This document shows, one piece after another, positions 1-64,000 of a stretch of DNA of 64,000 bases. Under the pieces are notes generated by a model, which saw only the letters and a list, made by a program, of their open reading frames with translations, did no database searches and was not told the origin of the DNA. Source of the stretch: Candidatus Marinacidobacterales bacterium (lineage in GTDB: Bacteria; Acidobacteriota; Vicinamibacteria; Marinacidobacterales; SMYC01). The translations under genes and the position numbers were made by a program. Position 1 is the first letter of the stretch. Each line of letters starts with the position of its first letter. The stretch is taken from contig CBDCYI010000005.1 of assembly GCA_965224085.1 (NCBI GenBank), positions 320,001-384,000 of the forward strand. Direction: 5' to 3'.

Positions 1-1555
1 GCGGCTTGCGACGCCGCGTCGCTTGCTCGTAGGCGTAGGCGAAGTTCAAGAGCATCGCTTCGGTAAACGGCCGCCCCAAAAACTCGAGGCCGACCGGCAG
101 CGCGTCCGTCGTAAATCCGGCCGGCACCGTCAACGCAGGAAACCCCGTCATGGGGCTCAGAGCCCGGTTGCTGCCTAAACCATACTTGTCTTCGGTCTCA
201 GGATTCGTGAGAGCGTCCGCGGCGATCACGCTTGGTTGGTGGTCGGATGTCGCGTAGACGAGTGCGTCGAGCCCGTGATCCGCCATCACCTTCATCACGC
301 CGAGCGTCAGCTCTTCCTTGGCCAACAAGACTGGCAAGTAGCCGGCGTCGCTCGTCGTCCTCCCAACCGCTTTGATCAGACTACTCGCTCGCCACGGCGT
401 GACTCTTCCCGACAAAAGGATCCCTTGAAGAGTCTTTACTGGGGAGTTTCCGTGCTCTTCCAGATAGGCATTCATCGCCTGCTCAGTCTCGAAGTTGCGT
501 TTCTTCAATCTTTCGAAGAGCTCTGCCATGTTCGGGATCACGACGGGGTCGATGACCTCGGAGCCCGACGAGCGCAAATCGAAAATGGCGGCATCCATCA
601 CCGCCCGGACCTTCTTATAGTCGTCAGTTTCGGGGTCGGTCTTGTCATCCATGGGCTCACGAATGACGCCGATGCGCGCCCCTTTCAGCCCGTCCTTACG
701 AAGACCGCTCGCGTACGAGTCGGGAACGTGTCCGACAGCATAGGCCGTCAGCGCGTCGTTTTCGTCGTAGCCCGCGAGGACGTCCAAGAGTGCAGCCGCG
801 TCGCTTACGGTACGCGTCATTGGACCCAAGGTGTCGGTGGCCGGCGTCGCCGGCATCATGCCGTGACGGCTCACGAGCGGGACGGTCGGCCTCAGACCGA
901 CGAGGCAGTTGATGGCTGCAGGGCCTCGAATGGAACCTCCGGTATCTTCTCCAATGCCGACCATGCCGAAGTTGGCCGCAATGCCGCTACCCGTGCCGCC
1001 CGAGGAGCCGCCCGGATTCCGGTCGGGGTCATAAGCGTTCCGGATCATGCCGAAGGCCGAACCGACATAGCGCGAAGCGAACTCGCCCATAGTGGTCTTG
1101 GCTAGGATGATGGCTCCGGCGCTTTTCATCTTCAGGACGATGGTCGCGTCTCTTTCCGGGACGAAGTCCTCGAAGAGCACGGAACCGTAGCTCGTCGGCA
1201 GATCACTCGTCTCGACTTGATCCTTGAGGAGCACCGGGATGCAGTGGAGGGGGCCAACGAAACCTGAAGACGCGAAGCTCGCGTCCAGCTCGTCGGCTAG
1301 CTCGAGCGCGTGCGGGTTGATCGTCTGGATGGTGTTCAAATTGGGACTTTTCTTGTCGTAGGCTTCGATGCGGTCCAAGTAACTTTGTACGAGATCGCGG
1401 CACTTCAAAGCACCCGCGGTCATGGCTGCGTGAACGTCATCGATGGTGGCCTCCTCGAGCTGGAACTGTCCCGATGGGCTCGACTGTGCGCCGGCGATAC
1501 CGAACGCCAGCAAGAACCACACTGCTGTGTGGGCTAACCACGATCTAAGTTTCAT
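1..1555 (-). CDS. Secreted amidase-signature family protein (3' end runs off the window)
   Basis: Manual translation from ATG 1555: MKLRSWLAHTAVWFLLAFGIAGAQ (signal peptide)...GPLHCIPVLLKD...PGGSSGGTGS...AYAYEQATRRRKP. RBS AAGGAG upstream. Absent from the ORF track because it is open at the edge. Confidence 0.9.
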   Translation of the reverse strand, partial: MKLRSWLAHTAVWFLLAFGIAGAQSSPSGQFQLEEATIDDVHAAMTAGALKCRDLVQSYLDRIEAYDKKSPNLNTIQTINPHALELADELDASFASSGFVGPLHCIPVLLKDQVETSDLPTSYGSVLFEDFVPERDATIVLKMKSAGAIILAKTTMGEFASRYVGSAFGMIRNAYDPDRNPGGSSGGTGSGIAANFGMVGIGEDTGGSIRGPAAINCLVGLRPTVPLVSRHGMMPATPATDTLGPMTRTVSDAAALLDVLAGYDENDALTAYAVGHVPDSYASGLRKDGLKGARIGVIREPMDDKTDPETDDYKKVRAVMDAAIFDLRSSGSEVIDPVVIPNMAELFERLKKRNFETEQAMNAYLEEHGNSPVKTLQGILLSGRVTPWRASSLIKAVGRTTSDAGYLPVLLAKEELTLGVMKVMADHGLDALVYATSDHQPSVIAADALTNPETEDKYGLGSNRALSPMTGFPALTVPAGFTTDALPVGLEFLGRPFTEAMLLNFAYAYEQATRRRKP

Positions 1556-1771
1556 ACGCCGCGCTCCTTGCGTCGAGATCGTATCAAAGCCAGGCGGTGC
1601 ACGTAATCTCGCCTCCGAAGGCCGAAGGACGCTGCGGTGCACATCCCTTCATTGGCTCTGTTTCGCGGGAAGAGTGGTTCCGATGGGGATATCTCCATGC
1701 CGACCACCACCTTCGCCAGTTCGGTCACTGAAGCTCGCCGGAGAAACAACTCCGACTCCTGGGAGGCGAGC

Positions 1772-2080
1772 ATGGGGGTGTGGTTTTCCCTCGCGGTCGT
1801 CGGACTCTGCCTCGCTCCGAGCGCGTCGCCCGGGCAAGCGAATCTCCCTGAGACCATCGGAGGTTGTAAGGGCGCGCCGCCACAGACGACGAAAACAGCC
1901 GACCCTTCGAACTATCTGGCGAAGCTCTCGACGCTCGCTCCCGGCGAGCAGCTGCTCCTCGATCCGGGAACCTATTCTCGCGAGCTTCTGGTCCACCGGC
2001 TCAAGGGAGGTTCCGCATCGCTCGCGCGGAATCCTACGACGAGCTCACGCATTTGGGGGCCCCCGCGGATCCGGTGGTAG
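1772..2080 (+). pseudogene. 5' stub of a secreted protein, possibly right-handed beta-helix (lyase-like)
   Basis: GGAGG RBS and signal peptide MGVWFSLAVVGLCLAPSA, then LSTLAPGEQLLLDPGTY, typical of beta-helix N-termini; the reading then degenerates. Confidence 0.45.
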
Positions 2081-2085
2081 TATTT

Positions 2086-2176
2086 GTTCGAGAAATACGC
2101 GATGGGTCACGAGTATACATGGGCAATGGCGCCCATCGAAACCGGGGATGACGGGAAAGGAACAGGTTCCATTAAA
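2086..2176 (+). pseudogene. Orphan 3' tip of an S9 peptidase paralog
   Basis: FEKYAMGHEYTWAMAPIETGDDGKGTGSIK aligns at DNA and protein level with FEKYAMGRDYTWERAPVETRDDEKGKGSIKP at the end of 24884-26998. Confidence 0.85.
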
Positions 2177-2178
2177 TC

Positions 2179-2305
2179 AACCCCCGGCTTAAGCCGGCTT
2201 AAGCCAGGGGATTGCGCGGGCGCGTCGACTGGAAGTCGACTTCATGCGCCCGCTTCATTCTCAACCCCCCGACTTCAGTCGGGAGTCTCGTCCCCTCTGG
2301 GGACT
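2179..2305. repeat. Cluster of short palindromes, REP/BIME-like
   Basis: CCGGCTTAAG tandem x2; GTCGACT-GGA-AGTCGAC inside GCGGGCGC...GCGCCCGC; CCCGACT-TC-AGTCGGG; GTCCCC-TCT-GGGGAC. Lies between convergent 3' ends. Confidence 0.55.
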
Positions 2306-2435
2306 TCGACAAATCTTCTCTTCGCCTAAAGGCGATACCGTCCTTGGGCATAAATGCCTTTGCAGAATGGCTGACCATAATCCAGAATCCAGGCTCCTGG
2401 CCTGGCTTAGGTCATCAAGCCCAAAAATATTCCTC

Positions 2436-3533
2436 TCAAGCGCCCCAAACTTTTTCCAAAACGCGAATCCAATTCTCTCCCATTGCCTTGCGAATTTCAC
2501 CGGTAGACCAGCCCCGCTTGATAAGACCCCGGACAACATTGGGCAGCTCAGCAATGCTTTCGAAACCCTTTACATAGGTCCGATAGTAGTTATATATTTC
2601 TGGCGACATCACCGCCGGATTAGCCCCCCTCCGGACCTTATCTGCATCCTCACTAATATTATCCGTGCCCAGTCCGACATGGTCTACTCCCACCAGCTTA
2701 CGGATGTAATCGAATTGATCGAGGTACGTATCCAACCCGACCTGAGGACTATTTTTTAGATGCGAATTTGTTGGGTTACGTGACATTAAAGAGCTCATCG
2801 TAGCGAGGCCAATGACTCCCCCGGTCTTAGCAATGGCCTCGATCACGCGGTCACTGTCATTACGTGGATTATTGTTGAGGGCGAGTACATTGGTATGAGT
2901 GTCAACCACAGGTATCTCAGGCGCCATTTCAATCGCATCCAGGGTTGTCTTCTCGCCGGTATGGCCTCCCACATCAAGCACGACCCGCAGCTTGTGGATC
3001 TCTTCCACCAGGCGTCGACCTGCACGAGTCAGGCCGACGTGAGCTTCAAGACATCCCCCGCCGTAGATATTGACGACGTTGTAGGCGATGCCACAAAGCC
3101 GCAACCCCTGCTCGTAGAACTCGGCCACGGGCGGACGAGGATCCCCCCGCGATCGATTATGCTCGGTGCCCAGGAAGTCAGCCGATTGCGGCCCATAAAT
3201 CTGAGCAATCTTGCCCTGCTTATAGGCTTGCTGGATTTCTCTCACAGTGGTTGCCAACACCATTTTATCGGGAAACGGTATCCTCCCTCCTCCTCCAACT
3301 CGGGTAGTCAACCCTACAGCCTTCAGCTTCTTTAGGTACGTCTCATTCATCGGTCCACCATTACATCCATCGGAAACTATGGTGGATCGAAGGATAGCCA
3401 TCGGATCACGACCAGGACTGCGATCCGACTCATCCAGCTGGAAAGACGCCATGGCCCACGGCTCGGCTGCTCGTACAAGCCCAGCTGTTGCCCCTACAAA
3501 AGCAACATTTCGTACAAAATCTCTTCTTTTCAT
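2436..3533 (-). CDS. Membrane dipeptidase (peptidase M19) family, Tat signal peptide
   Basis: MKRRDFVRN twin-arginine motif; GLTRAGRRLV, DVGGHTGE, DTHTN, AIAKTGGVIG, GVDHVGLGTD, MGENWIRV. Confidence 0.88.
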   Translation of the reverse strand: MKRRDFVRNVAFVGATAGLVRAAEPWAMASFQLDESDRSPGRDPMAILRSTIVSDGCNGGPMNETYLKKLKAVGLTTRVGGGGRIPFPDKMVLATTVREIQQAYKQGKIAQIYGPQSADFLGTEHNRSRGDPRPPVAEFYEQGLRLCGIAYNVVNIYGGGCLEAHVGLTRAGRRLVEEIHKLRVVLDVGGHTGEKTTLDAIEMAPEIPVVDTHTNVLALNNNPRNDSDRVIEAIAKTGGVIGLATMSSLMSRNPTNSHLKNSPQVGLDTYLDQFDYIRKLVGVDHVGLGTDNISEDADKVRRGANPAVMSPEIYNYYRTYVKGFESIAELPNVVRGLIKRGWSTGEIRKAMGENWIRVLEKVWGA

Positions 3534-3537
3534 GATT

Positions 3538-3754
3538 CCTCCTCAACGTCCGAAAGCTCACACAGAATCGGTAGTAGAGCCAGACGGCGTGGCTGATGAT
3601 CTCGGGCGCAAATCGATATCCGTGGTAGCTCGGCGTGTCACTTTTCATCGGCCTAGTTTGCCAGACACGGCCTGAACTTGACAGCAATGGCACCGCCCGC
3701 GTGGGCGGAGGTCATCGGGGAGTGACCGAAATCGTTCGTTCACTCGAAAGTACC
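3538..3754 (-). mobile_element. IS6-family left-end remnant with 5' transposase stub; IR interrupted by a mini-IS110
   Basis: ATG 3648 gives MKSDTPSYHGYRFAPEIISHAVWLYYRFCVSFR(DVEE after a 1-nt shift), an IS6 N-terminus. IR halves aacttgac-ag (3675-3684) and tacc (3751-3754) rejoin to GGTACTGTCAAGTT on the minus strand. Confidence 0.85.
3683..3750 (+). mobile_element. Miniature non-autonomous IS110 derivative (64 bp between AG cores)
   Basis: Starts CAATGGCACCGCCCGCGTGGGCGGAGGTCATCGGGGAGTGACC, versus CAATGGCATCGCCCGGGCGGGCGAAGGTAATCGGAGACTGACC at the left end of the full IS110. Ends CACTCGAAAG, versus CAGTCGAAAG. AG at 3683-84 and 3749-50. Confidence 0.85.
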
Positions 3755-4020
3755 TGTGCAGCTGTTCAGCCCCAACTACCTGCGCTTCGCTTCCGCACCA
3801 TCCAGCCGCCCGGTAGCGTTCACGTCACCGCGCGATTCGCATTCTAGCTTGCTGAAATCCCGGGCTCCTCCAAGGAGCAGGACGTGAAGGATGTTCTCGA
3901 AGAGGAGACATCGAGAGGTATTAGCCGGTGTTGCAACTAGCTTTCCCATGTAGTAGGAATGCTTGGTTGACCTATGCTTTTCGGTGAGTCGTCTTTGACT
4001 TAATCCAAGGGAGTGAGCAG

Positions 4021-7000
4021 ATGCCCATCATCGCAAAAGGCGCGACGGGCGCCACGGTGTTGGTTTTGCTTTCGGCGGCGCTCGCGGGCCAGCCGTCGCC
4101 AACGGCAGAAGAAGCGTGGGACGTGACCTTGGCTCGCGGCGAGACCCGAACCATCGACTTCACCACCGACGAAGGCACCTGGATGACGATCGATGTCTTC
4201 CCCGATGGCGAGCGGCTGGTCTTCGACCTCCTCGGCCACATTTATACTCTGCCGGTAAGCGGCGGCGAGGCCACCCTTTTGACCACGGACTCCGGCGTTG
4301 CCATCAACTTTCAGCCCGCCCTTTCCCCCGACGGAGGGCGCATCGCTTTCATCTCCGATCGAGGCGGGCAGAACAACCTCTGGGTCATGAATGCCGACGG
4401 CTCCAACGCGCGCGTGGTTGAGCAAAACCTCAAAGTGCGCCACTCCCTTCCCGCGTGGACTCCCGATGGCAACTTCATCGTCGCCCGGCGCGTTCCCCTG
4501 GAGCAGCGACAGCGACGAACACAGGAGCTCTGGCTCTATCACGTCGGGGGGGGAAAAGGTGTAAGGCTCACCGATGCCAAGAAGCATCCTAGCGCGAGCG
4601 GCCCTTCCGTGAGCGATGATGGCCGCTTCCTTGACTTCAGCGTCGAGATGCCCAACATCGAGGATCCGGCGAAGGGCAAAGTCCAGCTCCGCCGCCTCGA
4701 TCTGAAAACGGGTGAGGTGCTCAGAATCACTGAGGGAACCGAGCGCGGAGCCGGGGGCTCCGCCCGCACCTCGAGCGGGGGAGGGTTTACCCCGCGGGTC
4801 TCCCCCGACGGCCGCTACCTGGCATTCGGGCGGAGGCTCGCTTCCGGAACGTTTTCTTTCAAGGGGCACCAGCTCGGGCCGCGCACGGCGCTCTGGATCC
4901 GGGATCTCGAGACCGGTTCCGAAACCCTCGCACTGGACCCGGTGGAGCGCGACCTGCAGCAGCGCAGCCGGGACTGGTCCGGCTATCTGCCCGGTTACTC
5001 CTGGGATCCGACGGGTCGTTTCGTCTACGTGGCGCAAGGAGGCAAGATCCGTAAAGTGGATGTGGAGAGCCGCGAGGTCGAGACAATTCCGTTTCGGGCG
5101 CGGGTGGCGCGAACGATTTCGGAAATGGCCTACCGGCGCTTCCGTATCGACGATGCCGCTCCGCTGAAGATCCGGTTCACCCGTTGGCCCGCCCTCGCTC
5201 CGGACGGAAGCGCGTTGGCTTTTCAGGCGGTAGGCAGGATCTGGCACCAGGAGCTTCCCGATGGCTCTCCCCGCCGCCTTACCTCAACTTCCTTCTCGCC
5301 ACATGAGTACGCCCCCGCATGGTCTCCCGACGGCGAGTGGCTCGCCTTCACGAGCTGGTCCGACGAGGAGCGTGGTCATCTCTTCAAGGTGGGCGCCCGC
5401 GGGGGAGAGCCAGTACGACTGACCGTCGTCGCCGGGGAGTACCTTCATCCCGTCTGGACACCGGATGGCACCGGCATCGTCGTGGTGCGGAGCTCGGGTG
5501 CGACCCTCAGGGGGCGCATGCTGAACGAGAACGCCTGGTACGACTTGGTGCTCGTGCCCGCCGATGGCGGGGAGCCGCGGCACGTGGTGACGGTGAACCC
5601 TCCGATGGGTCGCATCAGCCACCGCCGCCACGTAGTGCAGCCTTCCTTCGGTCCCGAAGGCCGGTTGTATTATCCGGAAATGATCCTTGCGGAAGGCGAG
5701 GATGGCGATGCGCGAACCGAGCTTCGGTCGGTTCGGCTCGATGGCCTCGACAAAAGAACTCACTTGACGCTGCCGTTCGCGGACGAAGCCGTCCTCTCCC
5801 CCGACGGAAACTGGTTGGCCTTCGAAGAGGGTGACAACGTCTACTTGAACGCCGTTCCCACGAACGGTATCGGTGGCACACCCCTCGAGCTGGAGCGTGA
5901 GGAAAAGCCCGTCTGGGCCATCACTCCCCTTTCGCACGAGGGTGGGAATTTCCCGCGATGGGTCGGAGCCACCACGCTCGTCTTCGGAAGCGCGGACAAG
6001 GCCTTCGCCTATGACGTCGACACCAAGCAAACGAAGACCTACGACATCGACCTCGAGCTGCCCCGCGATCGACCGATGGGCACTCTTGCTCTCACCGGGG
6101 CGCGCGTCATCACCATGGAGGGGAACGAGGTCCTCGAGGAGGCGGACCTCGTGGTGAAAGATGGTCGCATTGCAGCCTTGGGGCCGTCCGGCTCGGTGGC
6201 CGTCCCCCCTGCTGCCCGGAGAGTGAGCGTCCAGGGCAAGAGCATCATTCCCGGGCTGGTGGACCTCCACACCCACAATCACCGGAGGCCGAACGGCCTT
6301 TTGCCTCAGCGCGATTTCGAGATGGCTGCCGTGCTTGCCTACGGCGTCACAACGTCGCTGGACAATTCCATGTGGTCGCAAAACGTTTTCCCTCAGGCGG
6401 AGATGGTGGAAGCGGGCGAGCTCGTCGGGTCTCGCACGTTCAGTACGGGAGATCCCCTTTATGCGGGTGATCACGCGCGCCAGAACGAGCTCAAAGGCTC
6501 CGAACAAACTCACGAGGAGGTGAGGCGGCTCAAATCCTATGGCGCGGTGTCGTTGAAACAGTACCAGCAGCCCGAGAGGAGGCAGCGACAGTGGATCACC
6601 GAGGCGGCGCGTCGGGAAGGCCTGATGGTGACCGCCGAGGGCGGTGATTTCCTCTACGTCCTCACGATGATCATGGACGGTCAAACCGGCTGGGAGCATC
6701 CCATTCCGCAAGTACCGGTTTACCAAGACCTGGCCGAGTTCCTCGGCAGGGCCAACGCCTACTATTCGCCGACTCTCGTGGTCGCGGGACCCGGACCCTG
6801 GAACGATCAATACTTCACCCAGGAGGTGGCTCTCTGGAAAGATGCGAAGCTTCGCCGGTTCGCACCCTGGAGAAAGCTCGAAGCGCACACACGCCGCCGA
6901 GAGCTTCGGCCGAAGACGGATTACACCTACCCGCTACTTGCGCAGTCGGTGGCCGATATTGTTGCCGCCGGCGGATTCGGCGCGATCGGCTCCCACGGCC

Positions 7001-7341
7001 AACAGCACGGCATCGCTTCTCACTGGGAAATCTGGATGCTGGCGGAAGCGATGAAGCCCCTCGAGGCGCTTCGGGTGGCCACCATCCATGGAGCCATGAT
7101 GATCGGTGTCCAAGAGGACATTGGCTCCTTGAAGCCGGGCAAGCTCGCCGATCTCCTGGTGCTCAACGGAAATCCCCTCGAGGACATCCGCGAGACCGCC
7201 AATATCCAGTACGTCGTGAAAGGCGGTCGTCTCTATGACGGTGACACCTTGGATGAGATCTGGCCCCGCCAGAGGGAGTTCGGTCGCTTCTTCTGGGAAA
7301 TGGAGGAAGCACGTCCGGACGATGTCAAAGTGATCAAGTAA
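4021..7341 (+). CDS. Secreted amidohydrolase with N-terminal TolB/PD40 beta-propellers
   Basis: Signal peptide, repeated SPDG/PAWSPDG motifs, IIPGLVDLHTH, GSHGQQHG, GSLKPGKLADL; 1106 aa. Confidence 0.92.
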   Translation: MPIIAKGATGATVLVLLSAALAGQPSPTAEEAWDVTLARGETRTIDFTTDEGTWMTIDVFPDGERLVFDLLGHIYTLPVSGGEATLLTTDSGVAINFQPALSPDGGRIAFISDRGGQNNLWVMNADGSNARVVEQNLKVRHSLPAWTPDGNFIVARRVPLEQRQRRTQELWLYHVGGGKGVRLTDAKKHPSASGPSVSDDGRFLDFSVEMPNIEDPAKGKVQLRRLDLKTGEVLRITEGTERGAGGSARTSSGGGFTPRVSPDGRYLAFGRRLASGTFSFKGHQLGPRTALWIRDLETGSETLALDPVERDLQQRSRDWSGYLPGYSWDPTGRFVYVAQGGKIRKVDVESREVETIPFRARVARTISEMAYRRFRIDDAAPLKIRFTRWPALAPDGSALAFQAVGRIWHQELPDGSPRRLTSTSFSPHEYAPAWSPDGEWLAFTSWSDEERGHLFKVGARGGEPVRLTVVAGEYLHPVWTPDGTGIVVVRSSGATLRGRMLNENAWYDLVLVPADGGEPRHVVTVNPPMGRISHRRHVVQPSFGPEGRLYYPEMILAEGEDGDARTELRSVRLDGLDKRTHLTLPFADEAVLSPDGNWLAFEEGDNVYLNAVPTNGIGGTPLELEREEKPVWAITPLSHEGGNFPRWVGATTLVFGSADKAFAYDVDTKQTKTYDIDLELPRDRPMGTLALTGARVITMEGNEVLEEADLVVKDGRIAALGPSGSVAVPPAARRVSVQGKSIIPGLVDLHTHNHRRPNGLLPQRDFEMAAVLAYGVTTSLDNSMWSQNVFPQAEMVEAGELVGSRTFSTGDPLYAGDHARQNELKGSEQTHEEVRRLKSYGAVSLKQYQQPERRQRQWITEAARREGLMVTAEGGDFLYVLTMIMDGQTGWEHPIPQVPVYQDLAEFLGRANAYYSPTLVVAGPGPWNDQYFTQEVALWKDAKLRRFAPWRKLEAHTRRRELRPKTDYTYPLLAQSVADIVAAGGFGAIGSHGQQHGIASHWEIWMLAEAMKPLEALRVATIHGAMMIGVQEDIGSLKPGKLADLLVLNGNPLEDIRETANIQYVVKGGRLYDGDTLDEIWPRQREFGRFFWEMEEARPDDVKVIK

Positions 7342-7360
7342 TCGCCAAAGGGAGGTCGTC

Positions 7361-7637
7361 ATGAGACGTCTTTTATTGATTCTCGCACGGATCGTTTTCC
7401 CGGTCATGGCAACGGCGCAGACGCGTCCCATGACCTACGAGGACATCCTCGGTGTCAAGCGCCCCGCCGACCCGCAAAATCTCCCCCGACGGATCCCGCA
7501 TGGCCTTCGTGGTGAGTGAGCGGGACCAGAAGGAGGACGTCTACAACGAGGACCTGTAGGTGGTCGCCGCTCCGGAAGGGAATCTGGTGAGGCTGACCTA
7601 TGCGCAGAAGAGAGATCACTATCCGAGGTGGAGCCCG
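7361..7637 (+). pseudogene. 5' stub of an S9 peptidase
   Basis: GGAGG RBS; MRRLLLILARIVFPVMATAQTRPMTYEDIL...DPQ, frameshift in AAAA 7476-79, ISPDGSRMAFVV, in-frame TAG 7557-59, RLTY...PRWSP, then truncated. Confidence 0.8.
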
Positions 7638-7827
7638 GTGGGAGACACTCCTCAACCGCCTTGCCCTGTTTGCTCGAGTTCTGCTACGCTCACCCGGACT
7701 CAATCGGAGTGCACCGTCCCATCCCAGTGGGGAAATTTCGTGCGGACCGGGGCCGGACACGTTTGAATTTTCCTAATCCTAGTTTCGCCAGAAGGACACT
7801 AGCAAGCCTCCGCGTCGAACCGGCGAT

Positions 7828-10800
7828 GCAAGGCTCACCAAGCCTGCTTATCTCTGTAAACAAACGTCTGGAGGAAGGCATGAGAGGTGCAAGAGTATTT
7901 TTCTGGCGCTTGAACCTGGCTCTAGTGGTGACGGTCGGCCTGCTATGCAGCCCGAACCGGGCTCAGGCACAGCTCGTTGATGAAACTATTCTCGACAACC
8001 TTTTGTTGCGCTCCATCGGCCCCGCCGTCATGGGCGGACGCATCCATGACCTGGCCGTGGTGGAAGATCGTCCCTGGATCTTCTACATCGGTTCGGCTTC
8101 GGGAGGACTTTGGAAGACCACCAACAACGGAACCACCTGGGATCCAGTCTTTGACGATCAGGGGACTTCCTCGATCGGCGACCTCGCTCTCGCGCCTTCC
8201 GATCCCGAGATTGTCTGGGTGGGTACTGGAGAGCCCAATAACCGGCAAAGCTCGAGTTTCGGCGACGGGGTCTATAAGTCGACGGATGGCGGGAAGACCT
8301 GGAAGCACGTCGGCCTGCGCGACACCCATCACGTCGGACGCATCGTGATCCATCCCCAGGATCCCGACACCGTTTACGTCGCCGCTCTGGGACACCTGTG
8401 GGGACCCAACGAGGAGCGGGGCCTTTTCAAGACGACTGACGGGGGAAACACCTGGGAAAAGATCTTATATATCGATGAAGACACCGGAGTCGTCAACGTA
8501 GCCATGGACCCGGTGAATCCCCGGATTCTCTACGCCGCCGCGTACCAGCGACGGAGGACACCCTGGGGATTCAGTGGAGGGGGGCCGGGAAGCGGCCTCT
8601 ACAAGAGCTCCGACGGCGGGAAGACATGGAAGAAGTTGACCGAGGGCATTCCTGATGGCCCGACAGGCAGAATCGGTATCGATGTCTATCGCAGCGATCC
8701 CCGAATCCTCTATGCGCTGATAGAAAACCGTGAGGGAGGGGTTTTCCGATCGGAGGACCGGGGCGAAAGCTGGAAGAGGGTCAATGAGCTCAACCCCAGG
8801 CCCATGTACTACAGCCAGATATGGATTGATCCGAGCGACTCCCGGCACGTTTACGTGCTGGGCGGGCCCTTTTATGTTTCCGACGACGGCGGGAGGACGT
8901 TCGAGCAAAACACTGCCATGACGCCCACGTTCGATGTGGGAGTGCACGGCGACCACCATGTGCTGTGGATCGACCCCGCCAACGGCAAGCATCTTATCCT
9001 GGGGAGTGACGGCGGTCTCTACTTCTCCTGGGACAGGAGCCGCACCTGGGACAAGGTAAACAATTTGCCCATAGCCCAGTTCTACGCAGTGGGCGTCGAC
9101 ATGCAGAAGCCTTACTTCATCTACGGCGGTGCTCAAGACACTCACTCCTGGGGAGGGCCGAGTGCTACCCGGCACCACATTGGAATCATTAACTCCGACT
9201 GGGTTCAGATTGGCCCTGGCGACGGCATGTACCAGCAGGTAGACCCCGCCGATCCTAATATCATCTACACCGAGTCACAGGGAGGAGACATCGTTCGCCT
9301 CAACCATAAGACCGGGGATCGGAAAGACATCAAACCGCACCCCGGGGACGGCGAGTCGGAGTATCGGTTTCACTGGACTTCCCCCATCCTCATTTCCCCT
9401 CATGACCCGAAGACCGTCTATCTGGGCGGAAATCGGCTCTTCATCTCGAAGGACCGGGGAGAAACTTGGACGGCCACGGAGGATTTAACCCGGGCAGAGG
9501 AACGAGACAAGCTTCCCATCATGGGGGTAGTTCCCGACGAGACCACGCTCTCGCGGCATGACGGGGTGGCGGCCTGGGGTACCATCACCACCGTGGCCGA
9601 GTCTCCGCTGACTCCCGGCTTACTTTACGTGGGCACTGATGATGGCATTGTCCATGTGTCGCGGGATGGGGGTCGAACCTGGACTAGCCTGCAGGATAGG
9701 TTCGCCGGCGTGAATGAAGAAAGAGCTACGGTGAGCCGCGTCGTAGCCTCGCATGCCGAGCCGGGTAGAGGCTACGTCACATTCGACCGTCACCAGCTGG
9801 ATGACTTCTCCCCTTATGTCTTTACCACCGACGACTACGGGAACACCTGGAAGTCCATTGCCGGAAATCTGCCTCGGGTAGGTTGGGTTAATGTTCTCGC
9901 CGAGCATCCTCGAAACCCCAATCTTCTCTTCGTCGGTACGGAGACGGGGCTCTTCGTATCGCTGGATCGGGGCAACCGGTGGATTCGGCTTACAGGTAAC
10001 TTCCCGACCGTCCCGGTAGATGATCTCGTGATTCATCCCCGGGACAACGACCTCGTGGTGGGCACTCACGGCCGTTCCATCTACATCCTGGACGACCTCG
10101 CGCCGCTCGAACAGCTGAGTGAAGAGGTGCTGGCTTCGGAGGTCCACTTGTTTGACATCCGCCCAGCCATGGAGTTCGTGCTCGTCAAGCATGAAAGCTA
10201 CGGGGCCCAGCGGCAGTTCATCGGGGCAAACCCGCCTTTCGGCGCAGTCATCTCTTACTACCTGAAGTCGGAACCAGCGGGAGACGTCGAGCTTTCCATT
10301 GTCGACAGGAGCGGAAAGGCCCTTCGTGAGATCTCCGGGACAAAGCACTCGGGGGTAAATCGGGTGAGCTGGGACCTACGCCTTGCTGCTCCTGAAGGCG
10401 TTGACCAGGCGGTTGGCCCCCTTGTCCCCCCGGGACGCTACACGGTTCGGCTTAAGTTAGGTAAAAAGGAGCTGGCCAAACCGCTCGAGGTGGAGGCTGA
10501 CCCACTCTTTCCGGTCCCGGAGGAAGAGCAGGTTGCGCGCTACGAATTCCTCGTCACCGTGAACGGCTTACGCCAGACGATCCAGGAGGCCATCGATTCG
10601 ACAGAGGCAATTTCAGAACAGGTCCAAAGCCTTCTCGAGGGCACGCAGGGAGATCCTGAGGCACCGGAGGCTGTGATTTCGGCGGCTCGAACCATTGCCG
10701 AGGAATCGGAAAAGATCCGGCGCGCACTGGCGGGCGATGGTGTAGCACCGTTCTTCGCTGGACAGAGCCTGCGCTCGCGAGCAAACCGGCTCTTCACAAA

Positions 10801-11096
10801 CCTCGATGGTCGCGTCTTCTTCACTCCCTTCGGAAACGCTGTCCGTTACCCTCAGGGCACGCTGAGTGGGCCGACGCGCGTTCAGCGGGAGCGGCTGGCG
10901 TCGCTCACCCGGCAGCTGGACGAGCAGCTGGAGTTGCTGAACCGGCTTAGCCAAACCGCGGTTTCGGATCTAAACCGCCAGATGAACGAGGCGAACCTGT
11001 CCCATATCAAGGTGGGTGCACCGGTGCGCAGGCCGCGTTAGGTTAGGCCATAGCTGCTCCGCAACGTCGCCGAAACCTTCGTGTACTTCCGCTGAC
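7828..11096 (+). repeat. Direct-repeat copy 1 of a ~3.3-kb segment (copy 2 at 18587-21899)
   Basis: Both copies begin GCAAGGCTCACCAAGCCTG and end GTGTACTTCCGCTGAC, with long identical tracts between. Confidence 0.95.
7880..11041 (+). CDS. Secreted VPS10/BNR-repeat beta-propeller protein (glycosyl hydrolase-like), copy A
   Basis: Signal peptide, RSIGPAVMGGR, many SxDGGxTW Asp-boxes, helical C-terminus. Start placed at the ATG after GGAGGAAGGC rather than the ORF-track start. Confidence 0.9.
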   Translation: MRGARVFFWRLNLALVVTVGLLCSPNRAQAQLVDETILDNLLLRSIGPAVMGGRIHDLAVVEDRPWIFYIGSASGGLWKTTNNGTTWDPVFDDQGTSSIGDLALAPSDPEIVWVGTGEPNNRQSSSFGDGVYKSTDGGKTWKHVGLRDTHHVGRIVIHPQDPDTVYVAALGHLWGPNEERGLFKTTDGGNTWEKILYIDEDTGVVNVAMDPVNPRILYAAAYQRRRTPWGFSGGGPGSGLYKSSDGGKTWKKLTEGIPDGPTGRIGIDVYRSDPRILYALIENREGGVFRSEDRGESWKRVNELNPRPMYYSQIWIDPSDSRHVYVLGGPFYVSDDGGRTFEQNTAMTPTFDVGVHGDHHVLWIDPANGKHLILGSDGGLYFSWDRSRTWDKVNNLPIAQFYAVGVDMQKPYFIYGGAQDTHSWGGPSATRHHIGIINSDWVQIGPGDGMYQQVDPADPNIIYTESQGGDIVRLNHKTGDRKDIKPHPGDGESEYRFHWTSPILISPHDPKTVYLGGNRLFISKDRGETWTATEDLTRAEERDKLPIMGVVPDETTLSRHDGVAAWGTITTVAESPLTPGLLYVGTDDGIVHVSRDGGRTWTSLQDRFAGVNEERATVSRVVASHAEPGRGYVTFDRHQLDDFSPYVFTTDDYGNTWKSIAGNLPRVGWVNVLAEHPRNPNLLFVGTETGLFVSLDRGNRWIRLTGNFPTVPVDDLVIHPRDNDLVVGTHGRSIYILDDLAPLEQLSEEVLASEVHLFDIRPAMEFVLVKHESYGAQRQFIGANPPFGAVISYYLKSEPAGDVELSIVDRSGKALREISGTKHSGVNRVSWDLRLAAPEGVDQAVGPLVPPGRYTVRLKLGKKELAKPLEVEADPLFPVPEEEQVARYEFLVTVNGLRQTIQEAIDSTEAISEQVQSLLEGTQGDPEAPEAVISAARTIAEESEKIRRALAGDGVAPFFAGQSLRSRANRLFTNLDGRVFFTPFGNAVRYPQGTLSGPTRVQRERLASLTRQLDEQLELLNRLSQTAVSDLNRQMNEANLSHIKVGAPVRRPR

Positions 11097-11133
11097 GGTA
11101 CTTTCGACTGACACTCCCGGCCGAAGGCATTTT

Positions 11134-12522
11134 TCATGATATGGATTGATCGGGAACGAGGCTGAAGCCGAGTCGGGTAGCTTTGCGTCGGAGATTACTC
11201 AGGAGGCGTTGCTGGTATTGCCTTTCATAGGCGTCCTGACCGAGCTCAATGAACTCCTCTCCAGTCGCAAGCATGCGGAAGTAGATGGTCGCTATTTTAC
11301 GGGCGGTAGCTGTGATGGCCTTTGGAGCACCTCGTCGCGATCGGATTCGTCGATAGAAAGCGCCGAGCGCGGTTTGGGTATTGCGGACAGCGCACGCGGC
11401 GAGGCGAAAGAGTTTTGCAGCACGACTGGAGCTCATTGGGGTTGCCCGGCGAAAGATTCGACCAGCGGACTCCTTATTATTCGGTGCGAGAGCTAGCCAT
11501 GAGGTGAAGTGCTTGTCACTTTTCCACGGGCTCATGTCGCAACCGGTTTCTCCTACGAGCTGCAGAACGGCATAGCTACCTAAGCCGGGAACCCTGGTTA
11601 GGTCCACCCCCGTGAGTCCCAATAGAGACTCAGCGAGCGGAAAGCGCGGCCCGTTGCCGCTACGCGCTCGCCGTGTCCGTGGTTTCGGCTTAGGCCGAGC
11701 GTCCTGAGGCCGGGTCTCCAATTTGGACAGGCATCTCTCGATCCGCTTGTCACAGTCTTCCATTTTCTCTTGATAGAAATCGTACAACTCCACCGACTGT
11801 TGAAGAGCGAAAACATGCTCGCTCCGATAGTTACCTTCTAAGGCTTTCGCGATCGTGGCCTCATCGTTGTGGCAACGTTCATGCCTCAGTTTTGCTAGGT
11901 CACGAGGATCTCGCTCTCCTCTCAAGATCGCTCGGATGATCGCAAGGCCGGTGACTCCGGTCACGTCGCGCAGGACGTGTTGTAGCTGGAGCCCCATTTG
12001 GTTGAGCGCTTTGTGCATATGCTGAATGTGGCGAGCCGCTGACTCCACCAGCGAGCTTCGTTGGCGGGTGTATGCCCTTAGCTCGCAAATCGCCGATTCC
12101 GGCCGAAAGGTTTTTGGGAGTAGCCCGAATGTATGCAGCTGTTGCAGCCACTCCGCATCCGACACGTCTGACTTGCGCCCAGATACGTTTTTCACTTTGC
12201 GAGCATCGACCAGATAGACTTCAAATCCCTCGTCTTCCAACAACTCGTACAGTGAAATCCAATAAACTCCGGTCGACTCCATCGCCACCGTGCACACGCC
12301 GCACGCCTTCAGCCAATTGGCCAGCTCTCGCAGCGAGCATACAAAGCTCTGAAACGTGCGGACATGTTCGCCCTCAGGAGTGCGCCCCTTCGGGACTGCC
12401 GCCACGATTGACTCCGCTCCAATATCAATCCCTGCAGCATCTAGATTTACCGTGTCGAGCTCGTGCTCCAATTTTTTCCGTCTTGCTTGACGACTGCTTT
12501 TTGTCCTGACGCGACGTGCCAT
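11134..12522 (-). CDS. IS110-family DEDD recombinase/transposase
   Basis: AAGIDIG, VAMESTGVYW, GRKSDVSDAEWL, WLALAPNNKESAGR, KAITATARK. ATG 12522 follows AAAGGAG. Confidence 0.95.
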   Translation of the reverse strand: MARRVRTKSSRQARRKKLEHELDTVNLDAAGIDIGAESIVAAVPKGRTPEGEHVRTFQSFVCSLRELANWLKACGVCTVAMESTGVYWISLYELLEDEGFEVYLVDARKVKNVSGRKSDVSDAEWLQQLHTFGLLPKTFRPESAICELRAYTRQRSSLVESAARHIQHMHKALNQMGLQLQHVLRDVTGVTGLAIIRAILRGERDPRDLAKLRHERCHNDEATIAKALEGNYRSEHVFALQQSVELYDFYQEKMEDCDKRIERCLSKLETRPQDARPKPKPRTRRARSGNGPRFPLAESLLGLTGVDLTRVPGLGSYAVLQLVGETGCDMSPWKSDKHFTSWLALAPNNKESAGRIFRRATPMSSSRAAKLFRLAACAVRNTQTALGAFYRRIRSRRGAPKAITATARKIATIYFRMLATGEEFIELGQDAYERQYQQRLLSNLRRKATRLGFSLVPDQSIS

Positions 12523-12549
12523 TTCTCGCTCCTTTCGGCGCAACCAGGA

Positions 12550-12700
12550 GAGAGGGGCGATTCAAAACATTCTTTCGAACGGGGTCATGCCTCGCGACAT
12601 GCCACCACGGATACTCCCGCTAACCCTCCAGACCTTGCTGTCAAACGGGCACTGAGCACCATCGTACCTTCGGCCTTGACTCCCGGCTGCACTCGATCGG
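12550..12700 (-). ncRNA. Putative IS110 bridge RNA (boundaries approximate)
   Basis: Non-coding region upstream of the recombinase. On the minus strand it carries GGTAC (12664-68) and TTGACAG (12638-44), matching the target halves, and TCGAAAG (12572-78), matching the element end. Confidence 0.7.
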
Positions 12701-13082
12701 AGTCTACTTCCTCCCACAGATCTCAAAGGGTCAGTCTCCGATTACCTTCGCCCGCCCGGGCGATGCCATTGCTGTCAAGTTGAGCTGGTGACTGACATGA
12801 GCATGAATAGCGTCGACCGATGATCGTCCGGCGCGACCTCCAGTAAGTCAATGGCGCGACAGGTTCTCGTCAATGGCGCGACAGGTCCGGGTCTAGTCTG
12901 CGAGCCACTCGCCGGAAGATTGTTTCCGCTTTGGCAGATGCGGACTTGGCGAACCTGGCAAAGCGTAGAGGACGCTGGGAGAACGACTCGCAACGAGCGG
13001 AGAATGTCCTCAGCTTGAAGGACGAATTGAGTGGCAACGACCTCCTCCAGGGCAAGTTGTACGAGGTGACTGCCACCGGGGG

Positions 13083-13573
13083 CATGGACTCCCCACGCCG
13101 GATCAAGAGAAAACGTTCTTCGTAATAGTCATCCGCGATTCGCTTTTTTTGTGGGCCACCGGGAGGGGTCGTAAAGGGTTCCTTGTCGAAGCATCGCAAT
13201 GGCGATGGGGAGAATGCGGTCCATGACGCCTCTGAGAGCTCTGGCATGGCTGTGGCCTCTGTCACGAAGCCGGTCGTAGTGTTCTTTGAAGTGGGGGTCG
13301 TGCAAAACGGCAGTGCGTGCCCAATGGTGGAGAGCATTATTGAGGGGCAAAGAGCGAGCTCTCCTTCATTTCCGCCAGCGCATGTGATGTTTCATCGGCC
13401 CCTGTACTGGCGCTCGAAGCGCAACTCCCCACTGGATGTCCATCACAAAAGAATTGCCGGCACGCATGTCCATTCCTGGCGCTAGGAGCGCAGGGCGACG
13501 TATGGCGTTGCCGGCAAGCTGCTGACGAAATCGAAAATAGTCCAAGCTCATCGTGATATTTGCTCTACCATGG
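13083..13573 (-). mobile_element. Internally deleted second IS110-family element (non-coding end plus transposase C-terminus)
   Basis: 13129-13365 encodes LNNALHHWARTAVLHDP...RGHSHARALRGVMDRILPIAIAMLRQGTLYDP directly after an AAGGAG RBS. CATGG direct repeats at 13083-87 and 13569-73 give tentative ends. Confidence 0.6.
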
Positions 13574-13981
13574 CAATCGGAGTTGTCGCGCGATGCCACG
13601 AGTTCGTGCTCGGTTTTTTCTCGGTAGTTTCGGGCGAAGCACGTCCGAGAGTTTTTCTCGAATGTAAAGAACATAAGGCGGGTCTAGATATTGACTTTGC
13701 ACTTCCTGGAGCACAGGTGAAAAATAACGAAGGGAGCGAATGGGCTGCAGTGGCTCCTCATGTTCTTGTAGCTCCCTACGAGCGCAACCCAGAAGTAGGG
13801 CACACTCGAATTCGTGTAACGGGACTCCTTGGCGGTAGAGCTGCGTCGCGATGAAGCGGTCGTCGCGCCGTGGCCGCTCAGGTGTGTTCGGAATGGAAAG
13901 ATAGAGGTCCAAAATCGTCCGGACGTAATTGTTTTCTGTCAGAGCATCGCTCGTGAGCGGTTCATTACCCAGCTTCGACAT
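13565..13981 (-). CDS. Hypothetical mobile-element accessory protein (138 aa)
   Basis: YVRTILDLYLSIPNTPERPRRDDR...LLLGCARR...PIRSLRYF, a protein type I recall beside IS21-like transposases. Overlaps the upstream ORF by 17 bp. Confidence 0.65.
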   Translation of the reverse strand: MSKLGNEPLTSDALTENNYVRTILDLYLSIPNTPERPRRDDRFIATQLYRQGVPLHEFECALLLGCARRELQEHEEPLQPIRSLRYFSPVLQEVQSQYLDPPYVLYIREKLSDVLRPKLPRKNRARTRGIARQLRLPW

Positions 13982-14378
13982 CCTTTAGCCTCCCGCGTCG
14001 GCCGCAGATACAGCATTTGGCATATCTGATACTGTCAATCTTCGTTTTCATTGAATGAGCCATCGGGCCACTAGCTTGAATTTCACGAACTCCTAGACTG
14101 CCAGAATTACTGGGGTGAATGAACCCTTGCTCCGTCACTATTTTCGCCGCCTGGCGTAGACGATAATTCTGTTGCCGAGCCGCGTGGAGTTTTCGTGAGT
14201 TGAAACCTTTCTGGTAATTTCGGTTATTTTCGCGCTGGTTCTCTCGCCGGGTTTCGTCACGGCAGGTTGGACCGCAGTAGCACTGTCCCTGGTAACATGA
14301 CTTGCAGATGAAGAAAGGCATCCCACAGCTTTTGTTGCGGCAGAAAAGCCGGAGAAGAACGACAGGTTTGGTGGCCAT
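13965..14378 (-). CDS. Cys-rich putative zinc-binding mobile-element accessory protein (137 aa)
   Basis: FCRNKSCGMPFFICKSCYQGQCYCGPTCR, basic helix, C-terminal CCICGR. Start placed at ATG 14378. Confidence 0.65.
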   Translation of the reverse strand: MATKPVVLLRLFCRNKSCGMPFFICKSCYQGQCYCGPTCRDETRRENQRENNRNYQKGFNSRKLHAARQQNYRLRQAAKIVTEQGFIHPSNSGSLGVREIQASGPMAHSMKTKIDSIRYAKCCICGRRGRLKDVEAG

Positions 14379-14836
14379 TCGGAACTCAGCAAAGTGCTGG
14401 ACGATGGCCGCCCGGATGTGAGAGGCTAGCTTCAACTTGTAGTGGAGCGCCTCCTCCGGGGGCCATCCAAACATCAGAGCCCCGGTCGTTTGTAGCGGCT
14501 GGGGCTCACTATTGTCGCACAGCAGGTTCACCCTCTTCTTGCCGGCGCGAGACGATCTGACTGACTCGCGCCAAAGGCGCGAGAGGATGCTGGCCTCGCG
14601 CCAGAGGCGCGGGATGAGGCCTTGTACACAGACATTTCCTACCGACTCTTCCCGCAACACACGCTTTCGCTGCACTGATGCTTCGGCAAGCGTACAGGGC
14701 GACAAGACAACCCATCTTTTGCACGAGGCGCGCCTGTAAGCTCGAAATCAAGAACGCGAAACACAAGATTGCTTACTACTTCCAAACGTGCCAGGGTATG
14801 CGTACCGAACGCGCAGCCAGAGGCAACGTCCACGCA

Positions 14837-17800
14837 TCATTGCTGCGCAGCGGTTCGCGCCGGATCCGCCTCCTGACCGCTGACCGCCTCTTCCGTCAGC
14901 GTCTGGTCCAGCAAGCGCAGTTGCTCCATCACGTGCGCCGATAGATCCTCGAACACGGCATACATCTGCTGGGTCGGTCTCGCGGCCGCCCCTCCCACGA
15001 CCCCAGTGAGCACCGCTAGCCGGTTGTTCAACCCCATGGGGAGCAGGTTGAACGTTGGCTTGGGACCGACGGCGCGCGTCAATGCGCCCTCGATCGCGCT
15101 CAGCTTTTCCCTGGCGCTCGCCGCCGCTGCATCGCCACCGGCGGCCCGCTCCTCCAATTGGCGACGTGCCTCGCGCAGCCGTTCGACCGCGTCGGTCACT
15201 GCCGAGAGCTGATCGCGAATTTGGACCATGAGCTCGAACTGCGCCCGGAGGTCGTCGTCGGTTGGCGCAACCCGTGGGTCCTTCCGGATCTCGAACCAGC
15301 GCTCGTACTCCTGCCCACCCACGGACAGCCGTGTGCCGTAGCGGCCCGGCGGCGCGGTCGGCGCCTGCGCGCGCGGGTACTCCCTACGCAAGAGCGATTG
15401 CGAAGTCAGATCGAGAATCGCCCCGTCGGGGGGTAGCTCGCGTGCGTTGGGATAGCGCATGTCCCACACGAACCGGTTCATCCCCGCGTCGGCCGGCATC
15501 CACAGATCGTCGTCCGCCTGGCTCGAGAATCGCCGAATCTCCTCGCCCTTCGCGTCCAAAATCGTCAGCGTTGCCTCGCCCGACGGCGGTTGCTTCAGGT
15601 AGTAATCGATCATCACGCCTTCGGGTGGATTCTCACCCGCGTTGAGGAAGAACCGCTTGACCCGGCCATCGGGACCTCGTCGGTCCTCGAACCCGACGAT
15701 GTCTCGGGCGCGGGCGAACTGGATGCCCGGACGGAACGACCGCATTGGGGAGAGCGACCGCACGGGCAGGTGGCGGTCGGTCGGCGCGATCTCGAACAGA
15801 TGCGTCGAGGCTGTCGTCACCTCGCGAGTGATCTGGCGCAAAGCCGTCACGTTGTCCATGATCCAGAACCCCCGGCCGTGCGTCGCCAGAACCAGATCGT
15901 TGTTCTTGACGAGCATGTAGAAGACCGGAACCGCAGGCAGGTTGCGCTGAAGCGACTGCCAGGACGTACCCGCGTCGAAGGACACGTACACGCCCGTTTC
16001 CGTCCCGGCATACAGCAGTCCCGGGTGAGCGGGATCCTCGCGAATCACCCGCGCGAAATCCTCGTCGCGAATCCCGTTCGTGATCTTTTCCCACGTGTGA
16101 CCGTAGTCCGTCGTTTTGTAGAAGTAAGGAGCCCGGTCGCTGACCTTGTAGCGGTTAGCCGCCAGATACGCCGTGCCGCGATCGTGCGGAGACACCTCGA
16201 TGGTGCTGATCGTTGTCCACTCGGGCATGTCCTTCGGCGAGACGTCGTTCCAGGTCTCCCCTCCATCCTTTGTCATATGAACCATGCTGTCGTCCGTGCC
16301 GACCCACAGCTCGCCTTTTTCGAGCAGTGACTCCGAAAGGGCCTGCGCCAGACTGACCCAGTACGACGAGGCCGACTGTGTATGGAGGGGGCCGCCCGCT
16401 ATCTTCTGCATCTTATCCTGCCGGTTGGTCGTGATGTCTGGACTGATGGGCTCCCAGGAGTCTCCCTCATCGGTCGTTCGAAAGACATGGTTGCCGGCGG
16501 TGTACAGAACGTTTGGATCGTGAGGCGACAGCAGGATCGGGAAGTTGTAGAAGAAGCGGTACTTCACGTCCTTGAGCGCAAACGTGAACTGGTCGTCGGG
16601 CCAAACGGTGATGTTCCGGGCCTGTCCCGTCCGTCGGTCGTAGCGCGTAATGCGGGTCCGATCGCCGGCGTACACGACGCTGCCATTGGGCTTGACGGCC
16701 GTCTGCCCGCCCTCGCCGCCGGGAATCACCTCCCACCCGATGGCAGCACTGTCGGTCCGGCTCGGCACCGAGACGTGCGAATTGTCGTTCTGGGCCGCGT
16801 AGAGCCGATAGGGCACCTGATCGTCGATGGCAAGACCGAACAGTTCGGGCGTGGGTTGATTGTGTATGGTCGACCACGTGGCGCCGCCATTGAGCGTCAC
16901 CGTGGCGCCGCCGTCGTTTCCCTCGATCATCCGCTGCGGGTTCCGCGGATCGATCCAAAGTGCGTGGTTGTCGCCGTGCGGCGTCGGTAGGGTTTTGAAC
17001 GTCTTGCCGCCATCCGTCGATTTCCAGAGCTGGTAGGACGGGAGATACACTGTGTCTGGGTCTCGTGTGTCGGCGGTCACGTGCATGTACGACGGGGCGT
17101 TACGTCGGAAATCGCGTCTTTCGTTGATCCGTTGCCAGGTCTGTCCGCTGTCGTCCGAGCGGAACAGGGCACCGTCTTCCGCCTCGATGATCGCCCAGAC
17201 GCGGCTCGGACGCGGCGGCGAGACCGCGATGCCGATTTTCCCGACCACCCCCTGCGGCAAGCCTGGATTGCGAGTAATGTCGGTCCATGTATCACCACCG
17301 TCGGTCGTCTTGAACAGGCCGCTGTCGGGTCCCCCGCTGATCTGGTCCCACGGAAGACGCTGCAGTTGATTGAGCGACGCGTAGAGCACATTGGGGTTCG
17401 TCGGGTCCATCGAGAGGTCGAGCGCGCTCGCCCGCTCGCTTTTGTACAGGACCTGCTCCCATGTCTTGCCACCGTCCTTCGTGCGATAGACACCCCGCTC
17501 GGGGTTGGTCCCGAAGATATCGCCCGCCGCCGCCACATATACGATGTTCGGATTCGTGGGATGAATCCGGACCTTCGCGATGTGCCGGGTTTCCCTGAGC
17601 CCTACGTGGGTCCACGTCCGTCCGCCGTCGGTCGACTTGTACACCCCGTCGCCAGGTGTCAGGTCCTGTCGCATTAGCGATTCGCCCATGCCGACGTACA
17701 CAACGGCGGGGTTCGACAGCGACACGTCGATCGCCCCTACGGGCGCCGTCTTGAAGAAACCGTCGGACACGTTCCGCCAGTAGGTGCCCGCGTCAGTGGT

Positions 17801-18073
17801 CTTCCAGACCCCGCCATGTGTCGACCCGAAGTAGAAGACCAGTGGATCTTGCGGGTCCGCCACGACCGCTATCGAACGGCCCCCTCGGTGCGGGCCAATC
17901 GACCGCCATTCGAGTGCGGCGAGAAAGCTCGGATCCACGCTTGGATAGTCGGCCGCCTGGGCTGCGCCCGAGGCGCTGGCTCTGGATTGCCGAGAGTAGC
18001 CCCATTCCGCAGCGACGAGCAGACACGCCGCCGATATCAACGCCACACCGAATCTAGCAGTTCTCTTTTTCAT
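14837..18073 (-). CDS. Secreted VPS10/BNR beta-propeller protein, copy C
   Basis: MKKRTARF signal peptide; WRSIGPHRGGRS; Asp-boxes; close paralog of 27428-30655. Confidence 0.9.
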   Translation of the reverse strand: MKKRTARFGVALISAACLLVAAEWGYSRQSRASASGAAQAADYPSVDPSFLAALEWRSIGPHRGGRSIAVVADPQDPLVFYFGSTHGGVWKTTDAGTYWRNVSDGFFKTAPVGAIDVSLSNPAVVYVGMGESLMRQDLTPGDGVYKSTDGGRTWTHVGLRETRHIAKVRIHPTNPNIVYVAAAGDIFGTNPERGVYRTKDGGKTWEQVLYKSERASALDLSMDPTNPNVLYASLNQLQRLPWDQISGGPDSGLFKTTDGGDTWTDITRNPGLPQGVVGKIGIAVSPPRPSRVWAIIEAEDGALFRSDDSGQTWQRINERRDFRRNAPSYMHVTADTRDPDTVYLPSYQLWKSTDGGKTFKTLPTPHGDNHALWIDPRNPQRMIEGNDGGATVTLNGGATWSTIHNQPTPELFGLAIDDQVPYRLYAAQNDNSHVSVPSRTDSAAIGWEVIPGGEGGQTAVKPNGSVVYAGDRTRITRYDRRTGQARNITVWPDDQFTFALKDVKYRFFYNFPILLSPHDPNVLYTAGNHVFRTTDEGDSWEPISPDITTNRQDKMQKIAGGPLHTQSASSYWVSLAQALSESLLEKGELWVGTDDSMVHMTKDGGETWNDVSPKDMPEWTTISTIEVSPHDRGTAYLAANRYKVSDRAPYFYKTTDYGHTWEKITNGIRDEDFARVIREDPAHPGLLYAGTETGVYVSFDAGTSWQSLQRNLPAVPVFYMLVKNNDLVLATHGRGFWIMDNVTALRQITREVTTASTHLFEIAPTDRHLPVRSLSPMRSFRPGIQFARARDIVGFEDRRGPDGRVKRFFLNAGENPPEGVMIDYYLKQPPSGEATLTILDAKGEEIRRFSSQADDDLWMPADAGMNRFVWDMRYPNARELPPDGAILDLTSQSLLRREYPRAQAPTAPPGRYGTRLSVGGQEYERWFEIRKDPRVAPTDDDLRAQFELMVQIRDQLSAVTDAVERLREARRQLEERAAGGDAAAASAREKLSAIEGALTRAVGPKPTFNLLPMGLNNRLAVLTGVVGGAAARPTQQMYAVFEDLSAHVMEQLRLLDQTLTEEAVSGQEADPARTAAQQ

Positions 18074-18638
18074 GGCACGTTCCTTTCGCCAGAGGGCATC
18101 CTGCAAAAGAAGGCCGTGGTTGACCTTGGCCAAGAGTATCCGTCGAAGGGGTTGGCATTCGCCCCTTCCGCCCTTGAACTTGACGTTAAGGCGGATGCAG
18201 ATGATGCGCCCGGCACGATGGAATAGGCGCGGCCTTACGCGCCGGAACGTAGCACGGCCAGTCCTTGAAATCAAAATTCGCAGGGAGTGTTAATAGGCAG
18301 ACCCTGATACTGGCGATGGCCCTACCGGACCGTCCGCAAAATCGGGGCAACGTCAGTTTGCGTTCATACCATGCACTGGGGTAGCGTGTGCGCCGCGTGA
18401 CCTTGACGGCCCGCCAGCGACCTCTGCACGCGGTTCCGCGGAAGTAGGATCTTCATCCCGGCACGAGGTTTGAGCGTGGCGGGCGTTCCCGATGAGTTCA
18501 TCATGGCTGCAGCACACGTGACTGAGAGTCAGGCAGAGACCAATCGGAGGACATGATGATGGTAAGGTCGAGAATCCAGTGGGTAAGCAAGGCTCACCAA
18601 GCCTGTTTATCTCTGTAAACAAACGTCTGGAGGAAGGC

Positions 18639-21600
18639 ATGAGTGGTGCAAGAGTATTTTTCTGCTGCTTGAACCTGGCTCTAGTGGTGGCGGTCGGCCT
18701 GCTATGCAGCCCGAACCGGGCTCAGGCACAGCTCGTTGATGAAACTATTCTCGACAACCTTTTGTTGCGCTCCATCGGCCCCGCCGTCATGGGCGGACGC
18801 ATCCATGACCTGGCCGTGGTGGAAGATCGTCCCTGGATCTTCTACATCGGTTCGGCTTCGGGAGGACTTTGGAAGACCACCAACAACGGAACCACCTGGG
18901 ATCCAGTCTTTGACGATCAGGGGACTTCCTCGATCGGCGACCTCGCTCTCGCGCCTTCCGATCCCGAGATTGTCTGGGTGGGTACTGGAGAGCCCAATAA
19001 CCGGCAAAGCTCGAGTTTCGGCGACGGGGTCTATAAGTCGACGGATGGCGGGAAGACCTGGAAGCACGTCGGCCTGCGCGACACCCATCACGTCGGACGC
19101 ATCGTGATCCATCCCCAGGATCCCGACACCGTTTACGTCGCCGCTCTGGGACACCTGTGGGGACCCAACGAGGAGCGGGGCCTTTTCAAGACGACTGACG
19201 GGGGAAACACCTGGGAAAAGATCTTATATATCGATGAAGACACCGGAGTCGTCAACGTAGCCATGGACCCGGTGAATCCCCGGATTCTCTACGCCGCCGC
19301 GTACCAGCGACGGAGGACACCCTGGGGATTCAGTGGAGGGGGGCCGGGAAGCGGCCTCTACAAGAGCTCCGACGGCGGGAAGACATGGAAGAAGTTGACC
19401 GAGGGCATTCCTGATGGCCCGACAGGCAGAATCGGTATCGATGTCTATCGCAGCGATCCCCGAATCCTCTATGCGCTGATAGAAAACCGTGAGGGAGGGG
19501 TTTTCCGATCGGAGGACCGGGGCGAAAGCTGGAAGAGGGTCAATGAGCTCAACCCCAGGCCCATGTACTACAGCCAGATATGGATTGATCCGAGCGACTC
19601 CCGGCACGTTTACGTGCTGGGCGGGCCCTTTTATGTTTCCGACGACGACGGGACGACGTTCGAGCAAAACACTGCCATGACGCCCACGTACGGTGTGGGA
19701 GTGCACGGCGACCACCATGTGCTGTGGATCGACCCCGCCAACGCCGAGCATCTTATCCTGGGGGGTGACGGCGGTCTCTACTTCTCCTGGGACAGGAGCC
19801 GCACCTGGGACAAGGTAAACAATTTGCCCATAGCCCAGTTCTACGCAGTGGGCGTCGACATGCAGAAGCCTTACTTCATCTACGGCGGCGCTCAAGATAC
19901 TCACTCCTGGGGAGGGCCGAGTGCTACCCGGCACCACATTGGAATCATTAACTCCGACTGGGTTCAAATTGGCTGTTGCGACGGCATGTACCAGCGGGTA
20001 GACCCCACCGATCCTAATATCATCTACACCGAGTCACAGGGAGGAGACATCGTTCGCCTCAACCGTAAGACCGGGGATCGGAAAGATATCAAACCGCACC
20101 CCGGGGACGGCGAGTCGGAGTATCGGTTTCACTGGACTTCCCCCATCCTCATTTCCCCTCATGACCCGAAGACCGTCTATCTGGGCGGAAATCGGCTCTT
20201 CATCTCGAAGGACCGGGGAGAAACTTGGACGGCCACGGAGGATTTAACCCGGGCAGAGGAACGAGACAAGCTTCCCATCATGGGGGTAGTTCCCGACGAG
20301 ACCACGCTCTCGCGGCATGACGGGGTGGCGGCCTGGGGTACCATCACCACTGTGGCCGAGTCTCCGCTGACTCCCGGCTTACTTTACGTGGGCACTGATG
20401 ATGGCATTGTCCATGTGTCGCGGGATGGGGGTCGAACCTGGACTAGCCTGCAGGATAGGTTCGCCGGCGTGAATGAAGAAAGAGCTACGGTGAGCCGCGT
20501 CGTAGCCTCGCATGCCGAGCCGGGTAGAGGCTACGTCACATTCGACCGTCACCAGCTGGATGACTTCTCCCCTTATGTCTTTACCACCGACAACTACGGG
20601 AACACCTGGAAGTCCATTGCCGGAAATCTGCCTCGGGTAGGTTGGGTTAATGTTCTCGCCGAGCATCCTCGAAACCCCAATCTTCTCTTCGTCGGTACGG
20701 AGACGGGGCTCTTCGTATCGCTGGATCGGGGCAACCGGTGGATTCGGCTTACAGGTAACTTCCCGACCGTCCCGGTAGATGATCTCGTGATTCATCCCCG
20801 GGACAACGACCTCGTGGTGGGCACTCACGGCCGTTCCATCTACATCCTGGACGACCTCGCGCCGCTCGAACAGCTGAGTGAAGAGGTGCTGGCTTCGGAG
20901 GTCCACTTGTTTGACATCCGCCCCGCCATGGAGTTCGTGCTCTGGAAGCATGAAAGCTACGGGGGCCAGCAGCAGTTCATCGGGGCCAACCCGCCTTTCG
21001 GCGCAATCATCTCTTACTACCTGAAGTCGGAACCAGCGGGAGACATCGAGCTTTCCATTGTCGACAGGAGCGGAAAGGCCCTTCGTGAGATCTCCGGGAC
21101 AAAGCATTCGGGGGTAAATCGGGTGAGCTGGGACCTACGCCTTGCTGGCCCGGAACGGGCATTCTGGTTGACGTCGCCTGCTCCTGAAGGCGTTGAACAG
21201 GCGGGTGGCCCCCTTGTCCCCCCGGGACGCTACACGGTTCGGCTTAAGTTAGGTGAAAAGGAGCTGGCCAAACCGCTCGAGGTGGAGGCTGACCCACTCT
21301 TTCCGGTCCCGGAAGAAGAGCAAGTTGCGCGCTACGAATTCCTCGTCACCGTGAACGGCTTACGCCAGACGATCCAGGAGGCCATCGATTCGACAGAGGC
21401 AATTTCAAAACAGGTCCAAAGCCTTCTCGAGGGCACGGAGGGCAACCCTGAGGCACCGGAGGCTGTGATTTCAGCGGCTCGAACCATTGCCGAGGAATCG
21501 GAAAAGATCCGGCGCGCACTTGCGGGCCCGCGGGGTGATGGTACAGGAGCGTTCTTCGACAGACAGAGCCTGCGCTCGCGAGCAAGTCGGCTCTTCACAA

Positions 21601-21836
21601 ACCTTGATGGTCGCGTCTTCACTCCCTTCGGGCGAAACGCTGTCCGTCAGGGTACGCTGAGTGGGCCGACGCTCGTTCAGCGGGAGCGGCTGGCGTCGCT
21701 CACCCGGCAGCTGGACGAGCAGCTGGAGTCCCTGAACCGGCTTAGCCAAACCACGGTTTCGGATCTAGACCGCCAGATGAACGAGGCAAACCTGCCCCAT
21801 ATCAAGGTGGGTGCACCGGTGCGCAGGCCGCGTTAG
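18639..21836 (+). CDS. Secreted VPS10/BNR beta-propeller protein, copy B
   Basis: Near-identical to copy A with clustered differences; same RBS context. Confidence 0.9.
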   Translation: MSGARVFFCCLNLALVVAVGLLCSPNRAQAQLVDETILDNLLLRSIGPAVMGGRIHDLAVVEDRPWIFYIGSASGGLWKTTNNGTTWDPVFDDQGTSSIGDLALAPSDPEIVWVGTGEPNNRQSSSFGDGVYKSTDGGKTWKHVGLRDTHHVGRIVIHPQDPDTVYVAALGHLWGPNEERGLFKTTDGGNTWEKILYIDEDTGVVNVAMDPVNPRILYAAAYQRRRTPWGFSGGGPGSGLYKSSDGGKTWKKLTEGIPDGPTGRIGIDVYRSDPRILYALIENREGGVFRSEDRGESWKRVNELNPRPMYYSQIWIDPSDSRHVYVLGGPFYVSDDDGTTFEQNTAMTPTYGVGVHGDHHVLWIDPANAEHLILGGDGGLYFSWDRSRTWDKVNNLPIAQFYAVGVDMQKPYFIYGGAQDTHSWGGPSATRHHIGIINSDWVQIGCCDGMYQRVDPTDPNIIYTESQGGDIVRLNRKTGDRKDIKPHPGDGESEYRFHWTSPILISPHDPKTVYLGGNRLFISKDRGETWTATEDLTRAEERDKLPIMGVVPDETTLSRHDGVAAWGTITTVAESPLTPGLLYVGTDDGIVHVSRDGGRTWTSLQDRFAGVNEERATVSRVVASHAEPGRGYVTFDRHQLDDFSPYVFTTDNYGNTWKSIAGNLPRVGWVNVLAEHPRNPNLLFVGTETGLFVSLDRGNRWIRLTGNFPTVPVDDLVIHPRDNDLVVGTHGRSIYILDDLAPLEQLSEEVLASEVHLFDIRPAMEFVLWKHESYGGQQQFIGANPPFGAIISYYLKSEPAGDIELSIVDRSGKALREISGTKHSGVNRVSWDLRLAGPERAFWLTSPAPEGVEQAGGPLVPPGRYTVRLKLGEKELAKPLEVEADPLFPVPEEEQVARYEFLVTVNGLRQTIQEAIDSTEAISKQVQSLLEGTEGNPEAPEAVISAARTIAEESEKIRRALAGPRGDGTGAFFDRQSLRSRASRLFTNLDGRVFTPFGRNAVRQGTLSGPTLVQRERLASLTRQLDEQLESLNRLSQTTVSDLDRQMNEANLPHIKVGAPVRRPR

Positions 21837-21971
21837 CTTCGCCATCGATCGGTAACATGCTCCGCGACGTCGCCGAAACCTTCGTGTACTTCCGCTGACA
21901 GCAAAGGGGCCAGCCTCACAAAAGGGCGTGGGTCGCCGGTTGCCGAGGCTGGCCCCAAAGGTCAAGGCCGT

Positions 21972-22186
21972 ATCGATGTCGGTGATGATCCGATTTGCCG
22001 GATTTCGGGGATAGACGGCGAAGTAGATCTTGCCGGCCACCTTCTCGTAGCCACCAGCCAAGCCGAACTCTCTTCCCGAAAGGACATCCGCGCGCGCGGT
22101 GACCTCCACCTTGACCACTTCCGAGTGAGCCGTGCCGGAAACCAGGCAAGACCACAGATAACCCACAGTCTGGTGTGTCGCAGCAT
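21972..22186 (-). pseudogene. 5' stub of a secreted alpha/beta-hydrolase-domain protein
   Basis: GGAGG RBS, signal MLRHTRLWVICGLA, frameshift, then EVVKVEVTARADVLSGREFGLAGGYEKVAGKIYFAVYPRNPANRIITDID; truncated. Confidence 0.7.
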
Positions 22187-22298
22187 GGTATCCTCCCAGG
22201 GAAACGGTTTCGTGCCCCGTCCACTTTCCCGGGCTCAGAATGTTTTCCAAAAAACGGCTTGACCAACATTAGAATCCTATCTTTTGAAGGAGGCTCTC

Positions 22299-24404
22299 AT
22301 GAAGAGGATGCGAGTTCGGCGAGGAAGGAGGCCGTTAATGCTCGAGTATAGGGTTGCCGTTTCTTCCGGCGCTTGCCTTGTCGTGGTGGGCTTGGCCCTT
22401 TCACTGTCCCCGCCGGTTCTGGGCCAAAATGAAACGGAAAGCTGGATCCCGGAGCTGGCTCTGAAAGTCAGACGGGTCAGTGACGTTCGCGTGTCGCCTG
22501 ACGGCCAACGGGTCGCTTTCGTGGTGGCACGGGCGGTGATGGAAGGGGAGACGAGCGAGTGGCTGTCGCATATCCATGTGGCGGTGGCGGACGGGTCCGA
22601 GTCTTTCCAGCTGACTCGAGGAGAAAAGTCGGCGACCTCGCAACGCTGGTCACCGAACGGAAAGTGGATTGCCTACCTCTCTTCCCGTGGTGGGAAGCCA
22701 AACCTGTGGCGAATCCGTGTGGATGGAGGGGAGGCCGAGCAGCTAACCGACGAAAAGGGGGGGATCGTCGGCTTTGCCTGGTCGCCGGACGGCTCGCAGA
22801 TCGCGTTTCAAATGCCCGAGCCGGAGAGCGAAGAAAAAGAAAAGGCAAAGAAGGAAAAGCGCGACGCCCGAGTTGTCGATGAAGACTTGAAGATGGTCGA
22901 CCTCTACGCCGTGCCGGTGGAGAAGGGGGCCGACGGCAAGCGGGTGGTGCGGAAGCTCACCCGCGGGGAGTTTAGCGTGGGCGGCCCCTTGGGCGCGCAT
23001 AACACCGGCCCACCGAGCTGGTCTCCCGACGGCAAGTCCATCGCCTTTGCACGTCAAACAACTCCCAAGGTGAACGACTGGCCTCAGGCGGACATCTCGG
23101 TGGTCGACCTAGGGTCTGGCGAGATCCGCACCCTCGTAGCGACCGAAGCGGCCGAAAACCGACCGGTGTTTTCTCCAGATGGGCAGTGGATCGCCTACGC
23201 CGCCAGCGACGTACCACCAACTTGGGGGCTTACTTCGCGGGTGCACGTCGTGCCAGCGTCAGGCGGAAACTCAAGAGCACTGGCCACAAGCCATGACCAA
23301 CGGGCCCGGATCGTCGGCTGGTCCGAGGACGGCGGGCGCATTCTCATCTCCGAGGTCCACCGGACCGTAGAACAAATGCGCGCACTTCCTCTCGACGGTG
23401 GGGCCCCGGTGGCTATCACTCCCGCCGATCTCATGGTCGGCGGCCCGGTCCTCAATGCGAAAGCTACCCACGTCGGCTTTGTCTCGCAGTCTTTCGATTC
23501 GGCACCCGAGGCTTTCGTGAGCCGCGTCGACCCCTTTGCTCCAAAACAAGTGAGCCAGGTGCAGGACTTGCCCGATCTACCCCTGGGCAAAACCGAGGTC
23601 ATCCAGTGGAAGTCGACGGACGGCAAATCCATTGAAGGGCTGCTCACCTATCCGGTCGGTTACGAGTCGGGTACGAGAGTGCCCTTGCTCGTTGTCGTAC
23701 ACGGAGGGCCGTCGGGCGTTTTCGTTCGACGTTTCATTGCCCAAGGCGGAGCCTCGCCAGCCTATCCCATTGCCACTTTCGCCGCGCGGGGATACGCGGT
23801 TTTACGCTGCAACGTAAGAGGCAGCAGTGGGTACGGCCGCGATTTCCGCTACGCCAACTACCAGGACTGGGGTGGCGGGGATTACCGCGACATCATGAGC
23901 GGAGTGGATCACGTGATTCAAATGAAGGTGGGCGATCCGGATCGGCTGGGCGTCATGGGCTGGAGCTACGGCGGCTTCATGACGTCCTGGATCATCACCC
24001 AGACGGACCGTTTTAAAGCCGCGTCGGTGGGGGCTGGTGTTACCAACCTCATGTCCTTTACCGGCACCACGGAGATCCCCGGATTCATCCCCGACTATTT
24101 TGGAGGGGAGTACTGGGATGTCTTCGAACGTTGGCGCTCTCATTCCGCGATGTTTAACGTCAAGGGGGCCTCGACGCCGACTCTGATTCAACACGGCGAG
24201 CGAGACGCCCGGGTCCCTATCTCGCAAGGGTACGAGCTCTATAACGCGCTGAAGCGGCAGGGTGTTCCGGTGAAAATGGTGGTTTATCCCCGCCAGCCAC
24301 ACGGCATTCGAGAGCCGAAGCTCCAGCTCGACGCGATGAAACGAAACCTGGAGTGGTTCGCGCGCTGGATCCCGGCGGGCACCCGCACCACGTCAGGACA
24401 ATGA
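22299..24404 (+). CDS. S9 family peptidase (acylaminoacyl/dipeptidyl peptidase-like)
   Basis: HGGP, GWSYGG nucleophile motif, HGERDARV, QPHG; PD40 propeller; AGGAGG RBS. Confidence 0.93.
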   Translation: MKRMRVRRGRRPLMLEYRVAVSSGACLVVVGLALSLSPPVLGQNETESWIPELALKVRRVSDVRVSPDGQRVAFVVARAVMEGETSEWLSHIHVAVADGSESFQLTRGEKSATSQRWSPNGKWIAYLSSRGGKPNLWRIRVDGGEAEQLTDEKGGIVGFAWSPDGSQIAFQMPEPESEEKEKAKKEKRDARVVDEDLKMVDLYAVPVEKGADGKRVVRKLTRGEFSVGGPLGAHNTGPPSWSPDGKSIAFARQTTPKVNDWPQADISVVDLGSGEIRTLVATEAAENRPVFSPDGQWIAYAASDVPPTWGLTSRVHVVPASGGNSRALATSHDQRARIVGWSEDGGRILISEVHRTVEQMRALPLDGGAPVAITPADLMVGGPVLNAKATHVGFVSQSFDSAPEAFVSRVDPFAPKQVSQVQDLPDLPLGKTEVIQWKSTDGKSIEGLLTYPVGYESGTRVPLLVVVHGGPSGVFVRRFIAQGGASPAYPIATFAARGYAVLRCNVRGSSGYGRDFRYANYQDWGGGDYRDIMSGVDHVIQMKVGDPDRLGVMGWSYGGFMTSWIITQTDRFKAASVGAGVTNLMSFTGTTEIPGFIPDYFGGEYWDVFERWRSHSAMFNVKGASTPTLIQHGERDARVPISQGYELYNALKRQGVPVKMVVYPRQPHGIREPKLQLDAMKRNLEWFARWIPAGTRTTSGQ

Positions 24405-24883
24405 GGCGGGGCCATAACTATTCTGACCGGCGCGAGGTGCTTTTGAAGACAAGATTTAAATCCGAGTAGTCTTCTGATAGCAAGCGCTTCGTTTCGGTGA
24501 AGGAAGATCTGCGCCGGCGGACCTCGAAGAGGTCAAGCTGGGTTGCCCGACAGAAGCGAGGAAAGTTCGACGGCCCAGAGGGCCGTTAGCGCCAGTTCTC
24601 GAGCCGTAGCCCTCGAAGGGAGGAAGATTTCGGTTCTGGGCCGCTATTAGCGAGCCGCTCGTCGCCGAAGCCACGACTTCCGTATGCCGGGCTCGGCAGT
24701 TCCACTTATGGGCCCAGAAGCGTAATCAATTGGACTCGCTCGTCGGCGCGATTTAGCGTTAACACCTGGTGTGGCGAAGGTGCCCAAAGAAAGAGCCACC
24801 CGCCCCCGAGGAGGGTGTCGCTAATCGGAGTCGCCGTCGCCATCGATCTGCGATTTCTTTCGCTCGTTAGGGTTAGGTGCCAC

Positions 24884-26998
24884 ATGATAACAATATCGAA
24901 TCACATGAGTCATGCCATCCTTCTGGCAGGCCTTTTGTCGGCTCCGCTTTGGGCACAGCCGGAGAAGCGCCCGATGACACTCGTCGATCTCCTGGAAGTT
25001 CCAAGTTTGCGCGACCCCCAGCTTTCTCCCGACGGCCGTCACTTGCTCTTCGTTCTGGCCGAGCCCGATTGGGAGATCAACGGGCGGGTGAGACATATCT
25101 GGCGTGCCGATCTGAAGGGCGGCGCTTCTACCCAGATGACGAACGGGTCCGGCGGTGAGTGGAGTCCGCGTTGGTCGCCCGACGGAAAGTCCGTCGCTTT
25201 TCTAGCGCAGCGCGGCCCATCCCAGTCCCCTCAGATCTACCTGATGAACCCTGGAGGGGGCGAGGCCCGGCAGCTAAGTAACCATGTGGCGGCACGTCCG
25301 GTCGAAGACGCTCACTTTCCGCCTCTGTCCGAAATCCACTGGTCGCCGGACGGTGACTGGATCTACTTCGCGGCCTTCGATCCTCCCTCGCGGGAAGAGG
25401 AGCAGCGAGAGAAGAGCAAAGATGACGTCTACGCCTTCAACGAGAACTACGAGCAGAGACATGTTTGGAAGATCTCACCTGCCGACGGTGTCGAACACCG
25501 CATCACCAAGGGGGATTTCTCGGTTCTCGGCTACGCCCTGGCTCGCAACGGAAAAAAGGTGACTCTCCATCGAGCGCCGAACCCCCTTTGGGATTACACC
25601 AATCGGGGCGAGGTTTGGGTGATGAACGCCGACGGAACCGAGCCTGTCCAGCTCACCCGCAACAACGTTCCCGAAGCTCCCAATTCTTCTGGAGGTTTCG
25701 GGGCGAGGCTTTCTCCTGACAACCGACGGGTTCTCTTCTTGACGAAGTCGAACGAGAAGTTCGAGTTCCAGTACAAGGCGAGTATCTTCGTGGTGCCGGC
25801 GAGCGGCGGCGCGGCTGAACTCCTGCTCCCCGACCTCCCCTATGAGGTGAAACAAGCGAGCTGGTCCATGGAGGGAGACGCGATCTATTTCGTGGCAAAC
25901 ATGGGGGTTCACAGCGAGCTGTTCCGGCTCGAGCTCTCAACGCAAAAGGTCCACCAGCTCACCGATGGAAAGCACAGGGTTCACACCTGGAACTACCAGC
26001 CATCGGCCGACCTCCACGTTTTTGCCATCGACCAGCCCGGGAATCCCGGAGACTTCTGGGTGCTTCCCGCCCTCGGGGCAGGAACTCCTACTCGGGTAAC
26101 GAAGCGCTTTGACTATCTGACACAGGACTTCGAGCTACCTCGCCAGGAGATGACCGCGTGGAAGGGTGTCGACGGAGTACGCATTGAGGGGATGCTTCAC
26201 TATCCGCTGAATTACGAGGCCGGAAAGCGATATCCCCTTGTCATGCAGCTCCATGGCGGCATGGGCAGCTCGAACCAGTACGGTTTCGGTGGATGGCGCG
26301 ATTTTATTGCGATGTTGGCGGCCCAGGGCTACGCGGTCCTGGAGCCAAACTATCGAGGCAGTGGTGGTTACGGTAGCGAGTTCGAGCGCGACATCATGGG
26401 GCACTTCTTCAACAACTCACATCTCGACGTCATGGCTGGCGCCGACCATGTGATCGAGATGGGCATCGCCGACAGCGATCGAATGGTGGTGAGGGGCTGG
26501 AGCAGTGGCGGGTACCTCACCAACAAAATCATCACCTTCACGGACCGTTTCAAGGCGGCTTCCTCCGGGGCGAGCGCCGTCAACTGGATCTCCTTTTACT
26601 CCCAGAGCGACCTTCGCTTTTTTCGCACCGCGTACTTCGGAGGCACCCCGTGGCAGAAGGATGCGCCCGCCGATTTCTACTGGGAGCAATCTCCCCTCAG
26701 CCAGATTGCGAATGTCACCACGCCGACGCTGGTTCTGGTAGGAGAGGAGGATGTGCGGGTGCCAGCTCCTCAGTCGGTCGAGCTGTATCGAGCGCTCAAG
26801 TCCAACGGCGTTCCGACGCGCCTTTACATGGCCCCTCGAGAAGGACACGGATGGAGAGAGCTGCGCCATCAACTGTTCAAGATGAACGCGGAGTTGGATT
26901 GGTTCGAGAAATACGCGATGGGCCGCGACTATACATGGGAAAGGGCGCCCGTCGAAACCAGGGATGACGAGAAAGGAAAGGGTTCCATAAAGCCCTAG
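24884..26998 (+). CDS. S9 family peptidase, copy a
   Basis: GWSSGG, VGEEDVRV, EGHG; near-identical to 31320-33434. The shared upstream region begins ~24657/31086. Confidence 0.93.
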   Translation: MITISNHMSHAILLAGLLSAPLWAQPEKRPMTLVDLLEVPSLRDPQLSPDGRHLLFVLAEPDWEINGRVRHIWRADLKGGASTQMTNGSGGEWSPRWSPDGKSVAFLAQRGPSQSPQIYLMNPGGGEARQLSNHVAARPVEDAHFPPLSEIHWSPDGDWIYFAAFDPPSREEEQREKSKDDVYAFNENYEQRHVWKISPADGVEHRITKGDFSVLGYALARNGKKVTLHRAPNPLWDYTNRGEVWVMNADGTEPVQLTRNNVPEAPNSSGGFGARLSPDNRRVLFLTKSNEKFEFQYKASIFVVPASGGAAELLLPDLPYEVKQASWSMEGDAIYFVANMGVHSELFRLELSTQKVHQLTDGKHRVHTWNYQPSADLHVFAIDQPGNPGDFWVLPALGAGTPTRVTKRFDYLTQDFELPRQEMTAWKGVDGVRIEGMLHYPLNYEAGKRYPLVMQLHGGMGSSNQYGFGGWRDFIAMLAAQGYAVLEPNYRGSGGYGSEFERDIMGHFFNNSHLDVMAGADHVIEMGIADSDRMVVRGWSSGGYLTNKIITFTDRFKAASSGASAVNWISFYSQSDLRFFRTAYFGGTPWQKDAPADFYWEQSPLSQIANVTTPTLVLVGEEDVRVPAPQSVELYRALKSNGVPTRLYMAPREGHGWRELRHQLFKMNAELDWFEKYAMGRDYTWERAPVETRDDEKGKGSIKP

Positions 26999-27019
26999 GC
27001 AGCAGAGAAAGGATTCGAA

Positions 27020-27069
27020 ATGAAAGCGAAGCTGGTCTGGAGCACTTTTCTTACGTCGATCTCCCTGGT
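27020..27069 (+). pseudogene. 50-bp 5' stub of the amidohydrolase gene at 34612
   Basis: GCAGCAGAGAAAGGATTCGAAATGAAAGCGAAGCTGGT...ATCTCCCTGGT nearly identical to 34590-34661. Confidence 0.9.
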
Positions 27070-27427
27070 ACGTCAAGTATGAGCCAAGGTGTTAAATGAT
27101 TCCGCGTGGGACTTATGGCTTGAAAACAATTATTGATTTGCCTCAGGCGAGCATCCAGATACACTGCCTGGCAGGCCTAATGTCACGGTGCGCGGCAGAT
27201 ATCTGGTGCCCCTTCGGCACGATCATCCTTTCGCGGCTCCTCGGCTCGCTGCTATGTTCAACTGGGAGTAACGCGGCCACCCCCGGAGTCGCTGCCGCAC
27301 ATTTCTGCGTAGTAGGTGGAGGAGGATGCGTCGCTGGCCGGAGCTGCCAGGTTCGTGCGACGCACCACCTAGCCGCTGTCTGATTGTCTGAACGTCACCT
27401 AAACGTCACTACCGAGAGGAGGGCGCC

Positions 27428-30400
27428 ATGAGAAGGTTTTCCACGGTCCGTGTGGTACTGGTATCAGCCTTGTGTCTGACGGTCACTGTCGTATGCGGTT
27501 GTTCGCCGGAGTCCGGCGGTGGCCGCTCGGGCGCCGCCCGTGCGGTCGACTATCCCAGCGTGGATGCGAGCTTCCTGACCGCGCTGGAGTGGCGTTCGCT
27601 CGGTCCGCACAGGGGGGGCCGGTCGATAGCGGTCGCAGGAGATCCACAGGATCCCCTCGTCTTCTACTTCGGGTCGACACATGGCGGGGTCTGGAAGACC
27701 ACTGATGCGGGCATCACCTGGCGGAACGTGTCCGACGGTTTCTTCAAGACGGCGCCCGTGGGGGCGATCGATGTGTCGCTGTCGAACTCCGCCGTTGTGT
27801 ACGTCGGCATGGGCGAATCGCTAATGCGACAGAACCTGACACCCGGTGACGGGGTCTACAAGTCGACCGACGGCGGACGGACGTGGACCCACGTAGGGCT
27901 CAAAGAAACCCGCCACATTGCGAAGGTCCAGATTCATCCTACGAATCCGAACATCGTATATGTGGCGGCGGCGGGCGATGTCTTCGGGACCAATCCCGAG
28001 CGGGGTGTCTATCGCACCAAGGACGGCGGCAAGACCTGGGAGCAGGTCCTGTACAAGAGCGAGCAGGCGAGCGCGCTCGACCTCTCGATGGATCCGACGA
28101 ATCCCAATGTGCTCTACGCGTCGCTCAATCAGTTGCAACGTCTTCCGTGGGACCAGATCAGCGGGGGGCCGGACAGCGGCCTCTACAAGACGACCGACGG
28201 CGGTGAGACCTGGACGGACATTACTCGCAATCCGGGCTTGCCGCAGGGGGTCGTCGGGAAGATCGGCGTCGCGGTCTCGCCGGCGCATCCGAGCCGCGTT
28301 TGGGCGATCATCGAGGCGGACGACGGCGCCTTGTTCCGCTCGGACGACAGCGGACAGACCTGGCGGCGGATCAACGAGAGACGCGATTTCCGACGCAACG
28401 CCCCGTCGTACATGCACGTGGTCGCCGACACACGAGACCCGGACACGGTGTATCTCCCCTCCTACCGGTTCTGGAAATCGACGGATGGCGGCGAGACCTT
28501 CAACCAGGTGCCGACGGCGCACGGCGATAACCACGCGCTCTGGATCGATCCGCGGAACCCGCAGCGGATGATCGAGGGGAACGATGGCGGCGCCACCGTG
28601 ACGCTGAACGGCGGCGCGACGTGGTCGACGATACACAATCAACCCACGGCCGAACTGTTCGGCCTCGCCATCGACGATCAGGTGCCCTACCGGCTCTACG
28701 CGGCCCAGAACGACAACTCGCACGTCTCAGTGCCGAGCCGGACCAACGGTGCTGCCATCCCCTTCGAGGCGATTCCTGGTGGCGAGGGCGGGCAGACGGC
28801 CGTCAAGCCCGACGGCAGCGTCGTGTACGCCGCCGACCGGACGGCCATTGCGCGCTACGACCGACGGACGGGACAGGCGCGGAACATCAGCGTTTGGCCG
28901 GACGACCAGTTCACGCTTCCGCCCAAGGACGTGAAGTACCGCTTCTTCTACAACTTCCCTATCCTGCTGTCGCCTCACGATCCGAACGTTCTATACACCG
29001 CCGGCAGCTACGTCTTTCGAACGACCGATGAGGGAGACTCGTGGGAGCCCATCAGTCCCGACATCACGACCAACCGGTTGGATAAGATGCAGACGCCCCG
29101 GGGCCGCCCCCTCACAACGTCGTCGTCCTCGCTGTACTGGGTCAGCGTGGCGCATGCCCTTGCGGAGTCACCGCTCGAACAAGGCGAGCTGTGGGTCGGC
29201 ACGGACGACAGCATGGTTCATATGACAAAAAACGGCGGGGAGACCTGGAACGACGTCTCGCCTGAGGACCTGCCCGAGTGGACACGGTTCAGCACCATCG
29301 AGGTGTCTCCGCACGATCGCGGCACAGCATATCTGGCGGCTAACCGCTACAAGGTCAGCGACCGGACTCCCTACCTCTACAAGACCACGGACTACGGTCG
29401 GACGTGGGAAAAGATCACGAACGGAATTCGCGACGAGGATTTCGTGAGGGTGATTCGCGAGGATCCGGTTCGTCCGGGACTGTTGTATGCCGGGACGGAT
29501 ACAGGCGTGTACGTGTCCTTCGACGCGGGTTCGTCCTGGCAGTCGCTTCAGCGCAACCTGCCTGCGGTTCCGGTCTACTACATGCTCGTCAAGAACAACG
29601 ATCTGGTCCTCGCGACGGCCGGCCGGGGCTTCTGGATCATGGACAACGTGACCGCTCTGCGTCAGATCAATCCGGAGGTCACAACCGCCTCGGCGCATCT
29701 GTTCGACGTCGCGCCCACCCATCGCTACCTACCCGTGCGAGCCCTGTCTCCGATGCGCCCGTTTCGTCCTGGCATCCAGTTCGCCCGCGACCGAAACGAT
29801 ATCGTCGTGTTCGAGGATCGGCGAGGTCCCGACGGCCGGGTGAAGCGGTTCTTCCTCAACGCGGGTGAGAACCCGCCAGGCGGCGTGATGATTGATTACT
29901 ACCTTAAGCAACCGCCGTCGGGCGACGTGACGCTCACGATCGTGGACGCGAAGGGCGAGGAGATTCGGCGATTCTCGAGTCAGGCGGAGGACAATCTGTG
30001 GATGCCGGCCGAGGCAGGGATGAGCCGGTTCGTCTGGGACATGCGCTACCCCAACGCACGCGAGCTACCCCCCGAGGGTGGGCTCGTGGGGGCGGAATAT
30101 CCGCGTGCACAGGCACCCACCGCGCTGCCGGGCCGCTACGTTGCACGGCTGTCGGTTCAGGGGCAGGAGTACGAACGGCCGTTCGAGATCCGCAAAGATC
30201 CGCGGGTCACCGCGACCGACGCGGATCTCGAGGCACAGTTTGAGCTCATGATGCAGATACGAGACCGCCTGACGGAAGTAACCGACGCGGTGGAACAGCT
30301 CCGCGAGGCGCTCGGCCAATTGGAAGAACGGGAGGGCGCCGCCAGTGGTGATACAGCGGTGGCTACGGCCAAGGACAAGCTCCGCGCGATCGAGGGCGCT

Positions 30401-30655
30401 TTGACCCGCACCGTCGGTCCCAAGCCATCGTTCAACCTTCCTCCCAAAGCGTTGAACAATCGGCTGGCGGCGCTCACCAGGTATGTGGGAGGGGCGGACG
30501 AGAGACCGACCCAGCAAGCATACGGCGTATTCGAGGATCTGTCAGGGCGGGTGACCGAGCAACTGCGCCAGCTGGAAGAGATTCTCACCAAGGAGGTCTC
30601 GGCGGTCATCGGTCAGCACGAAGCGGGCGCGGAGCGAACCGCCTCCCGGCCATGA
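27428..30655 (+). CDS. Secreted VPS10/BNR beta-propeller protein, copy D (possible lipoprotein)
   Basis: VVCGC lipobox-like signal; WRSLGPHRGGRS; paralog of copy C in inverted orientation. Confidence 0.9.
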   Translation: MRRFSTVRVVLVSALCLTVTVVCGCSPESGGGRSGAARAVDYPSVDASFLTALEWRSLGPHRGGRSIAVAGDPQDPLVFYFGSTHGGVWKTTDAGITWRNVSDGFFKTAPVGAIDVSLSNSAVVYVGMGESLMRQNLTPGDGVYKSTDGGRTWTHVGLKETRHIAKVQIHPTNPNIVYVAAAGDVFGTNPERGVYRTKDGGKTWEQVLYKSEQASALDLSMDPTNPNVLYASLNQLQRLPWDQISGGPDSGLYKTTDGGETWTDITRNPGLPQGVVGKIGVAVSPAHPSRVWAIIEADDGALFRSDDSGQTWRRINERRDFRRNAPSYMHVVADTRDPDTVYLPSYRFWKSTDGGETFNQVPTAHGDNHALWIDPRNPQRMIEGNDGGATVTLNGGATWSTIHNQPTAELFGLAIDDQVPYRLYAAQNDNSHVSVPSRTNGAAIPFEAIPGGEGGQTAVKPDGSVVYAADRTAIARYDRRTGQARNISVWPDDQFTLPPKDVKYRFFYNFPILLSPHDPNVLYTAGSYVFRTTDEGDSWEPISPDITTNRLDKMQTPRGRPLTTSSSSLYWVSVAHALAESPLEQGELWVGTDDSMVHMTKNGGETWNDVSPEDLPEWTRFSTIEVSPHDRGTAYLAANRYKVSDRTPYLYKTTDYGRTWEKITNGIRDEDFVRVIREDPVRPGLLYAGTDTGVYVSFDAGSSWQSLQRNLPAVPVYYMLVKNNDLVLATAGRGFWIMDNVTALRQINPEVTTASAHLFDVAPTHRYLPVRALSPMRPFRPGIQFARDRNDIVVFEDRRGPDGRVKRFFLNAGENPPGGVMIDYYLKQPPSGDVTLTIVDAKGEEIRRFSSQAEDNLWMPAEAGMSRFVWDMRYPNARELPPEGGLVGAEYPRAQAPTALPGRYVARLSVQGQEYERPFEIRKDPRVTATDADLEAQFELMMQIRDRLTEVTDAVEQLREALGQLEEREGAASGDTAVATAKDKLRAIEGALTRTVGPKPSFNLPPKALNNRLAALTRYVGGADERPTQQAYGVFEDLSGRVTEQLRQLEEILTKEVSAVIGQHEAGAERTASRP

Positions 30656-31319
30656 TGCACTGGCGTACCCTGTGGTTGGGCATCCGGTGTGCATTCTACT
30701 GAGCGCAGGTTGAGAGCGCGCTCGCTCGCGGCTCAAATAGGAACCTCCCGAGGTTTTCGCCTCTTGGGCATTGAACCGTCATCTCCCTCGGCCATCCTTC
30801 ACTCTGACAGAAGTCGCTGCAAAGAAGCGGTTTGCCGATTCTGGATTTGTTGGCGAGTGCGTAGGTACTTCACCGAAGATGAATCAATGAAAACGTTTCA
30901 CCTTAGTCTGTTCTTTGGCGTCGCTTCCCCGCGTAGTGAGACTTAGAAAGCGTCGCCGAAACCGGCGGGCCACGGAGCAGAACAAGTATATGCCGGGTGA
31001 ACGCCGTCGCCGAGAACGGTTACAGACGAAGGCACCCGGGGCGGCCCCCACTGGCCCCAGCTGACGTTTCTCATTGGCAAGGGCTGCTCGTCGCCGAGCC
31101 ACGACTCCGTATGCCGGGCTCAGCAGTTCCACTTATGGGCCCAGAAGCGTAATCAATTGGACTCGCTCGTCAGCGCGATTTAGGTTAACACCTGTTGTGG
31201 CGAAGGTGCCCAAACAAAGAGCCTCCCGCCCCTGAGGACGGTTGCTTTCCGCTCGCTAATCGGAGTCGCCGTCGCCATCGATCTGCGATCTCCATTCTTT
31301 CGTTAGGGTTAGGTGTCAC

Positions 31320-33434
31320 ATGATAACAATGTCGAATCACATGAGTCATGCCATCCTTCTGGCAGGCCTTTTGTCGGCTCCGCTTTGGGCGCAGCCGGAG
31401 AAGCGCCCGATGACACTCGTCGATCTCCTGGAAGTTCCAAGCTTGAGCGACCCTCAGCTTTCTCCCGACGGCCGTCACTTGCTCTTCGTTCTGGCCGAGC
31501 CCGATTGGGAGATCAACGGGCGGGTGAGACATATCTGGCGTGCCGATCTGAAGGGCGGCGCTTCTACCCAGATGACGAACGGGTCCGGCGGTGAGTGGAG
31601 TCCGCGTTGGTCGCCCGACGGAAAGTCCATCGCTTTTCTGGCGCAGCGCGGCGAATCCCGGTCCCCTCAGATCTACCTGATGAACACGGGAGGGGGCGAG
31701 GCCCGGCAGCTAAGTAACCATGTGGCGGCACGTCCGGTCGAAGACGCTCACTTTCCGCCTCTGTCCGAAATCCACTGGTCGCCGGACGGCGACTGGATCT
31801 ACTTCGTGGCCTTCGATCCTCTCTCCCCGGAAGACGTGCAGCGCGAGAAGAACAACGATGACGTGTACGCCTTCAACGAGAACCACGAGCAGAGGCATCT
31901 TTGGAAGATCTCACCTGCCGACGGCGTCGAGCATCGCATCACCGAAGGGGACTTTTCGGTTCTGAGCTACGCCCTCGCCCGCGACGGAGAGAAGGTCGTT
32001 CTCCACCGGGCGCCCAACCCGCGTCACGACTACGGCAACCGCGGCGAGGTTTGGGTGATGAACGCCGACGGAACCGAGCCTGTCCAGCTCACCCGCAACA
32101 ACGTTCCCGAAGCACCGAATTGTTGCGGAGGAAGCGGGGCGAGGCTTTCTCCCGACAACCGACGGGTTCTCTTCTTGGCGAAGTCGAACGAGAAGTTCGA
32201 GTTCCAGTACAAGGCGAGCATCTTCGTGGTGCCGGCGAGCGGCGGCGCGGCTGAACTCCTGCTCCCCGACCTCCCCTATGAGGTGAAACAAGCGAGCTGG
32301 TCCATGGAGGGAGACGCGATCTATTTCGTGGCAAACATGGGGGTTCACAGCGAGCTGTTCCGGCTCGAGCTCTCAACTCAAAAGGTCCACCAGCTCACCG
32401 ACGCAAAGCACAGGGTTCACAACTGGAACTACCAGGCATCGGCCGACCTCCACGTCTTTGCCATCGACCAGCCCGGGAATCCCGGAGACTTCTGGGTGCT
32501 TCCGGCCCTCGGGGCAGGAACTCCTACTCGGGTAACGAAGCGCTTTGACTATCTGACACAGGACTTCGAGCTACCTCGCCAGGAGATGACCGCGTGGAAG
32601 GGTGTCGACGGAGTACGCATTGAGGGGATGCTTCACTATCCGCTGAATTACGAGGCCGGAAAGCGATATCCCCTTGTCATGCAGCTCCATGGCGGCATGG
32701 GCAGCTCGAACCAGTACGGTTTCGGTGGATGGCGCGATTTTATTGCGATGTTGGCGGCCCAGGGCTACGCGGTCCTGGAGCCAAACTATCGAGGCAGTGG
32801 TGGTTACGGTAGCGAGTTCGAGCGCGACATCATGGGGCACTTCTTCAATAACTCACATCTCGACGTCATGGCTGGCGCCGACCATGTGATCGAGATGGGA
32901 ATCGCCGACAGCGATCGAATGGTGGTGATGGGCTGGAGCAGTGGCGGGTACCTCACCAACAAAATCATCACCTTCACGGACCGTTTCAAGGCGGCTTCCT
33001 CCGGGGCGAGCGCCGTCAACTGGATCTCCTTTTACTCACAGAGCGACGTTCGTTATTTCCGCACGGCCTACTTCCTGGGAACACCCTGGCAGAAGGACAA
33101 TCCCATTGAGAACTACTGGGAGCAATCTCCCCTCAGCCAGATCGCGAACGTCACCACGCCGACGCTGGTTCTGGTAGGAGAGGAGGATGTGCGGGTGCCA
33201 GCTCCTCAGTCGGTCGAGCTGTATCGGGCGCTCAAGTCCAACGGCGTTCCGACGCGACTTTACATAGCGCCTCGAGAAGGACACGGTTGGAGAGAGCTGC
33301 GCCATCAACTGTTCAAGATGAACGCGGAGTTGGACTGGTTCGAGAAATACGCGATGGGCCGTGACTATACATGGGAAAAGGCGCCCGTCGAAACGACGGA
33401 TGACGAGAAAGGAAAGGGTTCCACCCAACCCTAG
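31320..33434 (+). CDS. S9 family peptidase, copy b
   Basis: Same motifs as copy a; its stop codon lies in the CTAG hit by IS630. Confidence 0.93.
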   Translation: MITMSNHMSHAILLAGLLSAPLWAQPEKRPMTLVDLLEVPSLSDPQLSPDGRHLLFVLAEPDWEINGRVRHIWRADLKGGASTQMTNGSGGEWSPRWSPDGKSIAFLAQRGESRSPQIYLMNTGGGEARQLSNHVAARPVEDAHFPPLSEIHWSPDGDWIYFVAFDPLSPEDVQREKNNDDVYAFNENHEQRHLWKISPADGVEHRITEGDFSVLSYALARDGEKVVLHRAPNPRHDYGNRGEVWVMNADGTEPVQLTRNNVPEAPNCCGGSGARLSPDNRRVLFLAKSNEKFEFQYKASIFVVPASGGAAELLLPDLPYEVKQASWSMEGDAIYFVANMGVHSELFRLELSTQKVHQLTDAKHRVHNWNYQASADLHVFAIDQPGNPGDFWVLPALGAGTPTRVTKRFDYLTQDFELPRQEMTAWKGVDGVRIEGMLHYPLNYEAGKRYPLVMQLHGGMGSSNQYGFGGWRDFIAMLAAQGYAVLEPNYRGSGGYGSEFERDIMGHFFNNSHLDVMAGADHVIEMGIADSDRMVVMGWSSGGYLTNKIITFTDRFKAASSGASAVNWISFYSQSDVRYFRTAYFLGTPWQKDNPIENYWEQSPLSQIANVTTPTLVLVGEEDVRVPAPQSVELYRALKSNGVPTRLYIAPREGHGWRELRHQLFKMNAELDWFEKYAMGRDYTWEKAPVETTDDEKGKGSTQP

Positions 33435-34501
33435 TGGACTGTAACAGCTGAACGTTTAGTAGTTTTGATGCGCCGTGACGGATCGTTGTAGGTCCACTTC
33501 ACGGGCTTAGGGTCTTTGTTGTACTTGCGAATGTAGCGCATGATCTTGCGGGTTAGGTCTTTGGTGGAGGTGAACACTCCTCGATGGATCAGGTCGCGCT
33601 CGATCTTGGAGAACCAGAGCTCGACTTTGTTCAGCCAGGAGGAGTAGGTGGGTGTGAAGTGCAATTGGAGTTTCGGATTGGCCTGGAGGAACTCGGTGAC
33701 CTTGGCAGTTTTGTGGGCCGAGAGATTGTCGAGGATGACGTGAATTTCACGCTTTCGCTTGTGGCTCGCAACCAGCTGCTCCAAGAAGGCGACAAACTCC
33801 TGGCTGGTATGTCGGCGGACGGTCTTGCCAAAAACTTCCCCCGTCTTCGTGTCAAAGGCGGCGTAGAGAGAAAGCGTTCCATTCCGGACGTACTCGAAAC
33901 CGTGTCTTTCGGCCCGCCCGGGAGACAACGGCAAGATCGGGTCCCGTCGATCCAGGGCTTGGATCGCCGTTTTCTCGTCAATACAAAACACCGCAGCGTG
34001 CTGAGGCGGATTCATATAGAGACCGATGACATCCGCTGCCTTCTTCTCGAAATCCGGGTCGTTGGACGCTTTGTAATATTCAATTCGGTGTGGCTGTAGA
34101 CCGTGTTTTTTCCAAGTACGAGCCACCATCATGTGATGGATTCCCAGTTTCTTCGCAAGTCGGCGCGTGCTCCAGTGAGTCGAGCCGTCGGTCGGGCTCT
34201 TTTGAGTCCACGAAAGAATCCGTGCTTCCATCCGAGGCGTGAGCACCTGAACCGGACGTCCCTCGTGACGCGAGTACAGACCTGCCAGCCGCTCCTCCAA
34301 GAATCGGCGCTTCCACTTGCTGACAAAAGGCGCCGTGCAGCCTACCCACTGCTGCACCTGCGTGTAGCTCGCACCTTCGTCCAACAAGAGCAACACGCGA
34401 GCAATCCGCGCGTCGTCAGCACGACCGCTACGGCTCGAAACTCGTTTGCCAAGTTCCCTACGTTCCGCTCGAGTCAAAACAACGCTGGTCCTCTCTTGCA
34501 T
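33431..34501 (-). CDS. IS630-family DDE transposase
   Basis: THWSTRRLA, FCIDEK, YVRNGT, ILDNLSAHK, FTPTYSSWLNKVELWF. Confidence 0.95.
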   Translation of the reverse strand: MQERTSVVLTRAERRELGKRVSSRSGRADDARIARVLLLLDEGASYTQVQQWVGCTAPFVSKWKRRFLEERLAGLYSRHEGRPVQVLTPRMEARILSWTQKSPTDGSTHWSTRRLAKKLGIHHMMVARTWKKHGLQPHRIEYYKASNDPDFEKKAADVIGLYMNPPQHAAVFCIDEKTAIQALDRRDPILPLSPGRAERHGFEYVRNGTLSLYAAFDTKTGEVFGKTVRRHTSQEFVAFLEQLVASHKRKREIHVILDNLSAHKTAKVTEFLQANPKLQLHFTPTYSSWLNKVELWFSKIERDLIHRGVFTSTKDLTRKIMRYIRKYNKDPKPVKWTYNDPSRRIKTTKRSAVTVH

Positions 34502-34545
34502 GAGAGAAGTATATCACTAAATGCTTATTTGTTACAGTCCACTAG
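33431..34545 (-). mobile_element. IS630-family insertion sequence
   Basis: Perfect 16-bp inverted ends CTAGTGGACTGTAACA / TGTTACAGTCCACTAG including the duplicated (C)TA(G) target; the empty site is visible after copy a (CCCTAG-GCAGCAG). Confidence 0.95.
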
Positions 34546-34589
34546 TGCCGTTCCAATGAGTTTCCATCTTAGGCAGAAATAGTTGGAAC
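34546..34589. mobile_element. 44-bp IS/MITE footprint
   Basis: TGCCGTTCCAA...TTGGAAC(G) inverted ends; absent from the paralogous junction at 26998. Confidence 0.55.
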
Positions 34590-34611
34590 GCAGCAGAGAA
34601 AAGGATTCGAA

Positions 34612-37104
34612 ATGAAAGCGAAGCTGGTGTGGAGCACGTTTCTTACGTCGATCTCCCTGGTGGTTCTAGCCCCCCCTCGGGCCGTCGCCCAGTCAACGCC
34701 CACGGTGATCAAAGCCAAGACGATCTACACGGTGACAAACGGCACTCTCCAAAACGGTGAGATTCTCATCGAGGCGGGGAAGATCAAACAGGTGGGGTCT
34801 CACGTCGATGCGCCGGCCGACGCTCGCCAGTACAGCGCCGAGGTCGTCATTCCCGGCATGATCGATGCCCACTCCCACATGGCCTTGGATCGATGGAGGG
34901 ATCGGCCTCCCGAACCGGTCACCGCCGAGTGGAAGGCGGTGGAGCATTTCGACCCCACCGATCCGATGATTCCCATCGCTCTCTCCGGAGGGGTGACGAG
35001 CATGATCACCCGTCCGGGCAGCAGCATCGTCAGCAGCGGTCAGGCGGTGGCGGTGAAGCTGAAGGCTGATCCTTCGAAGAACATGATCCTCAAGCCCTAC
35101 GTGGACTTGAAAATGGCCATTCGTCCCTTGATCGGGCTGCGCCCGGGCGAAATCCCGGCCACCATCATGGGTTGGTATGCCAGCGCGAGCGAGTACTTCC
35201 GGCGGGCAAAAGCGTACTTGAAGAATTGGGAGGACTACCAAGCAGGCAAGCGGGATAAACCGGAAGTGAACGAGAGGCTGGAAGCTTTCGCGGCGATTCT
35301 GCGAGGCGACGTCATGGTTCACGTACACGCTCATCATCCAGGCGAGGTGATGATGGCCATGCACCTGGCTCGGGAGTACGGTTTCATCGACCAAATGGCC
35401 CTCAGCCATGTCCAGGACGTCTTCCCCATTGCAGACATCCTCGCCAAGACCAAGATCATTCCCGTCATCGGTCCCGAGTTCATCGTGCAATTCTATGGAG
35501 ATACTCGCTCTCATAATGTGGTGAAGGAGCTCATGGAGGCCGGTGTGGCGGCGAGCATTCAGACGGACACGAGCGCGGAGCAGGCCAAGTGCTTTCGCGA
35601 GTACGGTGCTTTCCACATCCGTCACGGCCTGAAGGAGCAGCATGCCCTCGAGGCGCTCACCATCAACGGGGCCAAGGCGATGATGCTCGATGAGCGCATC
35701 GGAAGCATCGAAATCGGCAAGGACGCCGACCTGGTTCTCATGAACGGTCCACCCTTCGACCTCCATGCCGAGAGGATCGAAAGGGTTTTCGTGGACGGCG
35801 TCCTGGAGTTCGAGCGCACGGAATGGAGGCAAACGGCGGCCCCCACCAAGGTGGGACCGTTCCGGCCGGTCAAGGGCCGATTGCAGCCCCACCAGAAGAC
35901 CTTCGCCCTGACCAACGCCCACATCTTTACCGTGAGTCAGGGAAACATTCCCAACGGAAGAATTCTCGTCGAGGATGGCAAGATCACCGACGTGGGCGCC
36001 GGCGGCAGCGCGCCTCGGGGCGTCCCGTCATTGGACCTCGGCGGACGGATCGTTCTGCCAGGCTTTGTCAGTCCCCGTGCCTTTCCCAACGATTGGATGG
36101 GAGATCTGAAGTGGCAGATTCAAAACGATGAGAACATCGAGCCCATCGTGCCCGAGATGGATGCGCGCTTCGCCTTCGACCCGTGGTTTCCCTCGTTCCA
36201 AGTTATCCGCCAGATCGGTATCACCGCTCAGAACGTGACGCCGGGACACCTCAACCTCATCGGCGGTCGCGGAGTCGTGATCAAGACTCGGGGAATGGAC
36301 GCCGAGATAATGGTGAGAAAGTCCCCGAGCTCGATGGTCTTTTCTCTCGATCCAAGCTCCATTCGCTACTGGGGAAGGGACTCCCAGATCCCCCTCACGG
36401 TGGAGAGGGCCGTTCTGGCGATCCGGACCACCTTGGACGGAGCGAAGGCGTATCTCGAGCAAGGTGACGCCTTTGAGTACAACCAGCGATCCGAGGCGCT
36501 TCGCCCATTGCTTCTGGGAAAAATCCCCGCCATCGTGCGGGCCAGCACCGTGGAAGAGATCCGGGCGGCGATGAAGCTGGCCGAGGACTACCGGATGCGC
36601 CTTCTCATCGCCGGAGCGGTGCAAGCCTACAAGCTAGCAGCCGAGCTGGCGAGAGCGAACGTGGGTGTCATTCTAGGGAGCTCGGGCACCTCATTCAACA
36701 TTCGCGGCGGCGGTGAGGGCTATACCGATGAGAGTCCTGCCCTTTTGAGCCGAGCCGGAGTGAAGGTGTCTTTTTTTGGAGCCAGCGGTAGCCGACGGTG
36801 GATGCCCACCGGCGCGCTGGGGGGCGAGCCCGCATTGAATGCAGCCTGGGCCTTCCGCAACGGGACGCCGGAGCGGGAGGCTCTCCGTATGGTGACCCTG
36901 AACGCCGCGGAGATGCTCGGTATGGGGGACCGCATCGGCAGCATCGACGTTGGCAAAGACGCGGACTTCATGGTGCTGGAAGGACACCCCTTCGATTATC
37001 GCGTGCTCCCCCAGATGGTCTTCATCGACGGGGAGCTCGTGTTCAGTACTCGTCCAGAAGATGGCTTCCTCGAGCGGACTAGCTCCGGAGGGCCCGAGCT
37101 GTGA
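34612..37104 (+). CDS. Secreted two-domain amidohydrolase
   Basis: PGMIDAHSH in domain 1; domain 2 has PGFVSPRAF (no HxH); two GSIxxGKDAD motifs. Confidence 0.9.
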   Translation: MKAKLVWSTFLTSISLVVLAPPRAVAQSTPTVIKAKTIYTVTNGTLQNGEILIEAGKIKQVGSHVDAPADARQYSAEVVIPGMIDAHSHMALDRWRDRPPEPVTAEWKAVEHFDPTDPMIPIALSGGVTSMITRPGSSIVSSGQAVAVKLKADPSKNMILKPYVDLKMAIRPLIGLRPGEIPATIMGWYASASEYFRRAKAYLKNWEDYQAGKRDKPEVNERLEAFAAILRGDVMVHVHAHHPGEVMMAMHLAREYGFIDQMALSHVQDVFPIADILAKTKIIPVIGPEFIVQFYGDTRSHNVVKELMEAGVAASIQTDTSAEQAKCFREYGAFHIRHGLKEQHALEALTINGAKAMMLDERIGSIEIGKDADLVLMNGPPFDLHAERIERVFVDGVLEFERTEWRQTAAPTKVGPFRPVKGRLQPHQKTFALTNAHIFTVSQGNIPNGRILVEDGKITDVGAGGSAPRGVPSLDLGGRIVLPGFVSPRAFPNDWMGDLKWQIQNDENIEPIVPEMDARFAFDPWFPSFQVIRQIGITAQNVTPGHLNLIGGRGVVIKTRGMDAEIMVRKSPSSMVFSLDPSSIRYWGRDSQIPLTVERAVLAIRTTLDGAKAYLEQGDAFEYNQRSEALRPLLLGKIPAIVRASTVEEIRAAMKLAEDYRMRLLIAGAVQAYKLAAELARANVGVILGSSGTSFNIRGGGEGYTDESPALLSRAGVKVSFFGASGSRRWMPTGALGGEPALNAAWAFRNGTPEREALRMVTLNAAEMLGMGDRIGSIDVGKDADFMVLEGHPFDYRVLPQMVFIDGELVFSTRPEDGFLERTSSGGPEL

Positions 37105-38322
37105 CAGCCGAGACGCCGGATTCCTCAGTCGTCATTCAGGCCGATCGTTTGATCGATGGTGTCAGCCCCGAGCCTATCTCGCGGGCGGTTATCCGCATTG
37201 AAGGCGAGCGCATCGTCGACGTGGGTCCCGATCTTCCCATCCCTTCCGGTGCCCGCGTCATCGATCTGAGCGGCCATACGTTGCTCCCCGGTCTCATCGA
37301 TGCGCATACCCATGTCTGCTACGCGCCTCTAGACGGCAAGAATCCGGTATTGGAAAAGTCGGTCGCCTTCCGAGCACTGGAGGGAGCTGCGGCGGCACGG
37401 GCCAGCTTGAACGCCGGTTTTACGACTCTGCGCGACACGGACTCCGAGGGCGCCCAATTTGCCGACGTCGCGATTCGAGACGCCATTCGGCTCGGACTCA
37501 TTCCCGGGCCTCGGCTGTTCGTCTCCACCAGGGCTCTGACCATCACCGGCGGTCACTTGAACCACACCGGTCTGGCTCCGGAGATCGATGAGCGCGTTCC
37601 CCAGTTGGGTACGGTGGCGGACACCGTCGATGAAATGATCAAGGAAGTACGGCGCGGACTGGATCAAGGTTTACGCCACCGGCACCACTCGACATATCGA
37701 TCGCAAGAGCTTGGAAGCCCTCCCACAGTTCAACGAGGAGCAGATCCGGGCGGTGGTCACCGAAGCTCGCCGATGGCGCAAGGATGTGGCCGCCCATGCT
37801 TACGGGGGTGAGGGCGCCCGGGCCGCCGTACTGGGAGGGGCCCGCTCCATCGAGCACGGAATGCTCCTCGATGAAAGCATCCTGAACCTCATGGTGGAGC
37901 ATGGCACCTACTTGTGTCCCACTCTTTCGAACTTTACTCCCACCCAGGCTCTCGTGGGATACCCCGAGTCTTTCATCCAAGCCATCATGGCCCGTCACAC
38001 GGAAGCCTTTGAGATAGCGTTGAGACTCGGGGTCAGGATCGCCTTCGGTACCGACGCCGGCAGGGTGCGTCACGGAACCAACGCGGGGGAGTTCGCGCTG
38101 ATGGTGGAGCGCGGTATGGACCCCATGCGAGCCATACAAACCGCCACCTCGGTGGCCGCGGAGCTGCTCCGCATGGAAGACGAGATAGGCGCGGTAAAGA
38201 CGGGGCTTCAGGCCGATTTGGTGGCCGTTGCCGGAGATCCTCTCGAGGATGTGAGCTTGCTACAGGACGTGCCGTTTGTCATGAAGGGCGGCCAGGTTTT
38301 CAAGAGCCCGGAGGGGGAGTGA
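37101..38322 (+). pseudogene. Amidohydrolase (Xaa-Pro dipeptidase-like) split by a frameshift near 37650
   Basis: PGLIDAHTH...TGGH in the first frame; ADWIKVYATG, AAHAYG, SIEHG, FGTDAG in a second frame. Confidence 0.85.
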
Positions 38323-38329
38323 TAGCGGA

Positions 38330-38362
38330 TGGCGCCGTCATGCTTGCCGCACGACGGCGCCA
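38330..38362. terminator. GC-rich hairpin between convergent genes
   Basis: TGGCGCCGTC...GACGGCGCCA 10-bp stem; no clear U-tract. Confidence 0.5.
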
Positions 38363-38390
38363 GCGCTCCTCCCGCTAGATCTCTCTACAC

Positions 38391-41336
38391 TTAGAACCGA
38401 TAGTTGAACTGCAGTTGCAGCCCGCGAGGTTCCTGTCGGTTCAGGTGTGTCCGGTAGTTCGGATCAAAATTCTTGGTGCCTCCGCGGTAGTTCCACTGCC
38501 AGAAGACATCCGTGTTGAATACGTTGAAGATGCTGGCCGCAATCTCAACCTCTTGGGTGTCGGCGAATCGAAACTTCTTGCCGACCGTCATGCTGACAAC
38601 TCTGATCGTCTCTGCTTGAATCTGAACACCGCGGGTCTCATTGATGATGCGAAGCGTCGTCGACAGCGGGTTGGTCTGGGTGCCGCCTTCCACCGGCACC
38701 CTGGCCGGGCCAAATCGGGTCACGTCCGGGTCATTCCTGTCGAGTCTTTCTATTTCGTACCCCAGCCAGGGACCAGCCTGATTGCGCAGGTTGCCGGACA
38801 CTTGGATCCCACCGGGGGCAAGCCACAACCCGGAGAGTCGTATGGCGTACTTTCTCCACGAGGGGCCATAGCTCGAGGCAAAATTCGAATAACTGTTGTT
38901 GTCGTAGAACCCTCGCGGCTGCGTGATCTGTTTGTTGCTCGGGAATTTCTCGGGCTCGATAAACCCGGCCGGGTCCGTGGGGTTCCAGTCGCCGTCCTTG
39001 TTGTAATGCTGCCATTGACGGTGGATGCCCACGAGGAACTGAAAGTTGTTGGACAAGTTCTTGGTGACCGTGATCTCGAGCGCATTGTATTCCAGCTTGT
39101 TCCAGTCAACGTTGACTAACTGATTCAGAATGCCGCGGGTCGGATCGACCCTTCCAAAGCCGATAAACGGTTGGCCCGGTCCGTCCGGGTAGATGCCATT
39201 GACATCTACGCGGGCGTATCGGTCGTTGACGACGCGGCGGACACCGGCAATATCGAGGGCAATCTCTCCGGGGAACTGCTTGCGGAATCCCACGATATAC
39301 TCGTCGGTAAATGGCTGGTGCAGATCCGAAGCAAACTCGAATCCTGCCAAGCTCGCGTCGAGGATTGGCGTGAGCCTCTCGGTCTCGAAGACACCGTCCA
39401 AGTTATTGTCGTAAATGTCTCGCTGACTCACCCTGCCGCCGCCGGCGCGGGTGCTGCTGGGACCGTCGCGGCCGTTGACCGCCTCGTGGACGCGCCCAAA
39501 GCTGGCTCGCAGAACGTTGCGTGCATCCTCGGTCACCAGGAAGGAGAAGCCCACCCGCGGACCGATAGCGGTGGCATTCATCCGCGTGACGTCAAAGAGG
39601 GAATCGTGTCGCCGGACGAAATCCGCCCGCACGCCGACGCTGATGTTGAGCCGTGCGATGGGCCTCCAGTTGTCTTGCACGTAAACGCCGTAATCGCGGT
39701 CCCGCATCGCAAGCTCGTCTCTCACGATGGGATCTACGAATCTCTGGTGGAAAGCTTGAGTTTCTGCGAATTGATCCTGAAGCTGAGTGCCCGGAAAGCC
39801 CGGAGTCGTCACGACCCGCTCTTCGTAAACGAAGCCATCATTCACATAGTTGACGGTACGGTTATAGTGGAGACGGGGAGCCAAGAAGACCCCGGTCTTG
39901 AACTCGTGAGAGCCGCCCCAGTCCTCTACGTAGCGCGTCACGTCCCCGCGGAAGATGAGCATGGACGATGGCCGGAAGGTGAGTGCCTCTACGTTGCCCC
40001 CATCCCCGACGTTACCGGTTCCTCGGATGATTCCGCCCTGGAGGAAGGTATCGGCGTGAAACCTCAACGCGAGCCCGCTTCCCGGCAAGGCGTCCAGCGT
40101 GGATTGGTCAGCCCCGCCCTTGTTATTGTACGAGACGTTGATCTGCGAGGTCGTTTCGGCGCCCCATACCGATGTCAGCTTTACGCCGAACAAGCTCCCG
40201 CCAACCGAAGATAGACGGATTCGTTCGTAAGAGTCCGCTCGGTTGTTATCCAGGTTGGTCCGGTCGTACTGGTAGTATCCGTTGAGCTGGTGGTTCGGAT
40301 TGAGGTGAGCAGTGATTTTAAAGAAGGGCTGGTGGTTTTTTTGGGCGTTCGTGTACTGTTCCCAACCGGGAACGAGAGCTTCATAGTTCGTCACTTGCGT
40401 GCCGTTGAAGCCGATCTCACCATCCAGGTTCGCACGGCGATAGGCGCCGAAGAACCAGACCTTGTCCTCTTTAATCGGACCTCCGAACGACGCGTCGAAC
40501 TGATAGATCCTGGTTTTCTTCGGAAGGGCGGGATCGTCCTCCGGTACGTTATTGCCGAAGAATGCATCGGGTTGGAGGGTAAAGCCGGCACTGCCGCTGA
40601 ATTGGTTGCCTCCGCTCTTCGTGACGATGTTGATATGGGCGCCGGTGCCCATGGGATGCTCCGCTTGAATCCCAACCAGCTTTACATTGACGTCTTCAAT
40701 TAAGTCCGTGCTCATGGTGATATAGCTGAGCTGGGCATCCGTATAGGCGTTGACGATGTTGCCTTCGATCGCGGGCACGTGCGCGAAAAGATCGGTGGCG
40801 TGGCCGAAATAGAGCAAGCGGCCGGTATTGTCGTCGAACGGCCGCTGGAGCATGCCCGTCGTCATTTCCAAAAAGTCGCTCCAGTTTCTGCGGGCCTGCA
40901 CGGGTATGGACTTCTGGAATTCCCCATCGATGTTGACGGCCAGGGTGGGCGATGTAATTTCAAGCATTGGGCTCTCGCCCGTCACCGTGATGGTCTCCTC
41001 GACCCCGCTCAGCGAGAGCTGGAAATCGACGGCAAAGGAGGCACCCGCGCGCAGGAGGATTTCCTCTTGCTTCAACGATGCAAAGCCCTGAAGCTCGGCC
41101 GTCAGTGCGTACGTGCCCGGCGGCAGATTGACGATTCGATAGTGCCCGGTGCTGTCGGTGACGGCGGTACGCACACCCATGACGGCGGGGCTAGTCGCCG
41201 CCACGCTCACGCCCGGGACGACGCCCCCGGACTCGTCTCGGACGTAGCCGCTAAGGCTACTATCACCACTTTGTGCAAAGGCTCCCGTCGCGACGCAACA
41301 AGCCGCTAACAGGAGTATCCCGATTGATCTGAGCAT
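38391..41336 (-). CDS. TonB-dependent receptor, Oar-like, with N-terminal carboxypeptidase-regulatory-like domain
   Basis: MLRSIGILLL signal; GYVRDESGGVVPGV, ETITVTGESP, NIVTKSGGNQFSG; C-terminal PRGLQLQFNYRF. Confidence 0.92.
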   Translation of the reverse strand: MLRSIGILLLAACCVATGAFAQSGDSSLSGYVRDESGGVVPGVSVAATSPAVMGVRTAVTDSTGHYRIVNLPPGTYALTAELQGFASLKQEEILLRAGASFAVDFQLSLSGVEETITVTGESPMLEITSPTLAVNIDGEFQKSIPVQARRNWSDFLEMTTGMLQRPFDDNTGRLLYFGHATDLFAHVPAIEGNIVNAYTDAQLSYITMSTDLIEDVNVKLVGIQAEHPMGTGAHINIVTKSGGNQFSGSAGFTLQPDAFFGNNVPEDDPALPKKTRIYQFDASFGGPIKEDKVWFFGAYRRANLDGEIGFNGTQVTNYEALVPGWEQYTNAQKNHQPFFKITAHLNPNHQLNGYYQYDRTNLDNNRADSYERIRLSSVGGSLFGVKLTSVWGAETTSQINVSYNNKGGADQSTLDALPGSGLALRFHADTFLQGGIIRGTGNVGDGGNVEALTFRPSSMLIFRGDVTRYVEDWGGSHEFKTGVFLAPRLHYNRTVNYVNDGFVYEERVVTTPGFPGTQLQDQFAETQAFHQRFVDPIVRDELAMRDRDYGVYVQDNWRPIARLNISVGVRADFVRRHDSLFDVTRMNATAIGPRVGFSFLVTEDARNVLRASFGRVHEAVNGRDGPSSTRAGGGRVSQRDIYDNNLDGVFETERLTPILDASLAGFEFASDLHQPFTDEYIVGFRKQFPGEIALDIAGVRRVVNDRYARVDVNGIYPDGPGQPFIGFGRVDPTRGILNQLVNVDWNKLEYNALEITVTKNLSNNFQFLVGIHRQWQHYNKDGDWNPTDPAGFIEPEKFPSNKQITQPRGFYDNNSYSNFASSYGPSWRKYAIRLSGLWLAPGGIQVSGNLRNQAGPWLGYEIERLDRNDPDVTRFGPARVPVEGGTQTNPLSTTLRIINETRGVQIQAETIRVVSMTVGKKFRFADTQEVEIAASIFNVFNTDVFWQWNYRGGTKNFDPNYRTHLNRQEPRGLQLQFNYRF

Positions 41337-41434
41337 TAGTACCCCTTTCTTCACTACTATTAGAGAATCGAGTATAGGAACCGATGCATATGTAGGTTTG
41401 CTGAGTGCGAACATTCCCATTACCTTGATTTGCA

Positions 41435-41451
41435 AGCAACTCGCGTGCCGA
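41435..41451 (-). promoter_or_regulatory. Candidate sigma54 -24/-12 promoter of the TBDR
   Basis: Minus strand TCGGCACGCGAGTTGCT = GG-N10-GC, ~100 bp upstream of the ATG. Confidence 0.55.
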
Positions 41452-41572
41452 GTCGTGCCAAAGCGAGTGTTTCGTGTAAACCCTTTTTTTGAAGCCAGTT
41501 GAGAGATCCCCACTAGCCTGAGTGTGGGCCCGACTACACCTTGATATCCCATTGTTTGGATCAAATCTACGA

Positions 41573-41600
41573 ACTATTGGATTGCCACTATTGGATTGCC
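41573..41600. repeat. Perfect 14-bp tandem repeat
   Basis: ACTATTGGATTGCC x2. Confidence 0.9.
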
Positions 41601-41752
41601 ATTTAGGAATCTTCGCGCTCCATCCAATTCGACATCGGACGTCCGAGATACTGACCGGGCCGCGGGGCGTGGGTGCACGCATCGCTCTTGACTCCGGCGA
41701 CCGATTAGGCCCAGCTTCCTGATCGACATCGAAGATCGAGGCCGCGCACAAG

Positions 41753-41812
41753 CCCAGCCGAGTGAACCGCAAGTACAAGACGAAGGATCGCGTGACTAAC
41801 TGGCGGGAGTAG
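41753..41812 (+). pseudogene. IS5-family (IS903-like) transposase N-terminal remnant
   Basis: PSRVNRKYKTKDRVTNWRE* resembles the KYKTKYRVTNWxEY start of these transposases. Confidence 0.65.
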
Positions 41813-42004
41813 CCTAAATGCTCATGACGCCAGAGTCGCAACGGACCTCTTCCTCGCAAACCCTCGCGGCAGGCAAGCTCCGTACCAAGTCATTCAGCTC
41901 CGTCTCGATTTCGCCATATCTCCGTACAAGCTCCACCCGCGTCTACGGTAATGATTTGTCGGCACGCGAGTCCAATTGATTTTACTTTTGGGCCTATAAG
42001 CTAG

Positions 42005-44007
42005 CCCATGTTTACCCTTTATGGGCACCCTAACGCTCGTAAGTGACTGAATTCAAAGGAACGGGGGTTGAATTTTGCCCAAAACGTAGAGACAGATATT
42101 GTGCTTTGAGCGCCATTAATACGTTGTAATCGTGGACAATGATATGTAGTATGCGTGAGGACAGGTTATGTTCTTCCGCATCGTTCGGGCCGCAGGCGGC
42201 AAAGGGGTTCAACATGAGTATGTCCGCCTGGTCGAGTCGTATCGGGAGCACGGCAAGCCGAAGCAACGCGTAGTGTGCAACTTGGGGCGCAAGGATCTCC
42301 TAGTTGCCAATCTCGACTCCCTCAATCGGTTGCTTGGGGCCGGTGAACCGGCCGACACCGAGCGAGCAGCCGAGCAGATCGCGGGGGCAGACGCGTGGGA
42401 TTGGGGTCCGATGGTGGTGACGGCGACGCTGTGGCGCGAGCTCGGACTGGAGCAGATTCTCGACCGGCTCGGAGGCCGCGGCAAGCGCGACGGAGTGGCG
42501 CTAAGCGAGCGAGCTTTGGTGCTGGTCGCCAACCGGCTATGTGCTCCGTCAAGCGAGCACGGTCTGGCGCGCTGGCTCGAGACCGACTTCGTCTGCGACC
42601 GGCAGGGGCGGCGGTGGGTGCCGCAGTGGCGCGATGATGGGGAGCGGCGAGCGAGTCGCTCCCCGCGGGTTCGCGTGGAGTTTCGCCAACTCAAGCAATG
42701 GTACCGAACGCTCGACCAGCTGCATGCCCGCAAAGAACAGATCGAGAAAGAGCTGTTTTTGCGCTTGCGGGATCTGTTTTCGCTTGAGGTTGACATGGTG
42801 TTTTACGACCTGACGTCGACGTACTTCGAAGGTCAAGGCCCTCCGGGGCTCGGCGCCCACGGCTACAGTCGCGACCGCAGACCGCGTAACCGGCAAGTGC
42901 TTGTCGGTCTGGTGATGGTGGACGGTTGGCCGATCGCCCACCATGTTTTCGCCGGCAACTGGCGTGACGCGAAAACGGTGCCGCAGGTGCTCAACGATCT
43001 CAACGAACGATTCGGTTTGCACCGCGTGGTTTTTGTCGGCGACCGAGGGATGGTAACGAGCGACAGCCTGGCGGTGGTGCGCTCGCGCAAGCAGGGCTAT
43101 CTCGTCGGGCTGCAAAGACGACGGCGCGAGGAGGTCTATCGTTACATCGAGCGCGCCAGCGGAGAGTGGATCGACTGCCCTGGTGGCATCACGGTGAGCG
43201 AAAAAGCCGAGCCACCTAAGACTCGTGTGCAAGAAGTCCGCTCCGAGCAGTCTGGCGTGCGCATCTTCGTCGTTCACAGCGACGAAAGGCTCGCCTACGA
43301 GCGCGGGCAGAGGCTGCGGGCCATGGGACGTGCCCGTGCGGCATTCGAGGCCCTCGAGCGCCGCGTGCGCGAGGGACGATTGAAAGCCCCCGAGAAAATC
43401 GGTGCCGCCGCCGCGCGCATACAGGCACGCCACCACGGTCACCGTTACTACGACTGGGAGTACAAAAACGCTCGCTTCCGCTTCTTCGAGCACCCGGTCA
43501 ACCTCAAGCGCGAGCAAGCCTACGAGGGTAAGTACGTTATTCAAACCGAGGAGCAAAACCTCTCTCCGGTCGACGCCGTGCGCCTTTACAAGGACCTAAA
43601 CGAGGTCGAGCGAGCCTTCTCATGCCTTAAGGATGTCATTGAGATGCGTCCCGTTTACCACCAGACCGATGAGCGTGTGGAGGCACATCTTTTCGTAGCT
43701 ACGCTGGCCTTCCTTGTGCATCGGGCTCTTGAGAAAAAGCTCAAGGTCGCCGAACTCGACCTGTCCGCAACCGAGGCACTACAAGCGCTACGCTCGGTCC
43801 GGCTCGTCGACTTACAGCTGGGTTCTGGGCGGACCAAGCGCGTCGTCACGCGCGGCACCGCTCGCGCCAACTCGATCCTGACTGCACTCGGAATCGTTGA
43901 ACGCGACCCGCCAGCCTTCTCCGAGGAGGTGCTGTCAGCGTAGAGACAAACCGCGGATCTCAGTCCTTTGTTTATGATGACTTAGAGACCTAAAAGGGAA
44001 ACATGGG
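42005..44007 (+). mobile_element. IS1634-family insertion sequence
   Basis: Imperfect IRs CCCATGTTTACCCTTTA / TAAAAGGGAAACATGGG (15/17); CTAG duplicated at 42001-04 and 44008-11. Confidence 0.9.
42168..43943 (+). CDS. IS1634-family DDE transposase
   Basis: YVRLVESYR, FYDLTSTYFEG, GYSRDRRP, VGDRGM, VERAFSCLK, MRPVYH. Confidence 0.93.
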   Translation: MFFRIVRAAGGKGVQHEYVRLVESYREHGKPKQRVVCNLGRKDLLVANLDSLNRLLGAGEPADTERAAEQIAGADAWDWGPMVVTATLWRELGLEQILDRLGGRGKRDGVALSERALVLVANRLCAPSSEHGLARWLETDFVCDRQGRRWVPQWRDDGERRASRSPRVRVEFRQLKQWYRTLDQLHARKEQIEKELFLRLRDLFSLEVDMVFYDLTSTYFEGQGPPGLGAHGYSRDRRPRNRQVLVGLVMVDGWPIAHHVFAGNWRDAKTVPQVLNDLNERFGLHRVVFVGDRGMVTSDSLAVVRSRKQGYLVGLQRRRREEVYRYIERASGEWIDCPGGITVSEKAEPPKTRVQEVRSEQSGVRIFVVHSDERLAYERGQRLRAMGRARAAFEALERRVREGRLKAPEKIGAAAARIQARHHGHRYYDWEYKNARFRFFEHPVNLKREQAYEGKYVIQTEEQNLSPVDAVRLYKDLNEVERAFSCLKDVIEMRPVYHQTDERVEAHLFVATLAFLVHRALEKKLKVAELDLSATEALQALRSVRLVDLQLGSGRTKRVVTRGTARANSILTALGIVERDPPAFSEEVLSA

Positions 44008-44201
44008 CTAGGGGACGGAGATTTGGCAGTCGCCACGAGCGTCCCGCAACCGATGGTCTTGTGGATTAATTGCTTTACGCACAGCACATTGGGTATGGTC
44101 GTCTCCAGAGAGACGGCTCTGCACAACGTCCCCTACCGATTCCGTCCAAAAACCTGGATCGGTAACGCCTGCCTCCGGCGGGCGAGATCGGGTAAAACGT
44201 C

Positions 44202-47200
44202 CTATCTGGCCGGCAGCGAAAGCGCCTCGTAGTCTTCGAAGAGAGGGAGGCCGGCAGCTTCGACAGCTTCTTGGTAGGCCCGCATGTCTTCGCCGAAGAA
44301 GCGATTGACCTCGGTCAACACTTGTCGGAGCTTGGTCTCAGAATGGCGCAGATAGATTCGCTGGGCTTCGGTGGGCGCTTCCCAACTAGATTGAATCGAT
44401 CGATACACCGAGCGGAGGCGCACACTGACGAGATCCGGATCCGGCCGATTCCCCTGAATCTCGGGTGCGTTGATAAGCTCGACTATCTCCTCGATGGAAA
44501 CTTTGATCGTCTTCTCCTGCCGGTGGATCTCCTGTAGCGCGGGATTCTCTTGGCCCGAGATGCGCTTCGAAATCCTCTCGACCGCTTCTTGGGTGTCGCG
44601 AAGATGGTCCACCGCTTTGGCCGCAACTTCGAGCTGCCGACCGACTCTCAGGATCATCTCTTCTTTAGCGCGCATATCCGCCGCTGAAATTTCCGAACGT
44701 GGATCGGGTAAAACCTCGACCGACTTCGTCTGTTGCTGATCGCCGTAACGGACACGCAACGTGTACGTACCCGGCAGCACCAGAGGACCGGCCGCTTCCT
44801 CGGCGTCGGGACCCGGTGGATCGGCTGAGGGGCTGCGGAATGCTTTTCGTTTGAGTCCCCAAGACGTCCGATTGACGCCGGGCTCGGCCGGCCCCTTTCG
44901 CGTTCGAATGACCTCACCGTCCTTGAGAATCTCCAGAACAACTTCGTCTTTGGCTTCCGATTCCTCGGTCTCCAGAGGATTGACCACGTAGGTGATCAGA
45001 GCCCCGTAGGGCCGGTTCTCACCTTGAAACTCAGCATGGCCCGGTCCGCGCAGTCCCTTGGTCTCCTTGACGACATACTGGATGGCCTCGGGCACCTCGA
45101 ACAGATGTAGCCGCTGGTCGAGGATGTCGGCGCCGCTCCGGGCCAGCGCTCGGAGTGGACGAATGTCGTCCAGCACGTAAATCGCGCGGCCGTGGGTTGC
45201 CACCACGAGGTCGTGATCCCTCGGGTGAACGATCATGTCCTTCGCCGAGGCGGTGGGAAACCCGTGCGTCCACTTGGTCCAGTGTGCTCCGCCATCGATA
45301 CTCACGTACAGACCGAACTCCGTTCCGAGAAACAGGAGATTTCGCTCGACCGGATCCTGTTCGATGACGAGAGCGTAGCCTGAGAGCTCATCCGTGGCCA
45401 GACTCCGCCAAGTTCGACCGAAATCGGACGTCTGGTAAACGTAGGGCGTCCAGTCGCTTCTACGGTGGTTGTCGAATACGAGGAACGCTTCCCCGCTCTC
45501 GAACGTCGAAGCCTCGATGTGAGGAATCCAGGTATTGCGAGGCACACCCTGGATGTTTTCGATGACGTTGGTCCAGGTTTGGCCACCGTCCCTGGTAAGC
45601 TGAACGTTCCCGTCATCCGTGCCCACCCAAATGACGCCGCGCTCCACGGGTGACGGAGCAATGGTCATGATGGTGGTGTGGTTTTCAGCGTTGGAAACGT
45701 CGATGGTGAGCCCTCCGCTGTCCAACTGCATCTGTTTTTCCGGGTCGTTGGTCGTGAGGTCGGGGCTGATGACCTCCCAACTGTCACCCCTGTCGGTGCT
45801 ACGGTGGACGAACTGGCTCCCGTAGTAGACCGTCTTCGTCTCGAAAGGCTCGGCGGCGATCGCCGCGTTCCAGTTGAAGCGCAAATGTACGTCCTCGGCG
45901 TGCGCCGGCCGGATGCTTTTCCTTTCGCCGGTTACCAGATCATAGCGAACCAAGTTGCCACCCTGTGACATGGCGTATCCATAGCGCGGGTCACTCGCGT
46001 CGGGCAGCACCTCGAACCCGTCCCCCGTATTCAACCGGTCCCAGTAGTAGTTGAAGATCCCTCTGAGCGACCACGACTGGCTCGGGCCGCGCCAGCAGCC
46101 GCTGTCCTGCACGCCGCCGTAGACGTTGTAGGGCGTATCCATATCCACGTTGACGTGGTAAAACTGGGCCAGAGGAAGGTTCTGGACGAACCGCCACCGC
46201 TCTCCCCCATCGCGGGTTATCGCCAATCCGCCGTCGTTTCCCGAGACCATGAACAAGGGATTCTCGGGGTGAATCCACAGATCCTGATAGTCGCCGTGAA
46301 TCGTCGCGGAAGGAACGACGCTCTGGAAGGACTTCCCCGCATCCTCGCTCATCATGAGCCGACCGTGCAGCGTGTAGATGCGGTTCTCGTTGTGCGGATC
46401 CACTCGGATGTCGGCATAATAAAAGGGGCGCGGATGGACGTCGTCCGAATCATTGATCAGGCTCCATTCGTATCCACCATCGTCCGAGCGATAAAGAGCG
46501 TTCTTCTCCGCCTCGACCAAGGCGTAGACGACTTGCGGACGACTACGGGAGATGGCCAGTCCGGTACGCCCCAGGTCCCCTTCGGGCAAACCGTCTTCAT
46601 GGGTCCGTTGTGTCCAGGTTTTGCCGCCATCGACCGTCAGGTGAATACCGGAGCCCGGTCCCCCCGACTTGAAAAACCATGGCCAGCGACGGTATTCCCA
46701 CATGGCGGCGATTAGCTTTTGGGGATTGGTTGGATCCATGACCAGATCCGCCGCCCCCGTCTTCTCGTCAACATAGAGGACCTTGTCCCATGTCTGACCA
46801 CCGTCGCTGGTCTTGAAGACGCCTCGCTCAGGATTCTCATCCCAGGTTTTTCCCATGGCCGCCACATAGACGGTGTCCGGGTGGTGCGGATCGATCCGGA
46901 TACGGGCAATACGTTCGGTTTCATCTAGACCGACGTGAGCCCATGTTCTTCCACCATCGGTGCTCTTGTAGACACCGTTTCCGACCGAGGCGGTGTTGCG
47001 CGGATTTCCCTCTCCCGTCCCCACCCAGACGACATCCGAATTGCTGGGATCGACGGCAATGGCGCCGATCGAATGGACCGGCTGATCGTCGAAAACCGGC
47101 TGCCAGGTGATGCCTCCGTTGATGGATTTCCAAACCCCGCCGCTGGCCCCTCCCACGTAGAGCAGGTCCGAGTCGGTGGCCACGCCCACGATAGCGCCGA

Positions 47201-47402
47201 TGCGACCACTCATGCTCGCCGGGCCAATCGAGCGTGCCTTCATCCCGGCAAGCTTCGCGCCCTTCACTTGGGCCAGGGCGGGTGTTGCACCGATGAGCAA
47301 CATGAACGCAAGCGAGATTGGCCACCGCCGCGCGGTGAGGGGTTGTTTGTGATGAGCTGAAGGGAAGTGCTTTCGTTTTAGATGACCCGATCGATCCGTC
47401 AC
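44202..47402 (-). CDS. Secreted VPS10/BNR beta-propeller protein E
   Basis: RSIGPASMSGR, Asp-boxes; GTG start after GGAGG. Confidence 0.9.
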   Translation of the reverse strand: MTDRSGHLKRKHFPSAHHKQPLTARRWPISLAFMLLIGATPALAQVKGAKLAGMKARSIGPASMSGRIGAIVGVATDSDLLYVGGASGGVWKSINGGITWQPVFDDQPVHSIGAIAVDPSNSDVVWVGTGEGNPRNTASVGNGVYKSTDGGRTWAHVGLDETERIARIRIDPHHPDTVYVAAMGKTWDENPERGVFKTSDGGQTWDKVLYVDEKTGAADLVMDPTNPQKLIAAMWEYRRWPWFFKSGGPGSGIHLTVDGGKTWTQRTHEDGLPEGDLGRTGLAISRSRPQVVYALVEAEKNALYRSDDGGYEWSLINDSDDVHPRPFYYADIRVDPHNENRIYTLHGRLMMSEDAGKSFQSVVPSATIHGDYQDLWIHPENPLFMVSGNDGGLAITRDGGERWRFVQNLPLAQFYHVNVDMDTPYNVYGGVQDSGCWRGPSQSWSLRGIFNYYWDRLNTGDGFEVLPDASDPRYGYAMSQGGNLVRYDLVTGERKSIRPAHAEDVHLRFNWNAAIAAEPFETKTVYYGSQFVHRSTDRGDSWEVISPDLTTNDPEKQMQLDSGGLTIDVSNAENHTTIMTIAPSPVERGVIWVGTDDGNVQLTRDGGQTWTNVIENIQGVPRNTWIPHIEASTFESGEAFLVFDNHRRSDWTPYVYQTSDFGRTWRSLATDELSGYALVIEQDPVERNLLFLGTEFGLYVSIDGGAHWTKWTHGFPTASAKDMIVHPRDHDLVVATHGRAIYVLDDIRPLRALARSGADILDQRLHLFEVPEAIQYVVKETKGLRGPGHAEFQGENRPYGALITYVVNPLETEESEAKDEVVLEILKDGEVIRTRKGPAEPGVNRTSWGLKRKAFRSPSADPPGPDAEEAAGPLVLPGTYTLRVRYGDQQQTKSVEVLPDPRSEISAADMRAKEEMILRVGRQLEVAAKAVDHLRDTQEAVERISKRISGQENPALQEIHRQEKTIKVSIEEIVELINAPEIQGNRPDPDLVSVRLRSVYRSIQSSWEAPTEAQRIYLRHSETKLRQVLTEVNRFFGEDMRAYQEAVEAAGLPLFEDYEALSLPAR

Positions 47403-47417
47403 GATCTTTCCTCCGAT

Positions 47418-49574
47418 CTACGGCGAGGACGTCCTTCTGTCAACCGCCTCCGGTACCTTCTCCCACTCGTATTCCCGTCCCATGGCGTATTTCTCGAACC
47501 ACTCTAACTCTGCGTTCATCTTGAATAGGCGGTGGCGAAGCTCTCGCCAGCCGTGTGGCTCACGAGGCGCGATGTAGAGCCGGGTGGGAACGCCGTTGAA
47601 TTCGAGTGCGCGGTAGAGCTCGATCGACTGCTCGGGAGGCACCCGAACGTCGTTCTCCCCTACGAAGATGATAGTGGGCGTCTTGACATTGGAGATGTAG
47701 CTGAGCGGCGATTGCTCCCAGAAGTTATCACTGGGGGGATCCTTCTGCCACGGAGACCCCCCCAGCCAGTCATCTCGGAAGTGGCGGATGTCGCTTTGTG
47801 AATAGAAAGAGATCCAGTTCACCACGCCGGCCCCGGAGGAGGCTGCCTTGAAACGGTCGGTGAAGGTGATGATTTTGTTGGTCATGAAGCCCCCCGCGCT
47901 CCATCCTCTCTTGATCAAGCGATCGGGGTCGGCGATGCCCAACTTGATGACGTGGTCCAAGCCCGCCATCACGTCCAGGTGCGAGTTGTTGAAGTAGCGC
48001 CCGATCATGTCGCGCTGGAACGCGTCTCCGTATCCGCCGCTGCCACGATAGTTGGTTCTCAGCACGGCATAACCTCGGGCGGCAAGCACCTGAATGTAGT
48101 TGCTCCACCGCCCAAAGCCGAACTGATCGGAGTTCGCCATGCCGCCGTGCGACTGCACCACGAGGGGATAAGCATTTCCCTCCTCGTAATTCAGAGGATA
48201 GTCAAGCAACCCCTCGACCGTTACGCCATCGACGCCTTTCCATTCGACCTTCTCTTGCCGAGGTAGCTCGAAATCGCGCGCGAGATAATCGAAAACGTGC
48301 GTCACTCGACTCGGCGATGCCTCGCTCTCGCCCACCGGTAGCAGCGAGACGTCACCGGGGTTGTCCGGCTGGGCAAGGGTCAGCACGTGCCGCTCGGAAG
48401 AGAGTGCGAGTGTCCATGACCGAATCGTATGCTTCCCATCAGTGATCTGTCGTAGCTCTTCGGTGGCCAAGTCGAGCTCAAACAGCTCATTGCGCACGCC
48501 CATGTTTGCCAAGAGAAAGATGGAATCTCCTTTCTCCGACCAGCGGGCCGCTCGAAGCTCATAAGGTAGGTCAGGAAGCAAGAGCCGTGCCTCTCCACCC
48601 GAGGCGGGGATCAGGAACAGGCTACTCTTGTAGTAGTAGTCGAACTGCTGGTTGGCCTTCGCCAGGAACAGAACTTGCGCGTTGTCCGGGGAGAGCTCGG
48701 CTCCTCCGGCGCCGCAGCAGGAAGAGCTCTCGGGCACTTCGTTGCGGGTGAGCTGGAGCGCGTTTTGTCCATCTGCGTCCATTACCCAGACTTCGCTCCG
48801 GTGCGGATCCTCGTAAAGCGGGGTGGGTCCGCGGTGATGGGCGATCTTCTTCCCGTCGCGGGAGAGTTGGTAACTGAGCACCGAGTAGTCTCCCTCGGTA
48901 ACCCGCTCGACCGCCCCTTCGGGAACAGTCACCTTCCACAGGTGCCACTGCTTGTAGTTCCTGTTGAACGCAAAGACATCATCTGCCAAAGCGGCGCGCT
49001 GTTTTTCTTCGTCACTCGGCGCATCGGGAGCGAGGAAGTAGATCGCGGTGCTATCCGGCGCCCACGTGATGTTCGACACCGAGGGGGAGCGTGCCGCCAC
49101 CCATCCGGAAACCGAGAGCAAGGAAGGCCTCGGCGACGCGACCTCCAGGTCGGTGATGGGCTCGGCCTCCGGGCCCCCAAGAAGTCTCTCCACGAAAGTG
49201 GGCGGTTCCAAACTCTTGAGATAGATCTGGGGTTGTTTGGATTCCTCGGGTCTGGCCAGATAAGCGATCCATTTTCCGTCGGGAGACCAACGAGGGCTCG
49301 ATCCCGAGCGGCTGGTCAACTGGACCGGTGCCGAGCCATCCACGTTTGCCCGCCAAATGTGACGGGAATAGCCGTTGGCGTCCCAGTCGACTTCCCCCAA
49401 AACGTAGAGCAGTTCCTGGCCGTCGGGCGAAAGCTGAGCGTCGCTCAAGGACGGAACTTCCAGCAGATCGACCATGGTCATCGGTCGTTTAGCCTGCGCA
49501 AGCGCTGCCGAGCTCCCCAGGAGGACGAGGCCAAGCCCCCATCCGAGAAGGGTCAATCGCGGTTTGTTTTTCAT
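47418..49574 (-). CDS. S9 family peptidase c (divergent paralog of a/b)
   Basis: HGGM, GWSAGG, VGENDVRV, EPHG, LFKMNAELEWFEKY. Confidence 0.93.
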   Translation of the reverse strand: MKNKPRLTLLGWGLGLVLLGSSAALAQAKRPMTMVDLLEVPSLSDAQLSPDGQELLYVLGEVDWDANGYSRHIWRANVDGSAPVQLTSRSGSSPRWSPDGKWIAYLARPEESKQPQIYLKSLEPPTFVERLLGGPEAEPITDLEVASPRPSLLSVSGWVAARSPSVSNITWAPDSTAIYFLAPDAPSDEEKQRAALADDVFAFNRNYKQWHLWKVTVPEGAVERVTEGDYSVLSYQLSRDGKKIAHHRGPTPLYEDPHRSEVWVMDADGQNALQLTRNEVPESSSCCGAGGAELSPDNAQVLFLAKANQQFDYYYKSSLFLIPASGGEARLLLPDLPYELRAARWSEKGDSIFLLANMGVRNELFELDLATEELRQITDGKHTIRSWTLALSSERHVLTLAQPDNPGDVSLLPVGESEASPSRVTHVFDYLARDFELPRQEKVEWKGVDGVTVEGLLDYPLNYEEGNAYPLVVQSHGGMANSDQFGFGRWSNYIQVLAARGYAVLRTNYRGSGGYGDAFQRDMIGRYFNNSHLDVMAGLDHVIKLGIADPDRLIKRGWSAGGFMTNKIITFTDRFKAASSGAGVVNWISFYSQSDIRHFRDDWLGGSPWQKDPPSDNFWEQSPLSYISNVKTPTIIFVGENDVRVPPEQSIELYRALEFNGVPTRLYIAPREPHGWRELRHRLFKMNAELEWFEKYAMGREYEWEKVPEAVDRRTSSP

Positions 49575-49660
49575 TGCGCTCTCCTTAGATTATGAACTTG
49601 TCTGGCTGTTACCTAGCCCCTTCTACCGAGGAATCGCGCGTCGACAACCCCTACAAAACG

Positions 49661-50497
49661 CTACTTCGAGAGGGCACTGCGCATCCGTTTGAGCCTCTCG
49701 TTCAGCTCGTTCCGCAAAATCCCGAAGTCCCAGCCCAGGCTAATCAGCTTGTAACCGGCGTCGACCTTGGCTTTGACGTTGGATGCGTTCGCGTTCGTCC
49801 CGGAGATGACGCCTTGCTCGAGACACATCTGATGTATTCGCTGAGCATCCTGCTCCGAGATGTGTACGGTATGCACGGCCGACAGACCGGGAGTCTCGAC
49901 GATTTCCTTTGCGTTACGGACCCCTTCCTCGGACTCGATCATCGCGACCAGCAACATCTCTCCCTTGGGGTTGAGCGGCCACAGGTCTCGGCGTTCTTTT
50001 GGGATGTTCACGCCTGCCATCGTAGAAGTTTCCGCGTCACGGATTGCGGAGATCGCTCTCTCCACGTCGGCCCGGCTTTCCACAAAGGGGAGCCACATGC
50101 CCATCGACGGACCCACCTTGAGTGAAGTGGCGATTTCGTAACGCGGATCCCACATGCCGCGGTGGCCCAGTTTGATCAGGACGACCGGCGCGGGTCTCGG
50201 CTGGGTCCGATAGCGGTGGCTGAAGTCCTGAACCTCGAGAAGGAACCGATGCAAGGCGTTGAAATCGTAAATATCGTGCTCTACATCGGCGACGATGAAG
50301 TCCAGATCGCTGGTTGCGTGCACTTTCGCAATCCGCGGCGCGGAAAGCGCGCCCGTCCAGACGCCGATCACGGGCTTGCCAGCCTCGAGAAGCGAAATAA
50401 GGGGATTGGCATGGTCATCGGCGGCAGAGGCATTCGCCAAGATCCCCAAGGAAAAAGTCAGCAACAACCCTCGCGTTAGGTTCGTCTTCGGCTTCAT
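49661..50497 (-). CDS. HpcH/HpaI aldolase/citrate lyase family protein with signal peptide
   Basis: DFIVADVEH, LPFVESRADV, LWPLNPKGEMLLVAMIESEEGV; MKPKTNLTRGLLLTFSLGILANASA; GGAGGAG RBS. Confidence 0.8.
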   Translation of the reverse strand: MKPKTNLTRGLLLTFSLGILANASAADDHANPLISLLEAGKPVIGVWTGALSAPRIAKVHATSDLDFIVADVEHDIYDFNALHRFLLEVQDFSHRYRTQPRPAPVVLIKLGHRGMWDPRYEIATSLKVGPSMGMWLPFVESRADVERAISAIRDAETSTMAGVNIPKERRDLWPLNPKGEMLLVAMIESEEGVRNAKEIVETPGLSAVHTVHISEQDAQRIHQMCLEQGVISGTNANASNVKAKVDAGYKLISLGWDFGILRNELNERLKRMRSALSK

Positions 50498-51119
50498 CTG
50501 CACTCCTCCTCGATTTATTGTGTGCGGAGGCCTGACTTGTAACCGTGGCGAAGGGCTCGGATCAGGCACTCATCGCCGCGCTCGCTTGTTCGACCGCACG
50601 CCTACCGGCTGAGGCGATTGAGAATGTGGGACACGGTTTCTGCGTGCTGGGCCATAGGCCGACTCTGCGAGATAGTGCCTGCCTTCCTGCACTGGTCAAT
50701 CAGACCCTCGGTAACCTACCGCCTCCTATGAGACGAGTCCAATCGATAATTCTTTTGAAGCTATAACGCATAGTGATTGTCATTGGGAGTCATTTCCTGG
50801 AATGCTTGGGTGGAGACTATGGGCAAACACAGCAGAAGCGGCAGGCCGGTCATCGCTCCGTACATGGTTTTTTGTTTGACCGATTTCACATTTACGAAGC
50901 ATTACACCGGATTGACACGGAATTGAAGCTCTTCCGACTGCCCAGAGAGGCGTGTCCGATGGCTTTAATACTTAAGGAACAGGAGGCTGAACCGGTGCAG
51001 CAGTTTTCCGCTGGCACGGAGCCGGGCCGGGCCCCCTCGGCATTGATGGAAGCTCGGGGAGGGGGGAGCATGGGTCACCCCTTCAGTCGCAACGACCAAA
51101 CCATTGAATGGAGGTTGTC

Positions 51120-53256
51120 ATGTTGATTCGTCGATCAGTCCTTTTATGGAGTTTTGTCTTGCTGTGGTGGGCTGGCCTCGAGGCCGCACCGCAGAGGGAG
51201 CTTTTTACCCTCGAGCAGATTCTCAGCGCTCCCTTTCCCACCGGTCTCGTGGCGGCACCCCGTGGAGGTCGGGTGGCCTGGGTCTTCAACGCAACAGGGG
51301 AACGTAATATCTGGGTGGCCGAGCCTCCTGATTACAGAGGACGAGCTATCACTTCCTACCAAGGAGATAATGGTCAGGAAATCAGTGATCTCGAATGGAC
51401 GCCCGACGGCAGCGCCTTGGCCTACGTGCGTGGAGGCCGCAGCAATCGTCAGGGGGAGTATCCCAATCCGCTCAGCGACCCCGGCGGCGTCGAGCAGGCG
51501 GTTTGGGTCATTTCCATCGAAGGCGGGGAGCCCCGCAAGCTCGACGAGGGAAGCTCGCCGTCCGTATCGCCGAAAGGTGACCGGGTGGCTTTCGTGAAGA
51601 AGAGCCAGATTTGGTGGGCGCCGCTCGACGCCAGCAAGCCGGCTTCCCAGCTCATGCACACCCGCGGGGCGCAGTGGATCCCTTCGCTGGTCTTCCGATG
51701 GGTCCCGCCTGGCTTTCGTGAGCAACCGAGGAGATCACAGTTTCGTCGGTGTCTACCATCCGGAGACGAAGGCGCTCCGCTATTTGGAGCCCAGCGTGGA
51801 CAGCGACTCGAACCCCGTTTGGTCGCCCGACGGAGGCCGCCTCGCCTACCTTCGTCGTCCCGCTTCACGGCTTTACGGGCGTTACGGGCCCCACCGCACC
51901 AATGAGCCATGGTCCATCCGAGTGGTGGAGGTCTCCACCGGTCGGGGAAGTGAGGTCTGGAGAGCCGAGGATGGTCGAGGAAGCGTTTTTCGCAACGTGG
52001 CCTCCGACAATCAACTGCTGTGGGCCGCGACCGGCCACATCGTCTTTCCTTGGGAGCGGGACGGATGGACGCACCTCTACTCGGTGCGACCCGAAGGCGG
52101 CGAGGCAAAGCTCCTGACTCCTGGAGACTTCGAGGTCGAGTTTGTGGGATTGAGCCCCGACGGCCGCCGCGTCGTCTTCAACTCCAACCAAAACGATTTA
52201 GACCGCCGCCATCTGTGGGACGTTACGGCAGAGGGAGGCCCGCCAAGACAACTGACCCGTGGCACGGGCATCCAATGGTCGCCTATCGTCACCAGCGACG
52301 GAAAGGCGCTCGCTTTTTTGCGCTCCGACGCCAAACGGCCCGCGCATCCGGTCATTCAGTTGGGCGAAGGCCAAACCCAGGAGCTGGCGCCGGGGACCAT
52401 CCCCGCCGATTTTCCCGCGCAGGCCCTGCTGGAGCCTCAGTCGGTTGTTTACTCGGCGGCGGATGGCATGAGCATCCACGCTCAGCTTTTCCTACCGGGC
52501 GGCACCCGGCAAGGCGAGCGTCGGCAGGCCGTGGTTTTCCTTCACGGTGGCCCCCGTAGCCAGATGCTCCTCGGATGGAGCTACCGCGGCTACTATCACA
52601 ACGCGTACGCGTTCAACCAGTACCTGGCCAGTCGCGGCTACGTGGTGCTTAGCATCAACTTCCGTAGCGGCACCGGGTATGGTCTCGAGTTTCGCGAAGC
52701 CCTCGACTACGGGCCGATGGGCGCCAGCGAATTCAGTGATGTCTTAGGCGCCGGGTTGTACCTGCAGTCCCGAGCCGATGTGGATCCGGAGCGAATCGGG
52801 CTTTGGGGGGGGTCCTACGGAGGCTACCACACGGCGATGGGGCTGGCCCGTGCATCGGACTTGTTTGCTGCCGGGGTGGACCTTCACGGTGTTCACGACC
52901 GAAGAAACAGGGTGATCCGAGAGTATGGTTCTTCTTTCGTGGACCCGGAGGAAAGGCAGGCGGCTCTGAGGCTTGCCTATCAGTCTTCACCTATGGCGTC
53001 GCTTGATAGCTGGAGCTCGCCGGTGCTCTTGATTCACGGCGACGACGATCGCAATGTCCCCTTTCACGAAACCGTCGATTTGGTAGAGGAGCTCAGAAAG
53101 CGGGACGTGGAAATCGAGCAGCTCATATTCCCCGATGAGGTCCATGGGTTCCTGGCTCATGCTCATTGGCTTCAGGCCTACCGCGCGGCGTTCGACTTCT
53201 TCGAGCGACACCTAAACGGGGGCGCGAAAACAACGCGTACTTCTGGAATGAAGTGA
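51120..53256 (+). pseudogene. S9 family peptidase with a 1-nt frameshift in GGGG 51666-69 (real or sequencing error)
   Basis: Removing one G joins ...HTRG-RSGSLRWSSDGSRLAFVSNRGDH; catalytic GGSYGG, HGDDDRNV and EVHG are intact. Confidence 0.85.
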
Positions 53257-53347
53257 AACCACTCCAACGGAACGCAACCAGGGTGAGAGATCGAGGGTGC
53301 CACAGGGTCGTTCTCGAGCGGATACTCGCGTGCGCGATCGACCCCGC

Positions 53348-55498
53348 CTATCGGAATGGTGGGGGCGTGGCGCTTTGGAGCTCTTTCAGAAGACCCTTGA
53401 CGGATTCCTGGTCGGGATCGAGCTCCAAAGAATTTTCCAAGTACTCCACCGCCTTGTCGTAATTCCCGAGTCGCATGTGCGACACCGCGAGTGCATTGAG
53501 AAGATAGGAAGCGGGCCGCCGCAGGACGAGGGTAGATTCGAATAGCTCCACCGCCCGCGGGTAATTCCCGACTTGGAAATAGGCGTCACCCAGAGTCAGC
53601 GATACTTCCACGTTGTCTTCGTGGTCGGGTTGGACGGGCTCGAGAAGCTCGGCCGCCTCCTTTGGTCTTGCCTCGTCGAGGTGAAAGCGGGCGAGAAGAA
53701 GTCGGGGCGTCAGCAAGCTCGGATCATCGCGGATCGCCTGTTCGCAGAGTTCCATGGCCCTCTGCGTCTGGCCTTTCTCAAGGTGCTGCTTTGCAAGCTC
53801 AACTCTTATCAACCCCTCTTTCTGCCCGTCGATGTTCTCCCGGAGGACCCAAGGCCGCTGGACGATGTTTCGGGGTGTAATATCGAAGTCTTCCCACCGG
53901 CTGGCGATGGCTTGGCCGGACGAATCGAGAAGATCCACCAGCAGTCGATAACGTCCTCCGTCGGCGCCTTCCAAGCTCAGGGTTTCCAGGACGGGAGCGC
54001 CCTGGTAGGTCTTAACCGGAGTCACGTTCGAGACCATCACCTTGGAGACTTCCTCTCGATTCACGAGGCGCAGGGAGAGCCGGTGCTGGTCGCTCGCGTT
54101 TTCGAGCGGAACATGGGCGAGCAAGATGTTTCCCATCGCGTACACGTGTTTGGCGTTGGGCTCGAGCATCAAGGGGCCGACCTGATATGTGCCGTAGGTA
54201 AGCGGTGCTTCCGGGCTCGCCTGTTTCCCGGCAGCGTACAAGAGGACCGGCTTGCCGAGATAAACCGCCTCTGCACTGCGATCGCGCACGAGCAGTGGCG
54301 TTTCGAAAATCGTATACTCACTTCGTGCCCGGTTCTTCAGTACTAACCGGAAGCGATACTCACCGCTCACGAGTGCGAACATGTTCTGATAGGCGAAAGG
54401 ACGGTGCTTGACTCCTTGAAGCTGGGATTCGGTCAGCTGCAAATAAGGCTCCTTGGAGAATTGTAGAACGACTTCCTCACTATTCTCCGCGGTCACCTCA
54501 CCCTGCAGCTCGAAGGTCGTGTAATAGGCGTTATCCTCCTTGGCCAGTGTCAGATGCTGAGGTTCCAGCTCAATACTGTAATGCACAAAGCTAGAGTTGG
54601 CTGGACCGGGAATCACGTTTGCAATTCCGTAACTGGGCACATAGTTGAAAAGGTACGCACTCTCGACCAGACCCCGCGCTTCCCGCGCCGCATCCACATA
54701 GCGCGTGTCGACTCGACGATGGGGAGAGAGCAGGATGTCGGCCAATAGCACCTGAGTATCGAGAGCCGAGCGGTCCGGCTGGACAATGCTGACGTAAGCG
54801 CCCCGATCCGCTCGCATGGTGACTGACGCGTGCGCTAGTTCAGCGGATATTTCCTGAAGCATCTGATACGCATCGAGCCGGTAGCTCGCGCTATCGAACC
54901 GCTCGCCGGGCATGAGTTTCTCCGGCCCATCCAGCGCATGGTTGAACATGCGGTAGGGCCCAGCAAATCCCTCCTGGAAGAAGAGTAGATACAGAGGAGG
55001 CAGACTCTTGTCCTTGTTGGGATCGTAGAACCAGATTTCCGCAGGGTAGAGGAATGGTACGCCAAAGAACGTTTCTCGGTCGCGCGGTTCCCCGAGGATG
55101 ATGTACATCTTGCCCCGGTCCGTCATCCACCCAGGAACAGCGGATTCTCGTCCCAACTGCCGGTTTGCGTGGGCGATTCGGCGATAGTGCTCGTCTTTGA
55201 ACTCATTGGCCGGTGTCAACGGATCGGGATCTCGCCTCCGCCAGAAGGCGTCGATGAACGCTTCCCGCTCGTCCACCGACTCCAGATCCCGAAAAGCTCC
55301 CCGCTCCCTGTCACTGATGATATAGACGACCTCCTCCTCTAGCCATGTACGGTGCTTCTCGGGAAGCTCTTGAGCTGCGCGCGCAAGCGGGCTCGCCAGG
55401 AGGCCGGCGGGTAAAACGAGCGTTAGAAGCGGCAGGAGAAAGCCACCAAGCTTATACAAGCGCGGCCGCGTTTTTTCGGTGGAGGGCAAATCTGTCAT
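53348..55498 (-). CDS. GWxTD domain protein with C-terminal TPRs
   Basis: WLEEEVVYII, FWRRRDP, PGWMTDRGKMYI; TPR-like helices at the C-terminus. Confidence 0.9.
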   Translation of the reverse strand: MTDLPSTEKTRPRLYKLGGFLLPLLTLVLPAGLLASPLARAAQELPEKHRTWLEEEVVYIISDRERGAFRDLESVDEREAFIDAFWRRRDPDPLTPANEFKDEHYRRIAHANRQLGRESAVPGWMTDRGKMYIILGEPRDRETFFGVPFLYPAEIWFYDPNKDKSLPPLYLLFFQEGFAGPYRMFNHALDGPEKLMPGERFDSASYRLDAYQMLQEISAELAHASVTMRADRGAYVSIVQPDRSALDTQVLLADILLSPHRRVDTRYVDAAREARGLVESAYLFNYVPSYGIANVIPGPANSSFVHYSIELEPQHLTLAKEDNAYYTTFELQGEVTAENSEEVVLQFSKEPYLQLTESQLQGVKHRPFAYQNMFALVSGEYRFRLVLKNRARSEYTIFETPLLVRDRSAEAVYLGKPVLLYAAGKQASPEAPLTYGTYQVGPLMLEPNAKHVYAMGNILLAHVPLENASDQHRLSLRLVNREEVSKVMVSNVTPVKTYQGAPVLETLSLEGADGGRYRLLVDLLDSSGQAIASRWEDFDITPRNIVQRPWVLRENIDGQKEGLIRVELAKQHLEKGQTQRAMELCEQAIRDDPSLLTPRLLLARFHLDEARPKEAAELLEPVQPDHEDNVEVSLTLGDAYFQVGNYPRAVELFESTLVLRRPASYLLNALAVSHMRLGNYDKAVEYLENSLELDPDQESVKGLLKELQSATPPPFR

Positions 55499-55665
55499 TC
55501 TCTGGCTCCCCGTCACGTCACCAAGGTAGCTAGTCGCTTCTGCAAAAGTCAAACACGTGTCCTCGATACGAAGTCTAACTCGACAAGTAACGCGTCGATG
55601 GACGATTTTCTCGACTGGCGCGAGCAAGCACGCTCCTTCGACGTTCTCATCGGCGGCGTCGGTAC

Positions 55666-56013
55666 GTGGGCGTGGGCATTTACGGTGTCATTGCGTTCGC
55701 GGTCAACCAACGCTCGCACGAGATCGGGATCCGGATGGCGCTCGGTGCGAAACCGTCCGGCATTTTGAAGCTCGTCATCCGTCAGGGCGCGGTGGTGACG
55801 CTGATCGGTACGGTGCTCGGGGTGGCCGGGGCCGTCGCTTTCGTACGCTTTCTCGGCGCCGAGCTCGAAGGGATTAACGTCGCCACCGCATCGGGCGCGC
55901 TCACCTATGTAAGCGTCTCGCTCGTGCTGCTATTCGTAGCGAATCTCGCTAGTTTTCTCCCTGCCAAAAAAGCAGTCAACGTCGATCCTCTCGTAGTGCT
56001 CCGATACGAGTAG
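55666..56013 (+). pseudogene. 3' fragment of an FtsX-like/ADOP ABC permease
   Basis: GIYGVIAFAVNQRSHEIGIRMALGA...PAKKAVNVDPLVVLRYE; no upstream gene body. Confidence 0.85.
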
Positions 56014-56306
56014 CTCGTCTCCGGAGCCGGCGCTCCGCTGGAATCTCGCGCCATGGAAGCTCATGGAAGGCGCTACAACTGAAACCGCGAGCCGCGCCGT
56101 GGCAGACGATGGTACAGTCCGGCGAGCCGACGCGCTGAAGCGCTGACGGTCAGCGCCCGCGGTGCGGTAGAGAGGAGGCCCGTGCCCCTCCAATTTGAAC
56201 TCATCGAAGAGACGGACTACCTGCGGGTTGTAGTGACTGGCCGTTACGATGCAGTAGACTACAACAGATTTGTCGAGCCAGCTGAACCTGGCTAGGCTTG
56301 GTCCGC

Positions 56307-57572
56307 TCAGCGGCGCTCAAAGAAAGGGTCCGCGGCAGCGTAGGTCGTGGTTCGACGGCCATGCGATCCAAGCTGTTTCGAAGCCGCGGGGAAGACCCGG
56401 TTCCGTCCGTTGCGCTTGGCCTCGTAGAGCGCTTCGTCGGCGGCGCGGATGAGTTCCGTACTCCCGTGGCCGTCTCTCGGATAGTTCGCAACCCCTCCGC
56501 TGAAGCTGAGAATCCCGAGCGGCTGCTTCTCTCGATGGGGAAAGTCGTGTTCGGCAACATGACGCAATATGTTCTCGGCGGCTTTCAACGCTTGCTCGGA
56601 CGTCGCTCCTGGAAAGATCAAAATAAACTCTTCTCCGCCATAGCGTCCGAACACACTGTTCACGCGCGTGTGGTCCGCAACGACTTGAACGAATCTCTTG
56701 AGCAGACGGTCGCCCTCATCGTGGCCGTTGACGTCGTTGTAGTTCTTGAAGTTGTCGATATCCAATAGAAGAATCGAAACCTCCGCGCTCGTCTTCTCAC
56801 TTTCGACTATCTTCTCGGACAGATGGGTCAAAGTGTATGTCTTGTTGTAGATCCCCGTGAGCCCGTCGATCTCCGCGGTCTCCTTCATCGCACCATAAGC
56901 GGTCGCGTGCTGTAGCGCCATAGCGCCGATATGGGCGATGAGGCGAAGGACCGCTTTCGCGCTTTCGGAATGGAGGCTCGGGCGCGACATCGCGAGAAGC
57001 CCGAGGGTGTTGCCATCGAATACCATTGGCGCGACCAGATCGCAGTCGAATCCTTCGATCACGTACCGCTTGAGCTCGGAGCGCACGTGATTCGAAAGCT
57101 TCGAGAAATCGTCGCGGCTCATCACCTGTTGGTTCTCGGCCACCATCCCGAGCTCTCCATGTTCGGACGGAAATTGCATGCCGGCATCGATCTTGTTGTC
57201 CGAGCTCGAGGCCGCCGCGACGATGAACTTGGTTCCATGGCTCGGATCGCCCGTCTTCCGTTTTCTACGAAGCAGTACCATGGACCCCCACGGCTCGAAC
57301 GTTCGGAGCATTATCTTGTTGAGCTCGGCCGGGATATTGCGCGGGTCTACCTTCGAGTGAAGCTCACGCGACAAATGCGGAAACTCTCTCGCGAAGCGCA
57401 CGACGAACTCGCGCTCGCGCGAAGTCTGCGCCGCTGGTCGGATCGTTTCGAGCTTGTCGCGGAGCGTTCGGATCGTCTCGAGCGCTTTCGCATACTCCAA
57501 CCTGAGCGCAAGAAAGGCGCGGCAACCGAAAACGAGCAACGCGACAATAAGCACGATCGCCACTGGTATCAT
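56307..57572 (-). CDS. Membrane-anchored GAF-GGDEF diguanylate cyclase
   Basis: N-terminal TM helix; DGLTGIYN, DIDNFKNYNDVNGH, RYGGEEF, ADEALYEAKRNGRN. Confidence 0.92.
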   Translation of the reverse strand: MIPVAIVLIVALLVFGCRAFLALRLEYAKALETIRTLRDKLETIRPAAQTSREREFVVRFAREFPHLSRELHSKVDPRNIPAELNKIMLRTFEPWGSMVLLRRKRKTGDPSHGTKFIVAAASSSDNKIDAGMQFPSEHGELGMVAENQQVMSRDDFSKLSNHVRSELKRYVIEGFDCDLVAPMVFDGNTLGLLAMSRPSLHSESAKAVLRLIAHIGAMALQHATAYGAMKETAEIDGLTGIYNKTYTLTHLSEKIVESEKTSAEVSILLLDIDNFKNYNDVNGHDEGDRLLKRFVQVVADHTRVNSVFGRYGGEEFILIFPGATSEQALKAAENILRHVAEHDFPHREKQPLGILSFSGGVANYPRDGHGSTELIRAADEALYEAKRNGRNRVFPAASKQLGSHGRRTTTYAAADPFFERR

Positions 57573-57834
57573 GCTGAAATACTCATACTTGCGGGTAGCC
57601 ACCCTCGCCTGGCATCCGCTCACCAGCCTAAAATTGGTTCGATTCCCGGAGAATGGTTGTTGTTGGGATTGATTTACGTATCGTTTATTCTACCGACAAA
57701 ACGGGACATCAGTCCACCGGAAAAGTCAGGGGCCAGATCGTCCCAGAGCGCCACGGCGTCGAGGCGAAAGATCTCGCTGGCCTTCGGGCAGCTCCCAGAC
57801 GACGATGCGGCCTTGCGGGCCGACTCGCTACGTG

Positions 57835-60009
57835 CTATGGCTTCAAGTGACGCTCCATGAACTCGAACACCATCGTCCAGAGATGGATCACTTCGTTCGA
57901 GCCGCGTATCCCGTGCGTCTTGTTCGGATAGAACATGAGGTCGAACTGTTTCTGGTTCTTGATGAGGGCGTCGATCAGCTGAAACGTATTCTGCGGGTGC
58001 ACGTTGTCGTCGTGGCTCCCGTGGATGATGAGCATCCGTCCGTTATAGTTCGAGGCGTCGACAACGGAGGAGGTCCGCTCATAGGCTTTCGGATCTTCCT
58101 CGGGAACGCCCATATAGCGCTCGGTATAGATCGAATCGTAAAGATACCAATCAGTGACGGGTGCCCCCGCGACGCCGATCTTGAACAGATCCGTATGCGT
58201 CATGTGGAATGTGGTCGTGAAGCCCCCGCCGCTCCAACCCCAGACGCCGGTATTCTCACTATCGATGTAGGGCAAGCCGGTGAGGTACTCGACCGCGACC
58301 GCGTGATCTTGGACCGCAAGCGGACCGATATTGTGATCTCCGAGCACCGCATATTTCTTTCCCCAAATCGCCGAGCTTCGATCGTCGATTTGCGCGACGA
58401 CATAGCCCTCCTGGACGAGGAATTGGTGAAATAGAAAGCGGTTCCCTCCCCACGAGTCACGAATGGTCGGCGCCCCCGGCATCCCGTAGACATAGGCGAC
58501 GAGTGGATATTTCTTGCCGGGCTCGATCTCGCGGGGCTTCATCAACAACAACCCGACCTTGTGGCCGTCCGGCGTATCGAGCAAGGTCCGCTGCGGCTCG
58601 ACCAGATCGTAGCCTTCGATCGGCTCGGGCTCGTGAAAGACCGCGGCGCCATCCGAGCCGACATTTCGCAGCGTGGTGCCGCCGGGCTCCGTCATCGAGG
58701 CGAAGCGATCGAGATAAGCTCCTGTCTCCACGTTCAAATTGATCTGATGTGTCCCGATGCCGTCGGTCAACCGCTCGACAGGCGAGCGGTCGAGTTTTAC
58801 CCGGTAGAGGTCGCGGCCGATCGGGTTGTCGCGGTTGGCGGAGAAGTAGACGAGCTCCTTGTCGCCGTCGAACCCGTCGAGCCCGAAGACTTGCCAATCA
58901 CCGTCCGTCAGCTGTTCGAGGACCCTCCCCTGCTCGTCGTCGTAGAGATAGAGGTGGCGGAAGCCCGATCGCTCCGACGTCCAAAGGAAGCGGTCGCCGC
59001 TGAGGAAGGTCAAGTCGTTGGTCAGGTTGATCCAATGCGCGTCGGTTTCCGTCATGACAGTACGCGAGCGGCCGCTTCTGGGATCCACGTAGATGAGCTG
59101 AAGCTCATCCTGGCCGCGGTTCAAGAGCTGTATCGCCACCTTGTCGCCGTCCCTCCAATCGATCCGCGCGATGTACTCGGCGGAGCGATCGATCCAGACC
59201 GTACGGCCGTTTTCCACGTTCACGATACCGGCACGCACGCGCGGGTTCGGATCACCGGGCTTCGGGTACCGCTGAAGATCGACGCTCGCTTGGCGTGAGA
59301 CGATCTCTGGAATCGGGTAGGTGGGCACGAGCGTCTCATCGAGCTCCAGAAACGCGATGCGCCGGCTGTCGGGGGACCAGTGGTAGCCGGTCCTGACATT
59401 CAGCTCTTCGGGGTAGACCCAGTCGAGATCGCCGTGGAGGATCAATTCGCTCCCGCCGAACGTCAGCTGCTTTTCCTCCCCGCCGGCCCCGGAGGCGGGG
59501 ACCACCCAAAGGTCGTGCTCATAGACGAAGGCGATGGACGCTCCGTCCGGGGAGAACTTGGGGTCGTGGACGTCGTTCTTGGACGGAGCGAGGTGCGTGG
59601 CGCCGCCGCTCTCGAGGTCGTAGACGAGGATCCGGCCCGAACTTGCCAGCAGAAGCGAGTTGCCGTCGGGGGACCAGTGATAATCGGGAACGCCGAAGCG
59701 CGTTCGGCGGGTGCGCTCACGCTCCGCGTCTGTCACTTGCGTGGGCGACGGCGCGATATCGCGGAGGATGTCCTCCGACACGATCACGCGTCGCTCGAAC
59801 GTACCGCTGTCGAACAGCCAGAGATCCCTTCCATCGTCCGAGGACAGGAAGTAGCTGAGATGCCCTTCGGGGGTCCAGCGTGTCTGAGAAGGAGCGGGCG
59901 AGGACAAGTCGCCGCCGTAAATGGCTTCGATGGTGAGTTTCTTGGGCTGCGCTTCCGCGAGCGTGAACGGCACGAGCGACACGAGGACGATAGCAATCGA
60001 GCGATACAT
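57835..60009 (-). CDS. Dipeptidyl-peptidase IV (S9B) family
   Basis: DWVYPEE, RYPKPG, GWSGGG, YDSIYTERYMG, HGSHDDNVH, KTHG. Confidence 0.93.
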   Translation of the reverse strand: MYRSIAIVLVSLVPFTLAEAQPKKLTIEAIYGGDLSSPAPSQTRWTPEGHLSYFLSSDDGRDLWLFDSGTFERRVIVSEDILRDIAPSPTQVTDAERERTRRTRFGVPDYHWSPDGNSLLLASSGRILVYDLESGGATHLAPSKNDVHDPKFSPDGASIAFVYEHDLWVVPASGAGGEEKQLTFGGSELILHGDLDWVYPEELNVRTGYHWSPDSRRIAFLELDETLVPTYPIPEIVSRQASVDLQRYPKPGDPNPRVRAGIVNVENGRTVWIDRSAEYIARIDWRDGDKVAIQLLNRGQDELQLIYVDPRSGRSRTVMTETDAHWINLTNDLTFLSGDRFLWTSERSGFRHLYLYDDEQGRVLEQLTDGDWQVFGLDGFDGDKELVYFSANRDNPIGRDLYRVKLDRSPVERLTDGIGTHQINLNVETGAYLDRFASMTEPGGTTLRNVGSDGAAVFHEPEPIEGYDLVEPQRTLLDTPDGHKVGLLLMKPREIEPGKKYPLVAYVYGMPGAPTIRDSWGGNRFLFHQFLVQEGYVVAQIDDRSSAIWGKKYAVLGDHNIGPLAVQDHAVAVEYLTGLPYIDSENTGVWGWSGGGFTTTFHMTHTDLFKIGVAGAPVTDWYLYDSIYTERYMGVPEEDPKAYERTSSVVDASNYNGRMLIIHGSHDDNVHPQNTFQLIDALIKNQKQFDLMFYPNKTHGIRGSNEVIHLWTMVFEFMERHLKP

Positions 60010-60397
60010 AGCGCGTGGAACCTCCAAGGCGGCAAGGGTGGCCTGAAAGGTACCAGCCTTGGTCGAACGGTTCAACGTGTAGCCGCTGGCAGCCGCTGCG
60101 CCGCGAAAACCAAGGCGTCCGCGGCGGCTCAGAAAGCGACAACCACGAGTGTGTCTTGATTGCGGAGGCTCCCTCGCATCACGCGCTTGAAGACGTGCGA
60201 GCCGAATCGAACGACACCCTTCGTGTTTGTGTTGTCGAATCCTTGCTTGCCATCGAGCTGAGCGATTTGCTCGCTCAACAGGCGAAGTTCTTCAGGATGG
60301 TTCGTGAACGGCTGTGATCTCGTCGCTGAAAATGCACATCGCGCACCCTCCGGATCCAGTCTAAGACACAGGCCGGAGACTGCAACCGGTCGCGCAG

Positions 60398-61588
60398 TCA
60401 GGGAGCGGGAAGGTTCGACTTTGTAGCGCGTAGAATTTCCGCGCTCACGGCATGCTCCTCGCTCGCCGCCATCTTCATGAGAAGCCGGGCGTAGAGCCGG
60501 TCGCGAACAGACTGTGGGAGACGGTCGAACAAATCGCTGTAGATCATGTAACTCAACGGATAGCGGAAGAGACGCGTCTTCAAATCGAGCTCACGCAATG
60601 ACCGCCCCTCGCGATCGCGCGGCCCCCTTGCAGAAAACGTCTTGGCAAACGCAGAGGCGCTTTGGACCGGCTGTGTCAGCGGGACCTCGTCCTCGAACAG
60701 CATGTAGCTGGCGACCTCTGCGATGCGCGCCTCGAGAGCACCATCTCGCGTGTCGTCCTCGGCCGCGATGCGCGTTTCCCATCCGAGACGGATCAAGAGA
60801 TTCGTCATTTGCGTTTGATGCTCGAGGGTCATGAGAGCGGCGAGGTCGCTCGTGGGCGCCAAGTAGTCGCTCATGTCCAGAGGCAAGCTCACACCCGCTG
60901 GGGCGCCGCCCGTGGGGCTCGAAGATACGGTGTTGCCGCGATGCGCCGCAGCACCCAAATCGCTCACGAACCATCCGCCCCAGCGGTCTTCGAAAGACGT
61001 GCGATGATCAGAAACGATCGAGCCTCGGTAGTCCGGCCGGCCCGTCGGAGATACGTATACCGAGCCGACATAGACGCCGGCCACGCCGAGCGTCGCGGCA
61101 TCGTGGTGACACGCCAAGCAAAGCTTCGATCGATCGAAGCGCGGCGGACCGATCTTCGCTGCGCGCATCGTATAAAAGATCGCGCCCCGGACAGGGTCGA
61201 TCGCGGCGAGCTCGATGACGTTCGCACCCGGCACGAATCCGATTGCCACGTCGTCGTTAAAATAAATTGAACGCGGCGACGTCCGCGAGATGAGCTGTCG
61301 TTGGAGACTCGTCTTCGAGAACACGAGCACCTGTGAATGGACGCTCACGCCGAGTGCCCGAAGAAGCGCCGGGAGGTATCCGTGCCCATCCGCTACGTAC
61401 GCAAGCTCGAGCTCGCCGCGCTCGAGGCGCTCGGCAAGCCTGGTGACGGGATCCTCGAGCGGCGTGTCCCAGTACCGAATGGCGCGATGGTCGAGCTCGA
61501 GATTTTTTTCGTAGATCTGCCCGACCGCCGCCGGCGCAAGCCATATCGTCAGAGCGCCCGCCAAGACCAGCCCACGTTTCGTCAGCAT
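60398..61588 (-). CDS. Secreted hypothetical protein with one c-type heme motif
   Basis: Signal peptide; SQVLVFSKTS, CLACH, RWGGW, LMTLEHQ, FRYPLSYMIYS. Confidence 0.8.
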   Translation of the reverse strand: MLTKRGLVLAGALTIWLAPAAVGQIYEKNLELDHRAIRYWDTPLEDPVTRLAERLERGELELAYVADGHGYLPALLRALGVSVHSQVLVFSKTSLQRQLISRTSPRSIYFNDDVAIGFVPGANVIELAAIDPVRGAIFYTMRAAKIGPPRFDRSKLCLACHHDAATLGVAGVYVGSVYVSPTGRPDYRGSIVSDHRTSFEDRWGGWFVSDLGAAAHRGNTVSSSPTGGAPAGVSLPLDMSDYLAPTSDLAALMTLEHQTQMTNLLIRLGWETRIAAEDDTRDGALEARIAEVASYMLFEDEVPLTQPVQSASAFAKTFSARGPRDREGRSLRELDLKTRLFRYPLSYMIYSDLFDRLPQSVRDRLYARLLMKMAASEEHAVSAEILRATKSNLPAP

Positions 61589-61706
61589 GAGTTAACATTA
61601 TTATAGGCGGGGGCGCTCGCGACGCAGTTGCAAATGGTCTCGATATCCAATAAAAATAATCGGGGATCTCGGGGCGTTCATACGGCTGCGGTAGGGCAGA
61701 GGATCG

Positions 61707-64000
61707 ATGAAGAAGTCTTTCTTGGCAGGGGTATACACCCTCACGGCTGCGCTCGCGGCATCTGGCAGCGAGTCACCAGAGTCGGTGGCGGCGCGTGCCG
61801 AGTTCGTTGAAAATTTCTGCTCGACCTGCCACAACGATGCGCTCGAGGTCGGAAATTTCTCGCTGGAGCAGGTCGATCTCGCCCAGCCCGCCCGCCACGC
61901 CGAAGCACTCGAAAAGGTCGTACTGAAGCTGCGTTCCGGAATGATGCCGCCCGAAGGGATGCCCCGACCGGATGCGTCGGAGCTCCATCGTTTCATCACG
62001 GATATCGAGACCGGGATCGACGACGCGGCGAGCGTCCATCCGAATCCGGGCAGGCCGATCCTCCATCGCTTGAATCGCACGGAATACGCCAACGCGATCC
62101 GCGACTTGCTCGCCCTTTCGATCGACACCGAGAAGCTCTTGCCCCCGGATGACATGAGCCAGGGCTACGACAACATGTCCGACGTCTTGACCGTTTCGCC
62201 GACCCTTCTCGAGAGCTACATCCAAGCGGCGGGAAAAATTAGCCGGCTTGCCGTGGGGGATCCGGGCGCGACCCCCATCGTCGAGACCTACCCGATCCCG
62301 CTCAAAGTCTCCCAGCTCCATCACGTCGAAGGAACACCGTTCGGGACACGCGGCGGGCTCGCCGTCACGCATAACTTTCCCACGGACGGAGACTACGTCA
62401 TTCGCTTGAGTCTCTATTTCCGGAGCCTCGGCCCGCTCTTCGGCGACAACAAGCCCGCCGAGGGCGAGCAGCTCGAGGTCGCGTTGAACGGGGAGCGCAT
62501 CGCGATATTCAACATAGACCGGAAGATGAAAGTCTCGGAGATCTTCAAGACGAAACCGACGCCCGTAGAAGCGGGGCCGCAAACGATATCGGCGTCGTTC
62601 ATCCAGCGGGCCGAAGGCCCGGTTCAAGATTTCGTCATGCCGTTCGATCAATCGACCGCGGATCTCACCACCGGCAACGTGCAAGGTTTGACGGGACTTC
62701 CCCACTTGAGAAATATCGGGATCGACGGCCCGTACGACGTCACCGGCGTGAGCGAGACACCGAGCCGCGATAAAATCTTTACGTGCCGCCCCGCCGGAAC
62801 GACCGCTGCGGACGAGCTTGCCTGCGCGCAGGAGATTCTGATGGGTCTCGCGCGGCGCGCTTTTCGCCGGCCCGTGGCGTCTGAAGACATCGCGAATATC
62901 ATGACGCTCTTCGCCTCCGGCCGCGACGGCGCAGATTTCGACGCCGGTATCCGAACGGCGCTTCAAGCCATTCTCGCGGACCCCGAGTTCATCTTTCGTT
63001 TCGAGCGCACACCAGACGACGTCGCTCCGGGAGCGAACTACCCGGTGAGCGAGCTCGAGCTCGCCTCGCGTTTGTCGTTCTTCCTCTGGAGCAGCGGACC
63101 GGATGACGAGCTCATCACGGTGGCGAGCGAGGGCAAGCTGCGCCTGCCCGAGGTCCTCGAAGCACAAACCCTCCGTCTGCTACAGGACCGGCGCGCCTCC
63201 ACGCTCGCGACGAGCTTCGCCTCGCACTGGCTCCATCTTCAAAACCTGGAGGAAATCCAGCCGGACATCTTTCTCTATCCGGACTGGGACTACAACCTGA
63301 CGAAATCCATGCGGCAGGAGACGCTGCTGTTCTTCCACAGCATCGTGCGCGAAGACCGAAGCATCCTCGACCTTTTAACCGCCGACTACACCTTCGTCGA
63401 CCAGCGTCTCGCGCATCACTATGAAGTGTCGAGCGCGCTCGGGAATCGATTTCGCCGGGTCGCCGTCGAAGACGAAACCCGCCGGGGGCTCCTCGGCCAT
63501 GCCAGCATCCTGACGCTCACGTCGCTCTCGAACCGGACGTCGCCCGTCATTCGCGGCGCTTGGATCATGGCCGTCTTGCTCGGCACGCCCCCTCCGAAGC
63601 CGCCAGCCAACGTCCCGCCGCTCAAAGAGAATGAGCACGGCGGACACGTGCTCTCGGTCCGTGAGCGCCTCGAGGCGCATCGGAAGAATCCCGCATGCGC
63701 CGCATGCCACAACATAATGGATCCGATCGGCTACTCGCTCGAGAATTTCGATCCAGTCGGGGCGTGGCGCACCAAAGATAGCGGCTTCGACATCGATCCG
63801 TCCGGGACCTATTTCGACGGCACCGTCGTCGCTGGGCCGGCCGATTTGCGAAAGTTTCTCCTGGAGCGCGAGACGCTCTTTCGGCGGAATTTCACGCGGC
63901 ACCTCTTGATGTACGCGATGGGCCGCGTCATTCAGCACTACGACATGCCGGCCGTGCGCGCCGTTGCTAAAGAGGCGAACGCGCACGGTGACCGGTTCTC
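61707..64000 (+). CDS. Planctomycete-type cytochrome c protein (DUF1587/1595/1592/1588/1585 architecture), 3' partial
   Basis: Manual translation: MKKSFLAG...FCSTCHN...MMPP...HRLNRTEYANAIRDLL...ELASRLSFFLWSSGPD...RTSPVIRG...CAACHNIMDPIG. Confidence 0.88.
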   Translation, partial: MKKSFLAGVYTLTAALAASGSESPESVAARAEFVENFCSTCHNDALEVGNFSLEQVDLAQPARHAEALEKVVLKLRSGMMPPEGMPRPDASELHRFITDIETGIDDAASVHPNPGRPILHRLNRTEYANAIRDLLALSIDTEKLLPPDDMSQGYDNMSDVLTVSPTLLESYIQAAGKISRLAVGDPGATPIVETYPIPLKVSQLHHVEGTPFGTRGGLAVTHNFPTDGDYVIRLSLYFRSLGPLFGDNKPAEGEQLEVALNGERIAIFNIDRKMKVSEIFKTKPTPVEAGPQTISASFIQRAEGPVQDFVMPFDQSTADLTTGNVQGLTGLPHLRNIGIDGPYDVTGVSETPSRDKIFTCRPAGTTAADELACAQEILMGLARRAFRRPVASEDIANIMTLFASGRDGADFDAGIRTALQAILADPEFIFRFERTPDDVAPGANYPVSELELASRLSFFLWSSGPDDELITVASEGKLRLPEVLEAQTLRLLQDRRASTLATSFASHWLHLQNLEEIQPDIFLYPDWDYNLTKSMRQETLLFFHSIVREDRSILDLLTADYTFVDQRLAHHYEVSSALGNRFRRVAVEDETRRGLLGHASILTLTSLSNRTSPVIRGAWIMAVLLGTPPPKPPANVPPLKENEHGGHVLSVRERLEAHRKNPACAACHNIMDPIGYSLENFDPVGAWRTKDSGFDIDPSGTYFDGTVVAGPADLRKFLLERETLFRRNFTRHLLMYAMGRVIQHYDMPAVRAVAKEANAHGDRF

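What the first reader, a model, noticed from the sequence alone, without database searches (positions are those of the whole stretch)
3675..3754. 64-bp miniature IS110 at the same base of a second IS6 end
Seen: aacttgac-AG-[64 bp]-AG-tacc. The insert retains ~43 bp resembling the left end and ~10 bp resembling the right end of the full element, with several substitutions, and has no ORF or guide region. Inference: either a MITE-like unit mobilised in trans or a collapsed older insertion. Either way it is a second hit on the same target and brackets the cis ends.
Basis: seen in the sequence. Interest (0 to 1): 0.72.

Follow-up and report, generated by a model that had tools for sequence, protein, structure and literature searches.

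The report
Miniature IS110 element inside IS6 ends
The 64-bp insert is a real, multi-copy, gene-less miniature of an RNA-guided IS110-type insertion sequence that always sits at one fixed base in the tips of IS6-type transposon ends, which shows how little DNA such an element needs in order to move.

Summary
Window 3685-3748 is a 64-bp insert flanked by AG/AG. It lies 4 nt from the tip of an IS6-type end (GGTA-CT-GTCAA on the other strand). This is the same base at which the window's full 1,669-bp IS110-family element (11103-12771, minus strand) sits in another IS6-type tip.

It is not a one-off scar.
- The genome holds 19 full-length copies (at least 96.9% identical) plus variants.
- Eight of 40 related genomes, spanning 7 genera and 2 families, hold near-identical copies.
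- Across 59 loci the insert lies in 18 unrelated inner-flank families. These share only AAnTTGAC-AG...AG-TACC.
- Paralogous empty sites exist.
- Occupancy is 30 of 40 sites with a CT core and 0 of 45 with a TT core.

The full element's 249-nt leader carries bridge-RNA-like guide segments. TTGACAGCA equals the left target plus core plus the first 2 nt of the element. TCGAAAG equals the right end plus core. Both covary in 10 homologous elements. The miniature keeps exactly these donor half-sites and a compensated subterminal inverted repeat.

Best reading: a non-autonomous, MITE-like IS110 derivative moved in trans. Against this, the cognate guide gene was found in only 2 of 9 carrier genomes, and no excision product was seen. 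This is a new variant of a known kind.

The parts
3685..3748 (+). 64-bp miniature IS110-type element: left-end 43 nt, a 12-nt loop region, and a right-end remnant
   Evidence: 36/43 identical to the full element's left end and last 5/5 nt identical to its right end; 19 full-length copies in the genome
3683..3684 (.). left copy of the AG core dinucleotide (CT on the IS6 strand)
   Evidence: present at every junction of the miniature and of the full element
3749..3750 (.). right copy of the AG core dinucleotide
3751..3754 (-). outermost 4 nt (GGTA) of the IS6-type terminal inverted repeat; unique DNA follows
   Evidence: sequence beyond 'agtacc' differs at every copy; empty ends read GGTACTGTCAA
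3539..3682 (-). remnant of an IS6-family element: inner part of the left inverted repeat and the first ~35 codons of the transposase, truncated next to the M19 dipeptidase gene
   Evidence: 80-91% DNA identity to other IS6 5' ends; an empty homologue lies at G000:C5:2215637
3693..3708 (+). hairpin 1 of the miniature (CCGCCC-GCGT-GGGCGG), equivalent to the first stem-loop of the full element's leader, kept through a compensatory T:A to C:G change
3720..3745 (+). hairpin 2, made of the two arms of the subterminal inverted repeat (GAGTGA 3720-3725 / TCACTC 3740-3745) brought together around a 14-nt spacer (3726-3739) that includes a small CGAA/TTCG stem
   Evidence: homologous arms in the full element (GACTGAC/GTCAGTC) and in relatives
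11103..12771 (-). full-length IS110-family element (1,669 bp between the cores)
   Evidence: 7 intact and several truncated copies at 99.7-100% identity in the genome, all at the same target base
11134..12522 (-). IS110-family RNA-guided transposase, 462 aa
   Evidence: PF01548 88 bits, PF02371 34.7 bits; NF033542 257.9 bits, cut-off 140
12523..12771 (-). 249-nt non-coding left end, the presumed bridge-RNA gene
12636..12644 (-). TTGACAGCA: left-target guide (5 nt of target + AG core + first 2 nt of the element)
   Evidence: 9/9 match to its own left junction; at least 8/9 in 7 of 10 homologous elements, 0 of 90 cross-controls
12572..12578 (-). TCGAAAG: left-donor guide (last 5 nt of the element + AG core)
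   Evidence: 7/7 in 10 of 10 homologous elements, 6 of 90 cross-controls
11097..11102 (+). IS6-type tip GGTA plus CT core at the right-end junction of the full element
   Evidence: the duplicated upstream region at 21858-21899 stops just before it
12772..12797 (+). CT core plus inner part of an IS6-type inverted repeat (GTCAAGTTGAGCTGGTGACTGACA) at the left-end junction of the full element
   Evidence: (I9)

Best explanation
The 64 bp are a non-autonomous, MITE-like miniature of an IS110-family (bridge-RNA-guided) insertion sequence. The miniature keeps only the parts needed in cis. These are the first 43 nt of the left end (right-donor half-site CAATGGCA, the first leader hairpin, and the left arm of a subterminal inverted repeat) and the last ~12 nt of the right end (right arm of that repeat and the left-donor half-site TCGAA). 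It has no recombinase gene and no guide RNA gene. An IS110-type recombinase with a bridge RNA carrying the guides TTGACAG(CA) and TCGAAAG, such as the one encoded by the full element 7.4 kb away in this window, would recognise its abutted ends (TCGAA-AG-CAATGG) as donor. It would recognise AAnTTGAC-AG-TACC, the tip of IS6-type terminal inverted repeats, as target, and would insert the miniature at the AG/CT core. Shown: the anatomy, copy number, fixed site and orientation, empty paralogous sites, dependence on the core dinucleotide, and the guide matches with their covariation. Inferred: that movement is by bridge recombination in trans, and which element supplies the machinery.
For: (1) Copy number. 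There are 19 full-length copies at 96.9-100% identity on all four large contigs, plus one 51-bp variant, two 5'-truncated copies and one partial.
(2) Fixed site. Every miniature (20) and every full left end (10) follows ...TTGAC-AG. Every right end of the miniature and all 11 right ends of the full element are followed by AG-TACC and then unique DNA.
(3) Empty sites. Empty ends of the same IS6 subfamilies read GGTACTGTCAA, including an empty homologue of the window's own IS6 variant at G000:C5:2215637.
(4) Core dependence. 30 of 40 TTGAC-AG-(TACC) sites are occupied against 0 of 45 TTGAC-AA-TACC sites (Fisher p about 1e-14, overstated because the copies are kin).
(5) Independent insertions. 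On one identical IS6 haplotype there are empty ends, three miniature sequence variants, the 51-bp variant and a full element. The same miniature also occurs in IS6 lineages about 3% diverged.
(6) Spread. The 78-mer is 95-100% identical in 8 of 40 related genomes of 7 genera and 2 families. Across 59 distinct loci it lies in 18 inner-flank families. Positions -7 to -1 (TTGACAG) are invariant, -10/-9 are AA in 16-17 of 18, and nothing is conserved further in. AG-TACC is near-invariant on the other side. Ten plus six shared bases are too few for homologous conversion.
(7) Guides. The full element's leader contains TTGACAGCA and TCGAAAG in a scaffold conserved in 10 homologous elements. The 7-mer equals right end plus core in 10 of 10 (cross-control 6 of 90). 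The 9-mer equals the left junction at 8/9 or better in 7 of 10 (cross-control 0 of 90). The invariant target 7-mer is exactly the guide.
(8) Compatible ends. The miniature and the full element share TCGAA-AG-CAATGGCA across the abutted ends. The first hairpin and the subterminal repeat are kept by compensatory changes.
(9) Precedent. Cargo flanked by IS ends is moved by transposase plus seekRNA supplied in trans (PMC11187229, abstract and passages). A MITE-like partner of ISPpu9 is described (PMC12288879, passages).
Against: No mobility event was seen directly. The only public data that could be laid were assembled contigs; they break at the repeat and show no joints.
The exact guide-gene pattern is present in G000 (9 copies) and G021 (6 copies). 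It was not found in G002, G003, G010, G012, G016, G025 or G033, all of which carry the miniature. G012 has only truncated IS110-family frames and G025 none.
The miniature's left end is only 84% identical to the full element, so its true parent was not found. The 50%-identity homologues have unrelated ends and guides.
The top-strand guides (right-target and right-donor) could not be identified; own matches were no better than cross matches.
Some of the 13 copies in one IS6 subfamily could have multiplied by riding on IS6.
A 66-bp double-stranded circle would be very strained.
Confidence: 0.75

Rival explanations
1. Hitch-hiker only: one old, collapsed IS110 insertion in an IS6 end became part of that IS6, and all copies arose by IS6 transposition and horizontal transfer of the composite. 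The 64 bp never moved by themselves.
For: 13 of the 19 copies in this genome have the same IS6 subfamily flank with different outer flanks. 10 of these IS6 copies still have an intact 234-aa transposase frame. Seven carrier genomes lack the cognate guide gene. After insertion the tip reads GGTACTTTCGAGTG, which still resembles GGTACTGTCAAATTG.
Against: The miniature is at least 97% identical in 18 flank families that share only about 10 + 6 nt around the site. A single ancestral insertion would have diverged along with its host ends. Identical IS6 haplotypes carry empty ends, three miniature variants or the full element. Miniature variants do not follow the IS6 tree. Hosts include IS6 copies, ~110-bp IS6-type MITEs and tips already holding another IS110.
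Confidence: 0.08
2. It is mobile in trans, but its partner is not the window's IS110. The partner is an unsampled or extinct sister element with the same donor and target guides, and the copies seen today are mostly fossils.
For: The left end is only 36/43 identical to the full element, with compensatory changes that point to a separate lineage. The cognate guide gene is in only 2 of 9 carrier genomes. G010 has at least 20 copies in at least 12 flank families without it.
Against: The half-sites that the identified guides read (TTGAC-AG, TCGAA-AG and the CA handshake) are identical in the miniature and the full element. Both genomes that hold the full element also hold the miniature. No closer autonomous element was found in 41 genomes or in the 53 loci from the species collection. 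The copies are too alike (38 of 59 identical) to be old fossils.
Confidence: 0.3
3. It is a selected functional module of IS6-type ends, for example a double hairpin that insulates or regulates the IS6 transposase gene or blocks IS6 transposition. On this view it is kept by selection rather than by its own mobility.
For: It folds into two stable hairpins (-29.9 kcal/mol, z -2.8). It always lies upstream of the IS6 transposase start. It shows extreme sequence conservation across two bacterial families.
Against: Function would not explain how the same 64 bp reached 18 unrelated flank families at one exact base. A site-specific insertion mechanism is still needed. Many of these ends are empty in the same genomes. 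Its ends are homologous to an IS110 element's ends.
Confidence: 0.1

Closest known systems
MITEPpu9, the MITE-like partner of ISPpu9 (IS110 family) in Pseudomonas putida KT2440 (PMC12288879; passages read)
   Same: A short non-autonomous unit flanked by sequences like the left and right ends of an IS110-family element, present in extra copies, and proposed to transpose when the transposase is supplied in trans.
   Different: MITEPpu9 carries an sRNA gene (ssr9), sits in REP sequences and often lies next to its IS. The unit here is only 64 bp with no cargo. It sits in tips of IS6-type inverted repeats, is spread over at least 9 genomes of 2 families, and no parent with identical ends was found.
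[quoted passage not shown]
   Same: IS110-superfamily elements that insert at one fixed position and orientation inside the terminal inverted repeat of another transposable element; they have subterminal inverted repeats.
   Different: Their hosts are Tn3-family transposons, not IS6. Their non-coding region lies downstream of the transposase. No miniature derivative is known to me (recalled, not searched specifically).
IS621 bridge recombinase system (PMC11208160, passages; PMC13626964, abstract)
   Same: A left-end non-coding RNA with one segment identical to left target plus core and another identical to left donor plus core. The core dinucleotide flanks the inserted element. A 2-nt extension of the target guide matches the element's first bases, like the 'handshake guides'.
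   Different: The transposase here is 462 aa (the passages of PMC11187229 read give 315-330 aa for the IS492/IS621/Piv branch). The core is AG in the element's orientation. The subterminal repeat is 7 bp, against 2-3 bp. The top-strand guides were not located, and there was no Rfam match.
Engineered mini-IS: cargo flanked by IS ends, moved by transposase plus seekRNA in trans (PMC11187229; abstract and passages)
   Same: Shows experimentally that IS1111/IS110 ends alone suffice in cis when protein and RNA come in trans. This is the mechanism proposed here.
   Different: Those are laboratory constructs with a cargo gene. Here a natural element has shrunk to 64 bp.

Membership tests
IS110 family (full element, window 11103-12771) | DEDD-type transposase with the IS110 N-terminal domain and the Transposase_20 C-terminal domain | tested here: met
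   PF01548 88 bits (cut-off 29), PF02371 34.7 bits (cut-off 21.3); NF033542 257.9 bits (cut-off 140)
IS110 family (full element) | long non-coding region upstream of the transposase (IS110 type), short right end | tested here: met
   249 nt before the ATG and 31 nt after the stop
IS110 family (full element) | site-specific insertion without terminal inverted repeats; only the core dinucleotide is repeated at both junctions | tested here: met
   10 left and 11 right junctions, all ...TTGAC-AG / AG-TACC...
IS110 family (full element) | circular intermediate with abutted ends | not testable with these tools
   only assembled contigs could be laid
Bridge RNA / seekRNA | RNA segment matching left target plus core (pairs with the bottom strand) | tested here: met
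   TTGACAGCA 9/9 to its own junction; at least 8/9 in 7 of 10 homologues, 0 of 90 cross-controls
Bridge RNA / seekRNA | RNA segment matching left donor (right end) plus core | tested here: met
   7/7 in 10 of 10 homologues, including an AG to AA core change in L014; 6 of 90 cross-controls
Bridge RNA / seekRNA | segments complementary to the top strand of right target and right donor | tested here: inconclusive
   own matches (0-7 nt) no better than cross matches. GGTAC at leader 104-108 is a candidate, but GGTACC is a palindrome
Bridge RNA / seekRNA | match to a curated RNA family model | tested here: not met
   no Rfam 15 family reached threshold (best E 4.1, unrelated families)
[quoted passage not shown] | short, no coding capacity, multiple copies | tested here: met
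   64 bp; 19 copies in the genome; 59 loci in 9 genomes
MITE | ends homologous to those of an autonomous element | tested here: met
   left end 36/43; right end 5/5 (7/8) plus a compensated subterminal repeat
MITE | terminal inverted repeats and a target-site duplication | tested here: not met
   No terminal repeats (IS110 elements have none), only a 6-bp subterminal repeat. Only the 2-nt core is repeated. Hence 'MITE-like'.
MITE | occupied versus empty sites | tested here: met
   Paralogous empty ends in the same IS6 subfamilies and haplotypes. Orthologous presence/absence at one locus was not tested.
IS6 family (host of the insert) | IS6-type DDE transposase | tested here: met
   NF033587 213.5 bits (cut-off 125) for the 234-aa protein of the 806-bp element; PF13610 130.5 bits. 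The window fragment matches its first 35 residues at 83%.
IS6 family (host of the insert) | short terminal inverted repeats beginning GG | tested here: met
   GGTACTGTCAAATTGAG... / ...CGTCAACTTGACAATACC bound the 806-bp element in 5 of the 6 copies examined (the sixth, C4:1724801, also has the 806-bp end hit; the script printed 941 bp from a second, outer hit). The comparison with the IS26 repeat is recalled.

The most novel reading that the evidence does not exclude
The 64-bp unit is the natural minimal substrate of a bridge recombinase. Everything needed in cis lies between and including the two arms of the subterminal inverted repeat. An element of 66 nt is too small to form an unstrained double-stranded circle, or to loop its two junctions together as duplex DNA. 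Its spread to dozens of sites would therefore be natural evidence that IS110 elements can move through a single-stranded circular, copy-and-paste intermediate, as the IS621 cell-free work proposes (bioRxiv 10.64898/2026.08.31.748434; abstract read). In addition, this element and a second IS110 family member act as parasites of IS6. They split its tip at two different registers, and IS6 ends escape through a CT to TT change of the core.
Probability: 0.3. Interest if true: 0.85.

Novelty: new variant of a known kind. Interest (0 to 1): 0.66.

Why it matters
Bridge recombinases are being developed as programmable genome-writing tools, and two basic questions about them are open: what they need in cis, and whether the mobile intermediate is single- or double-stranded.

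This natural 64-bp element bears on both.
- It has multiplied to at least 59 loci in 9 genomes.
- It marks the minimal ends: an 8-nt and a 5-nt donor half-site, one hairpin and a 6-7-bp subterminal repeat.
- It is small enough to make the circle question testable.

It also shows an RNA-guided insertion sequence and its miniature living on the tips of another transposon family. Occupancy depends wholly on the core dinucleotide (30 of 40 CT-core sites against 0 of 45 TT-core sites). That pattern suggests conflict between mobile elements.

Searches for 'bridge RNA' + MITE, IS110 + MITE/non-autonomous, and IS110 + IS6 family + inverted-repeat terms found no report of an IS110-type element or miniature that targets IS6 ends. 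The supplements of those papers could not be read.

Tried and rejected
Rfam. No family matched at gathering scores over the whole window. Nothing meaningful appeared at E up to 10 on the full element.

Sequencing runs. All 22 runs offered are assembled contigs. In the four laid (X1, X2, X7, X10) the contigs break at the repeat and show no joint across or around the 64 bp, so nothing can be said about excision. The summed contig depth over the repeat bins is hundreds of times that of the flanks, but the tool warns that this is not a copy number.

IS6 target-site duplications. No 8-bp duplication was seen by eye in the flanks of IS6 copies that I compared, from the flanks printed for 29 copies, with or without the miniature. 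This could therefore not separate hitch-hiking from independent insertion.

A better parent. The ends of the 50%- and 40%-identity transposase homologues (L014-L022) do not match the miniature, and their guides differ.

The cognate guide gene in carrier genomes. An exact pattern and a loosened pattern both found nothing in G010, G012, G016, G025 and G033. The exact pattern was also absent from G002 and G003. A still looser pattern would match the inserted miniature itself, so it was not run.

Top-strand guides were not identified. The anchor used to find guides worked in only 10 of the 49 leaders examined; the other 39 were left out of the covariation counts. My first version of the junction search picked the junction instead of the guide; this was corrected.

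Rejected readings.
- The 64 bp are an intrinsic part of IS6 ends: empty ends exist.
- The IS6 repeat extends to 3771, as I first assumed: sequence beyond GGTACT is unique at every copy.

Supplementary files of the papers were not available. They may hold IS110 target catalogues that bear on the novelty claim. G027 is an unpublished genome. It enters only as one of the 41 genomes tallied and as locus L019, listed.

Full report
WHAT IS THERE. On the minus strand, the sequence inward of the insert is the inner part of an IS6-type inverted repeat. It is followed by the first ~35 codons of an IS6-type transposase (MKSDTPSYHGYRFAPEIISHAVWLYYRF...). This fragment is 83% identical to the N-terminus of the genome's 234-aa IS6 transposase. 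That protein is a clear IS6-family member: NF033587 at 213.5 bits against a cut-off of 125, and PF13610 at 130.5 bits. The IS6 remnant stops next to an M19 dipeptidase gene.

- It is 1,669 bp between two AG/CT cores.
- It has a 249-nt non-coding left end and a 31-nt right end.
- Its 462-aa transposase scores PF01548 88 bits, PF02371 34.7 bits and NF033542 257.9 bits against a cut-off of 140.

The insert matches its left end at 36 of 43 positions and its last 5 nt exactly.

WHERE EXACTLY IT SITS. It does not. For all 19 full-length copies of the miniature, the two 5'-truncated copies and all 11 right ends of the full element in the genome, the sequence after AG-TACC is different at every locus. 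Uninterrupted ends of the same IS6 elements begin GGTACTGTCAAATTGAG. The host element is 806 bp. Its left end begins GGTACTGTCAAATTGAG and its right end begins GGTATTGTCAAGTTGAC. Both the miniature and the full element therefore lie between GGTA and GTCAA, with the CT core (AG on the element's strand) on either side. This is 4 nt from the tip, the same base in every case, and always with the element's right end toward the tip.

IT IS MULTI-COPY. BLAST of the 64-mer against the laid genome (6.87 Mb, 12 contigs) gave 22 hits at E up to 1e-3. They break down as follows:
- 19 full-length copies (96.9-100% identical) on all four large contigs;
- two copies lacking the first 15 nt;
- one 26-nt partial.

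A 51-bp variant at C5:914561 was found separately.

Thirteen full-length copies are in the left end of the 806-bp IS6. Four are in a second kind of tip ('type B'). One is in a ~110-bp IS6-type MITE (C5:445364-445546). One, the window's, is in a diverged IS6 variant whose empty homologue lies at C5:2215637. The full element has 7 intact and several truncated copies, all at the same base.

OCCUPANCY FOLLOWS THE CORE. I counted every TTGACA[A/G] site followed by TACC, by the miniature or by the full element. Of the AG-core sites, 20 hold a miniature, 10 hold the full element and 10 are empty. Of the AA-core sites, 45 are empty and none is occupied (Fisher p about 1e-14). The p-value overstates the case, because many sites are copies of one another. 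All right ends of the 806-bp IS6 that were listed, and three of its left ends, have the TT (AA) core and are empty. Chance predicts only about 2 TTGACAGTACC sites in the genome.

HITCH-HIKING OR OWN MOBILITY. If the 64 bp had entered IS6 once and then ridden along, its variants should follow the IS6 tree. They do not. One identical IS6 haplotype is found with empty ends (3 copies), with the G, G* (one further substitution) and A variants of the miniature, with the 51-bp variant, and with the full element. The TGC variant occurs both in the main clade and in a lineage about 3% diverged.

The cross-genome data are stronger. The 78-mer (insert plus 8 + 6 flanking nt) is 95-100% identical in G002, G003, G010, G012, G016, G021, G025 and G033. 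That is 8 of 40 related genomes, from 7 genera and 2 families, with up to 22 scored matches each. Two further genomes, G004 and G018, show only 29-33-nt partial matches.

I fetched 40 of these loci and had 8 more. Together with the genome's own copies this gives 59 distinct loci, which fall into 18 inner-flank families when clustered at up to 4 mismatches in 30 nt.
- With one representative per family, positions -7 to -1 (TTGACAG) are invariant.
- Positions -10 and -9 are A in 16 and 17 of 18.
- Nothing is conserved further in.
- On the other side, AG-TACC is kept in 54 of 59 loci (the other five read AACC twice, TATC twice and TGCC or TACT once each), and the next positions are random.
- 38 of the 59 inserts are identical.

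Ten plus six shared bases cannot support homologous conversion. A single old insertion would also have diverged along with its hosts. Repeated site-specific insertion is the only reading that fits. Riding on IS6 may still have added copies within one subfamily.

THE GUIDE LOGIC. Durrant et al. describe bridge RNAs in which a left target guide has the sequence of the left target plus core, and a left donor guide that of the left donor (the element's right end) plus core (PMC11208160, passages). The abstract of Hiraizumi et al. 2026 adds dinucleotide 'handshake guides' (PMC13626964). In the full element's leader I found two matching segments:
- TTTGACAGCAA at nt 127-137, identical to its own left junction;
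- TCGAAAG at nt 194-200, identical to its right end plus core.

Leaders of homologous elements, taken from relatives and from the species collection, share a scaffold GCCCGT-[9 nt]-...-CCCGT-[7 nt]-AnTG. The anchor was found in 10 of 49 leaders examined; the rest were not analysed.
- In these 10 the 7-mer equals the sequence just after the transposase stop in 10 of 10. This includes L014, where the core is AA in both places. Cross-pairings give 6 of 90, all among three elements that share the same 7-mer.
- The 9-mer matches a site 121-156 nt upstream at 8/9 or better in 7 of 10, against 0 of 90 cross-pairings. Two of the three misses are tandem copies that have no target junction.

The invariant 7 nt of the 59 target sites are thus exactly the guide. 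The miniature shares TCGAA-AG-CAATGGCA with the full element across the abutted ends.

I could not locate the top-strand guides. GGTAC at leader nt 104-108 is a candidate, but GGTACC is a palindrome. Siddiquee et al. note that the order of the two target matches differs between families (PMC11187229). No Rfam model matches.

WHAT THE MINIATURE KEEPS. It consists of left-end nt 1-43, a 9-12-nt connector, and the last ~12 nt of the right end.
- The first leader hairpin is kept through a compensatory T:A to C:G change.
- The full element has a 7-bp subterminal inverted repeat, GACTGAC at left-end nt 36-42 and GTCAGTC just before the final GAA. Relatives have AGAAACT/AGTTTCT at the same places.
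- The miniature has GAGTGA/TCACTC, again compensated, and its homology to the left end stops right after this arm.
- A solo left end of the full element at C11:1174784 stops at the same nt 43.

The unit is, in effect, the two donor half-sites plus the two repeat arms folded onto each other (-29.9 kcal/mol, z -2.8).

WHAT SPEAKS AGAINST THE SIMPLE STORY.
- The exact guide-gene pattern occurs in G000 (9 copies) and G021 (6 copies). It was not found in the seven other carrier genomes.
- G012 has only truncated IS110-family frames and G025 none.
- The identical transposase is intact only in G000 and G021. It is N-terminally short in G003 and a fragment in G002.
- The miniature's left end is 84% identical to the full element, not close to 100%, so its parent is a sister lineage that I did not find.
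- No excision or circle junction could be looked for in raw reads.

Hence I give 0.75 for 'non-autonomous IS110-type element moved by bridge recombination in trans'. Within that, it is roughly even whether the window's element is the present helper.

COMPARISON AND NOVELTY. MITE-like partners of IS110-family elements are in print: MITEPpu9 (PMC12288879). [quoted passage not shown] Three things are new here:
- the host, which is the tip of IS6-type repeats, including IS6-derived MITEs;
- the extreme reduction to 64 bp without cargo;
- the spread of an almost invariant copy across two bacterial families.

My literature searches found no report of this, but supplements were closed. A 66-nt unit is hard to picture as a double-stranded circle. 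A 2026 preprint proposes single-stranded circles and donor-only recognition for IS621 excision (abstract). This element would be a natural test case. That last step is my inference.

CONTEXT. The record title of relative G002 (L103) reads 'MAG: Candidatus Marinacidobacterales bacterium'. G002 is placed in the same genus as the window's genome.

Noticed in passing
G000:C9:13100-15220 and seven other loci (e.g. C4:31553-32490, C4:170334-171272); not in the window: A second IS110-family element (428-aa frame, 37% identical to the window's transposase) is itself inserted in IS6-type inverted repeats at another register: GGTAYTGTCA-AG-[element]-AG-TTGA... Its left end points toward the tip. The 'type B' flank of four miniature copies is an IS6 tip followed by this element's left end, so some tips are doubly occupied.
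   Followed up: partly
G000:C4:37898-38018 and about 24 other loci: A ~116-121-bp repeat begins with the IS6 tip plus the left end of the second IS110 element and ends with sequence like that element's right end. It may be a miniature of that second element.
   Followed up: no
G000:C4:1695373 (left end of an 806-bp IS6 copy): This tip reads GGTACT-TTCGA-ATTGAG instead of GGTACT-GTCAA-ATTGAG. The 5 nt next to the core are those of the IS110 right end, at unchanged length. This is a possible footprint of an imprecise excision. C9:841566 has a half-way form, TTCAA.
   Followed up: no
G000:C9:107153-107261, C11:614732-614839, C9:576858-576976, C5:445364-445546: These are ~110-bp MITEs with IS6-type terminal inverted repeats. 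One end has a CT core (hit by the full element or by the miniature) and the other a TT core (empty). The result is a miniature IS110 nested in a miniature IS6.
   Followed up: partly
window 12572-12644 versus window 3678-3750: The distance between TTGACAGCA and TCGAAAG is 57 nt both in the leader RNA gene and across the inserted miniature. Homologous leaders have 51-73 nt, so this may be chance.
   Followed up: no
G000:C11:1174784-1174826: A solo left end of the full element is identical for exactly 43 nt and then unrelated. This is the same break point as the left-end part of the miniature, just after the subterminal repeat arm.
   Followed up: no
G000:C5:914510-914561 and G000:C4:52140-52190: There are two odd relatives of the miniature. 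One is a 51-bp version with a different right end (…GTGTTC-AG-TACC). The other is a palindromic piece, GGTACTTTCGAGTGA-CCGAAATCGTTCG-TTCACTCAAAAGCACC, that looks like two right ends facing each other.
   Followed up: no
window 7628-11041 / 18387-21840 and 15423-18051 / 27447-30078: The window holds large diverged duplications of ~1,140-aa proteins rich in repeated '(Y/F)(K/R)(S/T)xDGGxTW' motifs (95-98% and 89-90% DNA identity). The full IS110 and its IS6 tip sit exactly where one duplicate's downstream sequence diverges from the other (11096 versus 21899).
   Followed up: no
window 24679-25158 / 31106-31594 and 2077-2175 / 26893-26991 / 33329-33427: Further direct repeats of gene-sized segments lie about 6.4 kb apart (97% identity). 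They suggest tandem duplication of a gene block. I did not examine them.
   Followed up: no

What the first reader, a model, noticed from the sequence alone, without database searches (positions are those of the whole stretch)
11097..12781. IS110 bridge recombinase that targets IS6 terminal inverted repeats
Seen: the element is bounded by GGTA-CT|TTCGA (11097-11107) and CATTG|CT-GTCAAGTT (12767-12781). Removing it and one CT gives GGTACTGTCAAGTT. The same 14-mer is rebuilt at 3675-3754, directly upstream of an IS6 transposase start, where it is also interrupted at the same CT. The copy-B paralog shows host sequence ending exactly at 11096. Established: IS6 IRs are ~14 bp starting GG; IS110 elements insert at a duplicated 2-nt core; IS4321/IS5075 target Tn21-type IRs. 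Inference: this IS110 is programmed against IS6 ends, a transposon-on-transposon parasite I do not know to be described.
Basis: partly seen in the sequence, partly recalled or inferred. Interest (0 to 1): 0.9.

Follow-up and report, generated by a model that had tools for sequence, protein, structure and literature searches.

The report
IS110 element that targets IS6 ends
A 1.67-kb RNA-guided (IS110-type) insertion sequence and a 64-bp miniature relative sit at one exact position inside the terminal repeats of IS6-type insertion sequences, a transposon-inside-transposon habit already known in kind but which I did not find reported for IS6.

Summary
Window 11103-12771 is an intact IS110-family element: 462-aa DEDD recombinase on the minus strand, 249-nt upstream end, 31-nt downstream end. 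It is flanked by a duplicated CT inside GGTA^CT^GTCAAGTT.

In the window's genome all 30 upstream-end junctions abut CT-GTCAA-N-TT. 33 of 34 downstream-end pattern matches abut GGTA-CT; the 34th is a chance match. Uninterrupted GGTACTGTCAA (10 sites) is the tip of 806-bp IS6-family elements. IS6 ends whose positions 5-6 read TT instead of CT (45 sites) are never occupied.

Two thirds of the insertions are a 64-bp miniature element, including window 3685-3748. An identical recombinase sits in IS6 ends in a genome of another family.

The upstream end carries two conserved RNA modules. Their variable 3' strands read the reverse complement of CT+GTCAAA and of CT+TTCGA. The same rule predicts the element boundaries in 16 and 8 relatives with other targets. 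The 5' strands are unresolved.

The kind is not new: IS1383 targets IS1384 repeats, and IS4321/IS5075 target Tn21 repeats. The IS6 target, the miniature element and a possible escape variant (TT core) appear new. There is no experimental evidence.

The parts
11097..11100 (+). GGTA: outermost 4 bp of an IS6-type terminal repeat, cut off from the rest of the repeat by the insertion
   Evidence: GGTA is the tip of intact IS6 ends. Homology with the paralogous host gene copy ends at 11096.
11101..11102 (+). Left copy of the duplicated core dinucleotide CT
11103..11133 (-). Downstream non-coding end (RE, 31 bp). On the minus strand it ends ...GTCAGTCGAA before the core.
   Evidence: The last 5 nt plus core are repeated as UCGAAAG in the upstream end.
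11134..12522 (-). IS110-family DEDD recombinase gene, 462 aa counted from the ATG at 12522
   Evidence: ORF. PF01548 E 7e-25, PF02371 E 2.3e-08. NF033542 257.9 bits, cut-off 140; 7 full copies in the genome at 100% as printed.
12523..12771 (-). Upstream non-coding end (LE, 249 nt) with the two bridge-RNA-like modules
12664..12668 (-). Module 1, 5' strand: GGUAC, matching positions 1-5 of the IS6 repeat (GGTAC). This assignment is a candidate only.
   Evidence: The motif is palindromic in context, and the corresponding strands of relatives are not explained.
12635..12645 (-). Module 1, 3' strand: UUUGAC-AG-CAA. It is the reverse complement of GTCAAA, of the CT core and of the last 3 nt (TTG) of the LE-side donor arm. 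This is the target guide plus a handshake-like extension.
   Evidence: The rule was tested in relatives (16 of 31 relatives, 9 of them exact).
12572..12578 (-). Module 2, 3' strand: UCGAA-AG, the reverse complement of CT+TTCGA. This is the donor guide for the RE-side arm.
   Evidence: The rule was tested in relatives (8 of 11 relatives with the module).
12772..12773 (+). Right copy of the core dinucleotide CT
12774..12797 (+). Remainder of the IS6-type left repeat (GTCAAGTTGAGCTGGTGACTGACA). It is a remnant: the IS6 body is missing here.
   Evidence: (compare the intact IS6 left ends).
3685..3748 (-). 64-bp miniature element. About 45 bp resemble the LE start and about 9 bp the RE end. It is non-autonomous.
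   Evidence: 85-87% to the LE end; 19 complete copies, all 64 bp.
3683..3684 (-). Core copy (AG on the plus strand) at the LE side of the miniature element
3749..3754 (-). Second core copy (3749-3750) and the IS6 repeat tip (3751-3754, TACC on the plus strand)
3544..3682 (-). Remnant of an IS6-type element: the inner part of the left repeat and the first 35 codons of the transposase (ATG at 3649)
   Evidence: tblastn at C5:323648-323544, 83% over 35 aa.

Best explanation
Window 11103-12771 is an active or recently active IS110-family insertion sequence of the subgroup with a long upstream end. Its site-specific target is the tip of IS6-family terminal inverted repeats.

It recombines at a CT dinucleotide that is positions 5-6 of the repeat (GGTA^CT^GTCAA). 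The outer 4 bp are left on one side and the rest of the IS6 on the other, and the CT ends up at both junctions.

Specificity most likely comes from a bridge RNA transcribed from the upstream end. Module 1 carries UUUGAC-AG, which pairs with CT-GTCAAA (repeat positions 5-12), and on its other strand GGUAC, which fits repeat positions 1-5. Module 2 carries UCGAA-AG, which pairs with the element's own CT-TTCGA arm.

Donor and target must share the core. IS6 ends that read TT at positions 5-6 are therefore refractory. That explains why in the commonest IS6 only the left end is hit.

A 64-bp miniature element keeps the same donor arms (TCGAA / CAATGGCA) and uses the same site, presumably served in trans by the recombinase and its RNA.

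Shown: the anatomy, the family membership, the site specificity across two genomes, and the guide rule across relatives. Inferred: transcription of the RNA, RNA-guided chemistry, trans-mobilisation of the miniature element, and the reason TT ends are spared.
For: Family.

Copies: 7 full-length copies with 7 different left flanks, all GGTA-CT ... CT-GTCAA(A/G/C)TT.

Census of the genome: 30 of 30 LE-side junctions are followed by CTGTCAA-N-TT (10 full-type, 20 mini-type). 33 of 34 RE-side pattern matches are preceded by GGTACT. The 30 junctions fall in 10 different 14-nt right-hand contexts, so one insertion copied by its carrier cannot account for them.

The empty site exists: 10 uninterrupted GGTACTGTCAA. 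The carrier is an 806-bp IS6 (PF13610; NF033587 at 209.3 bits against 125).

Core dependence: 45 GGTA-TT-GTCAA ends, 0 occupied. 235 CT-GTCAA(A/G/C) sites without GGTA, none occupied.

Second genome: G021, of another family, has 6 copies with 100% identical protein. The 4 inspected lie at (G/T)GTA-CT ... CT-GTCAA in IS6-type ends, two of them directly followed by an IS6 transposase start.

Guide rule for module 1. I examined 32 upstream ends, ours plus 31 relatives of 40-53% identity. 24 have the conserved module-1 frame. In 17 of those (ours plus 16 relatives) the 7 nt before the frame's AG-plus-2 are found again 120-155 nt upstream at the element boundary. 10 of the 17 are exact, with 9 different guide sequences. 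An exact 9-mer is expected by chance about 0.001 times per locus.

Guide rule for module 2: of 12 loci with the frame, 9 (ours plus 8) have the exact 7-mer 1426-1489 nt downstream at the other boundary.

Consensus fold of 13 upstream ends: 17 pairs, 9 of them with compensatory changes. The guides lie in the internal loops.

The layout rc(target arm)+rc(core)+2-3 nt of the other partner matches the RTG+handshake layout described for IS621 (PMC11208158, passages).
Against: No Rfam family matches the region.

Only the 3' strands of the two modules are explained. The 5' strand of module 2 shows no complement to the LE-side donor arm in ours or in relatives. The 5' strands of module 1 fit the other target arm in only about 2-3 of 8 relatives with known junctions.

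[quoted passage not shown] Here the long guides lie on the 3' side, so the donor site seems inverted relative to the gene. I could not check this against IS621 sequence.

No sigma-70-like promoter was found in the integrated copy. No circle junction is in the assembly: CATTGCTTTCGA has 1 hit, and it is unrelated.

The MFE fold of the upstream end alone is unremarkable (z = -1.86).

The miniature element occurs in genomes where no close full-length copy was found (G012 and G025 have none at E<=1e-30). Its spread therefore need not depend on this element everywhere.

Contigs from two RNA libraries cover 11097-11697 and 12398-12705, but DNA carry-over cannot be excluded.

Nothing here is experimental.
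Confidence: 0.85

Rival explanations
1. There is no ongoing targeting. One or a few ancient insertions into an IS6 end were multiplied passively, by transposition of the IS6 that carries them, by gene conversion between IS6 copies, or by horizontal transfer of IS6.
For: 17 of the 30 junctions lie in the same IS6 type, whose copies are 97-100% identical. After insertion the outer end still resembles the repeat: GGTACTTTCGA against GGTACTGTCAA, 9 of 11. The miniature element occurs in genomes without a close full-length element.
Against: There are 10 different right-hand contexts in this genome and further ones in 8 other genomes, always at the same dinucleotide. Homology on the outer side is only 6 bp, too short for conversion. 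The three sequence variants of the miniature element do not follow the tree of their IS6 carriers; the same variant sits in the main and in the 3%-diverged IS6 lineage. The 7 full copies are nearly identical, yet they lie in 6 different 14-nt contexts of IS6-type ends. Passive spread may add copies but cannot be the whole story.
Confidence: 0.07
2. The site is read by the recombinase protein alone, as in classical site-specific recombinases. The complementary segments in the upstream end are then recombinase binding sites or remnants of earlier targets.
For: The 5' strands of both modules are unexplained. No Rfam hit. No promoter found.
Against: The variable segment covaries with the flanking target in 9 different guide/target pairs while the frame around it stays constant. 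The same holds for the donor arm. NCBIfam names the family RNA-guided, and the mechanism is established for IS621 (PMC11208160).
Confidence: 0.05
3. The boundaries are wrong: GGTACT belongs to the IS110-type element, and the real target is only GTCAA... next to any sequence.
For: GGTACT is present at every left junction, as it would be if it were part of the element.
Against: Empty sites read GGTACTGTCAA, and the opposite IS6 end reads GGTATTGTCAA, so GGTA is the IS6 tip. 235 CT-GTCAA(A/G/C) sites without GGTA are all unoccupied.
Confidence: 0.02

Closest known systems
IS621 (IS110 family, bridge RNA; PMC11208160 and PMC11208158, passages read)
   Same: DEDD/RuvC-like domain plus Tnp domain recombinase. 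Long upstream and short downstream non-coding end. Duplicated CT core. Two RNA loops that read target and donor and include the core. A 2-3 nt extension complementary to the other partner (handshake).
   Different: No detectable sequence match to any solved chain, and relatives found are 40-53% identical at best. The protein is 462 aa against 326 aa. The long guides lie on the 3' strands of the loops, and in the frame where the core reads CT the gene is on the opposite strand. The 5' strands are unexplained. The target is an IS6 repeat, not a REP element.
[quoted passage not shown]
   Same: An IS110-superfamily element that inserts at one fixed position inside the terminal repeat of another transposon.
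   Different: A different subgroup, with the RNA downstream of the gene and subterminal repeats. The carrier is a Tn3-family transposon, not an IS6.
IS1383, whose specific target is the inverted repeats of IS1384 (Muller, Lauf and Herrmann 2001; only the title seen)
   Same: An IS110-family element whose target is the inverted repeats of another insertion sequence. This is the closest precedent for IS-in-IS parasitism.
   Different: A different carrier IS and host (Pseudomonas putida). I could not read the paper, so position, core and copy numbers cannot be compared.
MITEPpu9 / ssr9 module of ISPpu9 (PMC12288879, discussion passage read)
   Same: A small non-autonomous element bounded by the ends of an IS110-family element and thought to use its recombinase in trans.
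   Different: MITEPpu9 carries a small-RNA gene and targets REP sequences. The element here is only 64 bp, carries no recognisable guide module, outnumbers its parent two to one and sits in IS6 ends.

Membership tests
IS110 family (IS110 subgroup) | Recombinase with an N-terminal DEDD (RuvC-like) domain and a C-terminal Transposase_20 domain | tested here: met
   PF01548 residues 30-176, PF02371 residues 308-390. NF033542 equivalog, 257.9 bits against a cut-off of 140, profile positions 2-342 of 343.
IS110 family (IS110 subgroup) | No terminal inverted repeats; a short core duplicated at both junctions instead of a conventional target duplication | tested here: met
   the ends are TTCGAC... 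and ...CCATTG, and CT is at both junctions in 7 of 7 full copies.
IS110 family (IS110 subgroup) | Upstream non-coding end much longer than the downstream one | tested here: met
   249 nt against 31 nt. The criterion is as described in PMC11208160 section 12.
IS110 family (IS110 subgroup) | Bridge RNA with a target loop and a donor loop, each with two guide strands that include the core | tested here: inconclusive
   The 3' strands of both modules meet the rule, in ours and in relatives. The 5' strands do so only partly (GGUAC in ours). No Rfam family matches.
IS110 family (IS110 subgroup) | Circular intermediate with joined ends that drives RNA expression | not testable with these tools
   No joined-end sequence is in the assembly. 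Only contigs, not raw reads, were available.
IS6 family (the carrier/target) | Single DDE transposase of about 220-250 aa in an element of about 800 bp | tested here: met
   806 bp, 234 aa. PF13610. NF033587 at 209.3 bits against 125. Size ranges from PMC7986276.
IS6 family (the carrier/target) | Short terminal repeats with a GG tip and an internal cTGT motif | tested here: met
   GGTACTGTCAAATTGAG and GGTATTGTCAAGTTGACG. Motif as stated in PMC7986276 section 18. The right end has T where the family has a strongly conserved c.
IS6 family (the carrier/target) | 8-bp direct target repeats | tested here: not met
   0 of 23 copies with both flanks readable have matching 8-mers. The review notes that such repeats are lost after intramolecular replicative transposition, so this weakens membership only slightly.
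MITE (miniature inverted-repeat transposable element) | Short non-coding element bounded by the ends of a parent IS, in many copies | tested here: met
   64 bp. 19 complete copies and 20-22 junctions. The ends resemble those of the IS110-type element.
MITE (miniature inverted-repeat transposable element) | Terminal inverted repeats | tested here: not met
   Like its parent it has none. 'MITE-like' is therefore the accurate term.

The most novel reading that the evidence does not exclude
This is a three-level chain of parasites with a visible arms race. A 64-bp element lives off an IS110-type recombinase and its RNA, and that element lives in the most conserved bases of IS6 repeats. IS6 escapes by a single C-to-T change in the core dinucleotide (repeat position 5), which the IS6 transposase tolerates but the core-matching recombination does not.

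Support comes from the 16 genomes of the order that have such IS6 ends. The 9 that also carry IS110/miniature junctions (117 junctions) have 251 TT ends against 221 free CT ends. The 7 without junctions have 7 TT against 51 CT, and their IS6 copies read CT at both ends. IS6 copies with TT at both ends occur in the junction-bearing genomes.

The genomes are kin, and IS6 lineages may have travelled together with their parasites, so the association is not yet evidence of selection.
Probability: 0.3. Interest if true: 0.7.

Novelty: new member of a known kind. Interest (0 to 1): 0.5.

Why it matters
It gives a clean natural example of a bridge-RNA-type element aimed at another transposon's functional end, with a census that shows what the guide tolerates. 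A or G at repeat position 12 is tolerated, which fits U pairing with either. CT at the core is required and TT is not used.

IS6-family elements (the IS26 group) are major movers of resistance genes. A natural recombinase that has evolved to split IS6 repeat tips shows that these conserved bases are addressable.

The 64-bp derivative is very small for an element of a family thought to move through circles. A double-stranded circle of that size would be hard to form. A single-stranded circle, as a 2026 preprint reports for IS621 (abstract read), would not be.

If the TT core is an escape variant, this system would make conflict between transposons directly testable.

Tried and rejected
Rfam: no family matched at E<=1.

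PDB sequence search with the recombinase: no match at E<=0.01.

Promoter/terminator scan of 11000-12900: none found.

None of the 80 loci returned has the element next to the match. They are chance matches, the query was too short for that collection, and nothing can be concluded from them.

The 53 relatives from genome contigs: a motif look-up found no consistent TTGACAG or AGTACC at their boundaries. They have other targets, for example TGTCATCCTG-AG in several Acidobacteriaceae MAGs. They were useful only for the guide rule.

I tried to explain the 5' strands of both modules by complementarity to the other target or donor arm, in either sense, with G-U pairs and with shifted registers. This failed except for GGUAC in ours and CAAGC in L036.

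I tried to read a handshake extension after the donor guide. The 3 nt there (AAU) look like conserved frame (A-N-U in relatives), not a match to the target.

8-bp target duplications of IS6: none.

Tree of the 26 IS6 copies against their state: the states are interspersed, and resolution is too low to count events.

Sequencing runs: only assembled contigs were served. They show many different sequences before 11097 and another IS6-type context after 12781 in other samples, and partial cover in two RNA libraries. Parts without cover mean nothing. No skipping or joined form of the element was seen. The one internal joint (11515 to 11995, one contig, 21 letters on its shorter side) I take as noise.

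My script mislabelled all junctions as 'mini'.

ISfinder cannot be consulted here, and the supplementary tables of the bridge-RNA and seekRNA papers were not available. Either could already list an element with this target.

My statement that the IS6 target is not in print rests on searches and on passages of the papers named; it covers no more than that. G027 is unpublished.
Full report
THE OBSERVATION. Between the two CTs lie 1669 bp. They hold one long ORF on the minus strand (11134-12522, 462 aa from the ATG). Homology with the paralogous gene copy further right in the window stops exactly at 11096. At 3675-3754 the same 14-mer, on the other strand, is split at the same dinucleotide by 64 bp (3685-3748). 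An IS6-type transposase start follows (ATG at 3649, minus strand), but only 35 codons of it remain. The uninterrupted 14-mer is not in the window.

WHAT THE ELEMENT IS. The ORF has the two domains of IS110-family recombinases (PF01548, E 7e-25; PF02371, E 2.3e-08). It passes NCBI's equivalog model 'IS110 family RNA-guided transposase' (257.9 bits, cut-off 140). The upstream non-coding end is 249 nt and the downstream one 31 nt. That is the layout described for the IS110 subgroup (PMC11208160 section 12). There are no terminal inverted repeats.

COPIES IN THE GENOME. The window's genome holds 7 full copies that match all 1685 bases of the query at 100% as printed, plus truncated ones. The seven have seven different sequences to the left of GGTA and share CT-GTCAA(A/G/C)TT on the right.

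WHAT THE TARGET IS. Uninterrupted GGTACTGTCAA occurs 10 times in the genome, mostly 40 bp in front of an ORF. One such unit, C5:1438118-1438923, is 806 bp. It encodes a 234-aa protein and ends in the inverted sequence GGTATTGTCAAGTTGACG. The protein is an IS6-family transposase (PF13610; NF033587 209.3 bits, cut-off 125). The repeats have the GG tip and the cTGT motif that the IS6 review gives as the family signature (PMC7986276 section 18). The IS110-type element therefore splits the IS6 repeat between its 4th and 7th base, at the c and T of the conserved motif. 26 full-length copies of this IS6 exist. None of the 23 with both flanks readable has an 8-bp target duplication. The review attributes such loss to intramolecular replicative transposition.

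CENSUS OF JUNCTIONS. I searched the whole genome for the two ends of the element family, without constraining the flanks. All 30 LE-side ends are followed by CTGTCAA, then any base, then TT. 33 of 34 RE-side pattern matches are preceded by GGTACT. The 34th is a chance match of the degenerate pattern and is not the element. Ten of the LE-side junctions are of the full-length type and twenty are of a 64-bp type. The 30 junctions lie in 10 different 14-nt right-hand contexts: 8 among the full type and 4 among the miniature type, with two shared. These contexts are left ends of the common IS6 (17), ends of other IS6-type elements, right-end-like repeats of an IS6 relative, and short elements made of two IS6 ends.

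CENSUS OF EMPTY SITES. Unoccupied sites are as follows. GGTA-CT-GTCAA occurs 10 times. GGTA-TT-GTCAA occurs 45 times; these are all right ends of the common IS6 and three left ends. CT-GTCAA(A/G/C) without GGTA occurs 235 times. No TT end and no site without GGTA is occupied.

STATES OF THE COMMON IS6. Among the 26 copies, 12 left ends carry the miniature element and 3 carry the full element or a truncated one. 8 read GGTA-CT by position and 3 read GGTA-TT. Of the 8, six have the full GGTACTGTCAA, one reads GTAAA after the core and one reads TTCGA.

A SECOND GENOME. In a search of 40 related genomes, one genome of a different family (G021) has 6 copies with 100% identical protein. The 4 I inspected lie at (G/T)GTA-CT ... 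CT-GTCAA. Their right flanks are other IS6-type ends, and two are directly followed by an IS6 transposase start. Two genomes of the window's own genus hold truncated copies with the same left junction. Intact copies of this element were found only in G000 and G021 among those searched.

THE MINIATURE ELEMENT. It has 19 complete copies in this genome, all 64 bp between the cores. Its first ~45 bp on the LE side resemble the full element's LE start at 85-87%, including a terminal hairpin kept by compensating changes. Only its last ~9 bp resemble the RE. The bases next to the core are the same in both: TCGAA on one side and CAATGGCA on the other.

The left junction of either element occurs in 9 of 401 genomes sampled from the class, all in two families of one order. 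In the 23 loci I read, the miniature element again sits at the same dinucleotide in many different IS6-type ends. It is present in genomes where no close full-length relative was found. G012 and G025 have none at E<=1e-30; G010, G016 and G033 have only relatives of about 50% identity with other ends.

Its three sequence variants in this genome do not follow the tree of the IS6 copies that carry them. That argues for repeated insertion rather than copying with the carrier, though the tree has little resolution.

HOW THE SITE IS PROBABLY READ. Rfam has no model that matches. The upstream ends of relatives at 40-53% protein identity nevertheless share a frame. Twice in each upstream end there is an invariant CCG, about 9 variable nt, UGGUG(C/A), a hairpin, (C/U)CCG, 6 variable nt, AG, then 3 nt. 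A consensus fold of 13 such ends places the variable stretches in the two strands of internal loops. It gives 17 pairs, 9 of them with compensatory changes.

In our element the variable stretch of the first module's 3' strand is UUUGAC-AG-CAA (12645-12635). That is the reverse complement of GTCAAA, of the CT core, and of TTG, the last three bases of the LE-side arm. The second module's 3' strand is UCGAA-AG (12578-12572), the reverse complement of CT-TTCGA.

TESTING THE RULE ON RELATIVES. Of 32 upstream ends (ours and 31 relatives), 24 have the first frame. In 17 of these (ours and 16 relatives) the guide's last 7 nt plus the next 2 recur 120-155 nt upstream with at most one mismatch, which marks the element's boundary. 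Ten of the 17 are exact, with nine different guide sequences. An exact 9-mer in that 260-nt stretch is expected about 0.001 times per locus.

For families with several copies the boundary found this way is the one that copy comparison gives. For the second frame, 9 of 12 loci (ours and 8) have the exact 7-mer 1426-1489 nt downstream, after a conserved GT(T/C)A(G/C)T.

The order rc(arm)+rc(core)+2-3 nt of the other partner is what the structural paper describes for the right-target guide and its handshake bases in IS621 (PMC11208158).

WHAT DOES NOT FIT. The 5' strand of the first module reads GGUAC (12668-12664), which fits positions 1-5 of the IS6 repeat. Together with the 3' strand it covers GGTACTGTCAAA. 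But GGTACC is a palindrome, and the corresponding strands of relatives fit their other target arm in only about 2-3 of 8 cases. The 5' strand of the second module has no visible complement to the LE-side arm in any of them.

[quoted passage not shown] Here the long guides lie on the 3' side. In the frame where the core reads CT the recombinase gene is on the opposite strand. Either the donor site is inverted relative to the gene in this clade, or I misread the convention. I could not check this against IS621 sequence.

There is no sigma-70-like promoter in the integrated copy and no joined-end sequence in the assembly.

Contigs of two metatranscriptome runs cover 11097-11697 and 12398-12705, which includes the module region. 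DNA in such libraries cannot be excluded, and contigs do not show RNA ends. The same laying shows, in other samples, many different sequences in front of 11097 and a different IS6-type context behind 12781.

WHY ONLY SOME ENDS. Recombination of this family exchanges strands at the core, and the published work changed donor, target and guides together when it changed the core (PMC11208160 section 10). An IS6 end reading TT would therefore not recombine with a CT donor. That fits 0 of 45 occupied.

U at the outer guide position can pair with A or G. That fits insertions at GTCAAA (18), GTCAAG (11) and only one at GTCAAC.

Sites without GGTA are spared (0 of 235). This suggests that the outer four bases are read too. 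Selection against insertions outside transposons could give the same picture.

A POSSIBLE ARMS RACE (exploratory). 55 genomes of the order were searched for free IS6-type ends, and 16 have any. The 9 that also carry IS110-type or miniature junctions (117 junctions) have 221 free CT ends and 251 TT ends. The 7 without junctions have 51 CT and 7 TT.

In G029 and G031, which have no junctions, pairs about 800 bp apart read CT at both ends. In G021 and G012, which have junctions, many pairs read TT at both ends. If occupied sites are added to CT, the TT share is 43% against 12%.

The family consensus has c at this position, so TT looks derived. The genomes are kin, and IS6 lineages may have moved together with their passengers. 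This is a lead, not a result.

COMPARISON AND NOVELTY. The mechanism class is that of IS621. Insertion of an IS110-superfamily element into the terminal repeats of another transposon is known for IS4321/IS5075 in Tn21-type repeats. It is also known for IS1383 in the repeats of IS1384; I saw only the title.

A MITE-like derivative of an IS110-family element is registered as MITEPpu9 (PMC12288879).

In six literature searches and in the passages read I found no report of an IS110-type element aimed at IS6-family repeats. I also found no report of a derivative as small as 64 bp, or of a core polymorphism in the carrier's repeats. ISfinder and the papers' supplementary tables could not be consulted.

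I therefore file it as a new member of a known kind, with an interesting but unproven evolutionary reading.

Noticed in passing
G000:C4:1695373 (minus strand), outside the window: One IS6 left end reads GGTACT-TTCGA-ATTGAG, so the five bases after the core are those of the IS110-type element's RE-side arm instead of GTCAA. It could be a scar of imprecise loss of an insertion or a conversion product.
   Followed up: no
G000:C4:1577081 (minus strand), outside the window: An otherwise intact IS6 left end reads GGTACTGTAAAATT, with a change inside the stretch paired by the guide, and it is unoccupied.
   Followed up: no
L114 (G000:C4:495400-496500): A ~900-bp unit bounded by IS6-type ends (GGTATTGTCAAGTTGAGGG... 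and GGTTCTGTCAAGTTTTCC...) carries an IS200-like Y1 transposase gene split over two frames (PF01797, profile positions 9-64 and 62-121). It carries no IS6 transposase. Four ends of this type hold the miniature element.
   Followed up: partly
G000:C9:107157-107271 and many pairs about 105 bp apart in G012 and G010: There are short elements made of two IS6-type ends about 100-120 bp apart, which look like IS6-derived MITEs. Some of their ends are hit by the IS110-type or miniature element, for example C9:576861-576972.
   Followed up: no
window 7628-11041 and 18579-21836: Two paralogous ~1100-aa genes with BNR/sortilin-Vps10 repeats. They are 90% identical over the last 600 bp. The IS6/IS110 nest begins 55 bp after the stop of the first.
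   Followed up: partly
window 13078-13365 and beyond: Pieces of another repeated element lie just right of the IS6 remnant. It has 99-100% matches at about 8 places in the genome. The region is a nest of mobile-element fragments.
   Followed up: no
G000, e.g. C4:31553-32260 and C9:14218-14925: A second IS110-family element is present in at least 9 places. It is 36-37% identical, in open frames of 388-428 aa. Its target was not examined.
   Followed up: no
L041-L057 (Acidobacteriaceae MAG records): Relatives at 47-48% identity insert after TGTCAT(C/T)CTG-AG, which looks like a dispersed repeat of those genomes. Their guide reads AUCCUGAG or UUCUGAG.
   Followed up: partly
L034; G033:C1:722750-725693: Relatives occur as head-to-tail tandem pairs, the second copy starting right after the first.
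   Followed up: no
G000:C9:642674-644043 and 648263-649617: Two copies of the IS110-type element, both lacking the LE side, lie in inverted orientation about 4 kb apart. A genome of the same genus has the same truncated form.
   Followed up: no
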